Positions 1-17,560 of a stretch of DNA of 17,560 nt are shown piece by piece. Both the position numbers and the translations under genes were made by a program. Below the pieces are notes generated by a model. That model was not told the origin of the DNA. It made no database searches and was given only the letters and a program-made list of their open reading frames with translations. How positions within the stretch are numbered: position 1 is the first letter of the stretch; every line of letters begins with the position of its first letter. This DNA is from a virus. Taxonomy: Duplodnaviria > Heunggongvirae > Uroviricota > Caudoviricetes. Location of the stretch: IMG/VR virus record IMGVR_UViG_2534681831_000034; one strand, 5' to 3'.

Positions 1-10
1 AACATCCTCC

Positions 11-592
11 TTACCCAGCAATAGGATTAAATCTCACCGCATCCTGCAAGTAATCCGGCGCAAGATGGGCATAAATCATCGTTGTCTGAATCTTTGCGTG
101 CCCCAGAATTTTCTGGAGCGTCAGAATATTGCCGCCGTTCATCATGAAATGACTGGCGAAGGTGTGGCGCAGCGCATGAACAGCCTGGCCGTCAGGAACA
201 TCAGGTGCGACCGTTTTGATGACATCGCGAACCAATGAATAATCCAGCGTCGGAAACACCAGTTTCCCGCCCCGTTTTTTGATCTTTTCAAACAGGCTTT
301 CAGAAATAGGAACGGTACGGTTTTTGCTGTTCTTCGTTTTTGAAAAAGTGATTCGACAATGAAGAACACGGCGCTGCTCCAGTGCCGCTACCTCGCCCCA
401 TCGCGCCCCGGTCGACAGAAGGATTTCGACGGCCAGCCGTTCATCGGGATTTTCAGCCAGTGCATCCAGCAACTGAACACATTCAGACTTACTCAGATAT
501 CCCATTTCACGCTCGTTAACCTTCATTCCTTTAAGGCCTTGAACGGGGTTATCGTTAAGAAAATGGCCGGATGAGATGAGTGCGGTAAACAT
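11..592 (-). pseudogene. int: 5'-truncated P2-type tyrosine integrase (C-terminal catalytic domain only)
   Basis: The translation carries the catalytic-domain signatures of tyrosine recombinases: TGARWGEV (box A Arg), HALRHTFASHFMMNGGNILTLQKILGH and TTMIYAHL (catalytic Tyr). The frame is open only 18 codons upstream of the first Met (in-frame stop at 647-649), and no N-terminal arm or core-binding domain is found in any frame upstream. A P2-type integrase is about 337 aa; about 190 aa are present. Confidence 0.7.
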
Positions 593-694
593 CGCGCTTA
601 ACGCCCCAATCTCTCGATTTATGGTGCTCCAAGGATTATTTGATCTTTACATCCGTGGTCGTGACAACAGAGCACGCACTACAAAACCGGAGAA

Positions 695-953
695 TGTGGA
701 TACCCTTTATTTCACAGTAGACGACTGCTACCGCGTGGACTTCACACCACACGGACTGGCGTTGCACTGCCTGACACCGCACGGCGAATCACTGCTGGCG
801 TATTACGACTCCCCGGCCTCCGTATTTGCGGCAATGCTGGCGCATCGCACTGCTGGCGGGTGTGCCTCGCTGAGTGAATACACCGCTGAATTTAACCGCC
901 TTTCCACCATCTTCTTGCAGGAGTGGCAGCGCGTGACGGGATACCAGCCATGA
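695..953 (+). CDS. hypothetical small protein, translationally coupled to the replication gene A
   Basis: ORF in the six-frame track (576-953). I prefer the GTG at 695 because it follows a GGAGA Shine-Dalgarno-like sequence, and because the 576 start would overlap the integrase remnant on the opposite strand. Its stop (TGA 951-953) overlaps the ATG of A at 950 (ATGA). No motif recognised. Confidence 0.35.
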
Positions 954-3790
954 GTGAGTTTGCATGGAGCTGGAATGAACCACGACCAGCCATTGATCCG
1001 GCCAGATTTACGGAGCACAGGCAGGAAACTGAAACCGACCTGCAACGCGCCATCCGTTACTACCTTGAGGCAGACAAAAAGGCTCTGGAAGAACAGGAAG
1101 CGAAGGAGGAAGCCTTTTTCGCACAATCCACCGTGGGTAAAAAACTCATGGCATCCCTTGAGGAAGCCGGACAGCGTGAAAAGCTGGCACAGAACATCAT
1201 CAGTAAGCGTCAGGCAACAGAACAAGACCCGGTGGCCCGTGCTTTTGCCACACTGAAGGTGCTTCCCGTTTATCTGCGTGAACCTCTGAGCCGCCACCTC
1301 TCTTTCCTGCGCAAAAAACAGGAAGCCGATCGCCAGAAAGGCAAAAAGAGCTGGCAGGCTGAACGCTACGCGCGCGGAACCCTGCGCAAAATATTCGAAC
1401 GTCTGGACCGCACCGATCACCGCTGGCTGACACCGGGTTATCGCTCCCTTGCCGGACGCGAACGCCTGGACGATTTGCTTTACCTGCCGCAGCTCAACAA
1501 ACACCAGATACAGACGCTGGCCACCATGACGGCGGCGATGTTCAGCAGCACCTTCGAAAAACTCTGCGATGGCTTTGGCGCGACTGATGGCGAACTGACC
1601 ATGGATGTAACGCTGAAGGCGTATCAGATGCTGGCCCGCATGGCGTTACACCTGCACGCCATGCCTCCACATTATGACGCACTGACAACAGACAAAGACC
1701 GGAGGAACGAACCGGACACGGAGCTGCTGCCGGGCGCAATCCTTCGCCTGACCTGTGCGGAATGGTGGAAACGCAAACTGTGGCTGTTACGTTGCGAGTG
1801 GCGGGAAGAACAACTCCGCGCCGCCTGTCTGGTTTCCAGAAAAACATCGCCCTATCTGAGTCAGGACGCGTTAAGCGAGTTTCGCGCACAGCGCGAGAAA
1901 ACACGCGATTTCCTGAAAAGTTTCATGCTGGAAAATGAAGACGGGTTCACGATTGATCTCGAGACGGTGTATTACGCGGGAGTAAGTAACCCGGTTCACC
2001 GTAAGGCAGAAATGATGGCCACCATGAAGGGACTGGAACTTCTGGCCGAAGCCCGTGGCGACAGAGCGGTGTTTCTGACCGTCACCTGCCCGTCAAAATA
2101 CCACGCAACAACGGAGAACGGTCATCCGAACCCCAAATGGAACGGGGCCACCATGCGCGACTCCAGCGATTACCTGGTTAACACGTTTTTTGCGGCGGTC
2201 CGCAAAAAACTGAACCGCGACGGCCTGCGCTGGTATGGCATCCGCACGGTGGAGCCTCACCATGACGGCACTGTGCACTGGCATATGATGGTCTTTGCAC
2301 ATCCGGACGAGATTGAAACCATCGTGTCCCACGTCTGCGATATTGCCATTCAGGAGGACCGCCACGAGCTGGGCGATGACATAACTCCGCGTTTTAAGGC
2401 GGAGTATGTCGACGGCTCAAAAGGCACACCAACCAGCTACATCGCCACCTACATCGGAAAGAACCTGGACAGCCGCGCCGTGGATGGCATCGACCCGAAA
2501 ACGGGCAAGCCACGCGTTGACCACGAAACCGGAAAATCAATGGCCGAGAGCGTGGAGCGCGCCATCGGCTGGGCGCGCCTTCACCGGGTCCGTCAGTTCC
2601 AGTTCTTTGGCATCCCCTCCCGTCAGGTGTGGCGTGAACTGCGCCGCCTTGCCAGCCAGATGGCACGCAATCCGGAAGGCCCGCAACGGCTGAAAGATGA
2701 TGCAATGGATGCGGTACTCGCTGCCGCCGATGCCGGGTGTTTTGCCACCTACATTGAAAAACAGGGCGGCGTACTTGTTCCACGCAAAGACTACCTGATT
2801 CGCACCGCCTACGACCTCGCAGATGAGCTGAATGATTACGGCGAACAGAGCGTACAGATTTACGGGATCTGGTCACCACTCATCGGGGAATCCTCCCGTG
2901 TGTGCACGCATCCGGATAACTGGAAACTGGTAAGACGTAAACCGGAAACGGAAGACAGCGCCCGCGAAAATGGTTTTGACCTTCAGGGCGGCCCTGCCGC
3001 CCCTTGGACTCGTGGCAATAACTGTCCCCGTGTACAGGAAACGGACAACAACGGGGCAGAACAGCCGGAAGAACGGCCAGCACCGTGGCCGCAGCTCCCT
3101 GACGGCGTTGAAGTGAACGAATGGATGCGCTCACTGAAACGGCACGAACGCCGGGCGCTGATGCGTTCGCTTCGTGACAAACAGGCAAAAAACAGCAGTG
3201 ATGAAATGCAGAGCTGGACACAGAGCCGCAAACAGCAGCGGCCTTTGCCTGATAACCACGAATTACTCGCTAAAGAATGGCGGGAGTCTGCCGAATCTCT
3301 CGGCCTGCATATCGGTGAACAGCAGATGCAGCACCTGCTACGGGGCGGCAGCCTGTACGTTGACGGCAGCATCATTGCACCGCAGGGATATGAAATTGTA
3401 CGCAAACCGGATACCCGCCCGTACAGCCGAATCACGCAGCTCTGGCAGCACCTGAGCCGTAATCACGGCGTAAGCAGCACGGAGATCCGCCATAACCCGG
3501 TCGCCAGCTATCTGGCACAGCTGGGGGCATCAGACCCCGAAGCCGCCGCACGCCTGGCATCCGCACTTCAGCAGGATCAGAACACCATGAAAACACCCGT
3601 TACCGTGCTTTCTGACATGCTGCGCGCCATCCGCGACGCAGAGCACGCACAGAGAATCAGTGAAACCACTGAACGCGCCAGCCGCAAAGCAGACCTGCTG
3701 CAGGGTGGCCTGACCAGTGGAAACAAAAAACAGACAGAAACGGGACTCACGAATCCCGTAAATGAGCAAAAAACGCGCAGCGATATATGA
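950..3790 (+). CDS. A: phage replication initiation endonuclease, P2 gpA family (HUH rolling-circle nickase)
   Basis: Long ORF (track 923-3790). It contains an HUH-type metal-binding motif (HWHMMVF) and a paired-tyrosine motif (YIATYIGK) typical of the P2 A / phiX174 A superfamily. The start at ATG 950 is preferred over GTG 923 because of the ATGA coupling with the upstream ORF; either is possible. The protein is about 200 aa longer at the C-terminus than P2 gpA as I remember it (761 aa). Confidence 0.8.
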   Translation: MSEFAWSWNEPRPAIDPARFTEHRQETETDLQRAIRYYLEADKKALEEQEAKEEAFFAQSTVGKKLMASLEEAGQREKLAQNIISKRQATEQDPVARAFATLKVLPVYLREPLSRHLSFLRKKQEADRQKGKKSWQAERYARGTLRKIFERLDRTDHRWLTPGYRSLAGRERLDDLLYLPQLNKHQIQTLATMTAAMFSSTFEKLCDGFGATDGELTMDVTLKAYQMLARMALHLHAMPPHYDALTTDKDRRNEPDTELLPGAILRLTCAEWWKRKLWLLRCEWREEQLRAACLVSRKTSPYLSQDALSEFRAQREKTRDFLKSFMLENEDGFTIDLETVYYAGVSNPVHRKAEMMATMKGLELLAEARGDRAVFLTVTCPSKYHATTENGHPNPKWNGATMRDSSDYLVNTFFAAVRKKLNRDGLRWYGIRTVEPHHDGTVHWHMMVFAHPDEIETIVSHVCDIAIQEDRHELGDDITPRFKAEYVDGSKGTPTSYIATYIGKNLDSRAVDGIDPKTGKPRVDHETGKSMAESVERAIGWARLHRVRQFQFFGIPSRQVWRELRRLASQMARNPEGPQRLKDDAMDAVLAAADAGCFATYIEKQGGVLVPRKDYLIRTAYDLADELNDYGEQSVQIYGIWSPLIGESSRVCTHPDNWKLVRRKPETEDSARENGFDLQGGPAAPWTRGNNCPRVQETDNNGAEQPEERPAPWPQLPDGVEVNEWMRSLKRHERRALMRSLRDKQAKNSSDEMQSWTQSRKQQRPLPDNHELLAKEWRESAESLGLHIGEQQMQHLLRGGSLYVDGSIIAPQGYEIVRKPDTRPYSRITQLWQHLSRNHGVSSTEIRHNPVASYLAQLGASDPEAAARLASALQQDQNTMKTPVTVLSDMLRAIRDAEHAQRISETTERASRKADLLQGGLTSGNKKQTETGLTNPVNEQKTRSDI

Positions 3791-3835
3791 AGCGCGCACA
3801 AAACAGGCAAAAACGGGATTTCAGAATCCCGTAAA
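3738..3835. promoter_or_regulatory. two copies of a 25-bp palindromic motif (AAACGGGA-N9-TCCCGTAAA); candidate parC centromere/operator or origin element
   Basis: Read directly: copy 1 at 3738-3762 (aaacgggactcacgaatcccgtaaa) and copy 2 at 3811-3835 (aaacgggatttcagaatcccgtaaa). They differ at 4 central positions, each has internal dyad symmetry (ACGGGA/TCCCGT), and their centres are 73 bp apart. Copy 1 lies in the last codons of A; copy 2 lies in the A-parM spacer, about 30 bp upstream of the parM start. Confidence 0.45.
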
Positions 3836-3866
3836 CGATTAATTAATCAACATAAGGAAAAGCGAC

Positions 3867-4826
3867 ATGAAAATTTGTATCGACGACGGCTCCACCAACA
3901 TCAAGCTGGCATGGACTGAGAACGGCGAACGCCGCAACGCCATCAGCCCGAACAGCTTCAAGTCGGAATGGTCTGCGCCGTTCGGTGGCACGCAGCCCGC
4001 GAACTACATGCTTGATGGCGTGCGCTATGGTTTTGATCCGGTCAGCGATCGCTTTGTCCAGACGACCGACACGCAATACCAATACAGTGATGTGAATGTC
4101 ATTGCCATTCATCACGCGCTGGTCAAATCAGGCATCACGCCACAGGAGGTGGATGTGGTTGTCACCCTGCCACTGAGCGAGTATTTCGACACAAACGCAC
4201 AGCCGGACATAGCCAACATCAACCGCAAAAAAGCGAACGTTATGCGCCCGGTGGAGTACCAGAACGGCGAAGCATTCACTATCCGTAACGTGCGGGTTAT
4301 GCCTGAATCCATTCCGGCTGGCTTTAAGGCACTGGCTGACATGAGTCCGTTTGAATCCCTGCTGATTGTGGATTTGGGCGGAACCACGCTGGATGTGGCA
4401 AAGGTTCAGGGGCAGCTGGCAGGTATCAGCCAGGTGTTTTGCGATCCACACGTAGGCGTTTCCCTGATGGCTGATGCCGTGCTGTCGGTGATGGCCACTA
4501 ACGGTATGCGTACCAGTCACCACATCGCCAATACCATTATTGAGCACCGTCACGATGAAGCCTGGCTGCGCCAGCACATTCACAATGACGCGCATTACAA
4601 CAGCCTGATGGCGGTTATTCGTGAAAAGGAGGAGACACTGAAACAACGAGTGATCCGCGCGCTGGCGGGTTTTTCCGGTTACGGGCGGGTGATGGTTGTC
4701 GGTGGAGGGGCGGAGATTGTGGCACCCGCTATCCGCGAAGCCTGCGGAGTTAATGCGACTTTCATCACGGACGGGGTGCCACATTTTGCTCTGGTTAATG
4801 GGCTGTACGCAATGAACAAGGAGTAA
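3867..4826 (+). CDS. parM: ParM/StbA-family actin-like plasmid segregation ATPase
   Basis: 319 aa with the actin-fold motifs IDDGSTNIKL (phosphate 1), DLGGTTLD (phosphate 2) and VVGGGAE (adenosine). It is collinear with plasmid R1 ParM (StbA) as I remember it. An AAGGA Shine-Dalgarno lies about 9 nt upstream of the ATG. Confidence 0.8.
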   Translation: MKICIDDGSTNIKLAWTENGERRNAISPNSFKSEWSAPFGGTQPANYMLDGVRYGFDPVSDRFVQTTDTQYQYSDVNVIAIHHALVKSGITPQEVDVVVTLPLSEYFDTNAQPDIANINRKKANVMRPVEYQNGEAFTIRNVRVMPESIPAGFKALADMSPFESLLIVDLGGTTLDVAKVQGQLAGISQVFCDPHVGVSLMADAVLSVMATNGMRTSHHIANTIIEHRHDEAWLRQHIHNDAHYNSLMAVIREKEETLKQRVIRALAGFSGYGRVMVVGGGAEIVAPAIREACGVNATFITDGVPHFALVNGLYAMNKE

Positions 4827-4830
4827 ACCA

Positions 4831-5142
4831 ATGACGACACCAACCAGAAGAATAAGTTTCTATCTGAAGCCAGCTGCCGTCAAGAACGAAGGAGAAGCAT
4901 GCGCCTGGCTGGACAGCCTTACACCAGAAGCCCGCAAAAGCGGCCAACGCGTGGCTTTTCTGGCCGGGCTGGCACTTCTGAAGACGAATCCGGCAGAGGC
5001 TTACCGACTGGCCGCATGGGCTGATGATGAGATGTTACCTGTGACACAAATCAGCTCAAAAAAGTTTGAAGCACAGTCTGCACCAGTGGCTAAGATAACC
5101 AGCCAGATGGCTGGGAATATCCGGGCGTTATTTCCTGAGTAA
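4831..5142 (+). CDS. parR: ParR/StbB-like centromere-binding adaptor
   Basis: 103 aa, starting 4 nt after the parM stop with an AAGGAG Shine-Dalgarno. The N-terminal region (RRISFYLKP...LDSLTPEARKSGQRVAFLAGLALLK) resembles the ribbon-helix-helix N-terminus of R1 ParR as remembered. Gene order parM then parR matches type II partition loci. Confidence 0.6.
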   Translation: MTTPTRRISFYLKPAAVKNEGEACAWLDSLTPEARKSGQRVAFLAGLALLKTNPAEAYRLAAWADDEMLPVTQISSKKFEAQSAPVAKITSQMAGNIRALFPE

Positions 5143-5270
5143 AAGCATCTGCGCGAAAAATGCTCACATTTATAGAAACAGTATCATTCCATTTGGCGCA
5201 CTTACTTCAATAATCGATCTGTTAAACAAATAGATTGTCTATTATCTATCGATTAAAACGATCAATTATC

Positions 5271-5299
5271 TTGACAGTAATGTGCCTTTTTGTAAGATC
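5271..5299 (+). promoter_or_regulatory. candidate sigma70 promoter (TTGACA-N16-TAAGAT)
   Basis: A perfect -35 hexamer TTGACA at 5271-5276 and a -10-like TAAGAT at 5293-5298, inside an AT-rich tract containing ATCGAT-centred inverted repeats. Predicted by eye only. Confidence 0.3.
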
Positions 5300-5347
5300 G
5301 TTCGCATTGTGAGCGACAAGATAATTGCGCGGCATTGTCCATGCAAA

Positions 5348-5490
5348 ACGCCCCAATAGCAGCAACTATTGGGGCGTAGAACTCGGTCGGACTCACTTAA
5401 CCTGATATGCGTGCCTTCCGAAGTAAATCAAAATGTGCGTCGTATATTTTATTGCTTACACGCACCTCTGTAAAGGCACGCATATTTTTC
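5348..5490 (+). promoter_or_regulatory. structured leader/attenuator-like RNA element upstream of the 5507 gene
   Basis: A perfect 12-bp stem hairpin (5348-5359 / 5366-5377, loop CAGCAA), then a perfect 13-bp inverted repeat (ATATGCGTGCCTT 5405-5417 / AAGGCACGCATAT 5473-5485) enclosing an inner GTGCGT/ACGCAC pair. The structure is followed by a T-run (5486-5489) and then the GAGG Shine-Dalgarno and GTG start of the downstream ORF. Confidence 0.4.
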
Positions 5491-5506
5491 CTATGAGGTA
5501 AATAAA

Positions 5507-5776
5507 GTGCGGGCTAAAACAGGTATTTGCAAGAACCCTCATCGTTATAACCCAACATTTCTGTCTCTCCCTGAATATCAAGGACAAGAAGGTCGGCACA
5601 AATGCGCTGCCTGTGCTTTTGAGCTAGGCATAAAAGATGCGCTTGAAGGACGCGCTATGGCTCAGAATGATTTAGTTTTAGCTAACATTCCGTTTAGCCA
5701 GGCTGGAACTGTAAGGCACAGAGATGCTTATGAAGCATATGTTCGTGGTTGGCGATTAATACACAGCAACAATTGA
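5507..5776 (+). CDS. small hypothetical protein with a putative C-x3-H...C-x2-C metal-binding motif
   Basis: 89-aa ORF with a GTG start preceded by GAGGT at about 7 nt. Cys8/His12/Cys33/Cys36 could form a zinc knuckle. It is AT-richer than the phage backbone and is followed immediately by a canonical intrinsic terminator. No family recognised. Confidence 0.5.
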   Translation: MRAKTGICKNPHRYNPTFLSLPEYQGQEGRHKCAACAFELGIKDALEGRAMAQNDLVLANIPFSQAGTVRHRDAYEAYVRGWRLIHSNN

Positions 5777-5785
5777 TATTTTTGA

Positions 5786-5808
5786 AGCGCCGATAAGGCG
5801 CTTTTTTT
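5786..5808 (+). terminator. rho-independent terminator
   Basis: GC stem AGCGCC (5786-5791) / GGCGCT (5797-5802) with loop GATAA, followed by a run of seven T (5802-5808), 10 nt after the stop of the 5507-5776 ORF. Confidence 0.7.
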
Positions 5809-6209
5809 GTTTGCACGATAGTGCACAAGTTTGCACAATTTTTTTGAACGACTTTTTGTACTTCCGGCCCGCGTGGCGGCTGGATCCGTCAAGGATCCGT
5901 ACGTGCACAAAAAACGCGTTTTTTCTACGCGCAGGTGACGGGGGAACAGCCCGCGTTTCAGGGGGGTAAACAGCATTCCCTGAACGATGTCGCAGAGACA
6001 CAACAGAATGGCCATATTTCTCACGCTGAGCATGAAAAAGGCGTGAGGGCTTTTGATTTGATGGGGTGAAAGGTAAGGCCGTCAAAATCGCACTGAGGCA
6101 GCGAGAACATACAGTCAACGCGGTGGGATTGCGTAAGAGTCTGACCGTCGATGGTGGCGATAAACTGGAAGGCGTCGTGAAATTATCTGATTGATACAGG
6201 AGCTGGAGA

Positions 6210-6238
6210 GCCGGGGCATAAATTTTTTATGCCCCGGC
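6210..6238. repeat. perfect 13-bp-stem hairpin (GCCGGGGCATAAA-TTT-TTTATGCCCCGGC)
   Basis: Read directly from the sequence. It lies about 100 bp upstream of the 6338 ORF and has no flanking U-tract on either strand outside the stem, so it is not a canonical terminator. Confidence 0.5.
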
Positions 6239-6337
6239 GAAGCAGCAGACAAGCGAAGCGCGTCAGTGATGCGGCACCTTGCCGACCACACTTCATAAGT
6301 GCAAAATACGAGCAAAGAAATCAATGGAGGCTGTTTT

Positions 6338-6862
6338 ATGGTCATTAATTACAAGCAGTTACGAGAAAAACGAGAGCAGGTAAAGGAAAGTTTTCGCCGC
6401 AATGAAGATCTGACCCCGCTTGTACACCTTGCTCAGGGAATTGTAGATGCTTATGAAATCTCTCTGGAGCTGCCATCACAGACATGGACTGATAGCGACG
6501 GTAATCGCCAGCATTACGTTTCATGCGGACTGGAAACAACTGAAGGGTTTCGCAGAATGCCTTTATCTCAGATTCCTGCCTCTACCCCCAAAGCAAGGGG
6601 CGGCAATGATGAGCGAAAACTGATTTTCAGCATTGAGACAGTGGTTGACGACACACCTGGCGAAGTCGCCTTCGTGCATACTCCTCTTTCGATCGCAATG
6701 TATAACGATGAAATACAGGTTCGCGTTAATAATAATATCGTGCCACTTAAAGAAGGTAATTCACCCTACACCACCGTTTGTGAAGCCATTCAATATTACG
6801 TTCTCTCTGAAATTGATAATCTCAAGCCTGACGGCACCCAGAAAATGGTTCAACTCTGGTAA
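6338..6862 (+). CDS. hypothetical 174-aa protein (cargo/moron gene, unknown function)
   Basis: ATG at 6338 is preceded by GGAGG at 7 nt (the track ORF begins at 6299, but that start has no ribosome-binding site). AT-richer codon composition than the flanking phage genes. It ends at a bidirectional terminator and is convergent with portal gene Q. No catalytic motif recognised. Confidence 0.55.
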   Translation: MVINYKQLREKREQVKESFRRNEDLTPLVHLAQGIVDAYEISLELPSQTWTDSDGNRQHYVSCGLETTEGFRRMPLSQIPASTPKARGGNDERKLIFSIETVVDDTPGEVAFVHTPLSIAMYNDEIQVRVNNNIVPLKEGNSPYTTVCEAIQYYVLSEIDNLKPDGTQKMVQLW

Positions 6863-6867
6863 AAAGG

Positions 6868-6893
6868 ACAGCCCCATCACGGGGCTGTTTTTT
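6868..6893. terminator. bidirectional rho-independent terminator between the convergent cargo gene and Q
   Basis: An 8-bp stem ACAGCCCC (6868-6875) / GGGGCTGT (6881-6888) with loop ATCAC, flanked by A5 on the left and T6 on the right, so a U-tract follows the stem on both strands. It overlaps the Q stop codon (6877-6879). Confidence 0.7.
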
Positions 6894-7923
6894 CATCAAG
6901 AAGAGCATAAGAATTAAAACGGATCACCTCTTCGCCAAGCCAGTCATTGATGTGCTTCATGGCCTCCATAACGGGCATCAGCTCGTTAATTGCATAAACC
7001 CGCGCGGCCTTCTCCACATCACCAAACGCACTTTTTTCGCCCGGCATCGCCCCCATCAGTTGCGGCGGAACACGGTGCGCAGCCAGCACATCATCACGGG
7101 ATGCCGCCTTAACATTCATGAACTCATCTTTTGCGGTGATCTGCTGGAACGGCAAAATTTGCACCCCCTCTTTGCCCCCGTTGGGCGCATGAATGAGCAC
7201 GTTTTTAAATGCACCACTACCACGTGCACCCTGTAATGTTTCTTTCAGGGAGTCCATGCTTTCGCGGTTTACCTGCGCTGCACCGATGTAGATGATGCAC
7301 CCGGCGTGGGATCCGTTGTCGTAATACAGTTTTCTGAACATGTCCGCCGAATGAGACAGGCTGGCCGAGAGTAATGCGCCGAGATATTCCGGCATGCCGT
7401 AGATTTCCTGGTTAATATCCGGATTCATCAGGTGGCACACTTTGCCAGGGCGAAACTGAAACGCGTCCTTGCCATCCTGCACATACCACCATGATTCAAG
7501 ATCGCTTCCGCGTCGCATGTATTTCGCCAGTGCGTGCCGTAATTTAAGCGGTTCGCCGAGCATATTGCTTCGAAGCTCAAGGTATGCGTTACCGAACACA
7601 AACCAGTCCAGCGCCAGCGCCGAGAAATCCTGCCGGGAAAGCAGCGGGTGCGGAATATAGCAGCCGAGCAATACATTGCGCTTAAAGTAAAGCGCAGACT
7701 GATGCCAGGACGTTTGCCGGGCGGCTCTTGCCAGACCGTACCAGTCCACCGGGGTTTCATACCACCGCCCGTTATCAGCACAGTACATATTGTCCAGCAA
7801 ATCATGCCCGGTCAGGCGATAAGGACCATCAAAAGTGAATGCACTGAGCGACGATTCTTTCCTGAGCGCATCAGCGAGATCAATGCGTGAACTCATGCGC
7901 ACTTTTTTATTTTTTCTGCTCAT
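6877..7923 (-). CDS. Q: portal protein, P2 gpQ family
   Basis: 348 aa, matching the length of P2 gpQ (about 344 aa) and its position immediately downstream of the terminase ATPase. Its ATG (7921-7923) overlaps the stop of the upstream gene (ATGA coupling). Confidence 0.85.
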   Translation of the reverse strand: MSRKNKKVRMSSRIDLADALRKESSLSAFTFDGPYRLTGHDLLDNMYCADNGRWYETPVDWYGLARAARQTSWHQSALYFKRNVLLGCYIPHPLLSRQDFSALALDWFVFGNAYLELRSNMLGEPLKLRHALAKYMRRGSDLESWWYVQDGKDAFQFRPGKVCHLMNPDINQEIYGMPEYLGALLSASLSHSADMFRKLYYDNGSHAGCIIYIGAAQVNRESMDSLKETLQGARGSGAFKNVLIHAPNGGKEGVQILPFQQITAKDEFMNVKAASRDDVLAAHRVPPQLMGAMPGEKSAFGDVEKAARVYAINELMPVMEAMKHINDWLGEEVIRFNSYALLDEKTAP

Positions 7924-9673
7924 CAGAACTCCATAACCGTGAAACGCTCGTTTTCTCCTTCGCCGCCAATTGGTTCGTTAATGACAGCAAGCATGGTTGC
8001 CCACGCAAGGTCGCCGTGGCTGATCCCCCTCGCGCGGTCCGTTTCGTAAGTGATAAAACCGCCCGGTGTTTTCACCTTACGCACGGCGTTAAAGGCCGCG
8101 ACCAGCTCGCGTTCGGCGCGATCGTATTCCCACCGCCCGGCACGCATTATTTGCAGCATTTTCAGTACCAGCGACCGTTTTGATGACAGCGTGAAGGTGT
8201 ACGGAATAGCAGCAGGGAAAAACCGTTTCACTATCTGATAAACAGCCTCCCCGTTCCCGCCCGTCACATCAATGCCGATGTGTTCCACGTTGTAGCGACA
8301 CGTGAACTCTTCAATGACTCTGGCCTGTTCTTCAAACTCCAGCCCCTGAACGCGTCGCGTCTCCACCGTTCGAAAACGGCCACCAGGAACAGCCGGAGGA
8401 ACCACCACAGACACAGCGCCGCTGTCGCCGTTGCCACTGCTGCCGTTTGCGTCATACCCAATCCATACCGGACGATTCCCCATCGGGCGGGGAGCAAAAG
8501 GTTTCCAGTCTTTCCAGTCGTCGTATCCGTCAACACCGCAGCCAATCAGGATATTCAGGTTAAATGCCGATTCCCCTTCGCGGACAAACTCACACATATA
8601 GAGATTGAGGAACTCGTCTTCGGTGTTTTCATCACGAATTTCGTCGATATCGGTGTGTTTCCAGCCGTGATTAACCACATCTTCCAGCGTGACAATTTGC
8701 CGCCACGTCCGGTCAGGGCAGATAAGCCCGTTATGCAGCGTATTCCAGTCCACAGAAAAACGCCGGCGTTTATGCGTGGCCTTTTTCTCGTTCCAGCGGT
8801 CGCCGTTCCAGTAGGCGTATGCCTCGTGCGTTTCGGTGGATGGCGTGGAGAAGTAGGTGCGCCGCAGTCCGCTGAGGGTTGCCATAGCGCCAGCCACCTT
8901 GCGTAGTTCAGCAAAGCGACTGACCCAGAAAAATTCATCAAAATAAAAATTGCCCGTATAGGACTGCGCCGACGCAGCAGAAGTGCCGAGAAAATGCAGC
9001 TCTGCGCCATTGGAGAGGATGATTTTATCGCCCCCTTTCAGCTCCACATCAACTTCAGCCGCAGCCTTCTGAATAATGCTTTTAAACTGGAACGCCTGAC
9101 GACGCGACGCAGACAAAAAATCTGGTTACGCTGGTAAGGTTGCGCCACATCGTCACGCAGCGCCATCAGCAGAGCTTCCTGTGCAAAATACCAGGTCGCC
9201 CCAATCTGTCGGGATTTCAGGATCATCCTGTTACGTATCCCGGCTTCCCTGCAAAGGGTCAGGGAGTCAAACCAGCCCCGCTGATGCCACTCCAGCCTGC
9301 TGATGATTTTTTCCCGCAGTGCGGAAATCTGTTCCGGCGTGAAATGATTTTTGAGTTTTTTCGCCCGGCCTTTCTTTCCTGCGGCCATCACATCCGGATG
9401 GCCATCATGCAGCTTTTTAAGCTGCCGGGTCAGCAGGTCTATTTCCTTAAAATCACCGCCTGTTTTATTCTGTTTTTCAGTAAGCTGGATGAGGCGCGCA
9501 TCGATGGACTGCGTGACACGCTGCACGGGTGGCGTTTCATCCCACTGGTCGCGTTTTTTCCACGCATAAATCGTGTTCGGGTTTATTCCCATCAGACGTG
9601 ATATTTCTGCGGGCGGATAACCCTGCCAGTAAAGTTGCCGCGCACGCTGGCGCACAAAAGCGTCCTGAATCAT
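7923..9673 (-). pseudogene. P: terminase large (ATPase) subunit, P2 gpP family, interrupted by an apparent 1-nt frameshift
   Basis: Two overlapping minus-strand ORFs (9673-9038, 211 aa, and 9116-7923, 397 aa) together span about 583 codons, close to P2 gpP (590 aa). The first ORF ends in an out-of-frame tail. The frames switch at an A6/T6 homopolymer at 9115-9120; adding one T would fuse them into one frame (..QRNQIF-LSASRRQAFQF..). Confidence 0.75.
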
Positions 9674-9827
9674 TGCTCCCCCTGAGTAATTACAGGAAGA
9701 TTACCCGCGCGCGAAACCGTTCTCCTTAACCCCCTGTTCTGGCCGTTTTCTTACAACAAAAGCCCTTTGTATCAGCCTGTTACGCTTTGCCATCATGACT
9801 GAAGAACCAGTCAGAGGGGCAAAAACT

Positions 9828-10664
9828 ATGGCTAATGAAAAAAAGACATCCCGCAAAAAGTTTCGCGTGGCTGTCTCCGGATCAACTGTTGATGGCCGTG
9901 AAATCAGTCCGGTGCATCTGCGTGAAGCCGCCGAGAACTTCAACCCGGATGTTTACGCTGCCCGCGTGAACGTTGAGCACTATCTCTCGCCATGCCCGTC
10001 AAGCGAATTTTCCGCAATGGGCGATGTCACCGCACTGAGTACGGAAGACATTACGGAAGGTCCGCTGGCCGGACGTACTGCGCTGTATGCAGAAATCGAA
10101 CCGACCGAGCGCATGAAGCAGCTTGTCGCGGACGGCAAGAAAATCTATTCCAGTATCGAACTGCACCCGCAGTTCTCCGTTAACGGGCGTGCCTATCTGG
10201 TCGGGCTGGCGATGACCGACACCCCGGCAAGCCTGGGCACTGAGCGCCTGAAATTCACGGCACAGCAACGTCAGGCGGTAATGACGTTCAACAGTGTCCA
10301 GGGTGAAGCGCCGCTTATCTCCGAAGCCATCGAGTCTGAAATCATCGAAATGGCAGAACAACGCCAGGAAGAAGGCACCCAGTGGTTTAACCGCGTAATG
10401 GGGATTATTGGCCGTGGCCGCAAAGCGGATGACGCCAGTTTTTCCCGTATTCAGGAAGCGGTGGAAGGCGTCGCAACGTCACAGGCCGACATTATCGACC
10501 GTTTTAATGTGCTGGAAACCCGCCATCAGCAGGACCGCCAGAAAATTACGTCACTGACCACAGAGCTGACAGCACTGAAGGAAAAACTGCGCACGCAGGA
10601 CGGCGATCCGCAGAACCGGTTCACCGCAACGGGCGCAGCCTCCGACCAGCTGGCTGACTTCTGA
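9828..10664 (+). CDS. O: capsid scaffolding protein, P2 gpO family
   Basis: Collinear with P2 gpO (about 284 aa) as remembered: ..RVAVSGSTVDGREIS.., ..YLVGLAMTDTPASLGTERL... ATG 9828 is preferred over the track start at 9795 because AGAGGGG lies 8 nt upstream of it. Confidence 0.85.
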   Translation: MANEKKTSRKKFRVAVSGSTVDGREISPVHLREAAENFNPDVYAARVNVEHYLSPCPSSEFSAMGDVTALSTEDITEGPLAGRTALYAEIEPTERMKQLVADGKKIYSSIELHPQFSVNGRAYLVGLAMTDTPASLGTERLKFTAQQRQAVMTFNSVQGEAPLISEAIESEIIEMAEQRQEEGTQWFNRVMGIIGRGRKADDASFSRIQEAVEGVATSQADIIDRFNVLETRHQQDRQKITSLTTELTALKEKLRTQDGDPQNRFTATGAASDQLADF

Positions 10665-10687
10665 TAAGACAAAGGAGCAAATTTTTT

Positions 10688-11740
10688 ATGAATCTGGTGA
10701 TGTCAGATATTACCCGCAACAAGCTGGGTTGCTATATGGCGCAGCAGGCGTCGCTTAATAATATCCCGGTTTCTGCGCTGGTATCGCGATTTACCGTAGA
10801 ACCCTCGGTGCAGCAGCGTTTTGAAAACGCCTCAAAGGAAAGCACCGAATTTACAAAAAGAATTAACGTGATCGGCGTGACCGACCAGAAAGGCGAAAAA
10901 ATCCTCCTGGATACCACAGGACCGATTGCGCGCACGAATACCAGTTATGACGGCACAAAACGCCGTAACCCGAATAACGTGGTTGATCTGAAAAACCGCA
11001 AATACCAGTGCGAACAGGTGAACTACGACACGTTTATTTCATATCCGCAGCTTGATGCCTGGGCGGCACATCCTGATTTTCAGTCCCGCATCAGCGCACA
11101 GATTGCCCGACAGGTGGCGCTTGACCGCATCATGATCGGTTTCAACGGCACGTCTCACGCGGATGAGTCCAACTTCAGCACCAACAAGCTGCTTCAGGAC
11201 GTTAACGTGGGCTGGCTGGAGCACATCAGAACCGACGCCAGCGAACGCGTTATGAATGACGTGACGCTGACCTCCCGCAACATGGACAACACCGTGGCGC
11301 ACGCGGGTAAGTATGCGAACGCTGATGCACTGGTACAGGACGCACGCTCATCCCTGCTGGATGAATGGCACAAGGAAGCTGACGACCTCGTGGTGATTAT
11401 GGGGCGCAACCTGTTTAACTCGCTGCGTCTGCCCGTGCTGAACAGCATCAGCGGCCAGAATCCCAATGCGGAATTACTTGCCGGGCAGCTCATCCTGTCA
11501 TCGCGCACCATTGGCGGGCTGGGCGTGTTCCTTGCGCCGTTCTTCCCGGATGCAACGATGCTTATCACCTCGTTCAACAACCTGTCGATTTACTGGCAGA
11601 AAGGTTCAATGCGTCGCCTGATGAAAGACGAACCGGAATACAACCGCATCGCCACCTACCAGTCCATCAATGACGCTTATGTCGTTGAAGACTATGGCAA
11701 GTGCGCGATGGTCACTGGCCTGAAGTTCGCCGACAGCTAA
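10688..11740 (+). CDS. N: major capsid protein, P2 gpN family
   Basis: 350 aa. Conserved blocks shared with P2 gpN as remembered (FTVEPSV, IMIGFNGT, VGWL, YVVEDY), and correct position after O. Confidence 0.85.
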   Translation: MNLVMSDITRNKLGCYMAQQASLNNIPVSALVSRFTVEPSVQQRFENASKESTEFTKRINVIGVTDQKGEKILLDTTGPIARTNTSYDGTKRRNPNNVVDLKNRKYQCEQVNYDTFISYPQLDAWAAHPDFQSRISAQIARQVALDRIMIGFNGTSHADESNFSTNKLLQDVNVGWLEHIRTDASERVMNDVTLTSRNMDNTVAHAGKYANADALVQDARSSLLDEWHKEADDLVVIMGRNLFNSLRLPVLNSISGQNPNAELLAGQLILSSRTIGGLGVFLAPFFPDATMLITSFNNLSIYWQKGSMRRLMKDEPEYNRIATYQSINDAYVVEDYGKCAMVTGLKFADS

Positions 11741-11785
11741 TCAACTCACGGCGGGCATCATGCCCGCCTGTAACGGAGAGAAAAA

Positions 11786-12586
11786 ATGATTACTCCTGCA
11801 CAGCAACACTGGCAGAACGTGATGGCACAGCGCGCAGGCCGGGCGAATGAAGGCGTGGACCACGCCGCGCGTACCGCGCATGAAGAGGTGCTGTATCGTC
11901 TGCGTCTGGCACAGGCCCGCCTTAAGGGCGTACAGGCCAGAAGCGCGAAAGCCGCCATCAAAAAAGAGTTATTGCCGGACTTTTCCGGCTGGATTGAGGG
12001 AACGCTGGAGGCTGACGGCGGGCAGCAGGATGAAGTGATTGCCACGCTGATGGTGTGGGCGATTGACTGCGGCGATCTTCCGCTGGCGCTGCGTATTGGT
12101 GCGTATGTGGTCCGTCATAACCTCATTATGCCGGATAACTTTGGCCGTACTGCTGCCACGGTACTGACCGAAGAAATCTGCAACCCGGTACTGACGCAGG
12201 CCGGGACGGATGCCGACGCGGATTTATCCGCCTTTATCGAACCACTGGATACCCTCCGGGAGATTGTCACCGACCAGGACATGCCGGACGAAGTGCGCGC
12301 CAAATTATGCAAGGCGTGCGCCTTTGCCCGTCGTGGTCTGACCGATGCAGACAACATGGCCTTATCACTGAAGCTGCTGCGCGAAGCGATGCACCTGAAC
12401 CCGAACGCAGGTGTGAAACGCGAGATTGCAACCCTTTCCCGCGCCCTGAAAAAAGCCGATTCCGCAGCCGAACCAGAAGACGCCAGCGCACAGCAGGCGC
12501 AGGACGAAAGCAGCAAAAGTAAAAAGACAACGCGGAAGCCTGCAACACGAAAAACCACCGCGACGCAGAAGGCGAAGCGCGGTTAA
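11786..12586 (+). CDS. M: terminase small (endonuclease) subunit, P2 gpM family
   Basis: 266 aa. Similar to P2 gpM as remembered (N-terminal ITPAQQHW.., DMPDEVRAKL.., basic lysine-rich C-terminal tail), in position after N. Confidence 0.8.
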   Translation: MITPAQQHWQNVMAQRAGRANEGVDHAARTAHEEVLYRLRLAQARLKGVQARSAKAAIKKELLPDFSGWIEGTLEADGGQQDEVIATLMVWAIDCGDLPLALRIGAYVVRHNLIMPDNFGRTAATVLTEEICNPVLTQAGTDADADLSAFIEPLDTLREIVTDQDMPDEVRAKLCKACAFARRGLTDADNMALSLKLLREAMHLNPNAGVKREIATLSRALKKADSAAEPEDASAQQAQDESSKSKKTTRKPATRKTTATQKAKRG

Positions 12587-12603
12587 CGACTGACCCCGTC
12601 AGC

Positions 12604-12674
12604 GGGCGGCGTGCGCGGTGTTCCGGTTTGACTCCGTGACCGTTTACACCGCGCACCCACCGCCCGATTTTTTT
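12604..12674 (+). terminator. terminator/attenuator-like structure between M and L
   Basis: Imperfect long inverted repeat GGGCGGCGTGCGCGGTG (12604-12620) / CACCGCGCACCCACCGCCCG (12647-12666), followed by a T7 run (12668-12674) just upstream of the L ribosome-binding site. Confidence 0.35.
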
Positions 12675-12688
12675 CAGGAGTGAACCCC

Positions 12689-13183
12689 ATGAGTATGGTT
12701 GCCAGAACTGAACCCAGACCCGCAGAGGACGACATCACCGATACCGATGATGGCGATACCCGCATTTCAGCGGGTGCATTCTGGCCGGATATTGTGCTGC
12801 GCGAGCTGCGTCTGGCGGTACGACTGCCGGGCCGCGTGACCACCTCCCGCCTGCTGCATACTGCCACCGGGGCTGTGGCACACGTTACCCGCGAGCTGGA
12901 AGCATGGCAGCAGGAACAGCAGGCAGCTGGCCATCAGACGCTGGCCGATGTTCCGGCCCCTGTAATTAACGGAGAAAGCGTCAATCTCTGGCACTGGCGC
13001 AATGCGGTTTATACCGCCACGCGCGCCCTGATTCTGGAGCGTTATCGTGATGCAGACACAACGGACAAGGGCGACCGCCGGGCGGACGCTCTGGATATAC
13101 AGACATCGGATTTGTGGCGTGATGTGAGCTGGGCCATCTCTGACATTCTGTGCCGCCCGCGAATCTTTGCGGAGTTGTGCTGA
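12689..13183 (+). CDS. L: head completion/stabilisation protein, P2 gpL family
   Basis: ATG at 12689 with AGGAG 8 nt upstream (the track begins at GTG 12680, inside the Shine-Dalgarno). The C-terminal block ..ERYRDADTTDKGDRRADALD..LWRDVSWAI.. resembles P2 gpL as remembered. Confidence 0.8.
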   Translation: MSMVARTEPRPAEDDITDTDDGDTRISAGAFWPDIVLRELRLAVRLPGRVTTSRLLHTATGAVAHVTRELEAWQQEQQAAGHQTLADVPAPVINGESVNLWHWRNAVYTATRALILERYRDADTTDKGDRRADALDIQTSDLWRDVSWAISDILCRPRIFAELC

Positions 13184-13383
13184 TGAAAGTGAAGGCACTG
13201 GAAGGCGACACCGTGGATTCGCTCTGTTTCCGGTACTACGGCACGACGCAGGGCGTCACCGAAAAGGTGCTGGATGCCAACCCCGGACTCTGTCAGCAGG
13301 TATTTCTGGACGCCGGGCAGGAAGTTGAGATGCCGGAGCCGGAGAAGAAGAAACGAGAAATGATTCAGTTGTGGGGGGAGTAG
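13183..13383 (+). CDS. X: tail protein X, P2 gpX family
   Basis: 66 aa beginning MKVKALEGDTVDSLCFRYYG, collinear with P2 gpX (about 67 aa). Its ATG overlaps the L stop (TGATG). Confidence 0.8.
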   Translation: MKVKALEGDTVDSLCFRYYGTTQGVTEKVLDANPGLCQQVFLDAGQEVEMPEPEKKKREMIQLWGE

Positions 13384-13385
13384 CA

Positions 13386-13709
13386 GTGAGCACCATTCAA
13401 ACAGGGATCACAGAGCAGGTTATTGCGTGGCTCTTTGACCACCTGCCAACGGTGTATGCAGTAGGCGCGGCGGTCAGCATTTCCGCGCTGATGAGTCTTT
13501 ATGACGGACGAACACTGGTTCAGACCGTAACGGGATCGCTGGCGTGCGGCGTTCTTGCCATGGCCGTGGCCGGGTCGTTGCGCTTCTTCGGGTTTCCTGA
13601 AGATGCCGTGACGTTTATCGGCGCATCAATCGGTTTTATGGGTGCAGAGAAAGCACGCGACAAGGTTATTGCGGCCTTTAATCGCAGGGTGAAGGAGAAG
13701 GACGAATGA
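13386..13709 (+). CDS. putative holin
   Basis: About 107 aa with two or three hydrophobic segments and a charged C-terminal tail, located immediately upstream of the endolysin. GTG 13386 is preceded by GGGGGGAG. It does not resemble P2 gpY in sequence. Confidence 0.55.
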   Translation: MSTIQTGITEQVIAWLFDHLPTVYAVGAAVSISALMSLYDGRTLVQTVTGSLACGVLAMAVAGSLRFFGFPEDAVTFIGASIGFMGAEKARDKVIAAFNRRVKEKDE

Positions 13710-14098
13710 GCAACACATTTAAATTCAGCAGCCGGAGCGAAAAGAATTTGCAGGGCGTAAATCCTGATCTGGTGAAAGTGACCCGACGGGCACTGGAAAT
13801 CTCGGAAGTGGATTTTGGTATCACCGAAGGGTTGCGCAGCCGTTACCGCCAGAAGCAACTGGTGGCCACGGGTAAGAGCCAGACCATGAACAGCCGCCAC
13901 CTTACGGGGCATGCCGTGGATGTTGTGGCTTATATCGGCAGCCAGGTGTCATGGGAATGGCCGCTGTACGAAAAAATCGCAGCAGCATTCAGACAGGCCA
14001 GCCGGGAACTGAATATTCCGGTGGAATGGGGCGGCGACTGGAAGACCCTGAAAGACGGACCGCATTTTCAGTTACCACACGGAGCCTATCCGGCATGA
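13706..14098 (+). CDS. endolysin, peptidase M15-type (zinc-dependent L-Ala-D-Glu / D-Ala-D-Ala peptidase family)
   Basis: 130 aa with an H..D..H arrangement (..SRHLTGHAVDV.. and ..DGPHFQ..) characteristic of M15 peptidase endolysins. ATGA overlap with the holin gene. Confidence 0.7.
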   Translation: MSNTFKFSSRSEKNLQGVNPDLVKVTRRALEISEVDFGITEGLRSRYRQKQLVATGKSQTMNSRHLTGHAVDVVAYIGSQVSWEWPLYEKIAAAFRQASRELNIPVEWGGDWKTLKDGPHFQLPHGAYPA

Positions 14099-14502
14099 AG
14101 CTCTGGCCCACGCTTGGCGTCGCTTTCCTTCTGATTGCCGGATGGGGAACATCCATGCGTCTGTCTTGGTCGCTGGGCCGGGAGAACGCCAGAAACGAAG
14201 CACAGGCCAGCACCCTGAAAAGTACCGCCGACACCCTGAATATCATCAGCGCCGGGGGACAGGATATGCAGCAGGTGCTGGCGCAACTCCGCGTGGAAAA
14301 TCAGCAACGCAATCAGGACGGAGAGGTCAGACGTGAACAGCTACGCAACGATATTGCAAAAGATGAATGCGCCCACGCTTTGCCTGACGCTCGTTTTACT
14401 GACAGGCTGCGCAGGCACGCAGAACGCGCCACTGCCAGCGCCGTCAGTCCGGCTTATACCGCAGACGCTGACCATACCGGTAACGCCTCCCCGCTTCCCT
14501 GA
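14095..14502 (+). CDS. i-spanin (Rz/LysB-like)
   Basis: N-terminal transmembrane segment (LWPTLGVAFLLIAGWG) followed by a charged, Q/R-rich, coiled-coil-like periplasmic region. ATGA overlap with the endolysin stop. Confidence 0.7.
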   Translation: MKLWPTLGVAFLLIAGWGTSMRLSWSLGRENARNEAQASTLKSTADTLNIISAGGQDMQQVLAQLRVENQQRNQDGEVRREQLRNDIAKDECAHALPDARFTDRLRRHAERATASAVSPAYTADADHTGNASPLP

Positions 14503-14653
14503 TACTCCCACATGGGGAAATCTCGGTATATGGGGCGACCGCCTTCTGGATGCACTGGAAACCTGTAACGCGGATAAACGGGCCATTGAATTACTGGAAC
14601 AGCGCAGGCTGCAACGACTGAACAACGAGGATAACAACCATGCTGAAAACTGA
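14333..14653 (+). CDS. o-spanin (Rz1/LysC-like outer-membrane lipoprotein), starting inside the i-spanin gene in another frame
   Basis: Lipoprotein signal with lipobox LLTGC, followed by a proline-rich mature region. GTG 14333 has a GGAGAGG Shine-Dalgarno; ATG 14363 is an alternative start. Overlapping architecture as in P2 lysB/lysC. Confidence 0.65.
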   Translation: MNSYATILQKMNAPTLCLTLVLLTGCAGTQNAPLPAPSVRLIPQTLTIPVTPPRFPDTPTWGNLGIWGDRLLDALETCNADKRAIELLEQRRLQRLNNEDNNHAEN

Positions 14654-15107
14654 TTCCCTGCGTGAAGCCATGACCCGTTCATGCCGATGGTGTCAGGCCA
14701 ACCCGGAAAAATTCACCATTTTCGTGGAGAGCGGCAACATTGAAACGACCGGAGAAACCCCATCGTTTGTTTACCGCTATCAGATGGTGATGTTTGTCAT
14801 GGATTACGCCGGGGAGCTGGACGACCTCACGCTGCCGCTGCTGGCGTGGTTATCCGAAAATCAGCCACAGTTGTTGCTCAACCCTGAGCGTAATCAGGAC
14901 ATCAAATTCTCCGCCGTTATCAATGACGATGACAGCGCCGATCTCCTGTTTACGCTCCCCCTGCGGGAACGCGTTCGCATCACGCGCAGCAGTCAGGGGA
15001 CACCGCAGGCAGAACACCTGCCGGAGCCAAAACCCCGCCTGCCATCTCCCGAAGGCGACTGGTCGCATGTATTCCAGGATGTGACGTGGGGTGAAAGCGA
15101 TGGATAA
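14640..15107 (+). CDS. R: tail completion protein, P2 gpR family
   Basis: 155 aa. MLKTDSLREAMT.. and ..LAWLSENQP.. are collinear with P2 gpR (155 aa) as remembered. Confidence 0.8.
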   Translation: MLKTDSLREAMTRSCRWCQANPEKFTIFVESGNIETTGETPSFVYRYQMVMFVMDYAGELDDLTLPLLAWLSENQPQLLLNPERNQDIKFSAVINDDDSADLLFTLPLRERVRITRSSQGTPQAEHLPEPKPRLPSPEGDWSHVFQDVTWGESDG

Positions 15108-15735
15108 GGCATTCACCCGCGTGGATGAAACCTTTGAGGCCATCCGCGACAGCCTGAATCAGCAGGCCATCAATAACATCGCCAGAAAGCTGGCACAGGA
15201 TTTACGCCGCGCCCAGCAGGCGCGTATCCGGTCACAGAAAGCGCCGGACGGGACCGCGTGGACACCACGCAGACGCCGCGTAACCCGGATACAGGAACGC
15301 ATTCGCTTTATCTGGAATAACGAAGCACGCACGCTGAAAAACTGGCATCACGACACGGGGAAATACGGGCGAACCATTACCGGGTGGGATGAGGATAAAA
15401 ACAATATCCGCACGTTTTACCGGGATGACATCGACCGTTTTCTGGAAATACGCACCCGGCGCATCAACCAGGACAGCACAAAGCGCGTCCCCATGTTCGT
15501 AAAACTGCGCACCGCCCGCTACCTGAAAGCCCGTGCAGATGCTTCCGGTGTGACGGTGGGTTACAGCGGCGTGGCCGCACGTATTGCCCGCGTTCATCAG
15601 TTCGGTGAGCGCGATCAGGTTGCGCCGGGCATTTTCACCGATTACCCGGTACGTGAGCTGTGGGGTATCAGCCAGGCAGATGAGCGCCTGATTTATAACA
15701 CGGTGCTGGGCCGGATTGCGGAGGCTGTACGGTGA
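15100..15735 (+). CDS. S: tail completion / virion morphogenesis protein, P2 gpS family (enlarged)
   Basis: The conserved gpS-like ends (..AQDLRRAQQARIRSQKAPDGTAWTPRRR.. and ..ARVHQFGERD..) are present. At about 211 aa it is some 60 aa longer than P2 gpS, with the extra length in the middle. Confidence 0.65.
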   Translation: MDKAFTRVDETFEAIRDSLNQQAINNIARKLAQDLRRAQQARIRSQKAPDGTAWTPRRRRVTRIQERIRFIWNNEARTLKNWHHDTGKYGRTITGWDEDKNNIRTFYRDDIDRFLEIRTRRINQDSTKRVPMFVKLRTARYLKARADASGVTVGYSGVAARIARVHQFGERDQVAPGIFTDYPVRELWGISQADERLIYNTVLGRIAEAVR

Positions 15736-16313
15736 GCGCTGAACTCATGCGACTGCTGAGCAACATCATCCGTACCGGGATCATCTCTGAAGTTGATGAG
15801 GAATCCTGGTGCGTGCGCGTTCGCAGCGGCGAACTGGAAACAGGCTGGCTGCGCTGGAACACCACGCGCGCGGGTGCCTTCAATGTGTGGTTGCCGCCAT
15901 CACCCGGCGAACAGGTGGTAATTGCCTGCATCGGCGGCAACCCGGAAACCGCCATGATAATTGGCAGTCTGTGGAGTGATGCCATTCCGGCACCCGGCAA
16001 AAGCCTGAAAGAAATCGTGGTCAGCGCGCCGGATGGCGCGGTGTTCCGCTACGACGCGGACGCAGGCGCACTGAGCGCCAGCGGCATGAAAACGGCCACC
16101 CTGCAGGCATCCGTCAGTGTGACGCTGGACACACCTGTCGTGGAATGCACAGACCTTCTGAGAACAGCGACGCTTGACGTCACAAAAGGAGGAAAGATGA
16201 GCGGCAATATCACGCACAGCGGCGGCAACTTCACCTCAAACGGCATTACCGTGCATACGCATAAACACGGTGGCGTGAAAGGCGGCAGCGATTCGACAGG
16301 AGGCCCGCAGTGA
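15732..16313 (+). CDS. V: baseplate spike protein, P2 gpV family
   Basis: 193 aa. The C-terminal ..VTKGGKMSGNITHSGGNFTSNGITVHTHKHGG.. and N-terminal ..IRTGII.. are collinear with P2 gpV as remembered. Confidence 0.85.
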   Translation: MSAELMRLLSNIIRTGIISEVDEESWCVRVRSGELETGWLRWNTTRAGAFNVWLPPSPGEQVVIACIGGNPETAMIIGSLWSDAIPAPGKSLKEIVVSAPDGAVFRYDADAGALSASGMKTATLQASVSVTLDTPVVECTDLLRTATLDVTKGGKMSGNITHSGGNFTSNGITVHTHKHGGVKGGSDSTGGPQ

Positions 16314-16660
16314 CAACCCGCTACACAGGAATGAATCCGGACGGGACGGGAAACCTGAACGATATGGAGCACCTGAAACAGTCAGTCAGGGATATCCTGA
16401 CCACCCCGCTGGCAAGCCGGGTTATGCGACGGGAATATGGCAGCCTTGTGCCTGATTTGATTGACGAACCCATGAATAACACCACGCGTCTGCAATGCAT
16501 GAGTGCTGCCGTGATTGCGCTGACACGATGGGAACCCCGCATTGCCCTGGATGCCATCGACGTTGTCTGGAAAGCGGGAGGCCGCGCCGGGGTGACGCTG
16601 TCGGGCACTGTCATGCAGACCATGCAGAATGTTGAGTTAACCATCACGCTGAGGGAGTAA
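16310..16660 (+). CDS. W: baseplate wedge protein, P2 gpW (gp25-like) family
   Basis: 116 aa, positioned after V. GTG start with AGGAGG upstream. Size matches P2 gpW (115 aa). Confidence 0.8.
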   Translation: MTTRYTGMNPDGTGNLNDMEHLKQSVRDILTTPLASRVMRREYGSLVPDLIDEPMNNTTRLQCMSAAVIALTRWEPRIALDAIDVVWKAGGRAGVTLSGTVMQTMQNVELTITLRE

Positions 16661-16663
16661 ATC

Positions 16664-17560
16664 ATGCCCGCCGTTGACCTTTCCCAGTTACCGGAACCCG
16701 CCATCATCGCGGAGCCTGACTTTGAGGCAATTCTGGCTGACACAAAGGCCATGATGATTGCGGCTTATCCCGCCGAACAGCGTGAAGCCGTCTCCGCCGC
16801 GCTGGAGCTGGAATCGGAACCCCTGAACGTTATCGCCCAGACAACAGCGTTTCGTGAAATGCTGTTACGCCAGCGGGTCAATGAGGGGGCACGCGCCTGC
16901 ATGTTAAGCCACAGCGCCGGGACAGACCTGGACAACCTCGCGGGCAATATGAACACAAAGCGCCTGACCATCACTCCGGCAACGGATACCACCGACGCAG
17001 TGATGGAAAGTGACACCTCGCTGAGACTGCGGGCGCAGCGGGCGTACGATGGCCTGAGTGTTGCTGGCCCGTCAGGTGCATACGAGTATTTTGCCCGCAG
17101 CGCCAGCGGTCTGGTGCGTGATGCGCGGGCTATCAGTCCGTCTCCGGCAAATGTGACGGTTTCCATCCTGTCCACTGAAGGCGACGGCACAGCAACGGAG
17201 GCGTTGCTTAATACCGTTCGCGCCGTTCTGAATGCAGAGGATACCCGCCCGGTGGCCGACCGCCTTACTGTACAGAGCGCCAGAATCGTGACATGGCGGC
17301 TGAATGCAAAACTGTACTTTTACCCCGGCCCGGAATCCGAACCTATTCTGGCTGCGGCGGAATCGTCGTTCAGGAAGTGGCTGGCTGAGCAGGGGCTTAT
17401 CGGTCAGGACGTGGCGTTGTCCGCCATTGCTGCCGCACTGCATGTGCACGGTGTGCAACGCGTGGAGATAATCGAACCCACACAGAATATGGCCATCAGC
17501 GACATACAGGCGGCGCGCTGTGAGTCGTTCACCATCAGCGAAGGTGGGCGCAATGAGTAA
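16664..17560 (+). CDS. J: baseplate assembly protein, P2 gpJ family
   Basis: 298 aa, positioned after W; P2 gpJ is about 302 aa. The stop is the last three bases of the window, and ATGAGTAA suggests the next gene (I) starts by overlap beyond the window. Confidence 0.8.
   Translation: MPAVDLSQLPEPAIIAEPDFEAILADTKAMMIAAYPAEQREAVSAALELESEPLNVIAQTTAFREMLLRQRVNEGARACMLSHSAGTDLDNLAGNMNTKRLTITPATDTTDAVMESDTSLRLRAQRAYDGLSVAGPSGAYEYFARSASGLVRDARAISPSPANVTVSILSTEGDGTATEALLNTVRAVLNAEDTRPVADRLTVQSARIVTWRLNAKLYFYPGPESEPILAAAESSFRKWLAEQGLIGQDVALSAIAAALHVHGVQRVEIIEPTQNMAISDIQAARCESFTISEGGRNE

Follow-up and report, generated by a model that had tools for sequence, protein, structure and literature searches.

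The first 953 bases of the window, by which we mean the whole stretch of 17,560 nucleotides that was analyzed, are best understood, with a probability that we put at about 0.9, as the scar of stepwise deletions in a P88-like (Xuanwuvirus, P2-like) prophage, Phi5 of E. coli O111:H8, which is inserted in the ihfA terminator and would no longer be able to excise or be induced. The int-C-cox lysogeny/excision switch of P2-like/P88-like prophages is incomplete in the window, and the 3' part of the integrase gene is joined directly to a truncated ORF that leads into the replication gene A. We consider below the evidence for the identity of the element, the extent and order of the losses, and the alternative ways in which this arrangement might be read.

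Identity and chromosomal location of the prophage

Window 1-1500 is 100% identical to the chromosomes of the E. coli O111:H8 strains 95NR1, 95JB1, and 8B, and the whole window aligns with 95NR1 at 99.95% identity, with 5 substitutions and three one-base homopolymer gaps. The window allele was found in 3 of 5,426 complete genomes, and all complete-genome matches to the junction are chromosomal. The 95NR1 element spans btuC to ihfA and is ~31.8 kb in length; in K-12, these two genes are spaced by 100 bp. A 25-bp att core, AAAGAAAAAAGGCCGCAGAGCGGCC, is present as a single copy between btuC and ihfA in K-12 and as two copies in the prophage-bearing locus, one at each prophage end (877-901 and 32653-32677 of locus L007), with attL lying ~500 bp to the left of the window. 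Both copies are intact. Hence, the element shows the chromosomal flanks (btuC on the left and ihfA on the right) and the duplicated att core of an integrated prophage. In the K-12 spacer, the att core is part of the ihfA terminator hairpin, and integration restores the ihfA terminator at attR.

The gene content of the window, namely protein A and the P2-family capsid, portal, terminase, and tail genes in the order typical of the family, is that of a P2-like/P88-like phage, and the RefSeq annotation of the matching region agrees with such a gene set. The 95NR1 element has been listed as Phi5, an 'Unclassified Myoviridae' prophage at 2048393..2079387 (Table S1, PMC6602927), and the int-region deletion is not discussed in that genome paper. 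An identification of the window with another prophage of 95NR1, Phi9, was considered and rejected: Phi9 is without CTGCAG sites (PMC6602927), the window has two of them, and the coordinates match Phi5. In short, the element is a defective prophage of an ordinary kind that had been catalogued before, under the name Phi5 in 95NR1.

No autonomous circular replicon with the window arrangement was recovered, as the plasmid records that match start at 624-636 or at 1271 and lack window 1-623, so that none includes the int remnant. The original prediction had favored a plasmid-like derivative; this does not hold for an element that is chromosomal, between btuC and ihfA, with both of its att cores in place.

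The interval between attL and int differs between strains. In O111, it holds one hypothetical ORF of 123-131 aa (L007 1008-1379, just left of the window), and in MS6193 and MS1657, it holds two ORFs of 120 and 145 aa (L005 5186-5982 and L008 36960-37759). This interval looks like a variable cargo (moron) slot, and the final int codons vary with the neighboring cargo (NPIAG vs NPLGGA).

An integrase reduced to its catalytic domain

The int remnant (11..592, minus strand) encodes a protein of 193 aa with an ATG start. This protein covers residues 133-325 of the 325-aa full-length Int, and its identity to the full-length proteins of MS6193 and MS1657 (annotated as 325 aa from an upstream start in MS6193 and as 312 aa in MS1657) is 98.5-99%. 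It matches the Pfam Phage_integrase domain PF00589 over residues 33-178 (E 1.2e-20) and the PHROG integrase profile phrog_1 (E 1e-51), and its catalytic domain is complete, with the ARWGE, HALRH, and IYAHL motifs visible in the translation. In the full-length protein, this catalytic domain (164-309) is preceded by a weak arm-binding match (21-48) and the core-binding domain Int_N (PF24624; 56-155). When compared with a functional Int of the lambda/P2 type, the remnant thus has the catalytic PF00589 domain without a complete set of N-terminal arm-binding and Int_N core-binding domains: the arm-binding domain is gone, along with about two-thirds to three-quarters of the core-binding domain.

A tblastn search of the six frames of the window with the 325-aa homologue recovered only residues 120-324, at 628..14, and residues 1-119 had no match in any of these frames. 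Upstream of the Met of the remnant, the same frame continues for exactly 18 codons (RSNNPWSTINREIGALSA) before reaching a stop. The original prediction is thus upheld in three respects: that only the catalytic C-terminal part of Int (193 of 325 aa) is left, that its N-terminal domain is encoded in no frame, and that the frame closes 18 codons above the first Met. The 12 codons at 593..628 on the minus strand (STINREIGALSA, residues 121-132) derive from int and are untranslatable, being without a start codon. They constitute the final int-derived DNA ahead of the breakpoint and match int of strains 8E and 11128 with 100% identity as far as base 628.

In the lambda-type integrases, the isolated catalytic domain retains a weak DNA cleavage activity and neither binds core or arm sites nor forms a recombination complex. 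By analogy, the remnant is predicted to be unable to recombine attL with attR, and, being also separated from the Pc promoter, it would no longer support site-specific recombination. A consensus promoter scan of positions 1-1300 found no sigma-70-like minus-strand site upstream of the remnant; the single plus-strand site, at 216-243, lies inside antisense int, with 1.1 sites expected by chance. A residual activity, such as DNA cleavage, may persist, given a frame that is free of stops and frameshifts and keeps all the catalytic motifs. The intact frame is itself uninformative regarding selection because the deletion is recent.

In the phage and plasmid collections, the int remnant (window 1-623) has no close match, the best being a Klebsiella record with 81.6% identity over 190 bases and the P88-type int with 74-78%. 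The int allele of the window is therefore represented in chromosomal prophages only; among E. coli genomes, it is matched by more than 500.

The deletion junction and the genes that were lost

The intact prophage of MS1657 provides the reference for the missing sequence. Its genes are arranged in the order: two cargo ORFs, int, the HTH C-type repressor, a Cox-like protein (matching phrog_11533 and, weakly, phrog_575), DUF4761, a hypothetical ORF, DUF4754, three small ORFs, the 129-aa ORF, A, parM, and parR. Window 24-628 aligns with positions 1060-1664 of this reference (the 3' two-thirds of int) at 99.3% identity, and window 624-1500 aligns with positions 4433-5309 (starting at codon 21 in the 129-aa ORF and reaching into A) at 99.8%. 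The homology to int ends at 628 and that to the region upstream of A starts at 627, which places the breakpoint at 627..628, within the interval of ~600-700 where a deletion junction had been foreseen. The junction reads ...TTTATGGTGCT followed by CCAAGGATT..., with a 2-bp microhomology, CT, common to both sides at 627-628. It is not a product of chance because both of its flanks match, at 99-100% identity, sequences separated by 2.8 kb in an intact relative.

Compared with the intact MS1657 prophage, the window lacks 2,773 bp, and compared with an 8E-type intermediate, 924 bp. The larger of these segments holds codons 1-120 of int, the C gene, the Pc/Pe region, cox, seven small early ORFs (including DUF4761, the hypothetical ORF, DUF4754, and the three small ORFs; one of the seven carries a pseudogene annotation), and the first 20 codons of the ORF preceding A (hereinafter preA ORF). 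A tblastn search of the entire window with every early protein of MS1657 recovered Int from residue 120 to 324 and the 129-aa ORF from residue 21 to 129, and nothing else; in none of the six frames was there a match to C, Cox, DUF4761, DUF4754, or the other small early proteins (all E > 0.4). Likewise, no repressor or other Int was detected by tblastn elsewhere in the window in any frame. The location of both C and cox within the missing segment bears out the prediction that the repressor and excision functions had been removed. To the left of the window, where an intact arrangement might have been sought, there are only the small cargo ORF, attL, and btuC, and the N-terminus of Int could not be encoded there, as it would lie to the right in any case.

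The fused ORF, gene A, and the partition module

A single ORF separates the int remnant from A. This chimeric ORF (576..953, plus strand; 125 aa) starts with ~16 codons of antisense int DNA and continues, from 624-629 to 953, as residues 21-129 of the conserved 129-aa preA ORF with 100% identity. Correspondingly, it matches the profile phrog_3237 (function unknown) over positions 21-129 of 129, its first 20 codons being gone. The original description of one small unrecognized ORF in front of A was hence correct in the count, and the ORF can be recognized as phrog_3237 fused to antisense int. Its stop codon overlaps the start of gene A in the ATGA at 950-953.

Gene A (950..3790, plus strand) encodes an intact P2-type replication endonuclease of 946 aa (PF05840, E 1.5e-129; RefSeq WP_001288335.1). 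Downstream on the same strand are two partition genes, parM (3867-4826), coding for an actin-like ParM, and a parR-like gene (4831-5142). The ParM/ParR module directly downstream of A is conserved in integrating P88-like (Xuanwuvirus) phages, and the same A-parM-parR module is also present in the intact integrating phages P88, Chuche, and PhiR44_2, which carry int-C-cox. As judged from these sequences, parMR is a native module of the P88-like phage lineage and no sign of a plasmid, contrary to the original suggestion that it points to a plasmid-like derivative. More generally, this calls for caution, in that parMR in P2-like prophages is no evidence of a plasmid lifestyle, being standard in P88-like phages.

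Probable stepwise deletions in the O111 lineage and further alleles in other strains

The history of the loss can be followed in sister strains. Strain 8E (O111:H8) matches window 1-628 at 100% and window 627-1500 at 99.9% identity, and its two matching segments are separated by 924 additional bases. Relative to MS1657, 8E already carries two deletions, which we term D1 and D2. The first, D1, of 1,080 bp with a CAC microhomology, runs from about int codon 67 through C and cox into DUF4761, so that int and the DUF4761 gene each lost their 5' ends, and C, cox, and the divergent Pc/Pe promoter region disappeared. The 71 bp across D1 are identical in 8E and 11128, and dozens of other O111 genomes match up to window position 628 and then continue into more int sequence, which makes D1 ancestral in O111. 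The second, D2, of 769 bp with a TT microhomology, joined the beginning of an ORF of 37 codons to the preA ORF at its codon 21 in 8E. A third deletion, D3, of 924 bp with the CT microhomology noted above, would then have trimmed int back as far as codon 120 and linked it directly to the same codon-21 position. Together, 1,080, 769, and 924 add up to 2,773. Three of the junctions examined at this locus have SNPs nearby; these were read by eye from the alignments, and their deletion sizes come from BLAST coordinates.

The window allele is hence probably the 8E-like allele with the addition of D3, the loss having proceeded stepwise through D1, D2, and D3. Alternatively, one event in an ancestor that carried D1 alone may have given rise to it, in which case the right endpoints of D2 and D3 would match by coincidence or owing to a hotspot. 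These two endpoints are nearly equal (compare L004 9540-9560 of 8E with window 621-640), both falling just before CTCCAAGG at codon 21 of the preA ORF, and the common endpoint is owed either to the nesting of the deletions or to a hotspot at this site. With an 8E-like ancestor for D3, the two partners share ATGG..T.CT, which would explain the match between the D2 and D3 endpoints.

Independent alleles at the same locus are seen in other strains. A deletion of 2,517 bp with the microhomology GATACCCT, in which a 310-aa int is kept and C and cox are gone, occurs in W13-16 and in four ETEC strains. MS6193 and six other strains have a 1,661-bp deletion that extends from inside cox to just upstream of the preA ORF. 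In the O111:H- reference strain 11128, IS1203 lies after DUF4754, and the preA ORF and the N-terminal half of A are lost (L011 9141-11850); its second step of decay thus differs from that of the window. All the junctions have microhomologies of 2-8 bp, as would be expected of illegitimate, slippage-type recombination.

The nested alleles of 11128, 8E, and 95NR1/8B constitute a clean small-scale case of stepwise microhomology-mediated prophage erosion and could serve as lineage markers within O111:H8. The preservation of both nested and independent microhomology deletions within one 3-kb interval is the only mildly interesting feature of this region.

Further lesions and the question of domestication

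The terminase large-subunit gene (7923..9673, minus strand) is split in the window into ORFs of 397 aa and 211 aa by an A-run near 9114-9119 that is one base shorter than in 95NR1. In 95NR1 and 8B, both of which carry the int deletion of the window, the gene is intact (1,752 bp, with the same protein accession). The frameshift is either a private mutation or a homopolymer sequencing error, and its absence from these two strains removes it from the signs of domestication or plasmid derivation among which it had originally been counted. Two further one-base differences from 95NR1 are found at ~5802, with T7 in the window vs T8 in the run of T's that follows a terminator-like hairpin (GCGCCGATAAGGCGC), and at ~9821, with A5 vs A6 just upstream of the scaffold gene start. 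Taken together, the three homopolymer differences suggest that the source assembly is prone to errors of this type.

The recurrence of these deletions raises the prospect of a domesticated prophage, in which losses of the switch and excision functions were selected, locking in A-parMR, hok, the attL cargo ORF, and the tail genes without the risk of induction. Across different lineages of E. coli, this one locus has undergone at least five independent int-to-A deletions (D1, D2, D3, the 2,517-bp deletion of W13-16, and the 1,661-bp deletion of MS6193). All five end 250-550 bp before the A start codon and spare A, and in both 95NR1 and 8B, A, parMR, and most of the late genes are open. Nevertheless, we regard this reading as unlikely. 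For a loss of C to be viable, Pe or the lytic functions have to go with it, such that survivorship bias alone predicts deletions of this kind, and five events are too few for testing whether the endpoints cluster. Moreover, the inactivating lesions elsewhere fit neutral decay: the tail-tube gene of 95NR1, outside the window, is frameshifted, the window has its terminase frameshift, 11128 has acquired IS1203 and lost half of A, and MS6193 and W13-16 have partial portal or tail genes. It is similarly improbable, in our view, that the A-sparing deletions (five events, four alleles) reflect selection for a locked prophage with an active A-parMR and cargo, or else a hotspot before CTCCAAGG; a functional Int remnant is less likely still. 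In place of the originally proposed 'domesticated', the term 'decaying' better fits a prophage with a frameshifted tail-tube gene in 95NR1 and with differing further damage in the sister strains.

Is the short integrase native?

A more distant alternative is that the 193-aa protein is a natively short tyrosine recombinase (~200 aa), akin to FimB/FimE or to those of plasmid multimer resolution, which would belong with parMR in a phage-plasmid that never had the early region. This is compatible with a complete catalytic domain in an open frame, with intact parM and parR genes, and with the few plasmid records, one of 34 kb, that carry the A-parM segment. However, the DNA matches the 3' part of the gene for a 325-aa integrase at 99-100% identity, and this match ends abruptly, in mid-domain, at 628; the 12 int codons that precede the Met are untranslatable. 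The element is also chromosomal with duplicated att cores, intact phages of the family with int-C-cox have parMR too, and the plasmid matches begin at 624-636 or 1271, never with the int remnant. We accordingly consider a natively short recombinase very improbable. A FimB/FimE-like assignment as such was rejected: the nearest homologues are 310-325 aa in length, and the DNA match breaks inside the gene at the deletion junction.

Least credible of all is a mis-join in the source assembly, for although the three one-base homopolymer differences from 95NR1 are of the sequencing-error type, 95NR1, 95JB1, and 8B, complete genomes from Australia and the USA that were sequenced independently of one another, all three have this junction.

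A second related prophage in 95NR1

The chromosome of 95NR1 also contains Phi9, a related P2-like prophage at pdxB (2831500-2873500), which is 98.7% identical to window 6902-17560 over 10.7 kb of late genes and 96% identical to Phi5 over most of A, with an AAA ATPase and S8 peptidase pair in the place of parMR. The long near-identical repeats that are thus shared between Phi5 and Phi9 are substrates for homologous recombination or gene conversion. Phi9 has a full Int and C, which are only 47% and 42% identical to the proteins lost from Phi5, and its cox region is interrupted by IS1203 between C and cox. Hence, complementation of Phi5 in trans by Phi9, which would entail the same site specificity or immunity, appears unlikely from these sequences. 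The search for a repressor elsewhere in the replicon, which had been proposed along with the original prediction, therefore has a mixed outcome: a C protein is encoded by Phi9, but it is only 42% identical to the one that was lost.

Predicted functional consequences

Under the stepwise-deletion reading, each of the losses has a predictable consequence. With Cox gone, the prophage would be devoid of an excision directionality factor, and with C gone, of C-type immunity. Further, the removal of Pe would leave the early operon, i.e., the preA ORF followed by A, without its native promoter, and this loss would explain why the absence of the repressor is not lethal. The prophage would then be locked in the chromosome, not inducible and still decaying. 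Given its gene content, a Phi5-type prophage is very unlikely to be either inducible or excisable, and in this respect the original prediction of a prophage that is no longer an inducible phage agrees with what would follow from the deletion of the Int N-terminus, C, the promoter region, and cox.

In practical terms, Phi5 of the O111:H8 outbreak strains is to be treated as a non-excisable, defective prophage. The RefSeq labels of the two products, 'tyrosine-type recombinase/integrase' for the 193-aa protein and 'hypothetical protein' for the fusion ORF, would both be better replaced by remnant flags. Beyond such matters of annotation, the region is of little importance.

Comparison with known systems

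Among characterized phages, the closest parallels to the window prophage are P88, Chuche, and PhiR44_2, which are P2-like temperate myoviruses of the genus Xuanwuvirus. Their DNA from the preA ORF through A, parM, and parR is 95-97.5% identical to the window, with the identity starting at 624 for Chuche and PhiR44_2 and at 1271 for P88, and the order of their portal, terminase, capsid, and tail genes is the same. In contrast to the window, where the switch is deleted, these phages possess int-C-cox in full, along with 10-12 small early ORFs ahead of A. Their int is also a different allele, with 74-78% DNA identity over the last ~170-190 bases.

The prophages of MS1657, strain 165, and the O26:H11 strain 11368 are intact, have the same integrase type, and occupy the same btuC-ihfA site. 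They resemble the window closely in the 3' half of int (99.3%) and in the preA ORF and A (99.8%), and differ from it in keeping the 2,773 bp. The alleles of 8E and 11128 stand between these and the window: both have D1 in common with the window allele and are 100% identical to it over window 1-628, and 8E retains in its 924 additional bases 66 int codons, the DUF4761 remnant, the hypothetical ORF, and DUF4754.

Defective or cryptic prophages of E. coli, such as those of K-12, have typically lost int, excision, and regulatory genes through small deletions or IS insertions, with other genes remaining intact. Set against these, the window prophage has nothing distinctive in kind; it is a well-resolved case of the same process, with the intermediates preserved in sister strains.

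Follow-up and report, generated by a model that had tools for sequence, protein, structure and literature searches.

A pair of dyad-symmetric repeats upstream of parM-parR in a P2-like prophage is a probable parC site of a mobile type II partition cassette

The window analysed here (the whole stretch of DNA, 17,560 nt) comes from a P88-like (Xuanwuvirus, P2-like) prophage in the chromosome of Escherichia coli O111:H8 that has lost its immunity and early regulators. Gene A, coding for the replication endonuclease, is followed by parM and then parR, and two near-identical palindromic repeats lie around the A-parM junction. ParM of the window matches the R1 ParM structure 1mwk with an E value of 3.5e-92. 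A search of the PDB with the single ParR sequence gave no match, but a ParR profile search found pB171 ParR (2JD3, E 1.3e-14); BLAST gave no link from this ParR to plasmid ParRs, from which it is too divergent, and the AlphaFold2 monomer model of ParR was of low confidence (pLDDT 54). The features referred to below are as follows.

950 to 3790, plus strand: gene A, replication endonuclease of the gpA family (Pfam PF05840, 1.5e-129; RefSeq (PGAP) annotation)
2987 to 3026, plus strand: predicted gpA origin, with the GC hairpin GGCGGC-CCT-GCCGCC and nick region CCCCTTGGAC, CAATAACTGT (homology to the P2 and 186 nick sites)
3724 to 3765, no strand assigned: repeat unit 1 (42 nt; A-rich leader and palindrome), a direct repeat lying in the final codons of the A frame
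3742 to 3757, no strand assigned: core site 1, GGGACTCACGAATCCC (population consensus GGGATTCACAAATCCC), proposed ParR site
3762 to 3789, plus strand: weak candidate promoter P1, ATGAGC-16-TATATG, between the two sites, from the PWM scan only
3797 to 3838, no strand assigned: repeat unit 2 (42 nt), a direct repeat, intergenic between A and parM
3815 to 3830, no strand assigned: core site 2, GGGATTTCAGAATCCC, proposed ParR site
3820 to 3847, plus strand: weak candidate promoter P2, TTCAGA-16-ATTAAT, from the PWM scan
3867 to 4826, plus strand: parM, actin-like segregation ATPase, 319 aa (Pfam StbA_N 3.5e-82; ParM C-terminal 2.5e-67)
4831 to 5142, plus strand: parR, ribbon-helix-helix adaptor, 103 aa (Pfam PF10784, 9.8e-24)

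The two 25-mers, AAACGGGACTCACGAATCCCGTAAA (3738-3762) and AAACGGGATTTCAGAATCCCGTAAA (3811-3835), are identical at 21 of 25 positions, the four mismatches all being central, and are spaced 73 bp apart, start to start. A preliminary description of this DNA had reported two 25-bp palindromes at this distance, straddling the A stop codon and immediately upstream of parM, and this account holds: both copies are present at the positions noted, the stop codon of the A ORF (3788-3790) falls between them, and the repeats end 31-36 nt ahead of the parM ATG at 3867. The pattern ACGGGA-N8-TCCCGT matches at 3740-3759 and 3813-3832, and with a spacer of N6-9 there are 2 matches in 17,560 bp compared with 0.00 expected from 200 dinucleotide-preserving shuffles, while GGGATT-N4-AATCCC with up to two mismatches finds the same two places and no third in the window. 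With its A-rich leader the full direct repeat is 42 nt long (3724-3765 and 3797-3838; the two units are 81% identical), and A-tracts in the window are roughly in phase. The part kept in relatives is shorter than the 25 nt, being a 16-bp core, GGGAYT-N4-AATCCC, which in distant relatives shrinks to GGG-N10-CCC only.

The association of the repeats with the partition genes was examined from both sides. A search of IMG/VR with nothing but the two-dyad pattern gave 120 loci, of which 119 have parM 37 nt downstream of the dyads. The preliminary description had held that the same repeats in P2-like phages without parMR would speak against a partition role, and with parM behind all but one of the motif loci this comparison came out for parC. 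Both sites are likewise kept in all 78 loci retrieved by ParM, where the commonest polymorphisms lie in the 4-nt spacers and the outer flank, together with C3830T in site 2; a natural TCCC to TCCT variant of site 2 is present in 12 of 46 distinct sequences. The loci L055/L221, L074 and L197 have unrelated DNA upstream and become homologous to the window only from about 3722-3726, so that one block of repeats, parM and parR is found behind three unrelated upstream sequences, with A proteins beside these blocks that are 31%, about 37% and 72% identical to that of the window. For this reason comparison of the sequences assigns the repeats to the parM-parR cassette and not to gene A, which is outside the partition module even though its frame runs into repeat 1. 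L055 has an additional 159-aa ORF between A and the repeats and L228 has an ORF inserted between the dyads and parM, the dyads still heading the operon; at the other end, most relatives cease to be homologous to the cassette DNA at 5142. Dyad 1 of Hafnia L008 (counterpart core GGGATTCATGAATCCC) contains the TGA stop codon of A, indicating that the conservation of the repeat is not protein-coding. Identity between this Hafnia locus and the window, read by eye off the alignment, is about 60% in the A tail and about 85-90% from around 3720 to the parM ATG, i.e. between E. coli and Hafnia conservation is higher ahead of parM than in the adjoining A coding sequence. The cassette occurs in 1304 of 5426 complete E. 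coli genomes (about a quarter), at 1441 chromosomal places as against 2 that are plasmid-borne, and among 101 distinct segments parM is full length in 94 and parR in 96, so that the cassette is being maintained.

More distant cassettes retain the pair of sites in reduced form. Hafnia L140 and L228 carry GGGATTGAGGAAACCC and GGGTTCATTAAATCCC, 73 bp apart, and Plesiomonas L142 carries GGGACAACAAAAACCC and GGGACAACACTAACCC, 72 bp apart. The sites of L140 and L142 keep GGG-N10-CCC and the spacing of 72-73 bp but have lost the pairing, with predicted stems of 3-4 bp and folding energies of -4 to -5 kcal/mol in seven of the eight strand folds (the eighth, the minus strand of copy 2 in L142, gives -8.4 kcal/mol). 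That half-sites and spacing are retained without hairpin potential fits a protein-binding site better than a hairpin in RNA or DNA. Both motifs and their spacing persist even where ParM is only 62% identical and the surrounding DNA is unalignable. The type of motif also tracks the N-terminal strand of ParR across five TRR clades, three NRK loci and four plasmid types. ParRs with the strand TRR[IV]SFYL pair with GGG-N10-CCC pairs (present in all five TRR-type clades), those with NRKISFYL with inverted arms, and plasmid ParRs of the RRKIT, NRKC and RRTIA types with 10-11-bp iterons. The NRKISFYL proteins belong to Serratia and Enterobacter P2-like prophages (L143, L144 and L229) whose parMR likewise has gene A on one side and the portal gene on the other; the arms upstream, GGAACGAAATAGAAAAAT, are 19-20 nt long with 28 nt between them. 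Three allelic classes of ParR (98, 84 and 55% identity) have the N-terminal 30 residues, the C-terminal tail and the dyads in common; there was no link across these classes between the ParR middle region and dyad variants, and none is expected as the DNA-binding N-termini are identical. Further TRR cassettes at greater distance were sought by a profile search of genome contigs with the ParR alignment, which gave three loci only, and by searches of viral contigs with the L140 and L142 ParRs, which gave none.

Centromeres of type II systems such as R1, pB171, pSK41 and pCW3 consist of tandem 10-20-bp direct iterons. The present locus has a cis position upstream of parM-parR, intact ParM and ParR, and at least two repeat units that are inherited with, and match, the ParR; no tandem array was found, the units being dyads 73 bp apart, which would make this a variant parC architecture. 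As in the window, parC of R1/NR1 (stbA-stbB) is a cis site directly upstream of parM-parR; window ParM is 46% identical to IncF StbA, and the R1/NR1 and window ParRs fall in one Pfam family, PF10784. The two repeat sets of R1 parC, which is strongly curved, flank the promoter (PMC2241845), and R1-type, IncL/M and Cronobacter plasmid parC sites share with the window an arrangement in two repeat blocks, 72-73 bp apart. The R1 site differs from that of the window in that R1 has two sets of five tandem 11-bp direct iterons (AAACCCAAAAA-like) around a strong promoter, TTGACT-16-TAAACT (PMC2241845), whereas the window has two 16-bp dyads, lacks a strong promoter and is part of a chromosomal prophage. 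According to a review, all characterized ParRs bind direct repeats and not dyads, and the minimal site of pB171 is itself small, with two 10-bp repeats upstream of parM (PMC9426499). Among ParRs of known structure the nearest is the ribbon-helix-helix adaptor of pB171 par1 (2JD3), although its repeats are described as direct and those of the window are inverted and 73 bp apart rather than adjacent. Among other ribbon-helix-helix proteins, Arc, Mnt and CopG bind dyad operators as dimers of dimers, and omega protein binds heptads in direct or inverted orientation. Such operators resemble the window sites in having inverted half-sites about one turn apart, an arrangement fitting two ribbon-helix-helix dimers in adjacent major grooves, but these proteins are repressors rather than ParM adaptors and the likeness is one of resemblance only.

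A consensus sigma-70 scan of 3400-3900 found no promoter, and with the PWM scan the candidates in the window score about 2, compared with 11-14 for plasmid parC promoters. The distance from candidate P1 to the ATG is that of the R1-type promoter. Candidate P2 would have its -35 in the spacer of site 2 and its -10 in a ATTAATCAA box that is conserved in the window, L008, L140 and L142; it is weak in the window and better in the Hafnia relatives. The prophage of strain 95NR1 has no early promoter region, so that parM transcripts in this strain would have to begin locally. As no good sigma-70 promoter was found, an autoregulated promoter at this locus is putative.

As the origins of P2 and 186 lie inside the 3' part of gene A, and repeat 1 lies within the final codons of the A frame, the preliminary description had offered as its alternative that the repeats are part of the rolling-circle origin nicked by A. 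Comparison with the P2 origin did not bear this out. The annotated nick sites of P2 (29892) and 186 (28576) align to 2987-3026, which places the predicted gpA origin about 710 bp, and the predicted nick (about 3005/3006) about 735 bp, upstream of repeat 1. This sequence has the order GC hairpin, CCYYKGGAS, TGKCAATAACTGT, and the combination of hairpin, CCYYKGGAS and CAATAACTGT is present in single copy in each of 10 A genes, some only about 30% identical; it is absent from 3720-3840 and the repeats have no similarity to it. The repeats also occur behind three A lineages, and in L055 a further ORF intervenes between them and A; with the nick sites of the two phages mapped to 2987-3026, an origin role is effectively ruled out. 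Hardly more probable is a reading of the repeats as functionless remains of a duplication that arose by chance and has since been carried along by a prophage of recent spread. Identity among most E. coli copies is indeed 95-100%, so that conservation within this clade says little, but the pair and its spacing survive in the cassettes with unalignable flanks, and from E. coli to Hafnia the A coding sequence has diverged more than the DNA ahead of parM, both of which argue against mere hitch-hiking.

Read on the minus strand both repeats score as terminator-like, with predicted RNA hairpins of about -10 kcal/mol followed by T-rich tails (ACGGGATTCTGAAATCCCGT TTTTGCCTGT and ACGGGATTCGTGAGTCCCGT TTCTGTCTGT; a U-tract follows the stem-loop on the minus strand only, with none on the plus strand), and they might be two tandem intrinsic terminators shielding A from antisense transcripts through parM. 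We regard this as very improbable, since no minus-strand gene ends at the repeats, a late-operon terminator lies directly after the portal gene (6888-6868), and natural variants break pairs with no compensatory change among 46 distinct variants. As the homologous sites of L140 and L142 have neither the stems nor a T-tail, minus-strand termination was rejected as the conserved function. A somewhat stronger case, although still an improbable one, can be made for operators of a phage or host protein other than ParR, as dyad symmetry suits any dimeric DNA binder, or for plus-strand RNA hairpins tuning read-through, stability or translation at the A-parM junction, as the region serves A as its 3' end and parM as its 5' leader and has two predicted hairpins, at -8.7 and -10.7 kcal/mol. 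However, the sites travel with parMR into contexts with other neighbouring genes, they remain in the window although the prophage has lost its regulators, and the motif type follows the strand sequence of ParR. Hairpin potential is not conserved and Rfam gave no match in 3400-6900 except a sub-threshold sar at 5348-5377.

The reading best supported on comparative evidence is that already favoured in the preliminary description, a parC centromere and operator: the repeats are inherited with parMR, their type tracks the ParR strand and their register is plasmid-like. We put at roughly 0.7 the probability that the two repeats are the ParR sites (parC) of a prophage type II ParM/ParR cassette. Several things count against it: R1 has ten iterons and this locus only two sites, the ParRs characterized so far are described as binding direct repeats, no convincing sigma-70 promoter was found, site 2 often carries the TCCT variant, the ParR model is of low confidence, and a centromere has no obvious use in the chromosome, where nearly all copies sit. 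The repeats, their inheritance with parMR, their conservation regardless of coding and hairpin potential and their match with the ParR type are observed; that ParR binds them, in what number, and that they serve in autoregulation and as a centromere is inferred, as follows. ParR would bind the 16-bp dyad GGGATT-N4-AATCCC through its N-terminal ribbon-helix-helix strand, TRRISFYL, the likely mode being two ParR dimers on two half-sites about one helical turn apart. The dyads, being 73 bp or about seven turns apart, would lie on the same face of the helix, and together with the in-phase A-tracts they may form a small bent ParR-DNA complex. This complex would cap ParM filaments via the conserved C-terminal tail of ParR, NIRALFPE, and could also repress transcription of parM-parR, as the sites flank or overlap both candidate promoters.

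It is conceivable, although as a whole we consider it rather unlikely, that a ParR of the R1/pB171 family here recognizes a GGG-N10-CCC dyad and not direct iterons, that two such dyads seven turns apart are a complete minimal centromere, kept intact with its ParM motor in about a quarter of E. coli chromosomes, and that this serves phage circles or excludes plasmids and phages with a related parC rather than serving a plasmid. Its substrate would then be phage circles, excised or replicating, with copies delivered, for instance, to both daughters during induction or before integration. Literature searches on this cassette, and on partition functions of P88 or Xuanwuvirus, gave nothing relevant, and the same was true of the P88 genome paper.

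Type II partition is textbook plasmid machinery, with centromeres described as arrays of direct iterons. Here this plasmid machinery is a mobile cassette of integrating P2-like prophages, with a candidate centromere cut down to two dyads. For annotation, the end of the A frame is better described as candidate centromere DNA read through by chance, the predicted origin lying farther upstream. If ParR does bind the dyads, they would provide a very small and readily mutated model centromere, and the natural pairings of strand and site (TRR with GGG-N10-CCC, NRK with GGAAC arms, plasmid types with iterons) would be available for the study of specificity and incompatibility. Binding would also give a handle on why an integrating phage needs a segregation motor.

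The palindromic pair that the preliminary description placed at 3738-3835 was found there on inspection of the sequence. The pattern ACGGGA-N8-TCCCGT occurs in the 17,560-bp window only at 3740-3759 and 3813-3832 (0.00 occurrences expected from shuffles), and the same two places alone match GGGATT-N4-AATCCC in a pattern scan of the window allowing up to two mismatches. A repeat finder extends each palindrome to a 42-nt direct repeat of which it forms the 3' part, the two units being 81% identical and starting 73 bp apart. As had been described, the stop codon of gene A (3788-3790) lies between the copies, with copy 1 within the last codons of the A frame, and the repeats are directly upstream of parM, copy 2 ending 31 nt before its ATG. 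The features concerned are:

2987-3026: predicted gpA origin, by homology to the P2/186 nick sites, GGCGGCCCTGCCGCCCCTTGGACTCGTGGCAATAACTGT
3724-3765: repeat unit 1, CAAAAAACAGACAGAAACGGGACTCACGAATCCCGTAAATGA
3797-3838: repeat unit 2, CACAAAACAGGCAAAAACGGGATTTCAGAATCCCGTAAACGA
3725-3730, 3768-3773, 3800-3803 and 3809-3813: A-tracts, roughly in phase
ORF ending at 3790 (+): gene A, gpA-family replication endonuclease (PF05840, 1.5e-129)
3867-4826 (+): parM (StbA_N 3.5e-82; R1 ParM structure, E 3.5e-92)
4831-5142 (+): parR, ParR/StbB-family protein (PF10784, 9.8e-24)

The A protein (946 aa) has a C-terminal extension of about 200 residues (window 3040-3790) that is absent from P2 (761 aa) and 186 (694 aa), and its last ~20 codons are candidate centromere DNA that happens to be read in frame. 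The alternative first proposed for the repeats, that they are the origin nicked by gpA, is not borne out by comparison with the annotated A nicks of P2 (nt 29892 of its record) and 186 (nt 28576), which puts the predicted origin at 2987-3026. Both nicks lie in codons for APRSPVNNC, with which AAPWTRGNNC of the window A protein aligns. AAYAAYTGY is present exactly once in each of the ten A genes examined (window, P88, P2, 186 and the relative loci L008, L055, L140, L142, L143 and L144), some of which are only ~30% identical as proteins. Upstream of it all ten carry CCYYKGGAS and a short GC hairpin, the arms of which vary by lineage and stay complementary (GGCGGC/GCCGCC, GGCCGC/GCGGCC, GGCAGC/GCTGCC, GGTCGC/GCGACC). 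In the window the hairpin GGCGGC-CCT-GCCGCC is followed by CCCCTTGGAC and then TCGTGGCAATAACTGT. This stretch is probably the true gpA origin, with a nick predicted by position at ~3005/3006; repeat 1 begins some 735 bp further downstream. The repeats, which have nothing in common with this conserved nick-region sequence, were rejected as the gpA origin.

Six lines of comparison (motif to gene, gene to motif, mosaic junctions, non-coding constraint, distant cassettes and the match with ParR) assign the repeats to parMR and not to gene A. When IMG/VR was scanned for pairs of GGGAYT-N4-AATCCC dyads spaced 50-64 nt apart, at least 120 loci matched, and in 119 of the 120 matches listed parM begins 37 nt downstream in the right orientation; on the question whether the repeats also occur in P2-like phages that lack parMR, this outcome favours parC. 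Both sites are kept in all 78 loci fetched by ParM alone. Across the 46 different sequences seen upstream of parM, frequent polymorphisms lie in the 4-nt spacers (3746, 3751, 3822, 3824) and the outer flank (3813, 3835), and a single one, C3830T, lies in a half-site; no variant among the 46 restores pairing by a second change. The half-site change belongs to a common natural haplotype of site 2, GCGGGATTTAAAAATCCTGTAACC, in which the right half-site CCC becomes CCT (window 3830) and four further changes are linked to it; 12 of the 46 sequences carry this haplotype, which occurs with all ParR classes and may represent a weaker or drifting site 2. At loci L055/L221, L074 and L197, where the A proteins share 31%, about 37% and 72% identity with that of the window, the DNA upstream bears no relation to the A tail of the window and becomes homologous from ~3722-3726 onward, immediately before repeat unit 1; L055 has an extra 159-aa ORF between A and the repeats. 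The right edge of DNA homology is 5142, the parR stop, in most relatives, and these two edges define the mobile unit as 3722-5142, comprising both repeats, parM and parR. The Hafnia prophage L008 (ParR 75% identical) has sites GGGATTCATGAATCCC and GGGATTTGAAAATCCC, again 73 bp apart, and its A frame, unlike that of the window, ends inside dyad 1, with the TGA at the centre of the site. Identity between L008 and the window, read by eye from the alignment rather than computed, is roughly 60% in the A tail and roughly 85-90% from ~3720 to the parM start. Such comparisons indicate that conservation of the sites is not a coding constraint.

More distant cassettes, with ParMs 53-62% identical to the L008 query, were found in P2-like prophages of Hafnia, Plesiomonas, Serratia and Enterobacter, always with gene A on one side and the portal gene on the other. 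The sites are GGGATTGAGGAAACCC and GGGTTCATTAAATCCC in Hafnia L140 (spacing 73 bp) and GGGACAACAAAAACCC and GGGACAACACTAACCC in Plesiomonas L142 (72 bp). Complementarity is left in GGG and CCC only, and the predicted hairpins fall from about -10 kcal/mol to about -4 to -5 in seven of eight strand folds, the minus strand of L142 copy 2 being the exception at -8.4 kcal/mol. As these sites keep GGG/CCC and the spacing without the pairing, the conserved feature is a half-site pair at fixed spacing, the signature expected of a protein-binding site and not of an RNA or DNA hairpin. In a further Hafnia locus (L228, 1072-1545) a 93-aa ORF with a duplicated parM leader (TATTAA..AGG..TTATTTATG) is inserted between dyads and parM, giving the operon dyads-orf93-parM-parR with the dyads still at its head.

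On the minus strand of the window a T-rich tail follows each hairpin and both copies scored as terminator-like in a scan, as minus-strand terminators would. No leftward gene ends at the repeats, however, the late operon has its own terminator at 6888-6868, right after the portal gene, and the homologous L140 and L142 sites lack the stem and have no T-tail on either strand. At most, terminator-likeness is a by-product of the A-rich leader that the E. coli and Hafnia L008 clade carries; comparison with Rfam gave no matching family for the region. Binding of the dyads by a protein other than ParR is unlikely, since the sites accompany parMR in different gene neighbourhoods and are retained by the window prophage although its own regulators are lost.

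The type of site matches the type of ParR. Every clade with GGG-N10-CCC sites (window clade, L008, L140, L228 and L142) has TRR[IV]SFYL as the N-terminal strand of its ParR; the strand is NRKISFYL in L143, L144 and L229, where the upstream element consists of two inverted 19-20-nt arms (GGAACGAAATAGAAAAAT) with 28 nt between. The corresponding plasmid strands are NRKCSFYI (IncL/M and IncI), SRRCSFEL (a second IncI-type), RRKITFYL (Cronobacter) and RRTIAFKL (IncF, R1-type); the regions upstream in these plasmids carry repeats, which in the case of R1-type, IncL/M and Cronobacter plasmids are tandem iterons of 10-11 bp. The elements are:

L143 4882-4947: inverted arms, Serratia P2-like prophage
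L144 4883-4950: inverted arms, Enterobacter P2-like prophage
L229 1422-1487: inverted arms, metagenome P2-like prophage
L016 1329-1476: parC iteron blocks, IncF (R1-type)
L014 1366-1478: parC iteron blocks, IncL/M
L231 1426-1527: parC iteron blocks, Cronobacter plasmid

E. coli ParR falls into three allelic classes (about 98, 84 and 55% identical to that of the window), which differ only in the linker in mid-protein, have their first 30 residues and their C-terminal tail, NIRALFPE, in common, and are all preceded by the same dyads. For the 55% class, DNA homology ends ~18 codons into parR (breakpoint near 4885), suggesting that recombination took place within the gene. A profile built from these ParRs matches the ribbon-helix-helix ParR of pB171 (2JD3, E 1.3e-14).

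In R1 parC, five 11-bp iterons lie on each side of a 39-bp stretch containing the promoter; the DNA is curved and binds about one ParR dimer per iteron (PMC2241845). According to a review all characterised ParRs bind direct repeats (PMC9426499), so the dyad arrangement is a variant. The repeat blocks of the fetched plasmid loci are offset by 72 bp (IncF) or 73 bp (IncL/M and Cronobacter) with a strong promoter between them. The window (73 bp) and L140/L142 (72-73 bp) are in the same register, and it is possible on this basis that the geometry of the ParR-parC complex is conserved across very different repeat sequences. In contrast to the plasmids, the window has two units only, their core is an inverted and not a direct repeat, and the strong promoter is absent. 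A consensus scan of 3400-3900 found no promoter, and a PWM scan gave two weak candidates:

3762-3789: candidate promoter P1, ATGAGC-16-TATATG, distance to the ATG as in the R1-type promoter
3820-3847: candidate promoter P2, TTCAGA-16-ATTAAT

Candidate P2 has its -35 inside the site 2 spacer and its -10 in a ATTAATCAA box kept in the window, L008, L140 and L142, and scores 7.7 and 9.6 in Hafnia vs 2.1 in the window. The dyads would flank or overlap a promoter at either position.

Escherichia phage P88 and other Xuanwuvirus (Peduoviridae, P2-like) genomes share 95-97% identity with the region. Identity is 100% to the chromosome in three E. coli O111:H8 strains (95NR1, 95JB1 and 8B), in which the prophage adjoins btuC. 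This copy is defective (window 1-1270; loci L226, L227), lacking ~2.5 kb relative to the intact prophage of O26:H11 strain 11368, with loss of the integrase N-terminus, repressor, cox and several early genes; the extra DNA in 11368 encodes a complete integrase, an HTH repressor and a cox-like product, along with several small early genes. In the window the integrase is a fragment of 193 aa (11-592, minus strand) lying against a 125-aa ORF (576-953) and gene A. Window 1-1245 has almost no detectable DNA homology to P88 or phage 520873, the sole match (161 bp, 70%, at 19-179) lying in the integrase fragment. Between parR and the portal gene, 5143-6870 is a variable cargo region that differs among relatives, with facing promoter-like sites (5271-5298, +; 5474-5446, -), terminator-like hairpins (5784-5804, +; 5932-5914, -) and a sub-threshold match to sar antisense RNA (5348-5377, -; 22 bits vs a gathering score of 43). 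The 179-bp stretch 3722-3900 occurs in 1304 of 5426 complete E. coli genomes, at 1441 chromosomal vs 2 plasmid places, and of 101 distinct segments 94 have a full-length parM and 96 a full-length parR. In an assembly labelled Vagococcus sp. WN89Y (L137) a 226-kb contig encodes an E. coli-type ParR (83% identical); as an enterobacterial prophage is unexpected in a Firmicute, the assembly is probably contaminated or mislabelled.

Inverted half-sites spaced by one turn are bound by ribbon-helix-helix proteins such as Arc, Mnt, CopG and omega in the form of a dimer-of-dimers. For segregation by parMR we infer an arrangement in which the N-terminal strand of ParR dimers would read the GGG and CCC half-sites and each 16-bp dyad would be occupied by two dimers. 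The two dyads, seven turns apart and aided by the A-tracts, would form a compact bent complex that offers the conserved C-terminal ParR tails to the ends of ParM filaments and lowers parM-parR transcription. The proposal that the two repeats are parC is supported by their linkage to parMR, the conservation pattern and the match with ParR type, and we give it a probability of about 0.7. Nothing on partition functions of P88-like phages was found in the literature searched, the P88 genome paper included. The dyad element would be a variant of the known kind of parC, and the targets of the cassette may be excised or replicating circles, or its role may be to confer incompatibility.

What the first reader, a model, noticed from the sequence alone, without database searches (positions are those of the whole stretch)
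3867..5142. Type II (ParM/ParR) plasmid partition module embedded in a P2-like prophage at the tin/old hotspot position
Between replication gene A and portal gene Q, where P2 carries tin/old and related phages carry anti-phage cargo, this element encodes an actin-like ParM ATPase plus a ParR-like adaptor. P2-type phages are classically integrative, not plasmid-borne. Active partition genes here suggest one of three things: the element is maintained extrachromosomally (a P2-like phage-plasmid), it sits on a plasmid, or an actin-like filament system has been repurposed (for example for exclusion or incompatibility against plasmids, or for another phage-conflict role). GC content looks like the phage backbone, so the pair appears long-resident.
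Basis: partly seen in the sequence, partly recalled or inferred. Interest (0 to 1): 0.7.

Follow-up and report, generated by a model that had tools for sequence, protein, structure and literature searches.

The report
ParMRC partition genes in P88-like prophage
A plasmid-type DNA-segregation gene pair (actin-like ParM plus its adaptor ParR) really does sit in this P2-like prophage, but the prophage is integrated in the E. coli chromosome, about a quarter of E. coli genomes carry the same pair, and two papers have already remarked on it, so it is real and functionally untested rather than new.

Summary
ORF 3867-4826 is a full-length ParM, about 50% identical to plasmid R1 ParM, with its ATPase motifs intact. 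ORF 4831-5142 is a ParR/StbB adaptor.

The element is a P88-like (Xuanwuvirus, Peduoviridae) prophage in the E. coli O111:H8 chromosome. It lies between btuC and ihfA and is flanked by a 25-bp att repeat. This copy is defective: the integrase is truncated, the immunity region is missing and the terminase is frameshifted.

The module occurs in 1304 of 5426 complete E. coli genomes: 1450 places on chromosomes and 2 on plasmids.

ParMR is not hotspot cargo. It is a conserved backbone module just upstream of the variable A-Q hotspot. The same gene order holds in Plesiomonas, Hafnia, Serratia and Enterobacter P2-like prophages. The phage ParMs form one clade and are under strong purifying selection (dN/dS 0.01-0.11).

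I identify a candidate centromere: two GGG-N10-CCC palindromes 73 bp apart, directly upstream of parM, conserved across genera.

The most likely role is segregation or positioning of the excised, replicating circular phage genome, as SrpMRC does for ICEs and AlpAC does for prophage CGP3. Stable plasmid lysogeny is less likely.

Rousset et al. 2022 and Pfeifer et al. 2021 already noted this system and the plasmid idea. Novelty is low and the function remains untested.

The parts
3724..3838 (.). Candidate centromere/operator (parC-like). It is two 42-nt direct repeats, 3724-3765 and 3797-3838. Each holds a 20-bp palindrome ACGGGA-N8-TCCCGT, at 3740-3759 and 3813-3832, 73 bp apart. The first lies inside the 3' end of gene A. 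The second lies in the 76-bp A-parM spacer, 52 nt before the parM ATG.
   Evidence: Repeats were found. The arms are invariant across E. coli ParR alleles. The GGG-N10-CCC pair sits at the same offsets (-125..-131 and -52..-59) and spacing (72-73 bp) in Salmonella, E. albertii, Plesiomonas and Hafnia relatives, although the spacer sequence differs. In Hafnia a further ORF separates gene A from parM, yet the sites stay at these offsets from parM, so they track parM rather than A. ParR binding is inferred, not shown.
3867..4826 (+). parM: actin-like segregation ATPase, 319 aa.
   Evidence: Pfam StbA_N 3.5e-82 and ParM C-terminal domain 2.5e-67. R1 ParM (PDB 1mwk) E 3.5e-92 over residues 2-316, with nucleotide-binding motifs intact. 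phrog_691 'partition protein'. dN/dS 0.01-0.11 among prophage copies.
4831..5142 (+). parR: adaptor / centromere-binding protein, 103 aa, StbB family. It starts 4 nt after the parM stop codon.
   Evidence: PF10784 9.8e-24. phrog_2515. A profile of phage ParRs aligns end to end with a profile of plasmid ParRs (hhalign 99.9%, E 1.7e-31). The N-terminal strand RRISFYLKP and the C-terminal tail N-I-R-A-L-F-P match the plasmid motifs RRK-x-FYxNP and (R/K)xNAxxxF(G/P). The linker is variable between alleles.
923..3790 (+). Gene A (rolling-circle replication endonuclease, 955 aa). It is context: same strand, 76 nt upstream of parM, with no terminator-like site on the + strand in between.
   Evidence: Pfam Phage_GPA 1.5e-129. 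Terminator scan. The A-parM-parR order is conserved in all phage-clade loci.
5143..6876 (+). The real variable A-Q hotspot cargo. It is NOT part of the partition module. It is AT-rich (GC 0.42-0.50) and holds ORFs 5507-5776 (89 aa) and 6299-6862 (187 aa) of unknown function.
   Evidence: Homology with most relatives stops at 5142, or at 4885 for a different ParR allele. Composition. No Pfam or PADLOC hits; phrog_3941 and phrog_5091, both of unknown function. Other genera carry HicAB, a KAP NTPase and other genes at this position.
11..592 (-). Truncated tyrosine integrase (193 aa, catalytic domain only). It is context showing that this prophage copy is defective.
   Evidence: Pfam Phage_integrase 1.2e-20. 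It aligns to residues 134-323 of a 334-aa relative. There is no C/cox immunity region between it and gene A.

Best explanation
This is a genuine type II (ParMRC) DNA-segregation cassette. It is a conserved backbone module of P88-like (Xuanwuvirus) phages and of related P2-like phages.

Proposed mechanism:
1. ParR dimers bind the two palindromes immediately upstream of parM.
2. The conserved C-terminal tail of ParR captures ParM filament ends.
3. ATP-driven ParM polymerisation pushes apart or positions copies of the circular phage genome.

The cassette follows replication gene A on the same strand with no terminator. I therefore infer that it is expressed with the early/replication programme. 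It would then act on the extrachromosomal, A-replicated circles after infection or excision. Its effect would be to keep the phage from being lost from a daughter cell, or mislocalised, before it lyses the cell or re-integrates. This is the role shown for SrpMRC in SXT/R391 ICEs and for AlpAC in prophage CGP3. I do not think it sustains a permanent plasmid prophage.

In this particular window the prophage is chromosomal and crippled. The integrase is truncated, there is no immunity region and the terminase is frameshifted. Here the intact cassette is probably stranded.

Shown: the identity of ParM and ParR, the chromosomal location, conservation, purifying selection, and the conserved repeat pair. 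Inferred: ParR binding to the palindromes, co-transcription with A, and the biological role.
For: Identity.

Chromosomal, att-flanked prophage. In E. coli, 1450 of 1452 places are chromosomal, in 1304 of 5426 genomes.

Conserved order A-(x)-parM-parR-[variable cargo]-portal in Plesiomonas, Hafnia, Serratia and Enterobacter prophages, with ParM 54-63% identical.

All gpA-linked ParMs form one clade, separate from plasmid ParMs.

dN/dS is 0.01-0.11 for parM and 0.03-0.10 for the parR N-terminus.

In E. albertii the A-parMR block is 97-98% identical but is joined to a different head module (portal 30%). Replication and partition therefore travel together.

The two palindromes are conserved in position and spacing across genera. 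The layout of two paired sites resembles the experimentally bound srpC (PMC4489591).

There is no + strand terminator between A and parM.

Complete relatives keep Int, Cox and C, and no Rep initiator is annotated. P2-like elements recorded as plasmids that carry a plasmid-type module (KS14, shown experimentally to be a plasmid prophage; Arsenophonus paNv_UK11, a circular record) have RepB/RepA plus ParA, and paNv_UK11 has no annotated integrase.

Precedents: SrpMRC stabilises the excised, rolling-circle-replicating form of R391. AlpAC is induced early and is needed for efficient CGP3 replication.
Against: There are no expression data. The promoter driving parMR is not identified; the sigma-70 scan finds none in the spacer. 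A ParR-autoregulated promoter active in lysogens cannot be excluded.

Only two candidate sites exist, far fewer than the ten iterons of R1 parC (the R1 figure is from my own knowledge, not checked here). Binding is untested.

The Serratia and Enterobacter subclades use a different repeat architecture.

A benefit of partition during a short lytic cycle is not obvious.

One complete E. coli assembly carries a whole P88-like genome as a 34,461-bp circular 'plasmid'. This is compatible with an episomal state.
Confidence: 0.55

Rival explanations
1. Dual-lifestyle phage-plasmid. P88-like phages can lysogenise either by integration or as a stably inherited low-copy plasmid, and ParMRC provides the plasmid partition function.
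For: Pfeifer et al. 2021 picked up P88 in a phage-plasmid screen and suggested episomal and integrative states. Rousset et al. 2022 made the same suggestion. One circular 34,461-bp record, NZ_CP148288.1, is a complete P88-like genome. A Hok/Gef-family gene, of the family that includes plasmid post-segregational killing toxins, also lies inside the prophage.
Against: 1450 of 1452 E. coli places are chromosomal. Only 1 of 72,556 PLSDB plasmids is a phage-sized circle with this module.

A P2-like phage with an integrase and no par genes (pENTAS02) is also deposited as a 32.5-kb circular plasmid. Such records can therefore simply be excised or replicating phage DNA.

No plasmid-type Rep initiator is annotated. 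The only replicon is the gpA rolling-circle system, which, by analogy with P2, should be off under repressor control (the repression is inference).

KS14, experimentally shown to be a plasmid prophage, has RepB plus ParA; the circular Arsenophonus record paNv_UK11 has RepA plus a ParA-type ATPase and no annotated integrase.
Confidence: 0.2
2. Conflict function. The actin-like system has been repurposed for phage exclusion, or for incompatibility against ParMRC plasmids, as befits cargo at the old/tin locus.
For: It lies between A and Q, where P2 carries old and tin and where many defence systems sit.
Against: No PADLOC model hits either protein.

The pair does not turn over. It is conserved in order across genera, and the variable cargo starts after it.

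ParR keeps both functional ends of a normal adaptor.

Phage ParR is too diverged from plasmid ParRs to be found by tblastn in real plasmids. Cross-binding to plasmid parC is therefore unlikely.
Confidence: 0.05
3. Inert passenger. The pair is a plasmid-derived remnant with no current function for the phage.
For: In this window the prophage itself is defective. The cassette cannot serve a phage life cycle here. Some truncated parM variants exist in databases, for example 188-aa and 229-aa clusters.
Against: There is strong purifying selection. The phage ParMs form one clade spanning at least six genera with conserved synteny. Motifs are intact. 1279 of 1305 E. coli records keep at least 80% of the A-parM-parR stretch.
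Confidence: 0.08
4. Host-directed function in the lysogen. ParMR is expressed from the integrated prophage and acts on the chromosomal parC copy, or otherwise serves as a 'fitness factor', as listed for PhiSM.
For: The PhiSM paper lists the gene among putative fitness cargo. The module is retained intact in defective O111 prophages.
Against: There is no evidence of expression in lysogens. The O111 copies are 100% identical across the strains listed, which I read as recent common descent, so retention says little. A pushing force on an integrated centromere has no known benefit.
Confidence: 0.05

Closest known systems
ParMRC (parA locus; StbA/StbB) of plasmids R1/R100
   Same: ParM is about 50% identical over its full length, with the nucleotide-binding motifs conserved. 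ParR is homologous end to end with plasmid ParRs. The gene order is parC-parM-parR, with repeats directly upstream of parM.
   Different: It resides in an integrating P2-like phage, not a plasmid. ParR is shorter (103 aa) because the linker is contracted. The candidate centromere has two 20-bp palindromes instead of ten 11-bp iterons (the R1 figure is from my own knowledge). No promoter was recognised within it. The phage ParMs form their own clade.
SrpMRC of SXT/R391 integrative conjugative elements (Carraro et al. 2015, PMC4489591)
   Same: It is a type II partition system in an element that normally lives integrated and replicates its excised circle by a rolling-circle nickase. Its centromere is made of a few repeats arranged as two paired sites upstream of the ParM gene. 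R391 stability also depends on a toxin-antitoxin system, and the P88-like prophage also carries a toxin-family (Hok/Gef) gene.
   Different: SrpM and SrpR are only distantly related to R1 ParMR, whereas this pair is close to it. The host element is an ICE, not a phage. The function of SrpMRC is demonstrated; here it is inferred.
AlpAC/alpS of Corynebacterium glutamicum prophage CGP3 (Donovan et al. 2015, PMC4446434)
   Same: It is an actin-like protein plus a DNA-binding adaptor, encoded by an integrated prophage. The adaptor binds sites upstream of its own operon. The genes are induced early and are needed for efficient replication of the excised circular phage DNA.
   Different: Host and phage type are unrelated. 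The gene order is adaptor first. AlpC is a distant actin-like protein, not a close ParM relative.
P2-like elements recorded as plasmids: Burkholderia KS14 (shown to be a plasmid prophage) and Arsenophonus paNv_UK11 (circular record, lifestyle inferred)
   Same: They have P2-type morphogenesis genes, and paNv_UK11 also has gpA. Each also carries a partition system.
   Different: They use ParA-type (type I) partition together with a dedicated RepB or RepA initiator. paNv_UK11 has no annotated integrase, and KS14 has a serine recombinase rather than a tyrosine integrase. P88-like phages have ParM-type partition, keep a tyrosine integrase and have no annotated Rep.
Escherichia phage P88 / Xuanwuvirus (and CP-933T-type prophages of EHEC)
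   Same: The window region 3700-5400 is 95-97% identical at the nucleotide level to phages 520873, 503458, P88, PhiSM and others. They have the same gene order and the same parMR annotation.
   Different: This copy is degraded. It carries a particular ParR allele and a particular downstream cargo.

Membership tests
Type II ParMRC partition system | Actin-fold ParM ATPase with both subdomains and nucleotide-binding motifs | tested here: met
   Pfam StbA_N 3.5e-82 and ParM C-terminal domain 2.5e-67. Full-length alignment to R1 ParM structures, E 3.5e-92, with DDGSTNIK, PESIPAG, DLGGTTLD and GGGAE conserved.
Type II ParMRC partition system | Small ParR adaptor encoded immediately downstream, with an N-terminal ribbon-helix-helix DNA-binding end and a C-terminal ParM-binding tail | tested here: met
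   PF10784 9.8e-24. hhalign 99.9%, E 1.7e-31, against plasmid ParRs over the full length. The N-terminal strand and C-terminal NAxxLFP-type tail are shared. The fold itself was not modelled, and there is no PDB sequence hit.
Type II ParMRC partition system | Centromere parC: iterated ParR-binding repeats upstream of parM, overlapping the operon promoter | tested here: inconclusive
   Two conserved 20-bp palindromes lie 73 bp apart just upstream of parM. They are unique in the prophage and conserved across genera. There are only two sites, no promoter was detected, and binding is untested.
Type II ParMRC partition system | ATP-dependent filament formation and stabilisation of an unstable replicon | not testable with these tools
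   This needs plasmid-loss assays, microscopy and biochemistry.
Phage-plasmid (P1, N15, KS14 type) | Prophage is an extrachromosomal replicon during lysogeny | tested here: not met
   The window lies in the chromosome between btuC and ihfA, with 25-bp att repeats. 1450 of 1452 E. coli places are chromosomal.
Phage-plasmid (P1, N15, KS14 type) | Plasmid-type replication initiator for maintenance replication | tested here: not met
   No Rep gene is annotated in complete P88-like genomes; only gpA is present. In contrast, paNv_UK11 has RepA and KS14 has RepB. Hypothetical ORFs were not all profiled.
P2 A-Q hotspot anti-phage cargo (old/tin-type) | Presence or absence varies among closely related phages, and the genes match known defence families | tested here: not met
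   parMR is conserved while the sequence after 5142 varies. No PADLOC hits.
Xuanwuvirus (P88-like Peduoviridae) | High nucleotide identity and shared gene order with P88 and phage 520873 | tested here: met
   94-97% identity over 3700-5400 to Xuanwuvirus records. The gene order is the same. P2-family capsid, GPO scaffold, gpM, portal and terminase genes are present.

The most novel reading that the evidence does not exclude
ParMRC in P88-like phages is an active phage-genome segregation or positioning machine. It would be switched on with the replication genes and would act on rolling-circle-derived monomeric circles. That would make it the first such system in a Gram-negative tailed temperate phage. 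It could explain how an integrative phage survives cell division during slow or aborted lytic development, or in a transient carrier state. The minimal centromere would be two GGG-N10-CCC palindromes.
Probability: 0.5. Interest if true: 0.5.

Novelty: already known. Interest (0 to 1): 0.3.

Why it matters
About a quarter of complete E. coli genomes carry this cassette, including O157:H7, O111 and ST131 strains. Yet nobody has tested why an integrating phage keeps a plasmid partition system under strong purifying selection.

If it segregates excised or replicating phage circles, it extends to tailed phages the 'integrative elements also partition' principle shown for ICEs.

It also offers a compact, close relative of the best-understood actin-like segregation machine, with an unusually small candidate centromere. 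The experiments are simple, and P88 and PhiSM are both in culture.

As a discovery from this window it adds little. The genes are correctly annotated in RefSeq and PHROGs, and the plasmid-maintenance idea is already in print.

Tried and rejected
1. ParR alleles versus binding sites. I tested whether the ParR alleles (83%, 54-56% identity) co-vary with the upstream palindromes. They do not. The N-terminal 24 aa and the palindrome arms are invariant, and the variation sits in the linker. The alleles therefore do not indicate distinct centromere specificities.

2. A downstream centromere. I looked in the AT-rich stretch after parR (5143-5500). It contains repeats, but it belongs to the variable cargo and is not conserved with parMR. 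Rejected.

3. Palindromes as terminators or RNA hairpins. They resemble terminators only on the - strand, where nothing is transcribed towards them. In Plesiomonas and Hafnia only GGG/CCC is conserved, which is too short for a stable stem. There are no Rfam hits. A protein-binding site is more likely.

4. Small 'plasmid' records. The Shigella boydii 26.7-kb record is a linear, IS1-ridden fragment. NZ_CP148288.1 is a complete circular phage, but a par-less P2-like phage is deposited the same way. This is weak evidence.

5. PDB sequence search with ParR: no hit.

6. Literature searches. ParM + P2-like + prophage mostly returned false word matches. The P88 paper does not mention the genes. The EHEC omics papers gave no usable expression data for the cassette.

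7. Promoter. The sigma-70 scan found nothing in the A-parM spacer. A conserved ATTAATCAA element 20-28 nt before the ATG is seen in three genera. It remains unexplained.
Full report
**What is there**

The two ORFs exist exactly as reported.

ORF 3867-4826 (319 aa) matches both ParM Pfam domains over their full length: StbA_N at 3.5e-82 and PF21523 at 2.5e-67. It aligns end to end with the plasmid R1 ParM structure sequence (1mwk, E 3.5e-92, about 50% identity). The phosphate-binding and adenosine motifs are all present: DDGSTNIK, PESIPAG, DLGGTTLD and GGGAE.

ORF 4831-5142 (103 aa) starts 4 nt after the parM stop codon. It matches PF10784 Plasmid_stab_B at 9.8e-24.

Upstream on the same strand is replication gene A (923-3790, Phage_GPA, 1.5e-129). 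Downstream on the opposite strand are portal and terminase.

**Where it comes from**

The whole window is 99.97% identical to the chromosome of E. coli O111:H8 strain 8B; the only differences are four substitutions and two 1-nt indels.

The annotated locus shows a P2-like prophage of about 31.8 kb between btuC and ihfA. It is bounded by a perfect 25-bp direct repeat, AAAGAAAAAAGGCCGCAGAGCGGCC.

At the nucleotide level the parMR region is 94-97% identical to Escherichia phages 520873, 503458 and P88, to Citrobacter phage PhiSM and to others. These belong to genus Xuanwuvirus, family Peduoviridae.

This copy is degraded in three ways:
- The integrase ORF (11-592) covers only residues 134-323 of a 334-aa relative.
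- The C/cox immunity region found in complete relatives is missing between the integrase and gene A.
- A 1-nt deletion at about 9115, relative to strain 8B, splits the large terminase.

**How common it is, and on what replicon**

The A(3')-parM-parR stretch occurs in 1304 of 5426 complete E. coli genomes. That is 1452 places, of which 1450 are on chromosomes and 2 on plasmids. 1279 of 1305 records keep at least 80% of the stretch.

In PLSDB only seven records match. Most are very large 'plasmids' or chromosome-sized records. One is a linear IS1-ridden fragment. One is a circular 34,461-bp record that is a complete P88-like genome with Int, Cox and C.

That single circle is weak evidence for an episomal state. 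A P2-like phage with an integrase and no partition genes, pENTAS02, is also deposited as a 32.5-kb circular plasmid.

P2-like elements recorded as plasmids with a plasmid-type module look different. Arsenophonus paNv_UK11 carries RepA plus a ParA-type ATPase and has no annotated integrase. Burkholderia KS14, shown experimentally to be a plasmid prophage, carries RepB plus ParA. P88-like genomes have no annotated Rep initiator and keep a tyrosine integrase.

**Backbone, not hotspot cargo**

In most E. coli relatives homology ends exactly at the parR stop codon (5142). In relatives with a different ParR allele it ends inside parR, at 4885.

The following 1.7 kb (5143-6876) is AT-rich. Its ORFs have no Pfam or PADLOC match. 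That stretch is the variable A-Q hotspot.

The closest non-Escherichia ParM homologues come from Plesiomonas (63%), Hafnia (61%), Serratia (58%) and Enterobacter (54%). All of them lie in P2-like prophages in the same order: A-(0-2 ORFs)-parM-parR-[different cargo such as HicAB or a KAP NTPase]-portal.

A genome-wide scan sharpened this. Every ParM at or above 54% identity sits next to a gpA gene. Every ParM at or below 52% has no gpA, portal or capsid gene nearby.

In a distance tree the gpA-linked ParMs form one clade, separate from R1-type plasmid ParMs (NJ tree, no bootstrap).

In E. albertii the A-parM block is 97-98% identical to the window, but the portal is 30% and the capsid 26% identical. 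The replication and partition genes therefore move as a unit.

Selection is strongly purifying. dN/dS is 0.01-0.11 for parM and 0.03-0.10 for the N-terminal two thirds of parR.

**ParR anatomy**

E. coli carries several ParR alleles, from 98% down to about 55% identity. Three features are invariant:
- the first 24 residues, which include the predicted DNA-contacting strand RRISFYLKP;
- the extreme C-terminus, N-I-(R/Q)-x-(L/F)-F-P;
- most of the helical core.

The differences concentrate in the linker.

I extracted the ORF downstream of parM from 40 loci (39 fetched loci plus the window). Plasmid and phage ParRs share the same two ends: RRK-x-FYxNP at the N-terminus and (R/K)xNAxxxF(G/P) at the C-terminus. 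Profile-profile comparison gives 99.9% probability and E 1.7e-31 over the full length. In R1 the C-terminal tail is the part that binds ParM (established knowledge of the R1 system, not re-tested here). The adaptor thus retains both interfaces.

**Candidate centromere**

Directly upstream of parM are two 42-nt direct repeats, 3724-3765 and 3797-3838. Each contains a 20-bp palindrome ACGGGA-N8-TCCCGT, at 3740-3759 and 3813-3832. The palindromes are 73 bp apart, about seven helical turns.

They are the only two matches in the window and in the whole 47.6-kb locus.

The arms are identical across E. coli ParR alleles.

A GGG-N10-CCC pair occurs at the same offsets from the parM ATG (-125 to -131 and -52 to -59) with 72-73 bp spacing in Salmonella, E. 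albertii, Plesiomonas and Hafnia. The spacer and flanking sequences differ between these genera. The background density is 0.15-0.5 per kb.

In Hafnia an extra ORF separates A from parM, and the sites stay with parM.

The Serratia and Enterobacter subclade has a more divergent ParR and a different long inverted repeat.

Two paired sites resemble srpC of SXT/R391, where two 40-bp fragments, each holding a pair of 13-bp repeats, are bound by SrpR.

I read these palindromes as ParR-binding sites. This is inference. No sigma-70 promoter was detected in the spacer, and no terminator-like site lies on the + strand between A and parM.

**Most likely mechanism**

The anatomy comprises:
- an intact motor;
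- an adaptor with both ends;
- a conserved repeat pair;
- tight linkage to the rolling-circle replication gene on the same strand;
- retention of integrase;
- absence of a maintenance replicon.

This anatomy fits a partition or positioning system that works on the extrachromosomal circular phage genome while the early/replication programme is on. It does not fit a system that sustains plasmid lysogeny.

Two experimentally studied precedents do this:
- SrpMRC stabilises the excised, rolling-circle-replicating form of ICE R391, alongside a toxin-antitoxin system.
- AlpAC of prophage CGP3 is induced early, tethers circular phage DNA to actin-like filaments and is needed for efficient replication.

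The P88-like prophage also carries a Hok/Gef-family gene near its right end. This parallels the pairing of a toxin system with a partition system in R391.

I put this explanation at about 0.55. The rivals are:
- a stable dual integrative/plasmid lifestyle, about 0.2;
- an inert passenger, about 0.08;
- defence or incompatibility, about 0.05;
- a host-directed function in the lysogen, about 0.05.

In this defective O111 copy the cassette is probably stranded whatever its normal role.

**Comparison with the literature, and novelty**

RefSeq/PGAP already annotates these genes as 'plasmid segregation protein ParM' and 'plasmid partitioning/stability family protein'. PHROGs lists them as partition proteins.

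The PhiSM paper lists the gene as putative fitness cargo.

Pfeifer et al. 2021 flagged P88 in a phage-plasmid screen. [quoted passage not shown]

Rousset et al. [quoted passage not shown]

No functional study was found in the library searched.

This analysis adds five things:
- the near-exclusive chromosomal location;
- the backbone rather than cargo status of the module, and its depth across genera;
- purifying selection;
- conservation of both ParR interfaces;
- a specific candidate centromere.

**Verdict**

The finding is real and correctly identified, but ordinary as a discovery. Novelty: already known. Interest: 0.3. The open and easily testable question is why an integrating phage needs a plasmid partition machine.

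Noticed in passing
window 7923-9673 (- strand); difference at about 9115: The large terminase gene is split into two overlapping ORFs, 7923-9116 and 9038-9673. The cause is a 1-nt deletion relative to the otherwise near-identical strain 8B, where the gene is an intact 1752 nt. It is either a real frameshift in this isolate or a homopolymer sequencing error.
   Followed up: partly
window 1-953; L003 14474-15953: The prophage is defective at its left end. The integrase is cut to its catalytic domain (193 aa, residues 134-323 of a full-length relative). The whole C/cox/early-promoter region is missing. O111 strain 11128 carries a different lesion: IS1203 inserted into gene A.
   Followed up: partly
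window 5143-6876: This is the true variable hotspot cargo. It is AT-rich (GC 0.42-0.50). It holds two ORFs of unknown function (89 aa, phrog_3941; 187 aa, phrog_5091) with no Pfam or PADLOC hits. It also has a promoter-like TTGACA-16-TAAGAT at 5271-5298, a perfect 12-bp hairpin at 5348-5377, and an ORF-poor stretch at 5777-6298 with several terminator-like hairpins. It could be an uncharacterised defence or accessory system.
   Followed up: partly
L003 45846-45986 (outside the window, inside the same prophage); also L006 1291-1431 and the end of L001: A Hok/Gef-family toxin gene sits near the right end of P88-like prophages. These integrative phages therefore carry a ParMRC cassette together with a gene of the family that includes the R1 plasmid-stability toxin Hok.
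   Followed up: no
L003 14474-14498 and 46251-46275: A perfect 25-bp direct repeat, AAAGAAAAAAGGCCGCAGAGCGGCC, flanks the prophage. It is the presumed att core. It is hairpin-forming (GGCCGC-AGA-GCGGCC), lies about 20 nt from the annotated ihfA ORF (46293-46592) and may be its transcription terminator.
   Followed up: partly
window 3838-3850; L007 about 6440-6450; L008 about 7973-7983: An ATTAATCAA element 20-28 nt before the parM ATG is conserved in E. coli, Plesiomonas and Hafnia, although the surrounding sequence has diverged. It may be a -10-like or other regulatory element. The standard promoter scan does not recognise it.
   Followed up: no
L013 (Escherichia albertii NBRC 107761): This is a mosaic phage. 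gpA and ParM are 97-98% identical to the window, but the portal is only 30% and the capsid 26% identical. The replication-partition block has recombined onto a different P2-like morphogenesis module.
   Followed up: partly
L015 (Vagococcus sp. WN89Y contig) and L045 (Lachnospiraceae MAG): Assemblies labelled as Gram-positive organisms contain contigs with enterobacterial ParM. L015 has an entire P88-like A-parMR-portal region at 91-98% identity. These contigs are most likely contamination or mis-binning in those records.
   Followed up: no
L003 35842-36414 and 43649-45151 (outside the window): The same prophage carries further cargo. A serine O-acetyltransferase lies next to the tail-fibre genes. 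A 500-aa PIN-domain protein lies between a shortened gpD-like gene and ogr.
   Followed up: no

Follow-up and report, generated by a model that had tools for sequence, protein, structure and literature searches.

In P2-like phages, the region bounded by replication gene A on one side and portal gene Q on the other (the gpA-gpQ hotspot, proximal to cos) houses old, tin and many defence systems (Rousset 2022, PMC9122126). Approximately one third of the uncharacterised systems cloned from this hotspot were protective, and non-defence cargo, e.g. ParMR and toxins, is also found there (PMC9122126). An arrangement of ParM, ParR and two hypothetical proteins, identical with those analysed in this study, is already listed in Table S5A of that work as "hypothetical + hypothetical" (PMC9122126). 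The locus considered here resides in a stretch of viral DNA (Caudoviricetes) of 17,560 nucleotides, hereafter called the window (IMG/VR record IMGVR_UViG_2534681831_000034), which is a P88-like (P2-family) prophage of E. coli.

Several other systems provide a framework for the comparison. Face-to-face promoter/antisense pairs are represented by pIN/RNA-OUT of IS10, ant/sar of phage P22 and cII/oop of lambda. RalR/RalA of the rac prophage exemplifies a type I toxin-antitoxin system with an antisense RNA, whose toxin is not a membrane protein and acts on DNA. Restriction-modification cassettes of the DpnII/MboI type (DpnM, DpnA, DpnII) form another reference group; to our knowledge, the classical pneumococcal DpnII cassette consists of three genes and contains no small protein of the kind described below.

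The gene order of the window is gpA, the replication gene A (923-3790), ParM (3867-4826), ParR (4831-5142), the stretch under study (5143-6893) and, on the minus strand, portal gene Q (6877-7923); a repeat search revealed no convincing parC-like iterons near parM/parR. The original prediction, made from the sequence alone, had placed this stretch between parR and Q in a defence-cargo locus of P2-like phages and had described it as an AT-rich island carrying two orphan plus-strand genes (89 and 174 aa) with separate terminators, candidates for a one- or two-gene defence or abortive-infection function. Much of this was confirmed. The flanking genes are as named, the position is that of the arrangement in Table S5A (PMC9122126), and the content varies among close relatives. 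The computed GC content is 45.6% across 5143-6893, compared with 56.0% (923-5142) and 56.1% (6877-17560) in the flanks, close to the predicted mid-40s and mid-50s. Both genes are present as open reading frames (5507-5776 and 6338-6862), and each is followed by a hairpin with a T-run (5784-5804 and 6868-6888). Like P2 old, tin and the cargo described by Rousset, they occupy the slot between replication and portal genes, by cos; like the latter cargo, they are AT-richer, have promoter-like sites and terminators of their own, and are exchanged among near-identical phages.

The idea of a single island of orphan genes has to be abandoned. The decrease in GC content is uneven (41.6% at 5143-5806, 51.4% at 5807-6271 and 45.5% at 6272-6876), and comparison with related phages indicates that the AT-rich stretch is composed of three independently varying pieces: a self-contained plus-strand cassette with the 89-aa gene (module (a), 5143..5811, 41.6% GC), a central block (5807-6271), and a cassette with the 174-aa gene (module (c), 6272-6895). 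The term "island" is misleading, because the middle third is conserved phage backbone and not cargo. Module (a) is 96-97% identical in phages 520873 and 503458 and is exchanged for other genes in PhiR44_2 and P88_4B11. The 89-aa gene is the sole cargo of 520873, PhiR44_2 carries four other genes together with the 174-aa gene, and P88_4B11 contains yet another gene. The proposed comparison of the locus among close relatives thus revealed the expected swapping of cargo, and the boundary between cargo and backbone in these phages lies immediately 3' of each cargo's own terminator. In contrast to a single hotspot locus, two separate slots are therefore present here, one on either side of a conserved block. 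Nor are the genes orphans: about 790 cluster relatives, distributed among many phyla, were found for the 89-aa protein, and 89 representative relatives for the 174-aa protein.

The central block was found in every one of the 16 records of related phages, irrespective of the cargo that they carry. It contains GTTTGCAC repeats (5809-5839), a tandem GGATCCGT (5880-5901) and a 13-bp hairpin (6210-6238), and a linear record, LR595891, begins at window position 5857. As in P2 and 186, whose cos sites lie at an equivalent position adjoining Q, the block is conserved, non-coding and situated between the right-end cargo and Q. It is therefore probably the cos/packaging region; we infer this identity, because no significant similarity to cos of P2 or 186 was detected by local alignment (30 and 49 of 200 shuffled sequences reached an equal score). 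The 9-mer GCGTGGCGG is the sole sequence common to the block and the 186 cos region.

The 89-aa protein (WP_001390707) is encoded on the plus strand at 5507..5776, with a GTG start codon preceded by a GAGG Shine-Dalgarno sequence (5495-5498), and an intrinsic terminator (5784..5811; hairpin 5784-5804 followed by T7) forms the right edge of module (a). The protein contains two copies of an internal repeat of about 33 aa ('LPxSQxGxxRHKxAxxAYxxGY') and a putative CHCC zinc site (C8, H12, C33, C36); the Cys/His and the RHK/SQ residues are invariant across the family. It is soluble and not hydrophobic (maximum Kyte-Doolittle score of 0.58 in a 19-residue window), and the members of its family are not all basic (median pI of 7.7). 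The predicted structure, comprising short helices with a Cys/His site, had no match in PDB, and a search of the profile against PDB sequences returned a chance CxxC match only (E = 0.83). No helix-turn-helix Pfam match was found. We consider it a small tandem-repeat protein that is probably zinc-binding, and one that might act as a pseudo-dimeric DNA-binding module reading GATC sites or their methylation state. Among the protein-family models searched, the 89-aa and 174-aa proteins each match one PHROG of unknown function and nothing else, and a literature search on both families (accessions, PHROG identifiers, DUF6996/6997/7226, and the combination of Dam, antisense and prophage) yielded no description.

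The link with GATC comes from the genomic context of the relatives. A D12 (Dam/DpnM-like) methylase is encoded no further than 5 kb from the 89-aa homologue in 43 of 80 species loci; DpnII-family endonucleases and N4/N6 methylases are present at 34 and 36 of these 80 loci, respectively. The neighbouring endonuclease belongs to the Pfam DpnII family (E = 4e-111), and the nearest matches of the neighbouring methylase are DpnM (2DPM, E = 4e-56) and E. coli Dam (E = 5e-39). Such embedded homologues occur in Firmicutes, Bacteroidota, Spirochaetes and other phyla. At some loci the methylase is retained, while DUF6996/6997/7226 or PDDEXK_11 nucleases stand in for DpnII. Gene orders are several: in Clostridial M>s>R>M2 cassettes the homologue lies directly upstream of the endonuclease gene, and in other cassettes it is the last gene or is convergent. 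There are occasional fusions, in which the small protein is joined to DndB (DGQHR) or two half-repeats are joined to NOV_C. At about one third of the non-enterobacterial loci no methylase is encoded nearby. Judged by this gene neighbourhood, the family outside enterobacteria appears to serve restriction-modification cassettes specific for GATC (DpnM/Dam + DpnII type) as an accessory component.

In phages the situation is different. Neither the window nor the phage-borne copies have the adjoining D12 methylase and GATC endonuclease that define a DpnII-type cassette (no D12 methylase was found within 4 kb), and the gene stands alone in moron (accessory-gene) slots. These slots are located downstream of cI/S24 repressors, in the interval that separates the Q antiterminator from the lysis genes and, in P2-like phages, after ParR.

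The phage-borne copies share a distinctive control region. In the window, a predicted sense promoter (P_s, 5271..5298, plus strand; score of 10/12 in a promoter scan) consists of a -35 TTGACA (5271-5276), a 16-nt spacer and a -10 TAAGAT (5293-5298). One GATC site (5260-5263) precedes the -35 hexamer by 7 nt, another overlaps the -10 hexamer (5296-5299), and a third is present at 5216. Of 26 non-redundant leaders taken from phage-borne 89-aa homologues, 25 contain the arrangement GATC-N5-7-TTGAnn-N16-18-TAnnnT; GATC covers the -10 in 8 leaders and lies within the -35 in 5. Among all 256 tetramers GATC is the most over-represented in these leaders (94 observed, 23.3 expected; 4.0-fold), with the reservation that the 26 leaders are homologous, so that the counts are not independent events. 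No GATC was found in the promoters of the restriction-modification cassettes examined. In the placement of GATC within or abutting the promoter hexamers, P_s resembles the Dam-sensitive pIN promoter of IS10.

The similarity to IS10, with its antisense RNA-OUT, would extend to a convergent promoter and a short cis-antisense RNA; P22 ant/sar and lambda cII/oop likewise combine a face-to-face promoter with a short cis-antisense RNA directed against the 5' part of an mRNA. A promoter scan of the window predicted an antisense promoter on the minus strand (5446..5474), with a -35 TTTACA (5474..5469), a 17-nt spacer and a -10 TAAAAT (5451..5446). All 25 non-redundant leaders compared contain such a promoter (-35 TTTAC[AT], spacer of exactly 17 nt, -10 TAnnnT); the spacer sequences diverge and the alignment columns CTTTAC and TA are invariant. 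Transcription from this promoter would yield a cis-antisense RNA of about 94 nt (5345..5438, minus strand; both ends predicted), terminating with a hairpin (5377..5348) followed by UUUUG, with a fold energy of -34.2 kcal/mol (z = -3.8). Per-sequence hairpin extraction revealed a hairpin of 9-15 bp in all 25 homologous leaders; the pairing is maintained while the bases of the inner stem change (3-6 pair types at positions 2-6). Several relatives have a weak U-tract after the hairpin, which makes the predicted 3' end of the RNA uncertain. An Rfam scan of 4800-7100 gave only sub-threshold matches, to ctRNA_pGA1 and sar, both confined to the hairpin 5348-5377, which do not indicate membership of these families. 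The GAGATCTC palindrome, present in most relatives where the antisense RNA starts, has been lost from the window's leader.

The predicted RNA would pair with the 5' leader of the 89-aa mRNA, leaving both the ribosome-binding site and the start codon uncovered. That it stops short of the start codon distinguishes it from the IS10, P22 and lambda pairs, with which there is no sequence homology either. A perfect long-range inverted repeat of 13 nt (5405..5485, plus strand; arms 5405-5417 and 5473-5485) is situated just upstream of the ribosome-binding site. Its first arm lies within the antisense RNA region and the predicted fold of the mRNA leader uses the 13-nt stem (z = -3.6), suggesting that the repeat may have a regulatory role. 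Leaders of many relatives contain a hairpin sequestering the ribosome-binding site.

The right cassette is of a different kind. The 174-aa protein (WP_000236489) is encoded on the plus strand at 6338..6862, starting with ATG preceded by GGAGG (6326-6330); the program-made reading frame starts with GTG at 6299. A predicted promoter, read from the sequence (6279..6307, plus strand; -35 TTGCCG, 17-nt spacer, -10 CAAAAT), is weak by consensus; its hexamers and 17-nt spacing are kept upstream of a Salmonella homologue (63% protein identity), with a different spacer sequence. A hairpin (6868-6888) followed by T6 forms a bidirectional terminator (6868..6895) serving the 174-aa gene on the plus strand and the Q-P operon on the minus strand. 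The protein is acidic (pI 5.0), soluble and alpha/beta, a single-protein scan found no remote homologues, and the family occurs only in accessory-gene slots of prophages. It is most likely a protein-binding modulator; the right cassette would supply this acidic cytoplasmic protein from its own weak promoter.

Could the two genes nevertheless work jointly, as the original prediction allowed? They are neighbours on the same strand and the four-gene arrangement recurs in Rousset's table (PMC9122126), but a 465-bp conserved backbone block and separate terminators lie between them, and either gene is found without the other in phages. Among 5426 complete E. coli genomes, the 89-aa gene is present in 166 (in all cases with at least 99% identity) and the 174-aa gene in 397, and at most 74 of the 5426 genomes contain both; moreover, their homologues never co-occur in the other phage types examined. 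A two-gene system is highly improbable, and we rejected it, the distribution data effectively refuting this reading. A role of one or both genes in anti-phage defence or superinfection exclusion, protecting the lysogen as P2 old and tin do, is possible, although on balance unlikely. It is favoured by location in a validated P2 defence hotspot, by the presence of both genes in other classic accessory/defence slots (downstream of cI, and between Q and lysis genes), by the individual promoters and terminators, and by the exchange of cargo between near-identical phages. Against it, the same hotspot accommodates ParMR and toxins, Table S5A lists the arrangement as 'hypothetical' genes only, and neither protein is hydrophobic or contains an enzymatic or membrane effector domain. 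The HMM searches that had been suggested gave no match to Pfam or NCBIfam for either protein, and PADLOC-DB v2, searched with both proteins and alternative open reading frames, gave none at E <= 1; antisense open reading frames had no match in Pfam, NCBIfam or PADLOC. There is likewise no homology to old or tin. The defence reading overlaps with the explanation that we prefer and does not exclude it. The comparative evidence on the 89-aa protein points to GATC restriction-modification/Dam biology and tight regulation, with no recognisable abortive-infection effector.

Two further readings concern the left cassette. It might be a type I toxin-antitoxin system, in which the 89-aa protein, toxic if over-produced, would be held in check by the cis-antisense RNA as antitoxin, with a function in prophage stabilisation or abortive infection. 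The conserved convergent antisense promoter and small RNA within a long structured leader, the ribosome-binding-site hairpin of many relatives and the stand-alone, prophage-borne nature of the cassette speak for it, and a small prophage protein with such a leader recalls systems with non-membrane toxins (SymE/SymR, RalR/RalA). We regard it as unlikely, however: the solubility of the protein does not suit a hydrophobic, membrane-active toxin, the predicted RNA misses the ribosome-binding site and start codon, and, unlike the proteins of SymE/SymR and RalR/RalA, the same protein is encoded without an antisense partner in restriction-modification operons. The protein is not obviously toxic by itself, because these operons lack such a leader. 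Still more doubtful is the proposal that it is a restriction-modification accessory factor, controller- or Ral-like, which delays or alleviates DpnII-type restriction or stimulates the methylase, the phage copy being kept to manipulate GATC restriction-modification systems encountered by the phage or its host. In its favour, the Clostridial gene occupies precisely the interval from M to R, where the coding regions nearly adjoin or overlap, and the association tracks the methylase and not one nuclease fold. C proteins of restriction-modification systems are similarly small, and the position of the homologue directly upstream of the endonuclease gene in many cassettes recalls them, but they have a helix-turn-helix fold, in place of which the 89-aa protein has the putative zinc site and tandem repeat; its position in the cassettes varies, and the Clostridial methylases bear their own HTH-like N-terminal extension, which could itself regulate the cassette. 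A relationship with lambda Ral was rejected (hhalign probability of 0.8%). An anti-restriction role is hard to envisage in Dam-positive enterobacteria, where neither host nor phage DNA can be cut by DpnII-type enzymes.

The explanation that we prefer, at somewhat less than even confidence, is that the gpA-gpQ hotspot of this phage carries two independent single-gene morons flanking the packaging block, the left one being a Dam- and antisense-controlled GATC-reading module. Comparison of related sequences establishes the division into three parts and the conservation of promoter, hairpin and GATC elements. In the proposed mechanism, a sigma-70 promoter, with one Dam (GATC) site next to the -35 and another overlapping the -10, would drive a structured leader of about 200 nt and then the 89-aa gene, retained by the phage as a stand-alone in Dam-positive hosts. 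Whether the gene is expressed would depend on the methylation state of the promoter itself, and the antisense RNA of about 94 nt, produced from the convergent promoter within the leader, would keep expression low. The protein might then be made when the GATC sites are under-methylated, e.g. in newly entered or rapidly replicating DNA, and might act on under-methylated DNA as a regulator or an exclusion factor, possibly with an anti-phage effect. Our best guess for the 89-aa protein is a modulator that binds DNA in connection with GATC or its methylation and is itself subject to Dam and antisense control. A bolder version, which we put forward as speculation with little confidence, is that it is the founding member of a class of small, zinc-dependent proteins reading GATC methylation, which couples the action of the endonuclease or methylase of the cassettes to genome methylation and was captured by temperate phages of Dam-positive hosts as an antisense-thresholded epigenetic sensor; its promoter would fire only with its own GATC sites under-methylated, and the protein would act on foreign or replicating DNA.

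The locus type itself, hotspot cargo of P2-like phages, is known and catalogued. The analysis shows that the A-Q hotspot of P88-like phages comprises two slots flanking the probable cos, a point to bear in mind in any search of these loci for multi-gene systems. We found no description, in the literature searched or in the names given to these proteins by any source, of the widespread, unnamed family of small proteins that in many phyla accompanies GATC restriction-modification cassettes of the Dam/DpnII type, or of its carriage as a single gene, with a strikingly conserved control region (GATC promoter and convergent antisense promoter), by phages of Dam-positive hosts. If the family does read GATC or its methylation, it would constitute a new component of one of the best-studied restriction-modification families and a fresh case in which phage genes are coupled to DNA methylation by the host.

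On sequence grounds the window is assigned to a P2-family prophage of E. coli; among complete E. coli genomes it is matched at 100% identity by O111 strains, and its nearest phages are classed as Xuanwuvirus (P88-like group). Genes for gpA (923-3790), ParM (3867-4826) and ParR (4831-5142) precede the segment under study (5143-6893), which is followed by the portal gene Q (6877-7923, minus strand). The gpA ORF encodes 955 aa, with the Phage_GPA domain confined to residues 194-518 and long N- and C-terminal extensions; the gene is interrupted by an IS1203 element in O111 strain 11128 and intact in the window. No obvious parC-like iteron array was seen near ParM/ParR (3790-3867 and 5143-5260): the gap upstream of parM is only 76 bp long and repeat-free, while downstream of parR there are only weak 10-nt repeats.

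The segment is richer in AT than its flanks, as originally predicted (45.6% versus 56% GC), and the dip is uneven, with 41.6% GC in 5143-5806, 51.4% in 5807-6271 and 45.5% in 6272-6876. The two predicted genes were also recovered, as plus-strand ORFs of 89 aa (5507-5776; GTG start, good Shine-Dalgarno sequence) and 174 aa (6338-6862), each with a terminator-like hairpin 3' of it. However, the proposal of a single island does not hold, since megablast comparison with phage genomes separates the segment into three pieces. Phages 520873 and 503458 share 5143-6271, PhiR44_2, 569R5 and others share approximately 5790-6893, and the overlap (5812-6271) was found in all 16 related phage records. In phage 520873 the 89-aa gene follows ParR, and the conserved block then leads straight to Q; in PhiR44_2, ParR is followed by four other genes, and the 174-aa gene stands between the conserved block and Q; P88_4B11 carries a different 196-aa gene at the left slot and has an empty right slot. 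The left module (5143-5811) is present in 166 of 5426 complete E. coli genomes, every copy being at least 99% identical, and the right module (6272-6895) in 397 (90-100% identity), with at most 74 of the 5426 containing both. From the swapped cargo in relatives and this limited co-occurrence it follows that the 89-aa and 174-aa genes are independent cargo occupying two slots. In five IMG/VR contigs of other P2-like phages (L149-L153), a variant with 63% identity to the small protein lies directly behind a 48-55%-identical ParR, which indicates that the slot right behind parR is reused across P2-like lineages; in three of these contigs the portal is only 30% identical to that of the window. In strain CH4793 an IS1 element interrupts the left module, and among the E. 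coli RefSeq genomes (hits H55-H79) many that are identical apart from this carry no annotation for the 89-aa gene.

The middle block (5807-6271), conserved and non-coding, occupies the cos position of P2 and 186, adjoining Q, and one linear genome record starts exactly at window position 5857. Within it are GTTTGCAC repeats (5809-5839), GGATCCGT in tandem (5880-5901) and, at 6210-6238, a perfect hairpin of 13 bp; some phage records also annotate a 42-aa ORF (6066-6194) there. Comparison with the cos regions of P2 and 186 gave no significant similarity; judged by position and conservation only, the block is probably a packaging region, likely cos.

Neither cargo protein matched Pfam, NCBIfam or PADLOC. 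The only family match of the 174-aa protein is PHROG 5091, and its close relatives are limited to the Enterobacteriaceae. An exhaustive profile search yielded 89 representatives (155-175 aa), and no Pfam domain was found in any of them. A Salmonella homologue (63% identity) occupies the same slot next to Q, one from Trabulsiella (46%) lies directly behind gpA, before HicAB and Phd/Fic modules, and a remote homologue in a lambdoid contig resides between antiterminator Q and holin. With a pI of 5.0 (family 4.3-6.3) the protein is acidic; it is soluble, and its model (pLDDT 81), in which a beta sheet is preceded by two N-terminal helices and followed by a C-terminal one, found no informative structural match. 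A weak plus-strand promoter is predicted at 6279-6307 (TTGCCG-17-CAAAAT) and is kept in Salmonella. This is an accessory gene, to which no match assigned a function.

The 89-aa protein matches only PHROG 3941, and a first search returned near-identical copies only. A tblastn search added relatives with 56-61% identity from a P22-like phage of Salmonella and from a phage of Providencia, and a profile search yielded 788 clusters (80-95 aa; 45-60% identity), all named "hypothetical", from Proteobacteria, Bacteroidota, Elusimicrobia and Desulfobacterota; loci in species genomes extend the range to Firmicutes, Spirochaetes, Actinobacteria, Chloroflexi, Verrucomicrobia, Myxococcota and Campylobacterota. 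Residues C8, H12, R30, H31, C33, C36, S64, Q65, A66, R70 and H71 are invariant, the Cys and His residues among them suggesting a CHCC zinc site. The two halves of the protein are homologous (hhalign probability 97%, E = 6.6e-11), sharing the repeat unit LPxSQxGxxRHKxAxxAYxxGY. The AlphaFold2 model is confident, small and helical (pLDDT 85), with no structural match in the PDB.

A survey of 80 species-representative loci often placed this family beside GATC restriction-modification genes. A D12-class adenine methylase, nearest to DpnM and E. coli Dam (both GATC-specific), lies within 5 kb in 43 loci, a DpnII-family endonuclease (Pfam E = 4e-111) in 34 and a second N4/N6 methylase in 36. With M and M2 for the methylases, R for the endonuclease and s for the small protein, the orders M>s>R>M2 and M>R>M2>s were both seen, and s may also be convergent to the operon. 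Other loci retain the methylase and carry a PDDEXK_11 or DUF6996-DUF6997-DUF7226 nuclease, which argues that the constant partner is a GATC methylase or GATC site, and no particular nuclease. The fusion partners of the small protein are DNA-acting domains: in three loci it forms the C-terminus of a DndB/DGQHR protein, and in one protein two half-repeats precede a NOV_C (DUF3883) domain. Sites of these two kinds of fusion include L039:9157-9996, L038:6837-8261 and L101:6864-8261; the DndB/DGQHR fusions, which carry the full domain, sit within DpnII cassettes. The DUF6996 + DUF6997 + DUF7226 protein (425-428 aa), which in two distant phyla (L023:4839-6125, L008:4704-5981) accompanies the small protein and a Dam-like methylase, is likely an uncharacterised restriction endonuclease, with no PDB relative and no match in the literature.

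The leaders of phage-borne homologues, i.e. the regions 5' of the start codon, were aligned as 26 non-redundant sequences (below 90% pairwise identity; mean column identity 42%). The pattern GATC-N5-7-TTGAnn-N16-18-TAnnnT occurs in 25 of them, about 200-260 nt 5' of the start codon; eight have a second GATC over the -10, and in five the -35 is TTGATC. No other tetramer among the 256 is as over-represented in these leaders as GATC (94 observed, 23.3 expected). The predicted sense promoter of the window comprises TTGACA (5271-5276) and TAAGAT (5293-5298) on the plus strand, with GATC at 5260 and 5296. It is flanked by an 11-nt perfect inverted repeat, CAATTATCTTG / CAAGATAATTG (5263-5273 and 5317-5327), which could be an operator pair or a 5' leader stem. 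On the minus strand, TTTAC[AT], exactly 17 nt and TAnnnT are found in 25 of 25 leaders, CTTTAC and the TA of the -10 being invariant and the spacers divergent; in the window this predicted antisense promoter lies at 5474..5469 (-35) and 5451..5446 (-10). Downstream of it every leader has a GC-rich hairpin of 9-15 bp, whose inner stem varies in sequence with pairing kept (window minus strand, 5377..5348, then UUUUG). The predicted antisense RNA of about 94 nt folds at -34.2 kcal/mol (z = -3.8). In the mRNA leader, 5405-5417 and 5473-5485 make a perfect long-range stem of 13 nt, which adjoins the ribosome-binding site, one arm falling within the antisense region. In most relatives a palindrome centred on GATC lies at the antisense RNA start (GAGATCTC; GTGATCAC in the Providencia group); it is absent from the window leader. 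The GATC, promoter, antisense and hairpin elements are conserved signals of predicted transcripts.

In the mechanism that we prefer, the left cassette would encode a small, probably zinc-binding, pseudo-dimeric protein that recognises either GATC sites or the state of their methylation. In the lysogen, Dam methylation of the gene's own promoter would gate production of this protein and the cis-antisense RNA would damp it, and the right cassette would supply an acidic modulator that binds proteins and is unrelated to the first. We have high confidence in the architecture and low confidence in the biochemistry, and the mechanism as a whole, covering both cassettes, is put forward tentatively, as quite possible. 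An ordinary defence or exclusion gene, a reading that overlaps with it, is somewhat unlikely; the segment does lie, as had been predicted, in the P2-like cargo locus, the gpA-gpQ region adjoining cos being a known hotspot of anti-phage systems, where about a quarter of P2-like phages have a partition system (Rousset et al. 2022, PMC9122126). A type I toxin-antitoxin seems doubtful. The small protein is still less probably a controller-like or Ral-like restriction-modification factor: it is unrelated to lambda Ral, and Clostridial DpnM-like methylases have a conserved N-terminal extension of about 60 aa (MEFMSAREAADKWGISQRRVAVLCSE...) that resembles a helix-turn-helix and could be the auto-regulator of the cassette (roughly 1 kb 5' of the small gene in L056, L059, L062, L068, L077, L081, L090, L096 and L104). 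That the two cargo genes form one system is very improbable.

Cargo in this hotspot is not new, and the arrangement in the window has already been catalogued, without characterisation, in a public table. New here are the anatomy of two slots, the association of the 89-aa family with GATC restriction-modification cassettes, and the conserved control region with its GATC and antisense elements; we found no description of them in the searchable literature or in the sources' protein names.

Phage-borne copies of the small gene occupy classic slots for accessory genes: behind ParR in at least two P2-like lineages, downstream of a cI-type repressor in the P22-like phage and in prophages of Frischella and Gilliamella, and between the late antiterminator and lysis genes in the Providencia phage. 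No methylase was found within 4 kb of these copies (Enterobacterales and Orbales). If their hosts have a chromosomal Dam methylase, which we take to be established for Enterobacterales and assume for Orbales, the protein would always be in cells with GATC methylation.

Follow-up and report, generated by a model that had tools for sequence, protein, structure and literature searches.

A probably antisense- and Dam-controlled mobile prophage cassette for a member of an uncharacterised GATC-linked protein family

What is the role of a small Cys/His protein gene that is preceded in a prophage by a long folded leader, and how is its expression controlled? The gene lies in a stretch of viral DNA of 17,560 nucleotides (IMGVR_UViG_2534681831_000034), which is called the window here. 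A sequence-only reading had noticed a promoter-like element, two perfect inverted repeats and an 89-aa open reading frame (ORF) between positions 5,271 and 5,776, and had proposed a transcription attenuator, a cis-regulatory RNA or an independent small RNA for the leader and a zinc knuckle for the protein. Comparison with relatives suggests that the locus is probably a conserved mobile cassette, antisense- and probably Dam-controlled, whose product belongs to an uncharacterised protein family that is linked to GATC systems.

The window is a P2-like prophage of Escherichia coli and belongs to the P88 group (Xuanwuvirus). Of 5,426 complete E. coli genomes, 166 contain DNA homologous to it, as do a few phage records, and a search of a plasmid database (72,556 plasmids) gave zero matches to the region. 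The genes are arranged in the order replication endonuclease, ParM, ParR, small-gene cassette, cos-proximal region, a 187-aa unknown protein, and portal and terminase on the minus strand; a scan for tRNA and tmRNA genes detected none. The features discussed below are the following.

923-3790: replication endonuclease gene
3867-4826: ParM gene
4831-5142: ParR gene
5210-5269: imperfect 60-bp palindrome directly 5' of P+, with 26-nt arms that are 73% complementary
5260-5299, plus strand: putative sense promoter P+, with -35 TTGACA (5271-5276), a 16-nt spacer and -10 TAAGAT (5293-5298)
5305-5506, plus strand: structured 5' leader of about 200 nt
5342-5439, minus strand: predicted cis-antisense RNA with a length of about 100 nt here and of roughly 70-80 nt in other lineages
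5348-5359 and 5366-5377, read on the minus strand: H1, a GC-rich perfect 12-bp inverted repeat with a 6-nt loop
5400-5499, plus strand: long-range stem with 13-bp arms at 5405-5417 and 5473-5485, 55 nt apart
5407-5496, plus strand: upstream ORF of 29 codons, which opens with an ATG inside the left 13-bp arm and closes with a TGA that overlaps the Shine-Dalgarno sequence
5446-5474, minus strand: putative promoter P-, with -35 TTTACA (5474-5469), a 17-nt spacer and -10 TAAAAT (5451-5446)
5507-5776, plus strand: gene of the 89-aa protein, with a GTG start at 5507 and GAGG at 5495-5498
5784-5811, plus strand: intrinsic terminator closing the cassette, with an 8-bp stem (GAAGCGCC/GGCGCTTT) followed by a T-run

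Other P88-like phages are homologous to the window only from about 5785-5812 rightwards, which marks ParMR and the small gene as variable cargo between the replication gene and cos; the terminator at 5784-5811 is the point where this homology restarts. Related cassettes elsewhere adjoin lysis genes, umuDC or a cI-like repressor gene in prophages, and the solitary form of the cassette is found in prophages of Enterobacterales and Gilliamella. The occurrence of the same cassette in unrelated contexts indicates that it is autonomous, and since its prophage contexts differ, the mobile unit comprises promoter, leader, gene and terminator. Taken as one claim together with the protein role and the three layers of control proposed below, it is on balance probable that the segment from about 5200 to 5812 is a self-contained accessory ("moron") cassette of a P88/P2-like prophage.

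For comparison, cassettes were gathered by scans of genomes and of IMG/VR with the six closest sequences as queries, and those differing by more than 7% across the upstream 340 nt were treated as distinct. This gave 23 distinct cassettes, the sequences of which are related, so that counts among them do not represent independent events. The nearest relatives of the window cassette are L003 and L127, of which L003 is a divergent E. coli locus that aligns at about 75%, confined to positions 5201-5376 of the window. The 60-bp palindrome is kept only in the ParMR-linked cassettes (the window, L003 and L127); it carries GATC at 5216 and 5260 and may serve as an operator.

That the 89-aa ORF is a real gene, as the sequence-only reading had held, is borne out by its match to PHROG 3941 (function unknown; E = 6.3e-49, with residues 4-89 aligned to positions 1-86 of the 86-position profile) and by its membership of a conserved family. 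Pfam, NCBIfam and PADLOC hold no model for this family, and homologues are named "hypothetical" in all sources. A word-indexed single-sequence protein search found nothing beyond the two clusters of the ORF itself, a full HMMER search gave 172 homologue clusters at 50% identity, and a profile search gave about 1,440 clusters at 90% identity. RefSeq annotation of the ORF is inconsistent: the homologue is left unannotated in L003, where it has 57% amino-acid identity, and in a further locus, L004, and consequently the family is under-counted.

The protein contains C8-x3-H12 and C33-x2-C36. In the family alignment C8, H12, R30, G41, Q65 and R70 are invariant, and R13, Q25, H31, C33 and C36, among others, are nearly so. 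The residues on which the proposed zinc knuckle was based are thus conserved, a CHCC zinc site is plausible from the sequence, and binding of metal and nucleic acid would be plausible on the same grounds. The two halves of the protein are homologous to each other (HHalign probability 97%, E = 6e-11) and consist of a tandem repeat of the unit LPxxQxGxxRH(K)xxxxA(Y/F)xxG; only the first repeat keeps the CxxC, and it also gains the N-terminal C-x3-H. An AF2 model predicts this duplicated loop-plus-helix unit with confidence (pLDDT 87.5, pTM 0.81), and a structure search of the model against the PDB and BFVD returned no match, nor did the sequence and fold searches yield a match that offers a biochemical precedent. 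By sequence the protein is hydrophilic, slightly basic and soluble, without a hydrophobic segment, and searches of Pfam and NCBIfam detected no HTH domain. Two candidate identities were rejected. Ribosome modulation factor was the top Foldseek match, which was non-significant (HHalign probability 4.7%), and the Ogr/Delta zinc-finger late activators gave no Pfam match and have the spacing CxxC-x22-CxxxxC, which differs from C-x3-H...C-x2-C. The relative L003 is annotated with a separate Ogr/Delta gene.

A clue to function comes from the genes that homologues keep company with. Clustering of neighbours was done for 80 genome loci spread across bacteria, 74 of which could be scored for restriction-modification (R-M) genes; 41 of these 74 have a gene for a D12 methylase, DpnII, an N6_N4 methylase or a PDDEXK_11 nuclease within 4.5 kb, and the R-M neighbours are mostly adjacent and co-oriented. 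Counted over all 80 loci, a D12-class (Dam-like) adenine methylase is a neighbour in 36, a second N6/N4 methylase in 24, a restriction endonuclease of the DpnII family in 20 and a DUF6996/6997/7226 protein in 10, and small PDDEXK_11 nucleases also recur. The same R-M neighbourhood surrounds homologues on metagenomic contigs of Bacteroidota. These methylase/nuclease operons are R-M systems of the GATC type, of the DpnII/MboI kind. The position of the homologue in them varies, being at the 5' end, at the 3' end, in the middle or on the opposite strand.

The domain is also found fused to other proteins: in tandem and N-terminal to NOV_C/DUF3883 and HNH_2 nucleases, and C-terminal on DGQHR/DndB-like proteins and on a BrxR-like WYL regulator. 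Five of the nine fusion proteins examined adjoin a gene for a D12 methylase, DpnII or a MutH-family protein, and the remaining ones lie on very short contigs or have Dnd-associated neighbours. Solitary homologues are concentrated in Enterobacterales, Orbales, Pasteurellaceae, Vibrionaceae and Alteromonadales, which are Gammaproteobacteria with chromosomal Dam. The simplest reading of these gene associations is that the family domain is a DNA-recognition or regulatory module that depends on GATC sites or their methylation. In the literature on DpnII-type systems, we found no description of a small protein of this family.

Is the gene itself controlled through GATC? The TTGACA-N16-TAAGAT element noticed earlier is present at 5271-5298, with 10 of 12 matches, and a start site is predicted near 5305. 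Promoter-like elements occur in the window at chance level (3 found versus 3.6 expected), and the case for function must therefore rest on relatives. In these, the sequence of P+ is conserved, the form TTGAnn-16/18-TAnnnT being present in all 23 distinct cassettes. A GATC (5260-5263) sits 7 nt upstream of the -35 in the window, and one lies 6-7 nt upstream in 22 of the 23 cassettes; another (5296-5299) overlaps the -10 in the window, and further GATCs in or just past the -10 are often found among the cassettes. Over the regulatory regions of the 23 cassettes 82 GATCs were observed and 20 expected, an approximately fourfold enrichment (the maximum in 1,000 shuffles was 36), and among the 16 four-base palindromes GATC ranks first in enrichment there. 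The enriched sites are at conserved positions round P+ and, in most lineages, at P-; the window copy, unlike most of its relatives, is without GATC sites and palindromes at P-. Neither P-, nor the GATC sites, nor the link to GATC R-M systems had been remarked upon in the sequence-only reading.

P- faces P+ from the minus strand, and its start site is predicted near 5439. Its sequence is likewise conserved: the form TTTAC(A/T)-N17-TAnnnT is found in 23 of 23 distinct cassettes, at 44-62 nt upstream of an anchor codon close to Cys8, and the spacer sequences diverge between groups. Between the two promoters lies the perfect 12-bp hairpin described earlier, which is indeed present at 5348-5377. 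A GC-rich hairpin 39-50 nt past the P+ -10 is common to the 23 cassettes; it ends 63-74 nt past the predicted P- start in the relatives and 97 nt past it in the window. The hairpin sequences all differ from each other and covary. When arms were swapped between cassettes the hairpin was lost: matched arms folded at -19.1 and mismatched arms at -9.5 kcal/mol. In a covariance-model alignment, with the caveats that its rows are fitted to the model and that some of them are of the reverse strand, 92.9% of cells were paired (69.7% in shuffles), 10 of 13 pairs had changed on both sides, and the covariation score was 0.565 versus 0.206 in shuffles and at most 0.12 in slid controls. RNAalifold on a plain MAFFT alignment gave only 4 pairs because hairpin lengths differ, and this result is superseded by the covariance-model alignment and the arm-swap test. 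The arm-swap and covariation results speak for structural selection on the hairpin. A covariance model of hairpin and flanks, run against 666 kb from the 80 genome loci, hit six sites only, all at the expected place and strand in cassettes of Enterobacterales or Gilliamella, and gave no match inside the R-M operons of this set.

The orientation of the hairpin suggests what it does. On the minus strand H1 is followed by UUUUG (5347-5344), and the tails in other lineages are UUUUCC, UUUCCC or UUCCC; on the plus strand an A-run precedes it and no U-run follows. H1 is best read, from these sequences, as the 3' hairpin or terminator of a cis-antisense RNA of about 100 nt that would run from about 5439 to about 5342. 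Hairpin stability does not tell the two strands apart, the minus strand being favoured in 14 and the plus strand in 9 of the 23 cassettes, and G-U pairs are ambiguous as a guide to the strand under selection. A terminator scan called the H1 hairpin in no locus, and Providencia has, past P+, a canonical terminator on the minus strand; the antisense RNA may therefore end at the hairpin only part of the time and may sometimes be longer. Against Rfam, the minus strand at H1 gave weak sub-threshold matches to ctRNA_pGA1 and sar, confined to their terminators, and no match reached the gathering score of Rfam 15, whether in the window or in cassettes from 10 related loci. The predicted RNA would be complementary to the sense leader from about +40 to +135 and would include AAGGCACGCAUAU, the right-arm sequence of the 13-bp repeat. 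Its predicted 5' end (near 5439) precedes the Shine-Dalgarno sequence (5495) by 56 nt, and in all 23 cassettes the RNA would reach neither the Shine-Dalgarno sequence nor the start codon. The complement of H1 folds within the sense leader.

The leader itself, which is 185-204 nt long in the other 22 cassettes, is strongly structured, as the suggested RNA folding confirmed: segment 5305-5520 folds at -68.9 kcal/mol, shuffled sequences at -52.4 +/- 4.5 kcal/mol (z = -3.7, with 0 of 200 as good). The 13-bp inverted repeat is also present as described, and it runs at its end into a U-run (5485-5489), after which GAGG (5495-5498) and the GTG (5507) follow. In the minimum-energy fold ACCU at 5400-5403 pairs with AGGU at 5496-5499, which contains the Shine-Dalgarno sequence, so that the 13-bp stem is lengthened. 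Of the two repeats expected to persist in close homologues that keep the gene, the 12-bp hairpin has done so in 23 of 23 cassettes and the 13-bp repeat has not: it is confined to the E. coli lineage of the window, and L003 and L127 have ACCUCA/UGAGGU instead. Within that lineage the 13-bp stem shows zero variation, which is too little for covariation. Most other lineages have a short hairpin, the 3' arm of which is the Shine-Dalgarno sequence and the 5' arm of which covaries with it (GCACCUU/AAGGUGC, CCCUGU/ACAGGAG, ACCUCA/UGAGGU). Folding models predict partial occlusion of the ribosome-binding site for each of the 23 cassettes, and the window lineage seems to achieve this by the 13-bp long-range stem instead of a local hairpin.

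A conserved attenuator, one of the functions first proposed, is unlikely, because only the window lineage has the 13-bp repeat and U-run, the other lineages have a Shine-Dalgarno hairpin in their place and H1 lacks a U-tract on the plus strand; attenuation at the U-run in the window lineage alone is possible. The left arm of the 13-bp stem lies inside the segment that the antisense RNA would cover. When the antisense target was blocked in partition-function models, openness of the ribosome-binding site decreased in 21 of 23 cassettes and was unchanged in 2 (mean from about 0.39 to 0.28), a weak hint from modelling that the antisense RNA may be inhibitory. Short ORFs upstream or on the minus strand were rejected as coding, being unconserved across lineages on inspection, and the 29-codon upstream ORF is probably incidental.

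Together, these data lead to the explanation that we prefer and hold to be somewhat more probable than its denial: a moron cassette encoding a GATC-linked protein, with control by Dam sites at P+, a folded leader and an antisense RNA. Since the family domain accompanies GATC-acting enzymes, the 89-aa tandem-repeat protein, probably stapled by zinc, would bind DNA at or around GATC, possibly reading its methylation state, and would act as an accessory or regulatory factor alongside enzymes such as Dam-like methylases, DpnII and MutH-like proteins. Its expression would be controlled in three layers. The sigma70 promoter P+, with GATC just upstream of the -35 and in the -10, would be sensitive to Dam methylation; the leader of about 200 nt would fold and hide the ribosome-binding site, in the window lineage by means of the 13-bp stem; and P-, located 135 nt downstream and facing P+, would produce a cis-antisense RNA of about 100 nt that ends at H1. 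Pairing of this RNA with the leader might lower expression by cleavage of the duplex, by promoter interference or by favouring the closed form of the ribosome-binding site.

A bolder proposal, which we advance tentatively and regard as doubtful, is that the family represents a new class, novel at the level of the fold, of stand-alone DNA readers for GATC sites or for their N6-adenine methylation state. In bacteria that lack Dam the protein would be accompanied by a Dam-like methylase and a DpnII-type nuclease of its own, and where Dam is present, in Enterobacterales and Orbales, it would be carried by prophages without such partners. The Dam-site promoter and the convergent antisense RNA would then form a switch that reports under- or hemimethylated DNA, as arises from replication, induction or invading DNA, and that modulates restriction, repair or phage development.

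Several other explanations have to be weighed. As a special case of the preferred explanation, the cassette could be an addiction module like the type I toxin-antitoxin systems, in which an excess of the protein would do harm, for instance through binding to GATC sites across the genome, and the antisense RNA would be the unstable antidote; next to parMR, the module would add to the stability of the prophage or of its plasmid form. The long structured leader, the hidden ribosome-binding site and the predicted small convergent antisense RNA are type I-like in architecture, the stacking of three control layers suggests a cost of expression, and the cassette is mobile, resides in prophages and stands here beside a partition system. 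However, the soluble, slightly basic protein without a hydrophobic segment is unlike most type I toxins, its homologues are ordinary genes transcribed together with their neighbours in R-M operons and show no antisense arrangement, and the predicted antisense RNA leaves the ribosome-binding site uncovered; we judge this special case unlikely. Control could alternatively be purely in cis on the sense strand, either through an attenuator made of the 13-bp stem and U-run terminator or through a translational riboregulator, with P- silent or irrelevant. The strongly structured leader, the stem and five T directly before the Shine-Dalgarno sequence, and the Shine-Dalgarno-sequestering hairpins with covarying arms in most lineages would all fit. 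Such control is nevertheless distinctly unlikely: stem and U-run are missing from all other lineages, Rfam gave zero family matches, and nothing in it explains why the minus-strand TTTAC(A/T)-N17-TAnnnT is kept in 23 of 23 cassettes despite diverging spacers.

The suggestion of an independent sense RNA of about 180 nt, which would extend from 5305 to about 5490, act in trans and be linked to the ORF by location alone, draws on the promoter at 5271-5298 and on the terminator-like stem and U-run at 5473-5489. That terminator-like element is lineage-specific, though, the leaders of relatives continue into the ribosome-binding-site hairpin and the ORF, and a match in Rfam is absent, which makes the suggestion very improbable; with P- present in 23 of 23 cassettes and UUUUG after H1 on the minus strand, an antisense RNA of about 100 nt is the likelier small RNA. 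The position of the AT-rich repeats and promoter at 5200-5300, immediately downstream of parR, and the restriction of the 60-bp palindrome to ParMR-linked cassettes could point to a ParR-binding centromere (parC) or another part of ParMR, with the ORF as a partition accessory. Yet parC-like paired units (ACGGGA-N8-TCCCGT) are in the canonical position upstream of parM, so that 5200-5300 would not be needed as parC; the same P+, P- and gene occur in many prophages without ParMR, and the region is unmatched in the 72,556 plasmids. A partition role is accordingly hard to credit.

If the preferred explanation is true, a widespread domain that lacks a database model gains a context, as a recurrent companion of GATC methylases and nucleases, either stand-alone or fused, and becomes a candidate recognition or regulatory module that is missing from current descriptions of DpnII/MboI-type systems. 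A compact enterobacterial prophage cassette would join Dam sites to a folded leader and to convergent antisense transcription, and would thereby offer a tractable model of the epigenetic and RNA control of a phage accessory gene, as well as an unannotated small RNA family with clear covariation. A search of the literature found no Dam/antisense prophage module of this kind.

The individual themes do have counterparts. R-M systems are regulated by HTH controller (C) proteins, by promoter methylation and by antisense RNAs from reverse promoters, and the review that describes these modes mentions no protein of this family for DpnII-type systems (PMC12707154). The family resembles what is described there in that a small accessory gene occurs in Type II R-M operons, and the cassette in that it has GATC in its own promoter and a predicted convergent antisense RNA, so that three known regulatory themes occur together (PMC12707154). 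An R-M controller protein, which is marked by an Xre-type HTH domain and by a gene immediately upstream of the restriction gene and co-transcribed with it, was rejected as identity, given the lack of an HTH, the different predicted fold and the variable position of the gene in the operon. Modification readers that are fused to nucleases, as far as the accessible parts of the sources describe them, include the winged-helix 6mA sensors of DpnI-type enzymes (PMC11037411) and fusions of SRA, PUA and SBD domains (PMC6765204, PMC7461809). Measured against those partial descriptions, the family domain is similar in being a small, often tandem DNA-recognition module N-terminal to HNH or PD-(D/E)xK/NOV_C nucleases. 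It differs from the readers described there in its fold, which was unmatched in structure searches, and in that its fusions lie beside Dam-like methylases or DpnII and are not stand-alone Type IV enzymes.

The type I toxin-antitoxin systems symE/symR and ralR/ralA have non-membrane toxins, and RalR is also linked to restriction biology. Like the cassette, they combine a small gene of a prophage or mobile element with a long folded leader and with antisense RNA made from an opposing promoter, an RNA that for the cassette is predicted. The cassette protein, however, has no sequence or fold relationship with theirs, its predicted antisense RNA misses the ribosome-binding site and coding region, and its family members are normal genes of R-M operons. 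Type I toxins are small, are usually hydrophobic or membrane-active or else proven nucleases, and arrest growth when expressed; here, the product is a hydrophilic protein of 89 aa with homologues in R-M operons.

In IS10/Tn10, work of the Kleckner laboratory reportedly established the pIN-pOUT control by RNA-IN/RNA-OUT and Dam methylation, in which RNA-OUT is said to cover the start of the transposase gene. The cassette is alike in having two facing sigma70-type promoters about 100 nt apart with GATC in the -10 of the mRNA promoter, and in the short, hairpin-ended cis-antisense RNA that is predicted from the second promoter; the logic would again make expression of a DNA-acting and potentially harmful protein depend on the state of methylation or replication. 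Of the hallmarks of IS10-type control, convergent promoters with GATC in the mRNA promoter are present in the cassette, but antisense pairing across the translation start is absent from all 23 cassettes: the predicted transcripts overlap by about 100-135 nt, and this overlap ends at least 55 nt before the Shine-Dalgarno sequence. Moreover, the product is a non-enzymatic-looking protein of 89 aa, not a transposase, and IS ends are absent. By analogy, the arrangement would work most like IS10 pIN/pOUT and also resembles type I toxin-antitoxin systems with soluble toxins; it is a known kind of control in a new form, attached to an uncharacterised protein family.

Between the replication gene on one side and cos on the other, the cargo region of this integrated P2-like prophage carries a complete ParM/ParR partition pair (StbA / Plasmid_stab_B; window 3867-5142). 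The occurrence of a ParMR system in an integrated prophage suggests that it has a stabilising function or that the phage passes through a plasmid-like phase. There are two copies of a palindromic unit that reads ACGGGA-N8-TCCCGT and then AAA:

window 3740-3763, first palindromic unit
window 3812-3835, second palindromic unit

Both are located at the replication gene's 3' end, immediately upstream of parM, and together they form a plausible candidate for the parC site or ParR operator of the prophage ParMR system.

Another palindrome is found upstream of the sense promoter (P+) of the small Cys/His protein gene:

window 5210-5269, imperfect 60-bp palindrome containing two GATC and two ATCGAT sites

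It is kept only in the ParMR-linked cassettes, i.e., that of the window and those of the two divergent loci nearest to it (L003 and L127), and may represent an operator. In most lineages (L019, L013, L011, and their relatives), the first ten nucleotides (+1 to +10) of the predicted antisense RNA also contain a short palindrome, which takes the form GAGATCTC, with GAGATTATCTC close by, or GTGATCAC; in L003 and L127 the palindrome at the predicted minus-strand start is GAGCTC. In most lineages the spacer of the facing minus-strand promoter (P-) holds a second GATC. The window copy has neither the start-site palindrome nor the second GATC in the P- spacer. The start-site palindromes and the spacer GATC may be binding sites of the small protein itself.

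In the cassettes of Providencia and Proteus, which are inserted between the late-region genes and the lysis cassette, a further element occurs on the minus strand:

L011 4755-4730, minus strand, strong canonical terminator just past P+

Similar sites are found in L012, L128, L130, and L154, and this terminator could serve either to stop transcription of a longer antisense RNA or to insulate the lysis genes. L154 also contains an Rfam match to sRNA-Xcc1 above the gathering score (2804-2893, minus strand); this match is some 1.3 kb away from the cassette and has no connection with it.

Annotation of the small gene is uneven. The window ORF is annotated in only part of the near-identical E. coli genomes, and the 92-aa homologue at L003 4277-4555, as well as at the equivalent position in L004, is unannotated in the RefSeq genomes. 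Two further genes belong to PHROG families of unknown function:

L003 4622-4909 and L004 4614-4901, 95-aa gene of PHROG 33929, 3' of the small gene
window 6299-6862, 187-aa ORF of PHROG 5091, with the cos region on one side and the portal gene on the other

The former is found in divergent ParMR-linked loci but is missing from the window; the latter, for which Pfam gives no match, is a further accessory gene. In Pseudoxanthomonas and relatives (L026, L045, L052, L053, and L080), the small gene directly follows a gene for a 540-aa protein with weak matches to PGAP1-like alpha/beta-hydrolases instead of restriction-modification genes, which is a different association.

Follow-up and report, generated by a model that had tools for sequence, protein, structure and literature searches.

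The closest described counterparts of the gene studied here are the gpP large terminases of P2-like phages of the Xuanwuvirus type (Citrobacter phage Shae_phiSM and Escherichia phage P88; Peduoviridae), with which it shares the order of protein domains and the synteny. The gene of Escherichia coli DEC8B differs from them in being one base short and split, and its prophage differs in the absence of the lysogeny and early region. Frameshift pseudogenes are reportedly known from the defective prophages of EHEC strains, in the prophage pools of O157 Sakai and O111 strain 11128 that Asadulghani et al. (2009) and Ogura et al. (2009) are said to have described. The lesion resembles these pseudogenes as a single-base indel in a morphogenesis gene of an element that carries other lesions (in sister strains, IS1203 and an inserted G). 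Unlike them, it is found in no clone-mate and no further drift accompanies it, so that it lacks the inheritance by which a true pseudogene is usually known.

The lesion is also similar in kind to the homopolymer under-calls of 454, Ion Torrent and uncorrected PacBio or Nanopore sequences, being the loss of one base from a seven-base A/T run in one draft only. It departs from them in that the 19.7 kb of assembly read contain only two candidate errors, one of which is also a natural polymorphism. Programmed −1 frameshift sites offer a further comparison: in P2-like phages the tail genes E/E′ reportedly contain a slippery site rich in T, TTTTTTG (a finding ascribed to Christie et al., 2002), and dnaX has A AAA AAG. 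In gene P six T's are likewise followed by G, and a −1 shift would restore the protein; unlike at the E/E′ and dnaX sites, the register is wrong, no stimulatory structure is predicted and the two-frame layout is not conserved. The lesion resembles one of two familiar things: a pseudogene of a cryptic EHEC prophage, frameshifted at a homopolymer, or a homopolymer miscall in a draft genome.

The window, by which we mean the whole stretch of 17,560 nucleotides analysed (IMG/VR record IMGVR_UViG_2534681831_000034), is 100% identical to contig AIGG01000032.1 of the E. coli DEC8B assembly (GCA_000249815.2) and ends 47 nt before the contig does. The DEC8B sequence is a 2012 draft assembly of an O111:H8 strain, isolated from a patient and carrying stx1, stx2 and eae (PMC7693793). 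The element is, by its sequence, a P2-like prophage of the P88/Xuanwuvirus type. It adjoins btuC, and its P DNA is 97–99% identical to the P genes of phage records. The features referred to below are as follows, with positions in the window.

11–592, minus strand: integrase fragment of 193 aa, with PF00589 at residues 33–178 (catalytic domain only)

5787–5808, plus strand: terminator-like hairpin GCGCC-GATAA-GGCGC followed by T7, after an 89-aa ORF; T8 in 95NR1, 11128 and the draft L004

6877–7923, minus strand: portal gene Q, intact (PF04860); its start overlaps the stop of P

7923–9673, minus strand: gene P, a large terminase of the gpP type, 1751 nt long (1752 nt in relatives) and disrupted after codon 186

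7923–9116, minus strand: C-terminal ORF of P, 397 aa from the TTG at 9116; called as 374 aa from the GTG at 9047

9038–9673, minus strand: N-terminal ORF of P, 211 aa from an ATG, with the gpP HTH domain and a Walker-A-like motif; deposited as EHW14518.1

9115–9120: homopolymer, A6 on the plus strand and T6 on the coding strand; seven bases in relatives

Against the complete phage Shae_phiSM, the window aligns at 24–190 and then only from 1271 onward. In the region missing here, Shae_phiSM carries about 10 early genes together with C, cox and an int of 335 aa; the window has lost the N-terminal portion of int and, between int and gene A (593–1270), also C, cox and all of the early operon. Because only an integrase fragment is left and C, cox and the early operon are absent, the prophage is a remnant, already defective and predicted to be unable to excise or replicate. 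The same prophage in strain 11128, a finished O111:H- genome, carries a different lesion, an IS1203 that cuts gene A. Other inactivating lesions, one of the marks of genuine decay, are found in the same prophage.

Genes Q and P lie on one strand, divergent from the genes O-N-M-L on the other, of which O-N-M form the capsid/terminase operon. Between gene A and the portal region, at 3867–5142, the window has a gene for a ParM/StbA-like actin ATPase and a Plasmid_stab_B gene, a plasmid-type partition module within an integrating P2-like phage that is present in Shae_phiSM too. Rfam and tRNA scans of the whole window gave no matches.

The two P ORFs lie in different frames and overlap at 9038–9116 in the ORF list, the coordinates that an earlier note on this DNA had given for the two halves of gpP. 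At the run, the plus strand reads GAC AAAAAA TCT and the coding strand AAC CAG ATT TTT TGT CTG, with six T's. Frame A reads ...QRNQIF and continues in a 25-aa out-of-frame tail (CLRRVV...MWS) to the stop codon at 9038–9040; frame B reads ...PDF-LSASRRQAFQFKS.... The insertion of one T in the run gives a single 1752-nt ORF of 583 aa, whose product is 100% identical to WP_000613748.1, a 'terminase large subunit' that is intact in the O111 strains 95NR1 and 11128. The proposal of the earlier note that one more T/A at 9115–9120 would fuse the frames is thereby borne out. Since one added T is enough to give this 583-aa ORF, the split, which is real in the deposited sequence, is caused by exactly a one-base difference in run length. 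Over the P gene there are two nucleotide differences from the clone-mates, both synonymous, and no amino-acid change on either side of the break; at the break itself, the sole difference between the window and the closest complete genome is A6 against A7.

The Pfam domains of the repaired protein are Terminase_5 at residues 6–63 (PF06056, E = 1.8e-26), the gpP DNA-binding domain; Terminase_6N at 150–374 (PF03237, E = 2.5e-49), the ATPase domain; and Terminase_6C at 405–566 (PF17289, E = 6e-31), the RNaseH-like nuclease domain. These three domains agree with the identification of a gpP-type large terminase in the earlier note, as do their order and the position of the gene beside Q and divergent from O-N-M. 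One uninterrupted frame of about 583 codons, also expected of such a gene, is broken in the DEC8B record; relatives have the 583-aa ORF. A PDB sequence search with the repaired protein gave no match. By their resemblance to T4 gp17, SRQIGAT (residues 154–160) may be a Walker-A-like motif and FYFDE (residues 243–247 of the intact protein) a Walker-B-like motif. The break, after Phe186, falls between the two. The C-terminal ORF contains the remainder of the ATPase domain, including the Walker-B-like motif, and the nuclease domain; neither fragment is predicted to be able to work as an ATPase.

A 66-mer that includes the six-base run has no identical match in the 1110 complete E. coli records that carry this stretch, and the matches listed span 67 bases. 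A 36-mer with the six-base run is likewise found in none of the 1110, and real six-base runs were found at none of 1238 places in complete genomes. In the reciprocal search, the 67-mer with the seven-base run is exact in 951 of 1066 complete records; those of the remainder that were sampled differ by substitution, not by length. Over gene P, 66 records reach an identity of at least 99%, and every one of them has an extra base in the alignment. At the protein level, the exact 211-aa product is found on one contig only in a collection of 153 billion genes, the DEC8B contig AIGG01000032.1 itself; the exact portal protein Q is found in 4584 blocks of the assembly collection. Among the matches listed, an intact 583-aa P stands beside the exact Q in five of seven places, and at one of the other two P is called as 434 aa. 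Seven bases, with P in frame, are thus the usual state, and within its clone DEC8B alone has six. Comparison with orthologous P genes, which the earlier note had proposed as a check on its frame reconstruction, gave no orthologue that combines the six-base run with an intact frame.

Outside the window, the six-base run was seen only in one other lineage and in one error-rich record. The other lineage has a different P allele, designated P0004, with the same six-base run and the same out-of-frame tail (L013, positions 3771–4406; IMGVR_UViG_2778261358_000015). It is seen on 15 contigs (NCBI, Logan and ENA) and under at least four GenBank protein accessions. L013, one of these contigs, reached by scanning viral contigs for the exact pattern, is clean apart from natural-looking variation, and at 1–1845 a 3.5-kb deletion has fused gene A with the 3′-terminal part of the portal gene; the contraction from T7 to T6 in the P0004 allele is evidently genuine. 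The error-rich record is the RefSeq phage NC_049343.1, exemplar of Gemsvirus gv5004652, in which the six-base run is one of seven one-base indels in 2.35 kb. A second RefSeq phage, NC_049341.1, exemplar of Xuanwuvirus xv503458, has eight one-base indels per 2.35 kb. Nearly all the indels in the two records are one-base deletions in short runs; they look like uncorrected sequencing errors, with a clear error signature in NC_049343.1, and because of them P is annotated in both as three 'terminase large subunit' CDS.

The gene is also broken elsewhere in the clone. The draft L004 (GCA_016553245.1), from an 11128-like O111 strain, has the normal seven-base run, but a G is inserted at its position 9908, 19 nt upstream of the run and at a site that is not a homopolymer; we read it as a separate frameshift event in the P gene of this prophage remnant. 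Many draft contigs (L005–L009) start inside P at nt 596–616, just downstream of the run. IS insertions were considered as the cause of these starts and rejected, since the N-terminal partial products end at residues 241–252 with an overlap of k-mer size; the starts look like points at which the assembly graph joined two similar prophages of a single genome.

The clone-mates used for comparison with DEC8B were three O111 genomes: 95NR1, 11128 and the draft L004. In 17.5 kb, two indels are private to DEC8B, both of them −1 contractions and 3.3 kb apart: T8 to T7 at 5802–5808 and A7 to A6 at 9115–9120. The relatives have five runs of at least seven bases in the window, and two of these five are contracted in DEC8B. 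Six-base runs agree with at least one clone-mate in 29 of 29 cases (28 without the P run) and five-base runs in 52 of 52. The contraction at 5802–5808 lies in the U-tract of the terminator, and T7 is found there in 10 of 163 complete E. coli genomes; it is a natural polymorphism.

DEC8B also has four private substitutions, all synonymous (8823, 8904, 17353 and 17359), which look inherited or recombined rather than like random error. For the two in P, at 8823 and 8904, the combination C...T occurs in three of 1083 complete genomes (B1S11, B2 and 2196); they could represent a short recombination patch from another P88-like prophage, or paralogous reads mixed in the assembly. The other two lie in the baseplate gene J, where DEC8B has GCT GCG GCG and the clone-mates have GCG GCG GCT, again synonymous, and three further differences are found in the last 47 nt of the contig (L003, positions 1–47). 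The assembly probably broke at this end, at the margin of a mosaic segment of tail genes. Just upstream of the ATG of gene O (9828), the A5 at 9821–9825 is identical in 998 of 1078 complete records; 95NR1, the closest complete genome, has A6 there and is the odd one at this site.

The P lesion is an accidental, strain-private change of homopolymer length and not a designed signal. The earlier note had offered three explanations: inactivation by mutation in a prophage undergoing decay, a sequencing error at the homopolymer and, as less likely, slippage-dependent expression. The decay of the prophage is confirmed by the losses described above, the mutation and the error are both serious candidates, and slippage is disfavoured, as the note had ranked it. 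Full-length gpP would in that case be made from the six-T run by −1 ribosomal slippage, by transcriptional slippage or under a phase-variable packaging switch, which we consider very improbable. The tRNA-Phe would slip by −1 on UUU_UUU, and such a shift (AUU UUU UGU to UUU UUG) would yield the exact wild-type NQIF-LSAS; the T-rich site of the P2-like E/E′ genes is a precedent. The X XXY YYZ heptamer U UUU UUG is, however, in register with the outgoing (target) frame, whereas the incoming codons are AUU UUU UGU. Because the heptamer is out of register with the incoming frame, tandem tRNA slippage cannot work, which leaves the run with single slippage in the P site, an inefficient process. No stimulatory RNA structure is predicted downstream: the following 93 nt have a minimum free energy of −22.9 kcal/mol, whereas their shuffles average −23.7 (z = +0.32), and 123 of 200 shuffles are at least as stable. 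Transcriptional slippage in E. coli is efficient only at runs of about 8–9 bases or more. Contingency loci have frequent on/off variants among close relatives, but such variants are absent among the 66 near-identical complete genomes and the 1238 places. With 951 of 1066 records carrying the in-frame seven-base run and none of 1110 the six-base run, the two-frame layout is not conserved either. On all these tests the split fails as a programmed frameshift and as a contingency locus. In a further variant, the T6 allele would be real but would leak: −1 slippage of tRNA-Phe in the P site at a low level, or slippage of RNA polymerase, would restore a little full-length terminase, and the T7/T6 run would act as a crude reversible packaging switch in P88-like prophages. 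The run is seen contracted in three different P alleles; we give this variant hardly any credence.

The most likely origin of the six-base run, with a probability of about 0.55, is a homopolymer under-call in the 2012 draft. In the deposited DEC8B sequence one base of the seven-T run (coding strand) is missing, translation leaves the correct frame after Phe186, and what results is an N-terminal stub of 211 aa and a C-terminal part that is untranslated or orphan; with an under-call, the actual gene would be intact, with seven T's. Alternatively, the six-base run may be real, one T having been deleted very recently by strand slippage in the DEC8B lineage or in its laboratory stock. The packaging ATPase would then have been inactivated in a prophage already unable to excise or replicate, as a further step of decay. 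We regard this as a serious contender, at somewhat less than an even chance. As expected of an artefact, the length change is limited to one assembly and absent from the clone-mates, with none of the 1110 complete records sharing it and the product found on one contig; the gene is broken without further decay, and the repaired protein is identical to that of the clone-mates. A real event would have to be extremely recent, because the amino-acid sequence is unchanged both before and after the break; the lesion is found in no relative and is neither inherited nor accompanied by relaxed substitution, and the base rate of real six-base runs is 0 in 1238 places. The chemistry of 454 sequencing under-calls long homopolymers, and the same run is contracted in the error-rich NC_049343.1. 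The same sequencing centre and laboratory used 454 Titanium reads and the Celera assembler for STEC drafts in 2012 (PMC3491183); if DEC8B was sequenced in that way too, this would fit an under-call. Both private indels of DEC8B are −1 contractions, in two of the five runs of at least seven bases, but the T7 at 5802–5808 is natural in 10 of 163 genomes, which weakens the argument from two contractions. Several observations favour a real mutation. The prophage is a remnant, cut in gene A by IS1203 in strain 11128, and because it is already dead P is not under selection, so nothing would act against a real frameshift; P has been broken independently by the inserted G in the sister draft L004, 19 nt away. 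The identical change from T7 to T6, genuine in the P0004 allele (15 contigs, three sources, in a prophage with a 3.5-kb deletion), suggests that the run is a natural hot spot. The private differences, all synonymous, speak for true divergence, and DEC8B is not simply an error-bearing copy of a clone-mate. On balance we lean to the artefact because of the very low base rate of real six-base runs, the date of the draft and the contraction of a second homopolymer.

For annotation, the DEC8B pair of 'terminase' CDS (211 and 374 aa) is one frameshifted gene, and this run cannot be relied on in other public records either, one of them the genome of a RefSeq/ICTV exemplar phage in which the terminase is annotated as three CDS. 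The biological weight of the difference is small: if it is an artefact, it would be a routine error of a 2012 draft, and if the six-base run is real, P would be one more dead gene in a prophage remnant.
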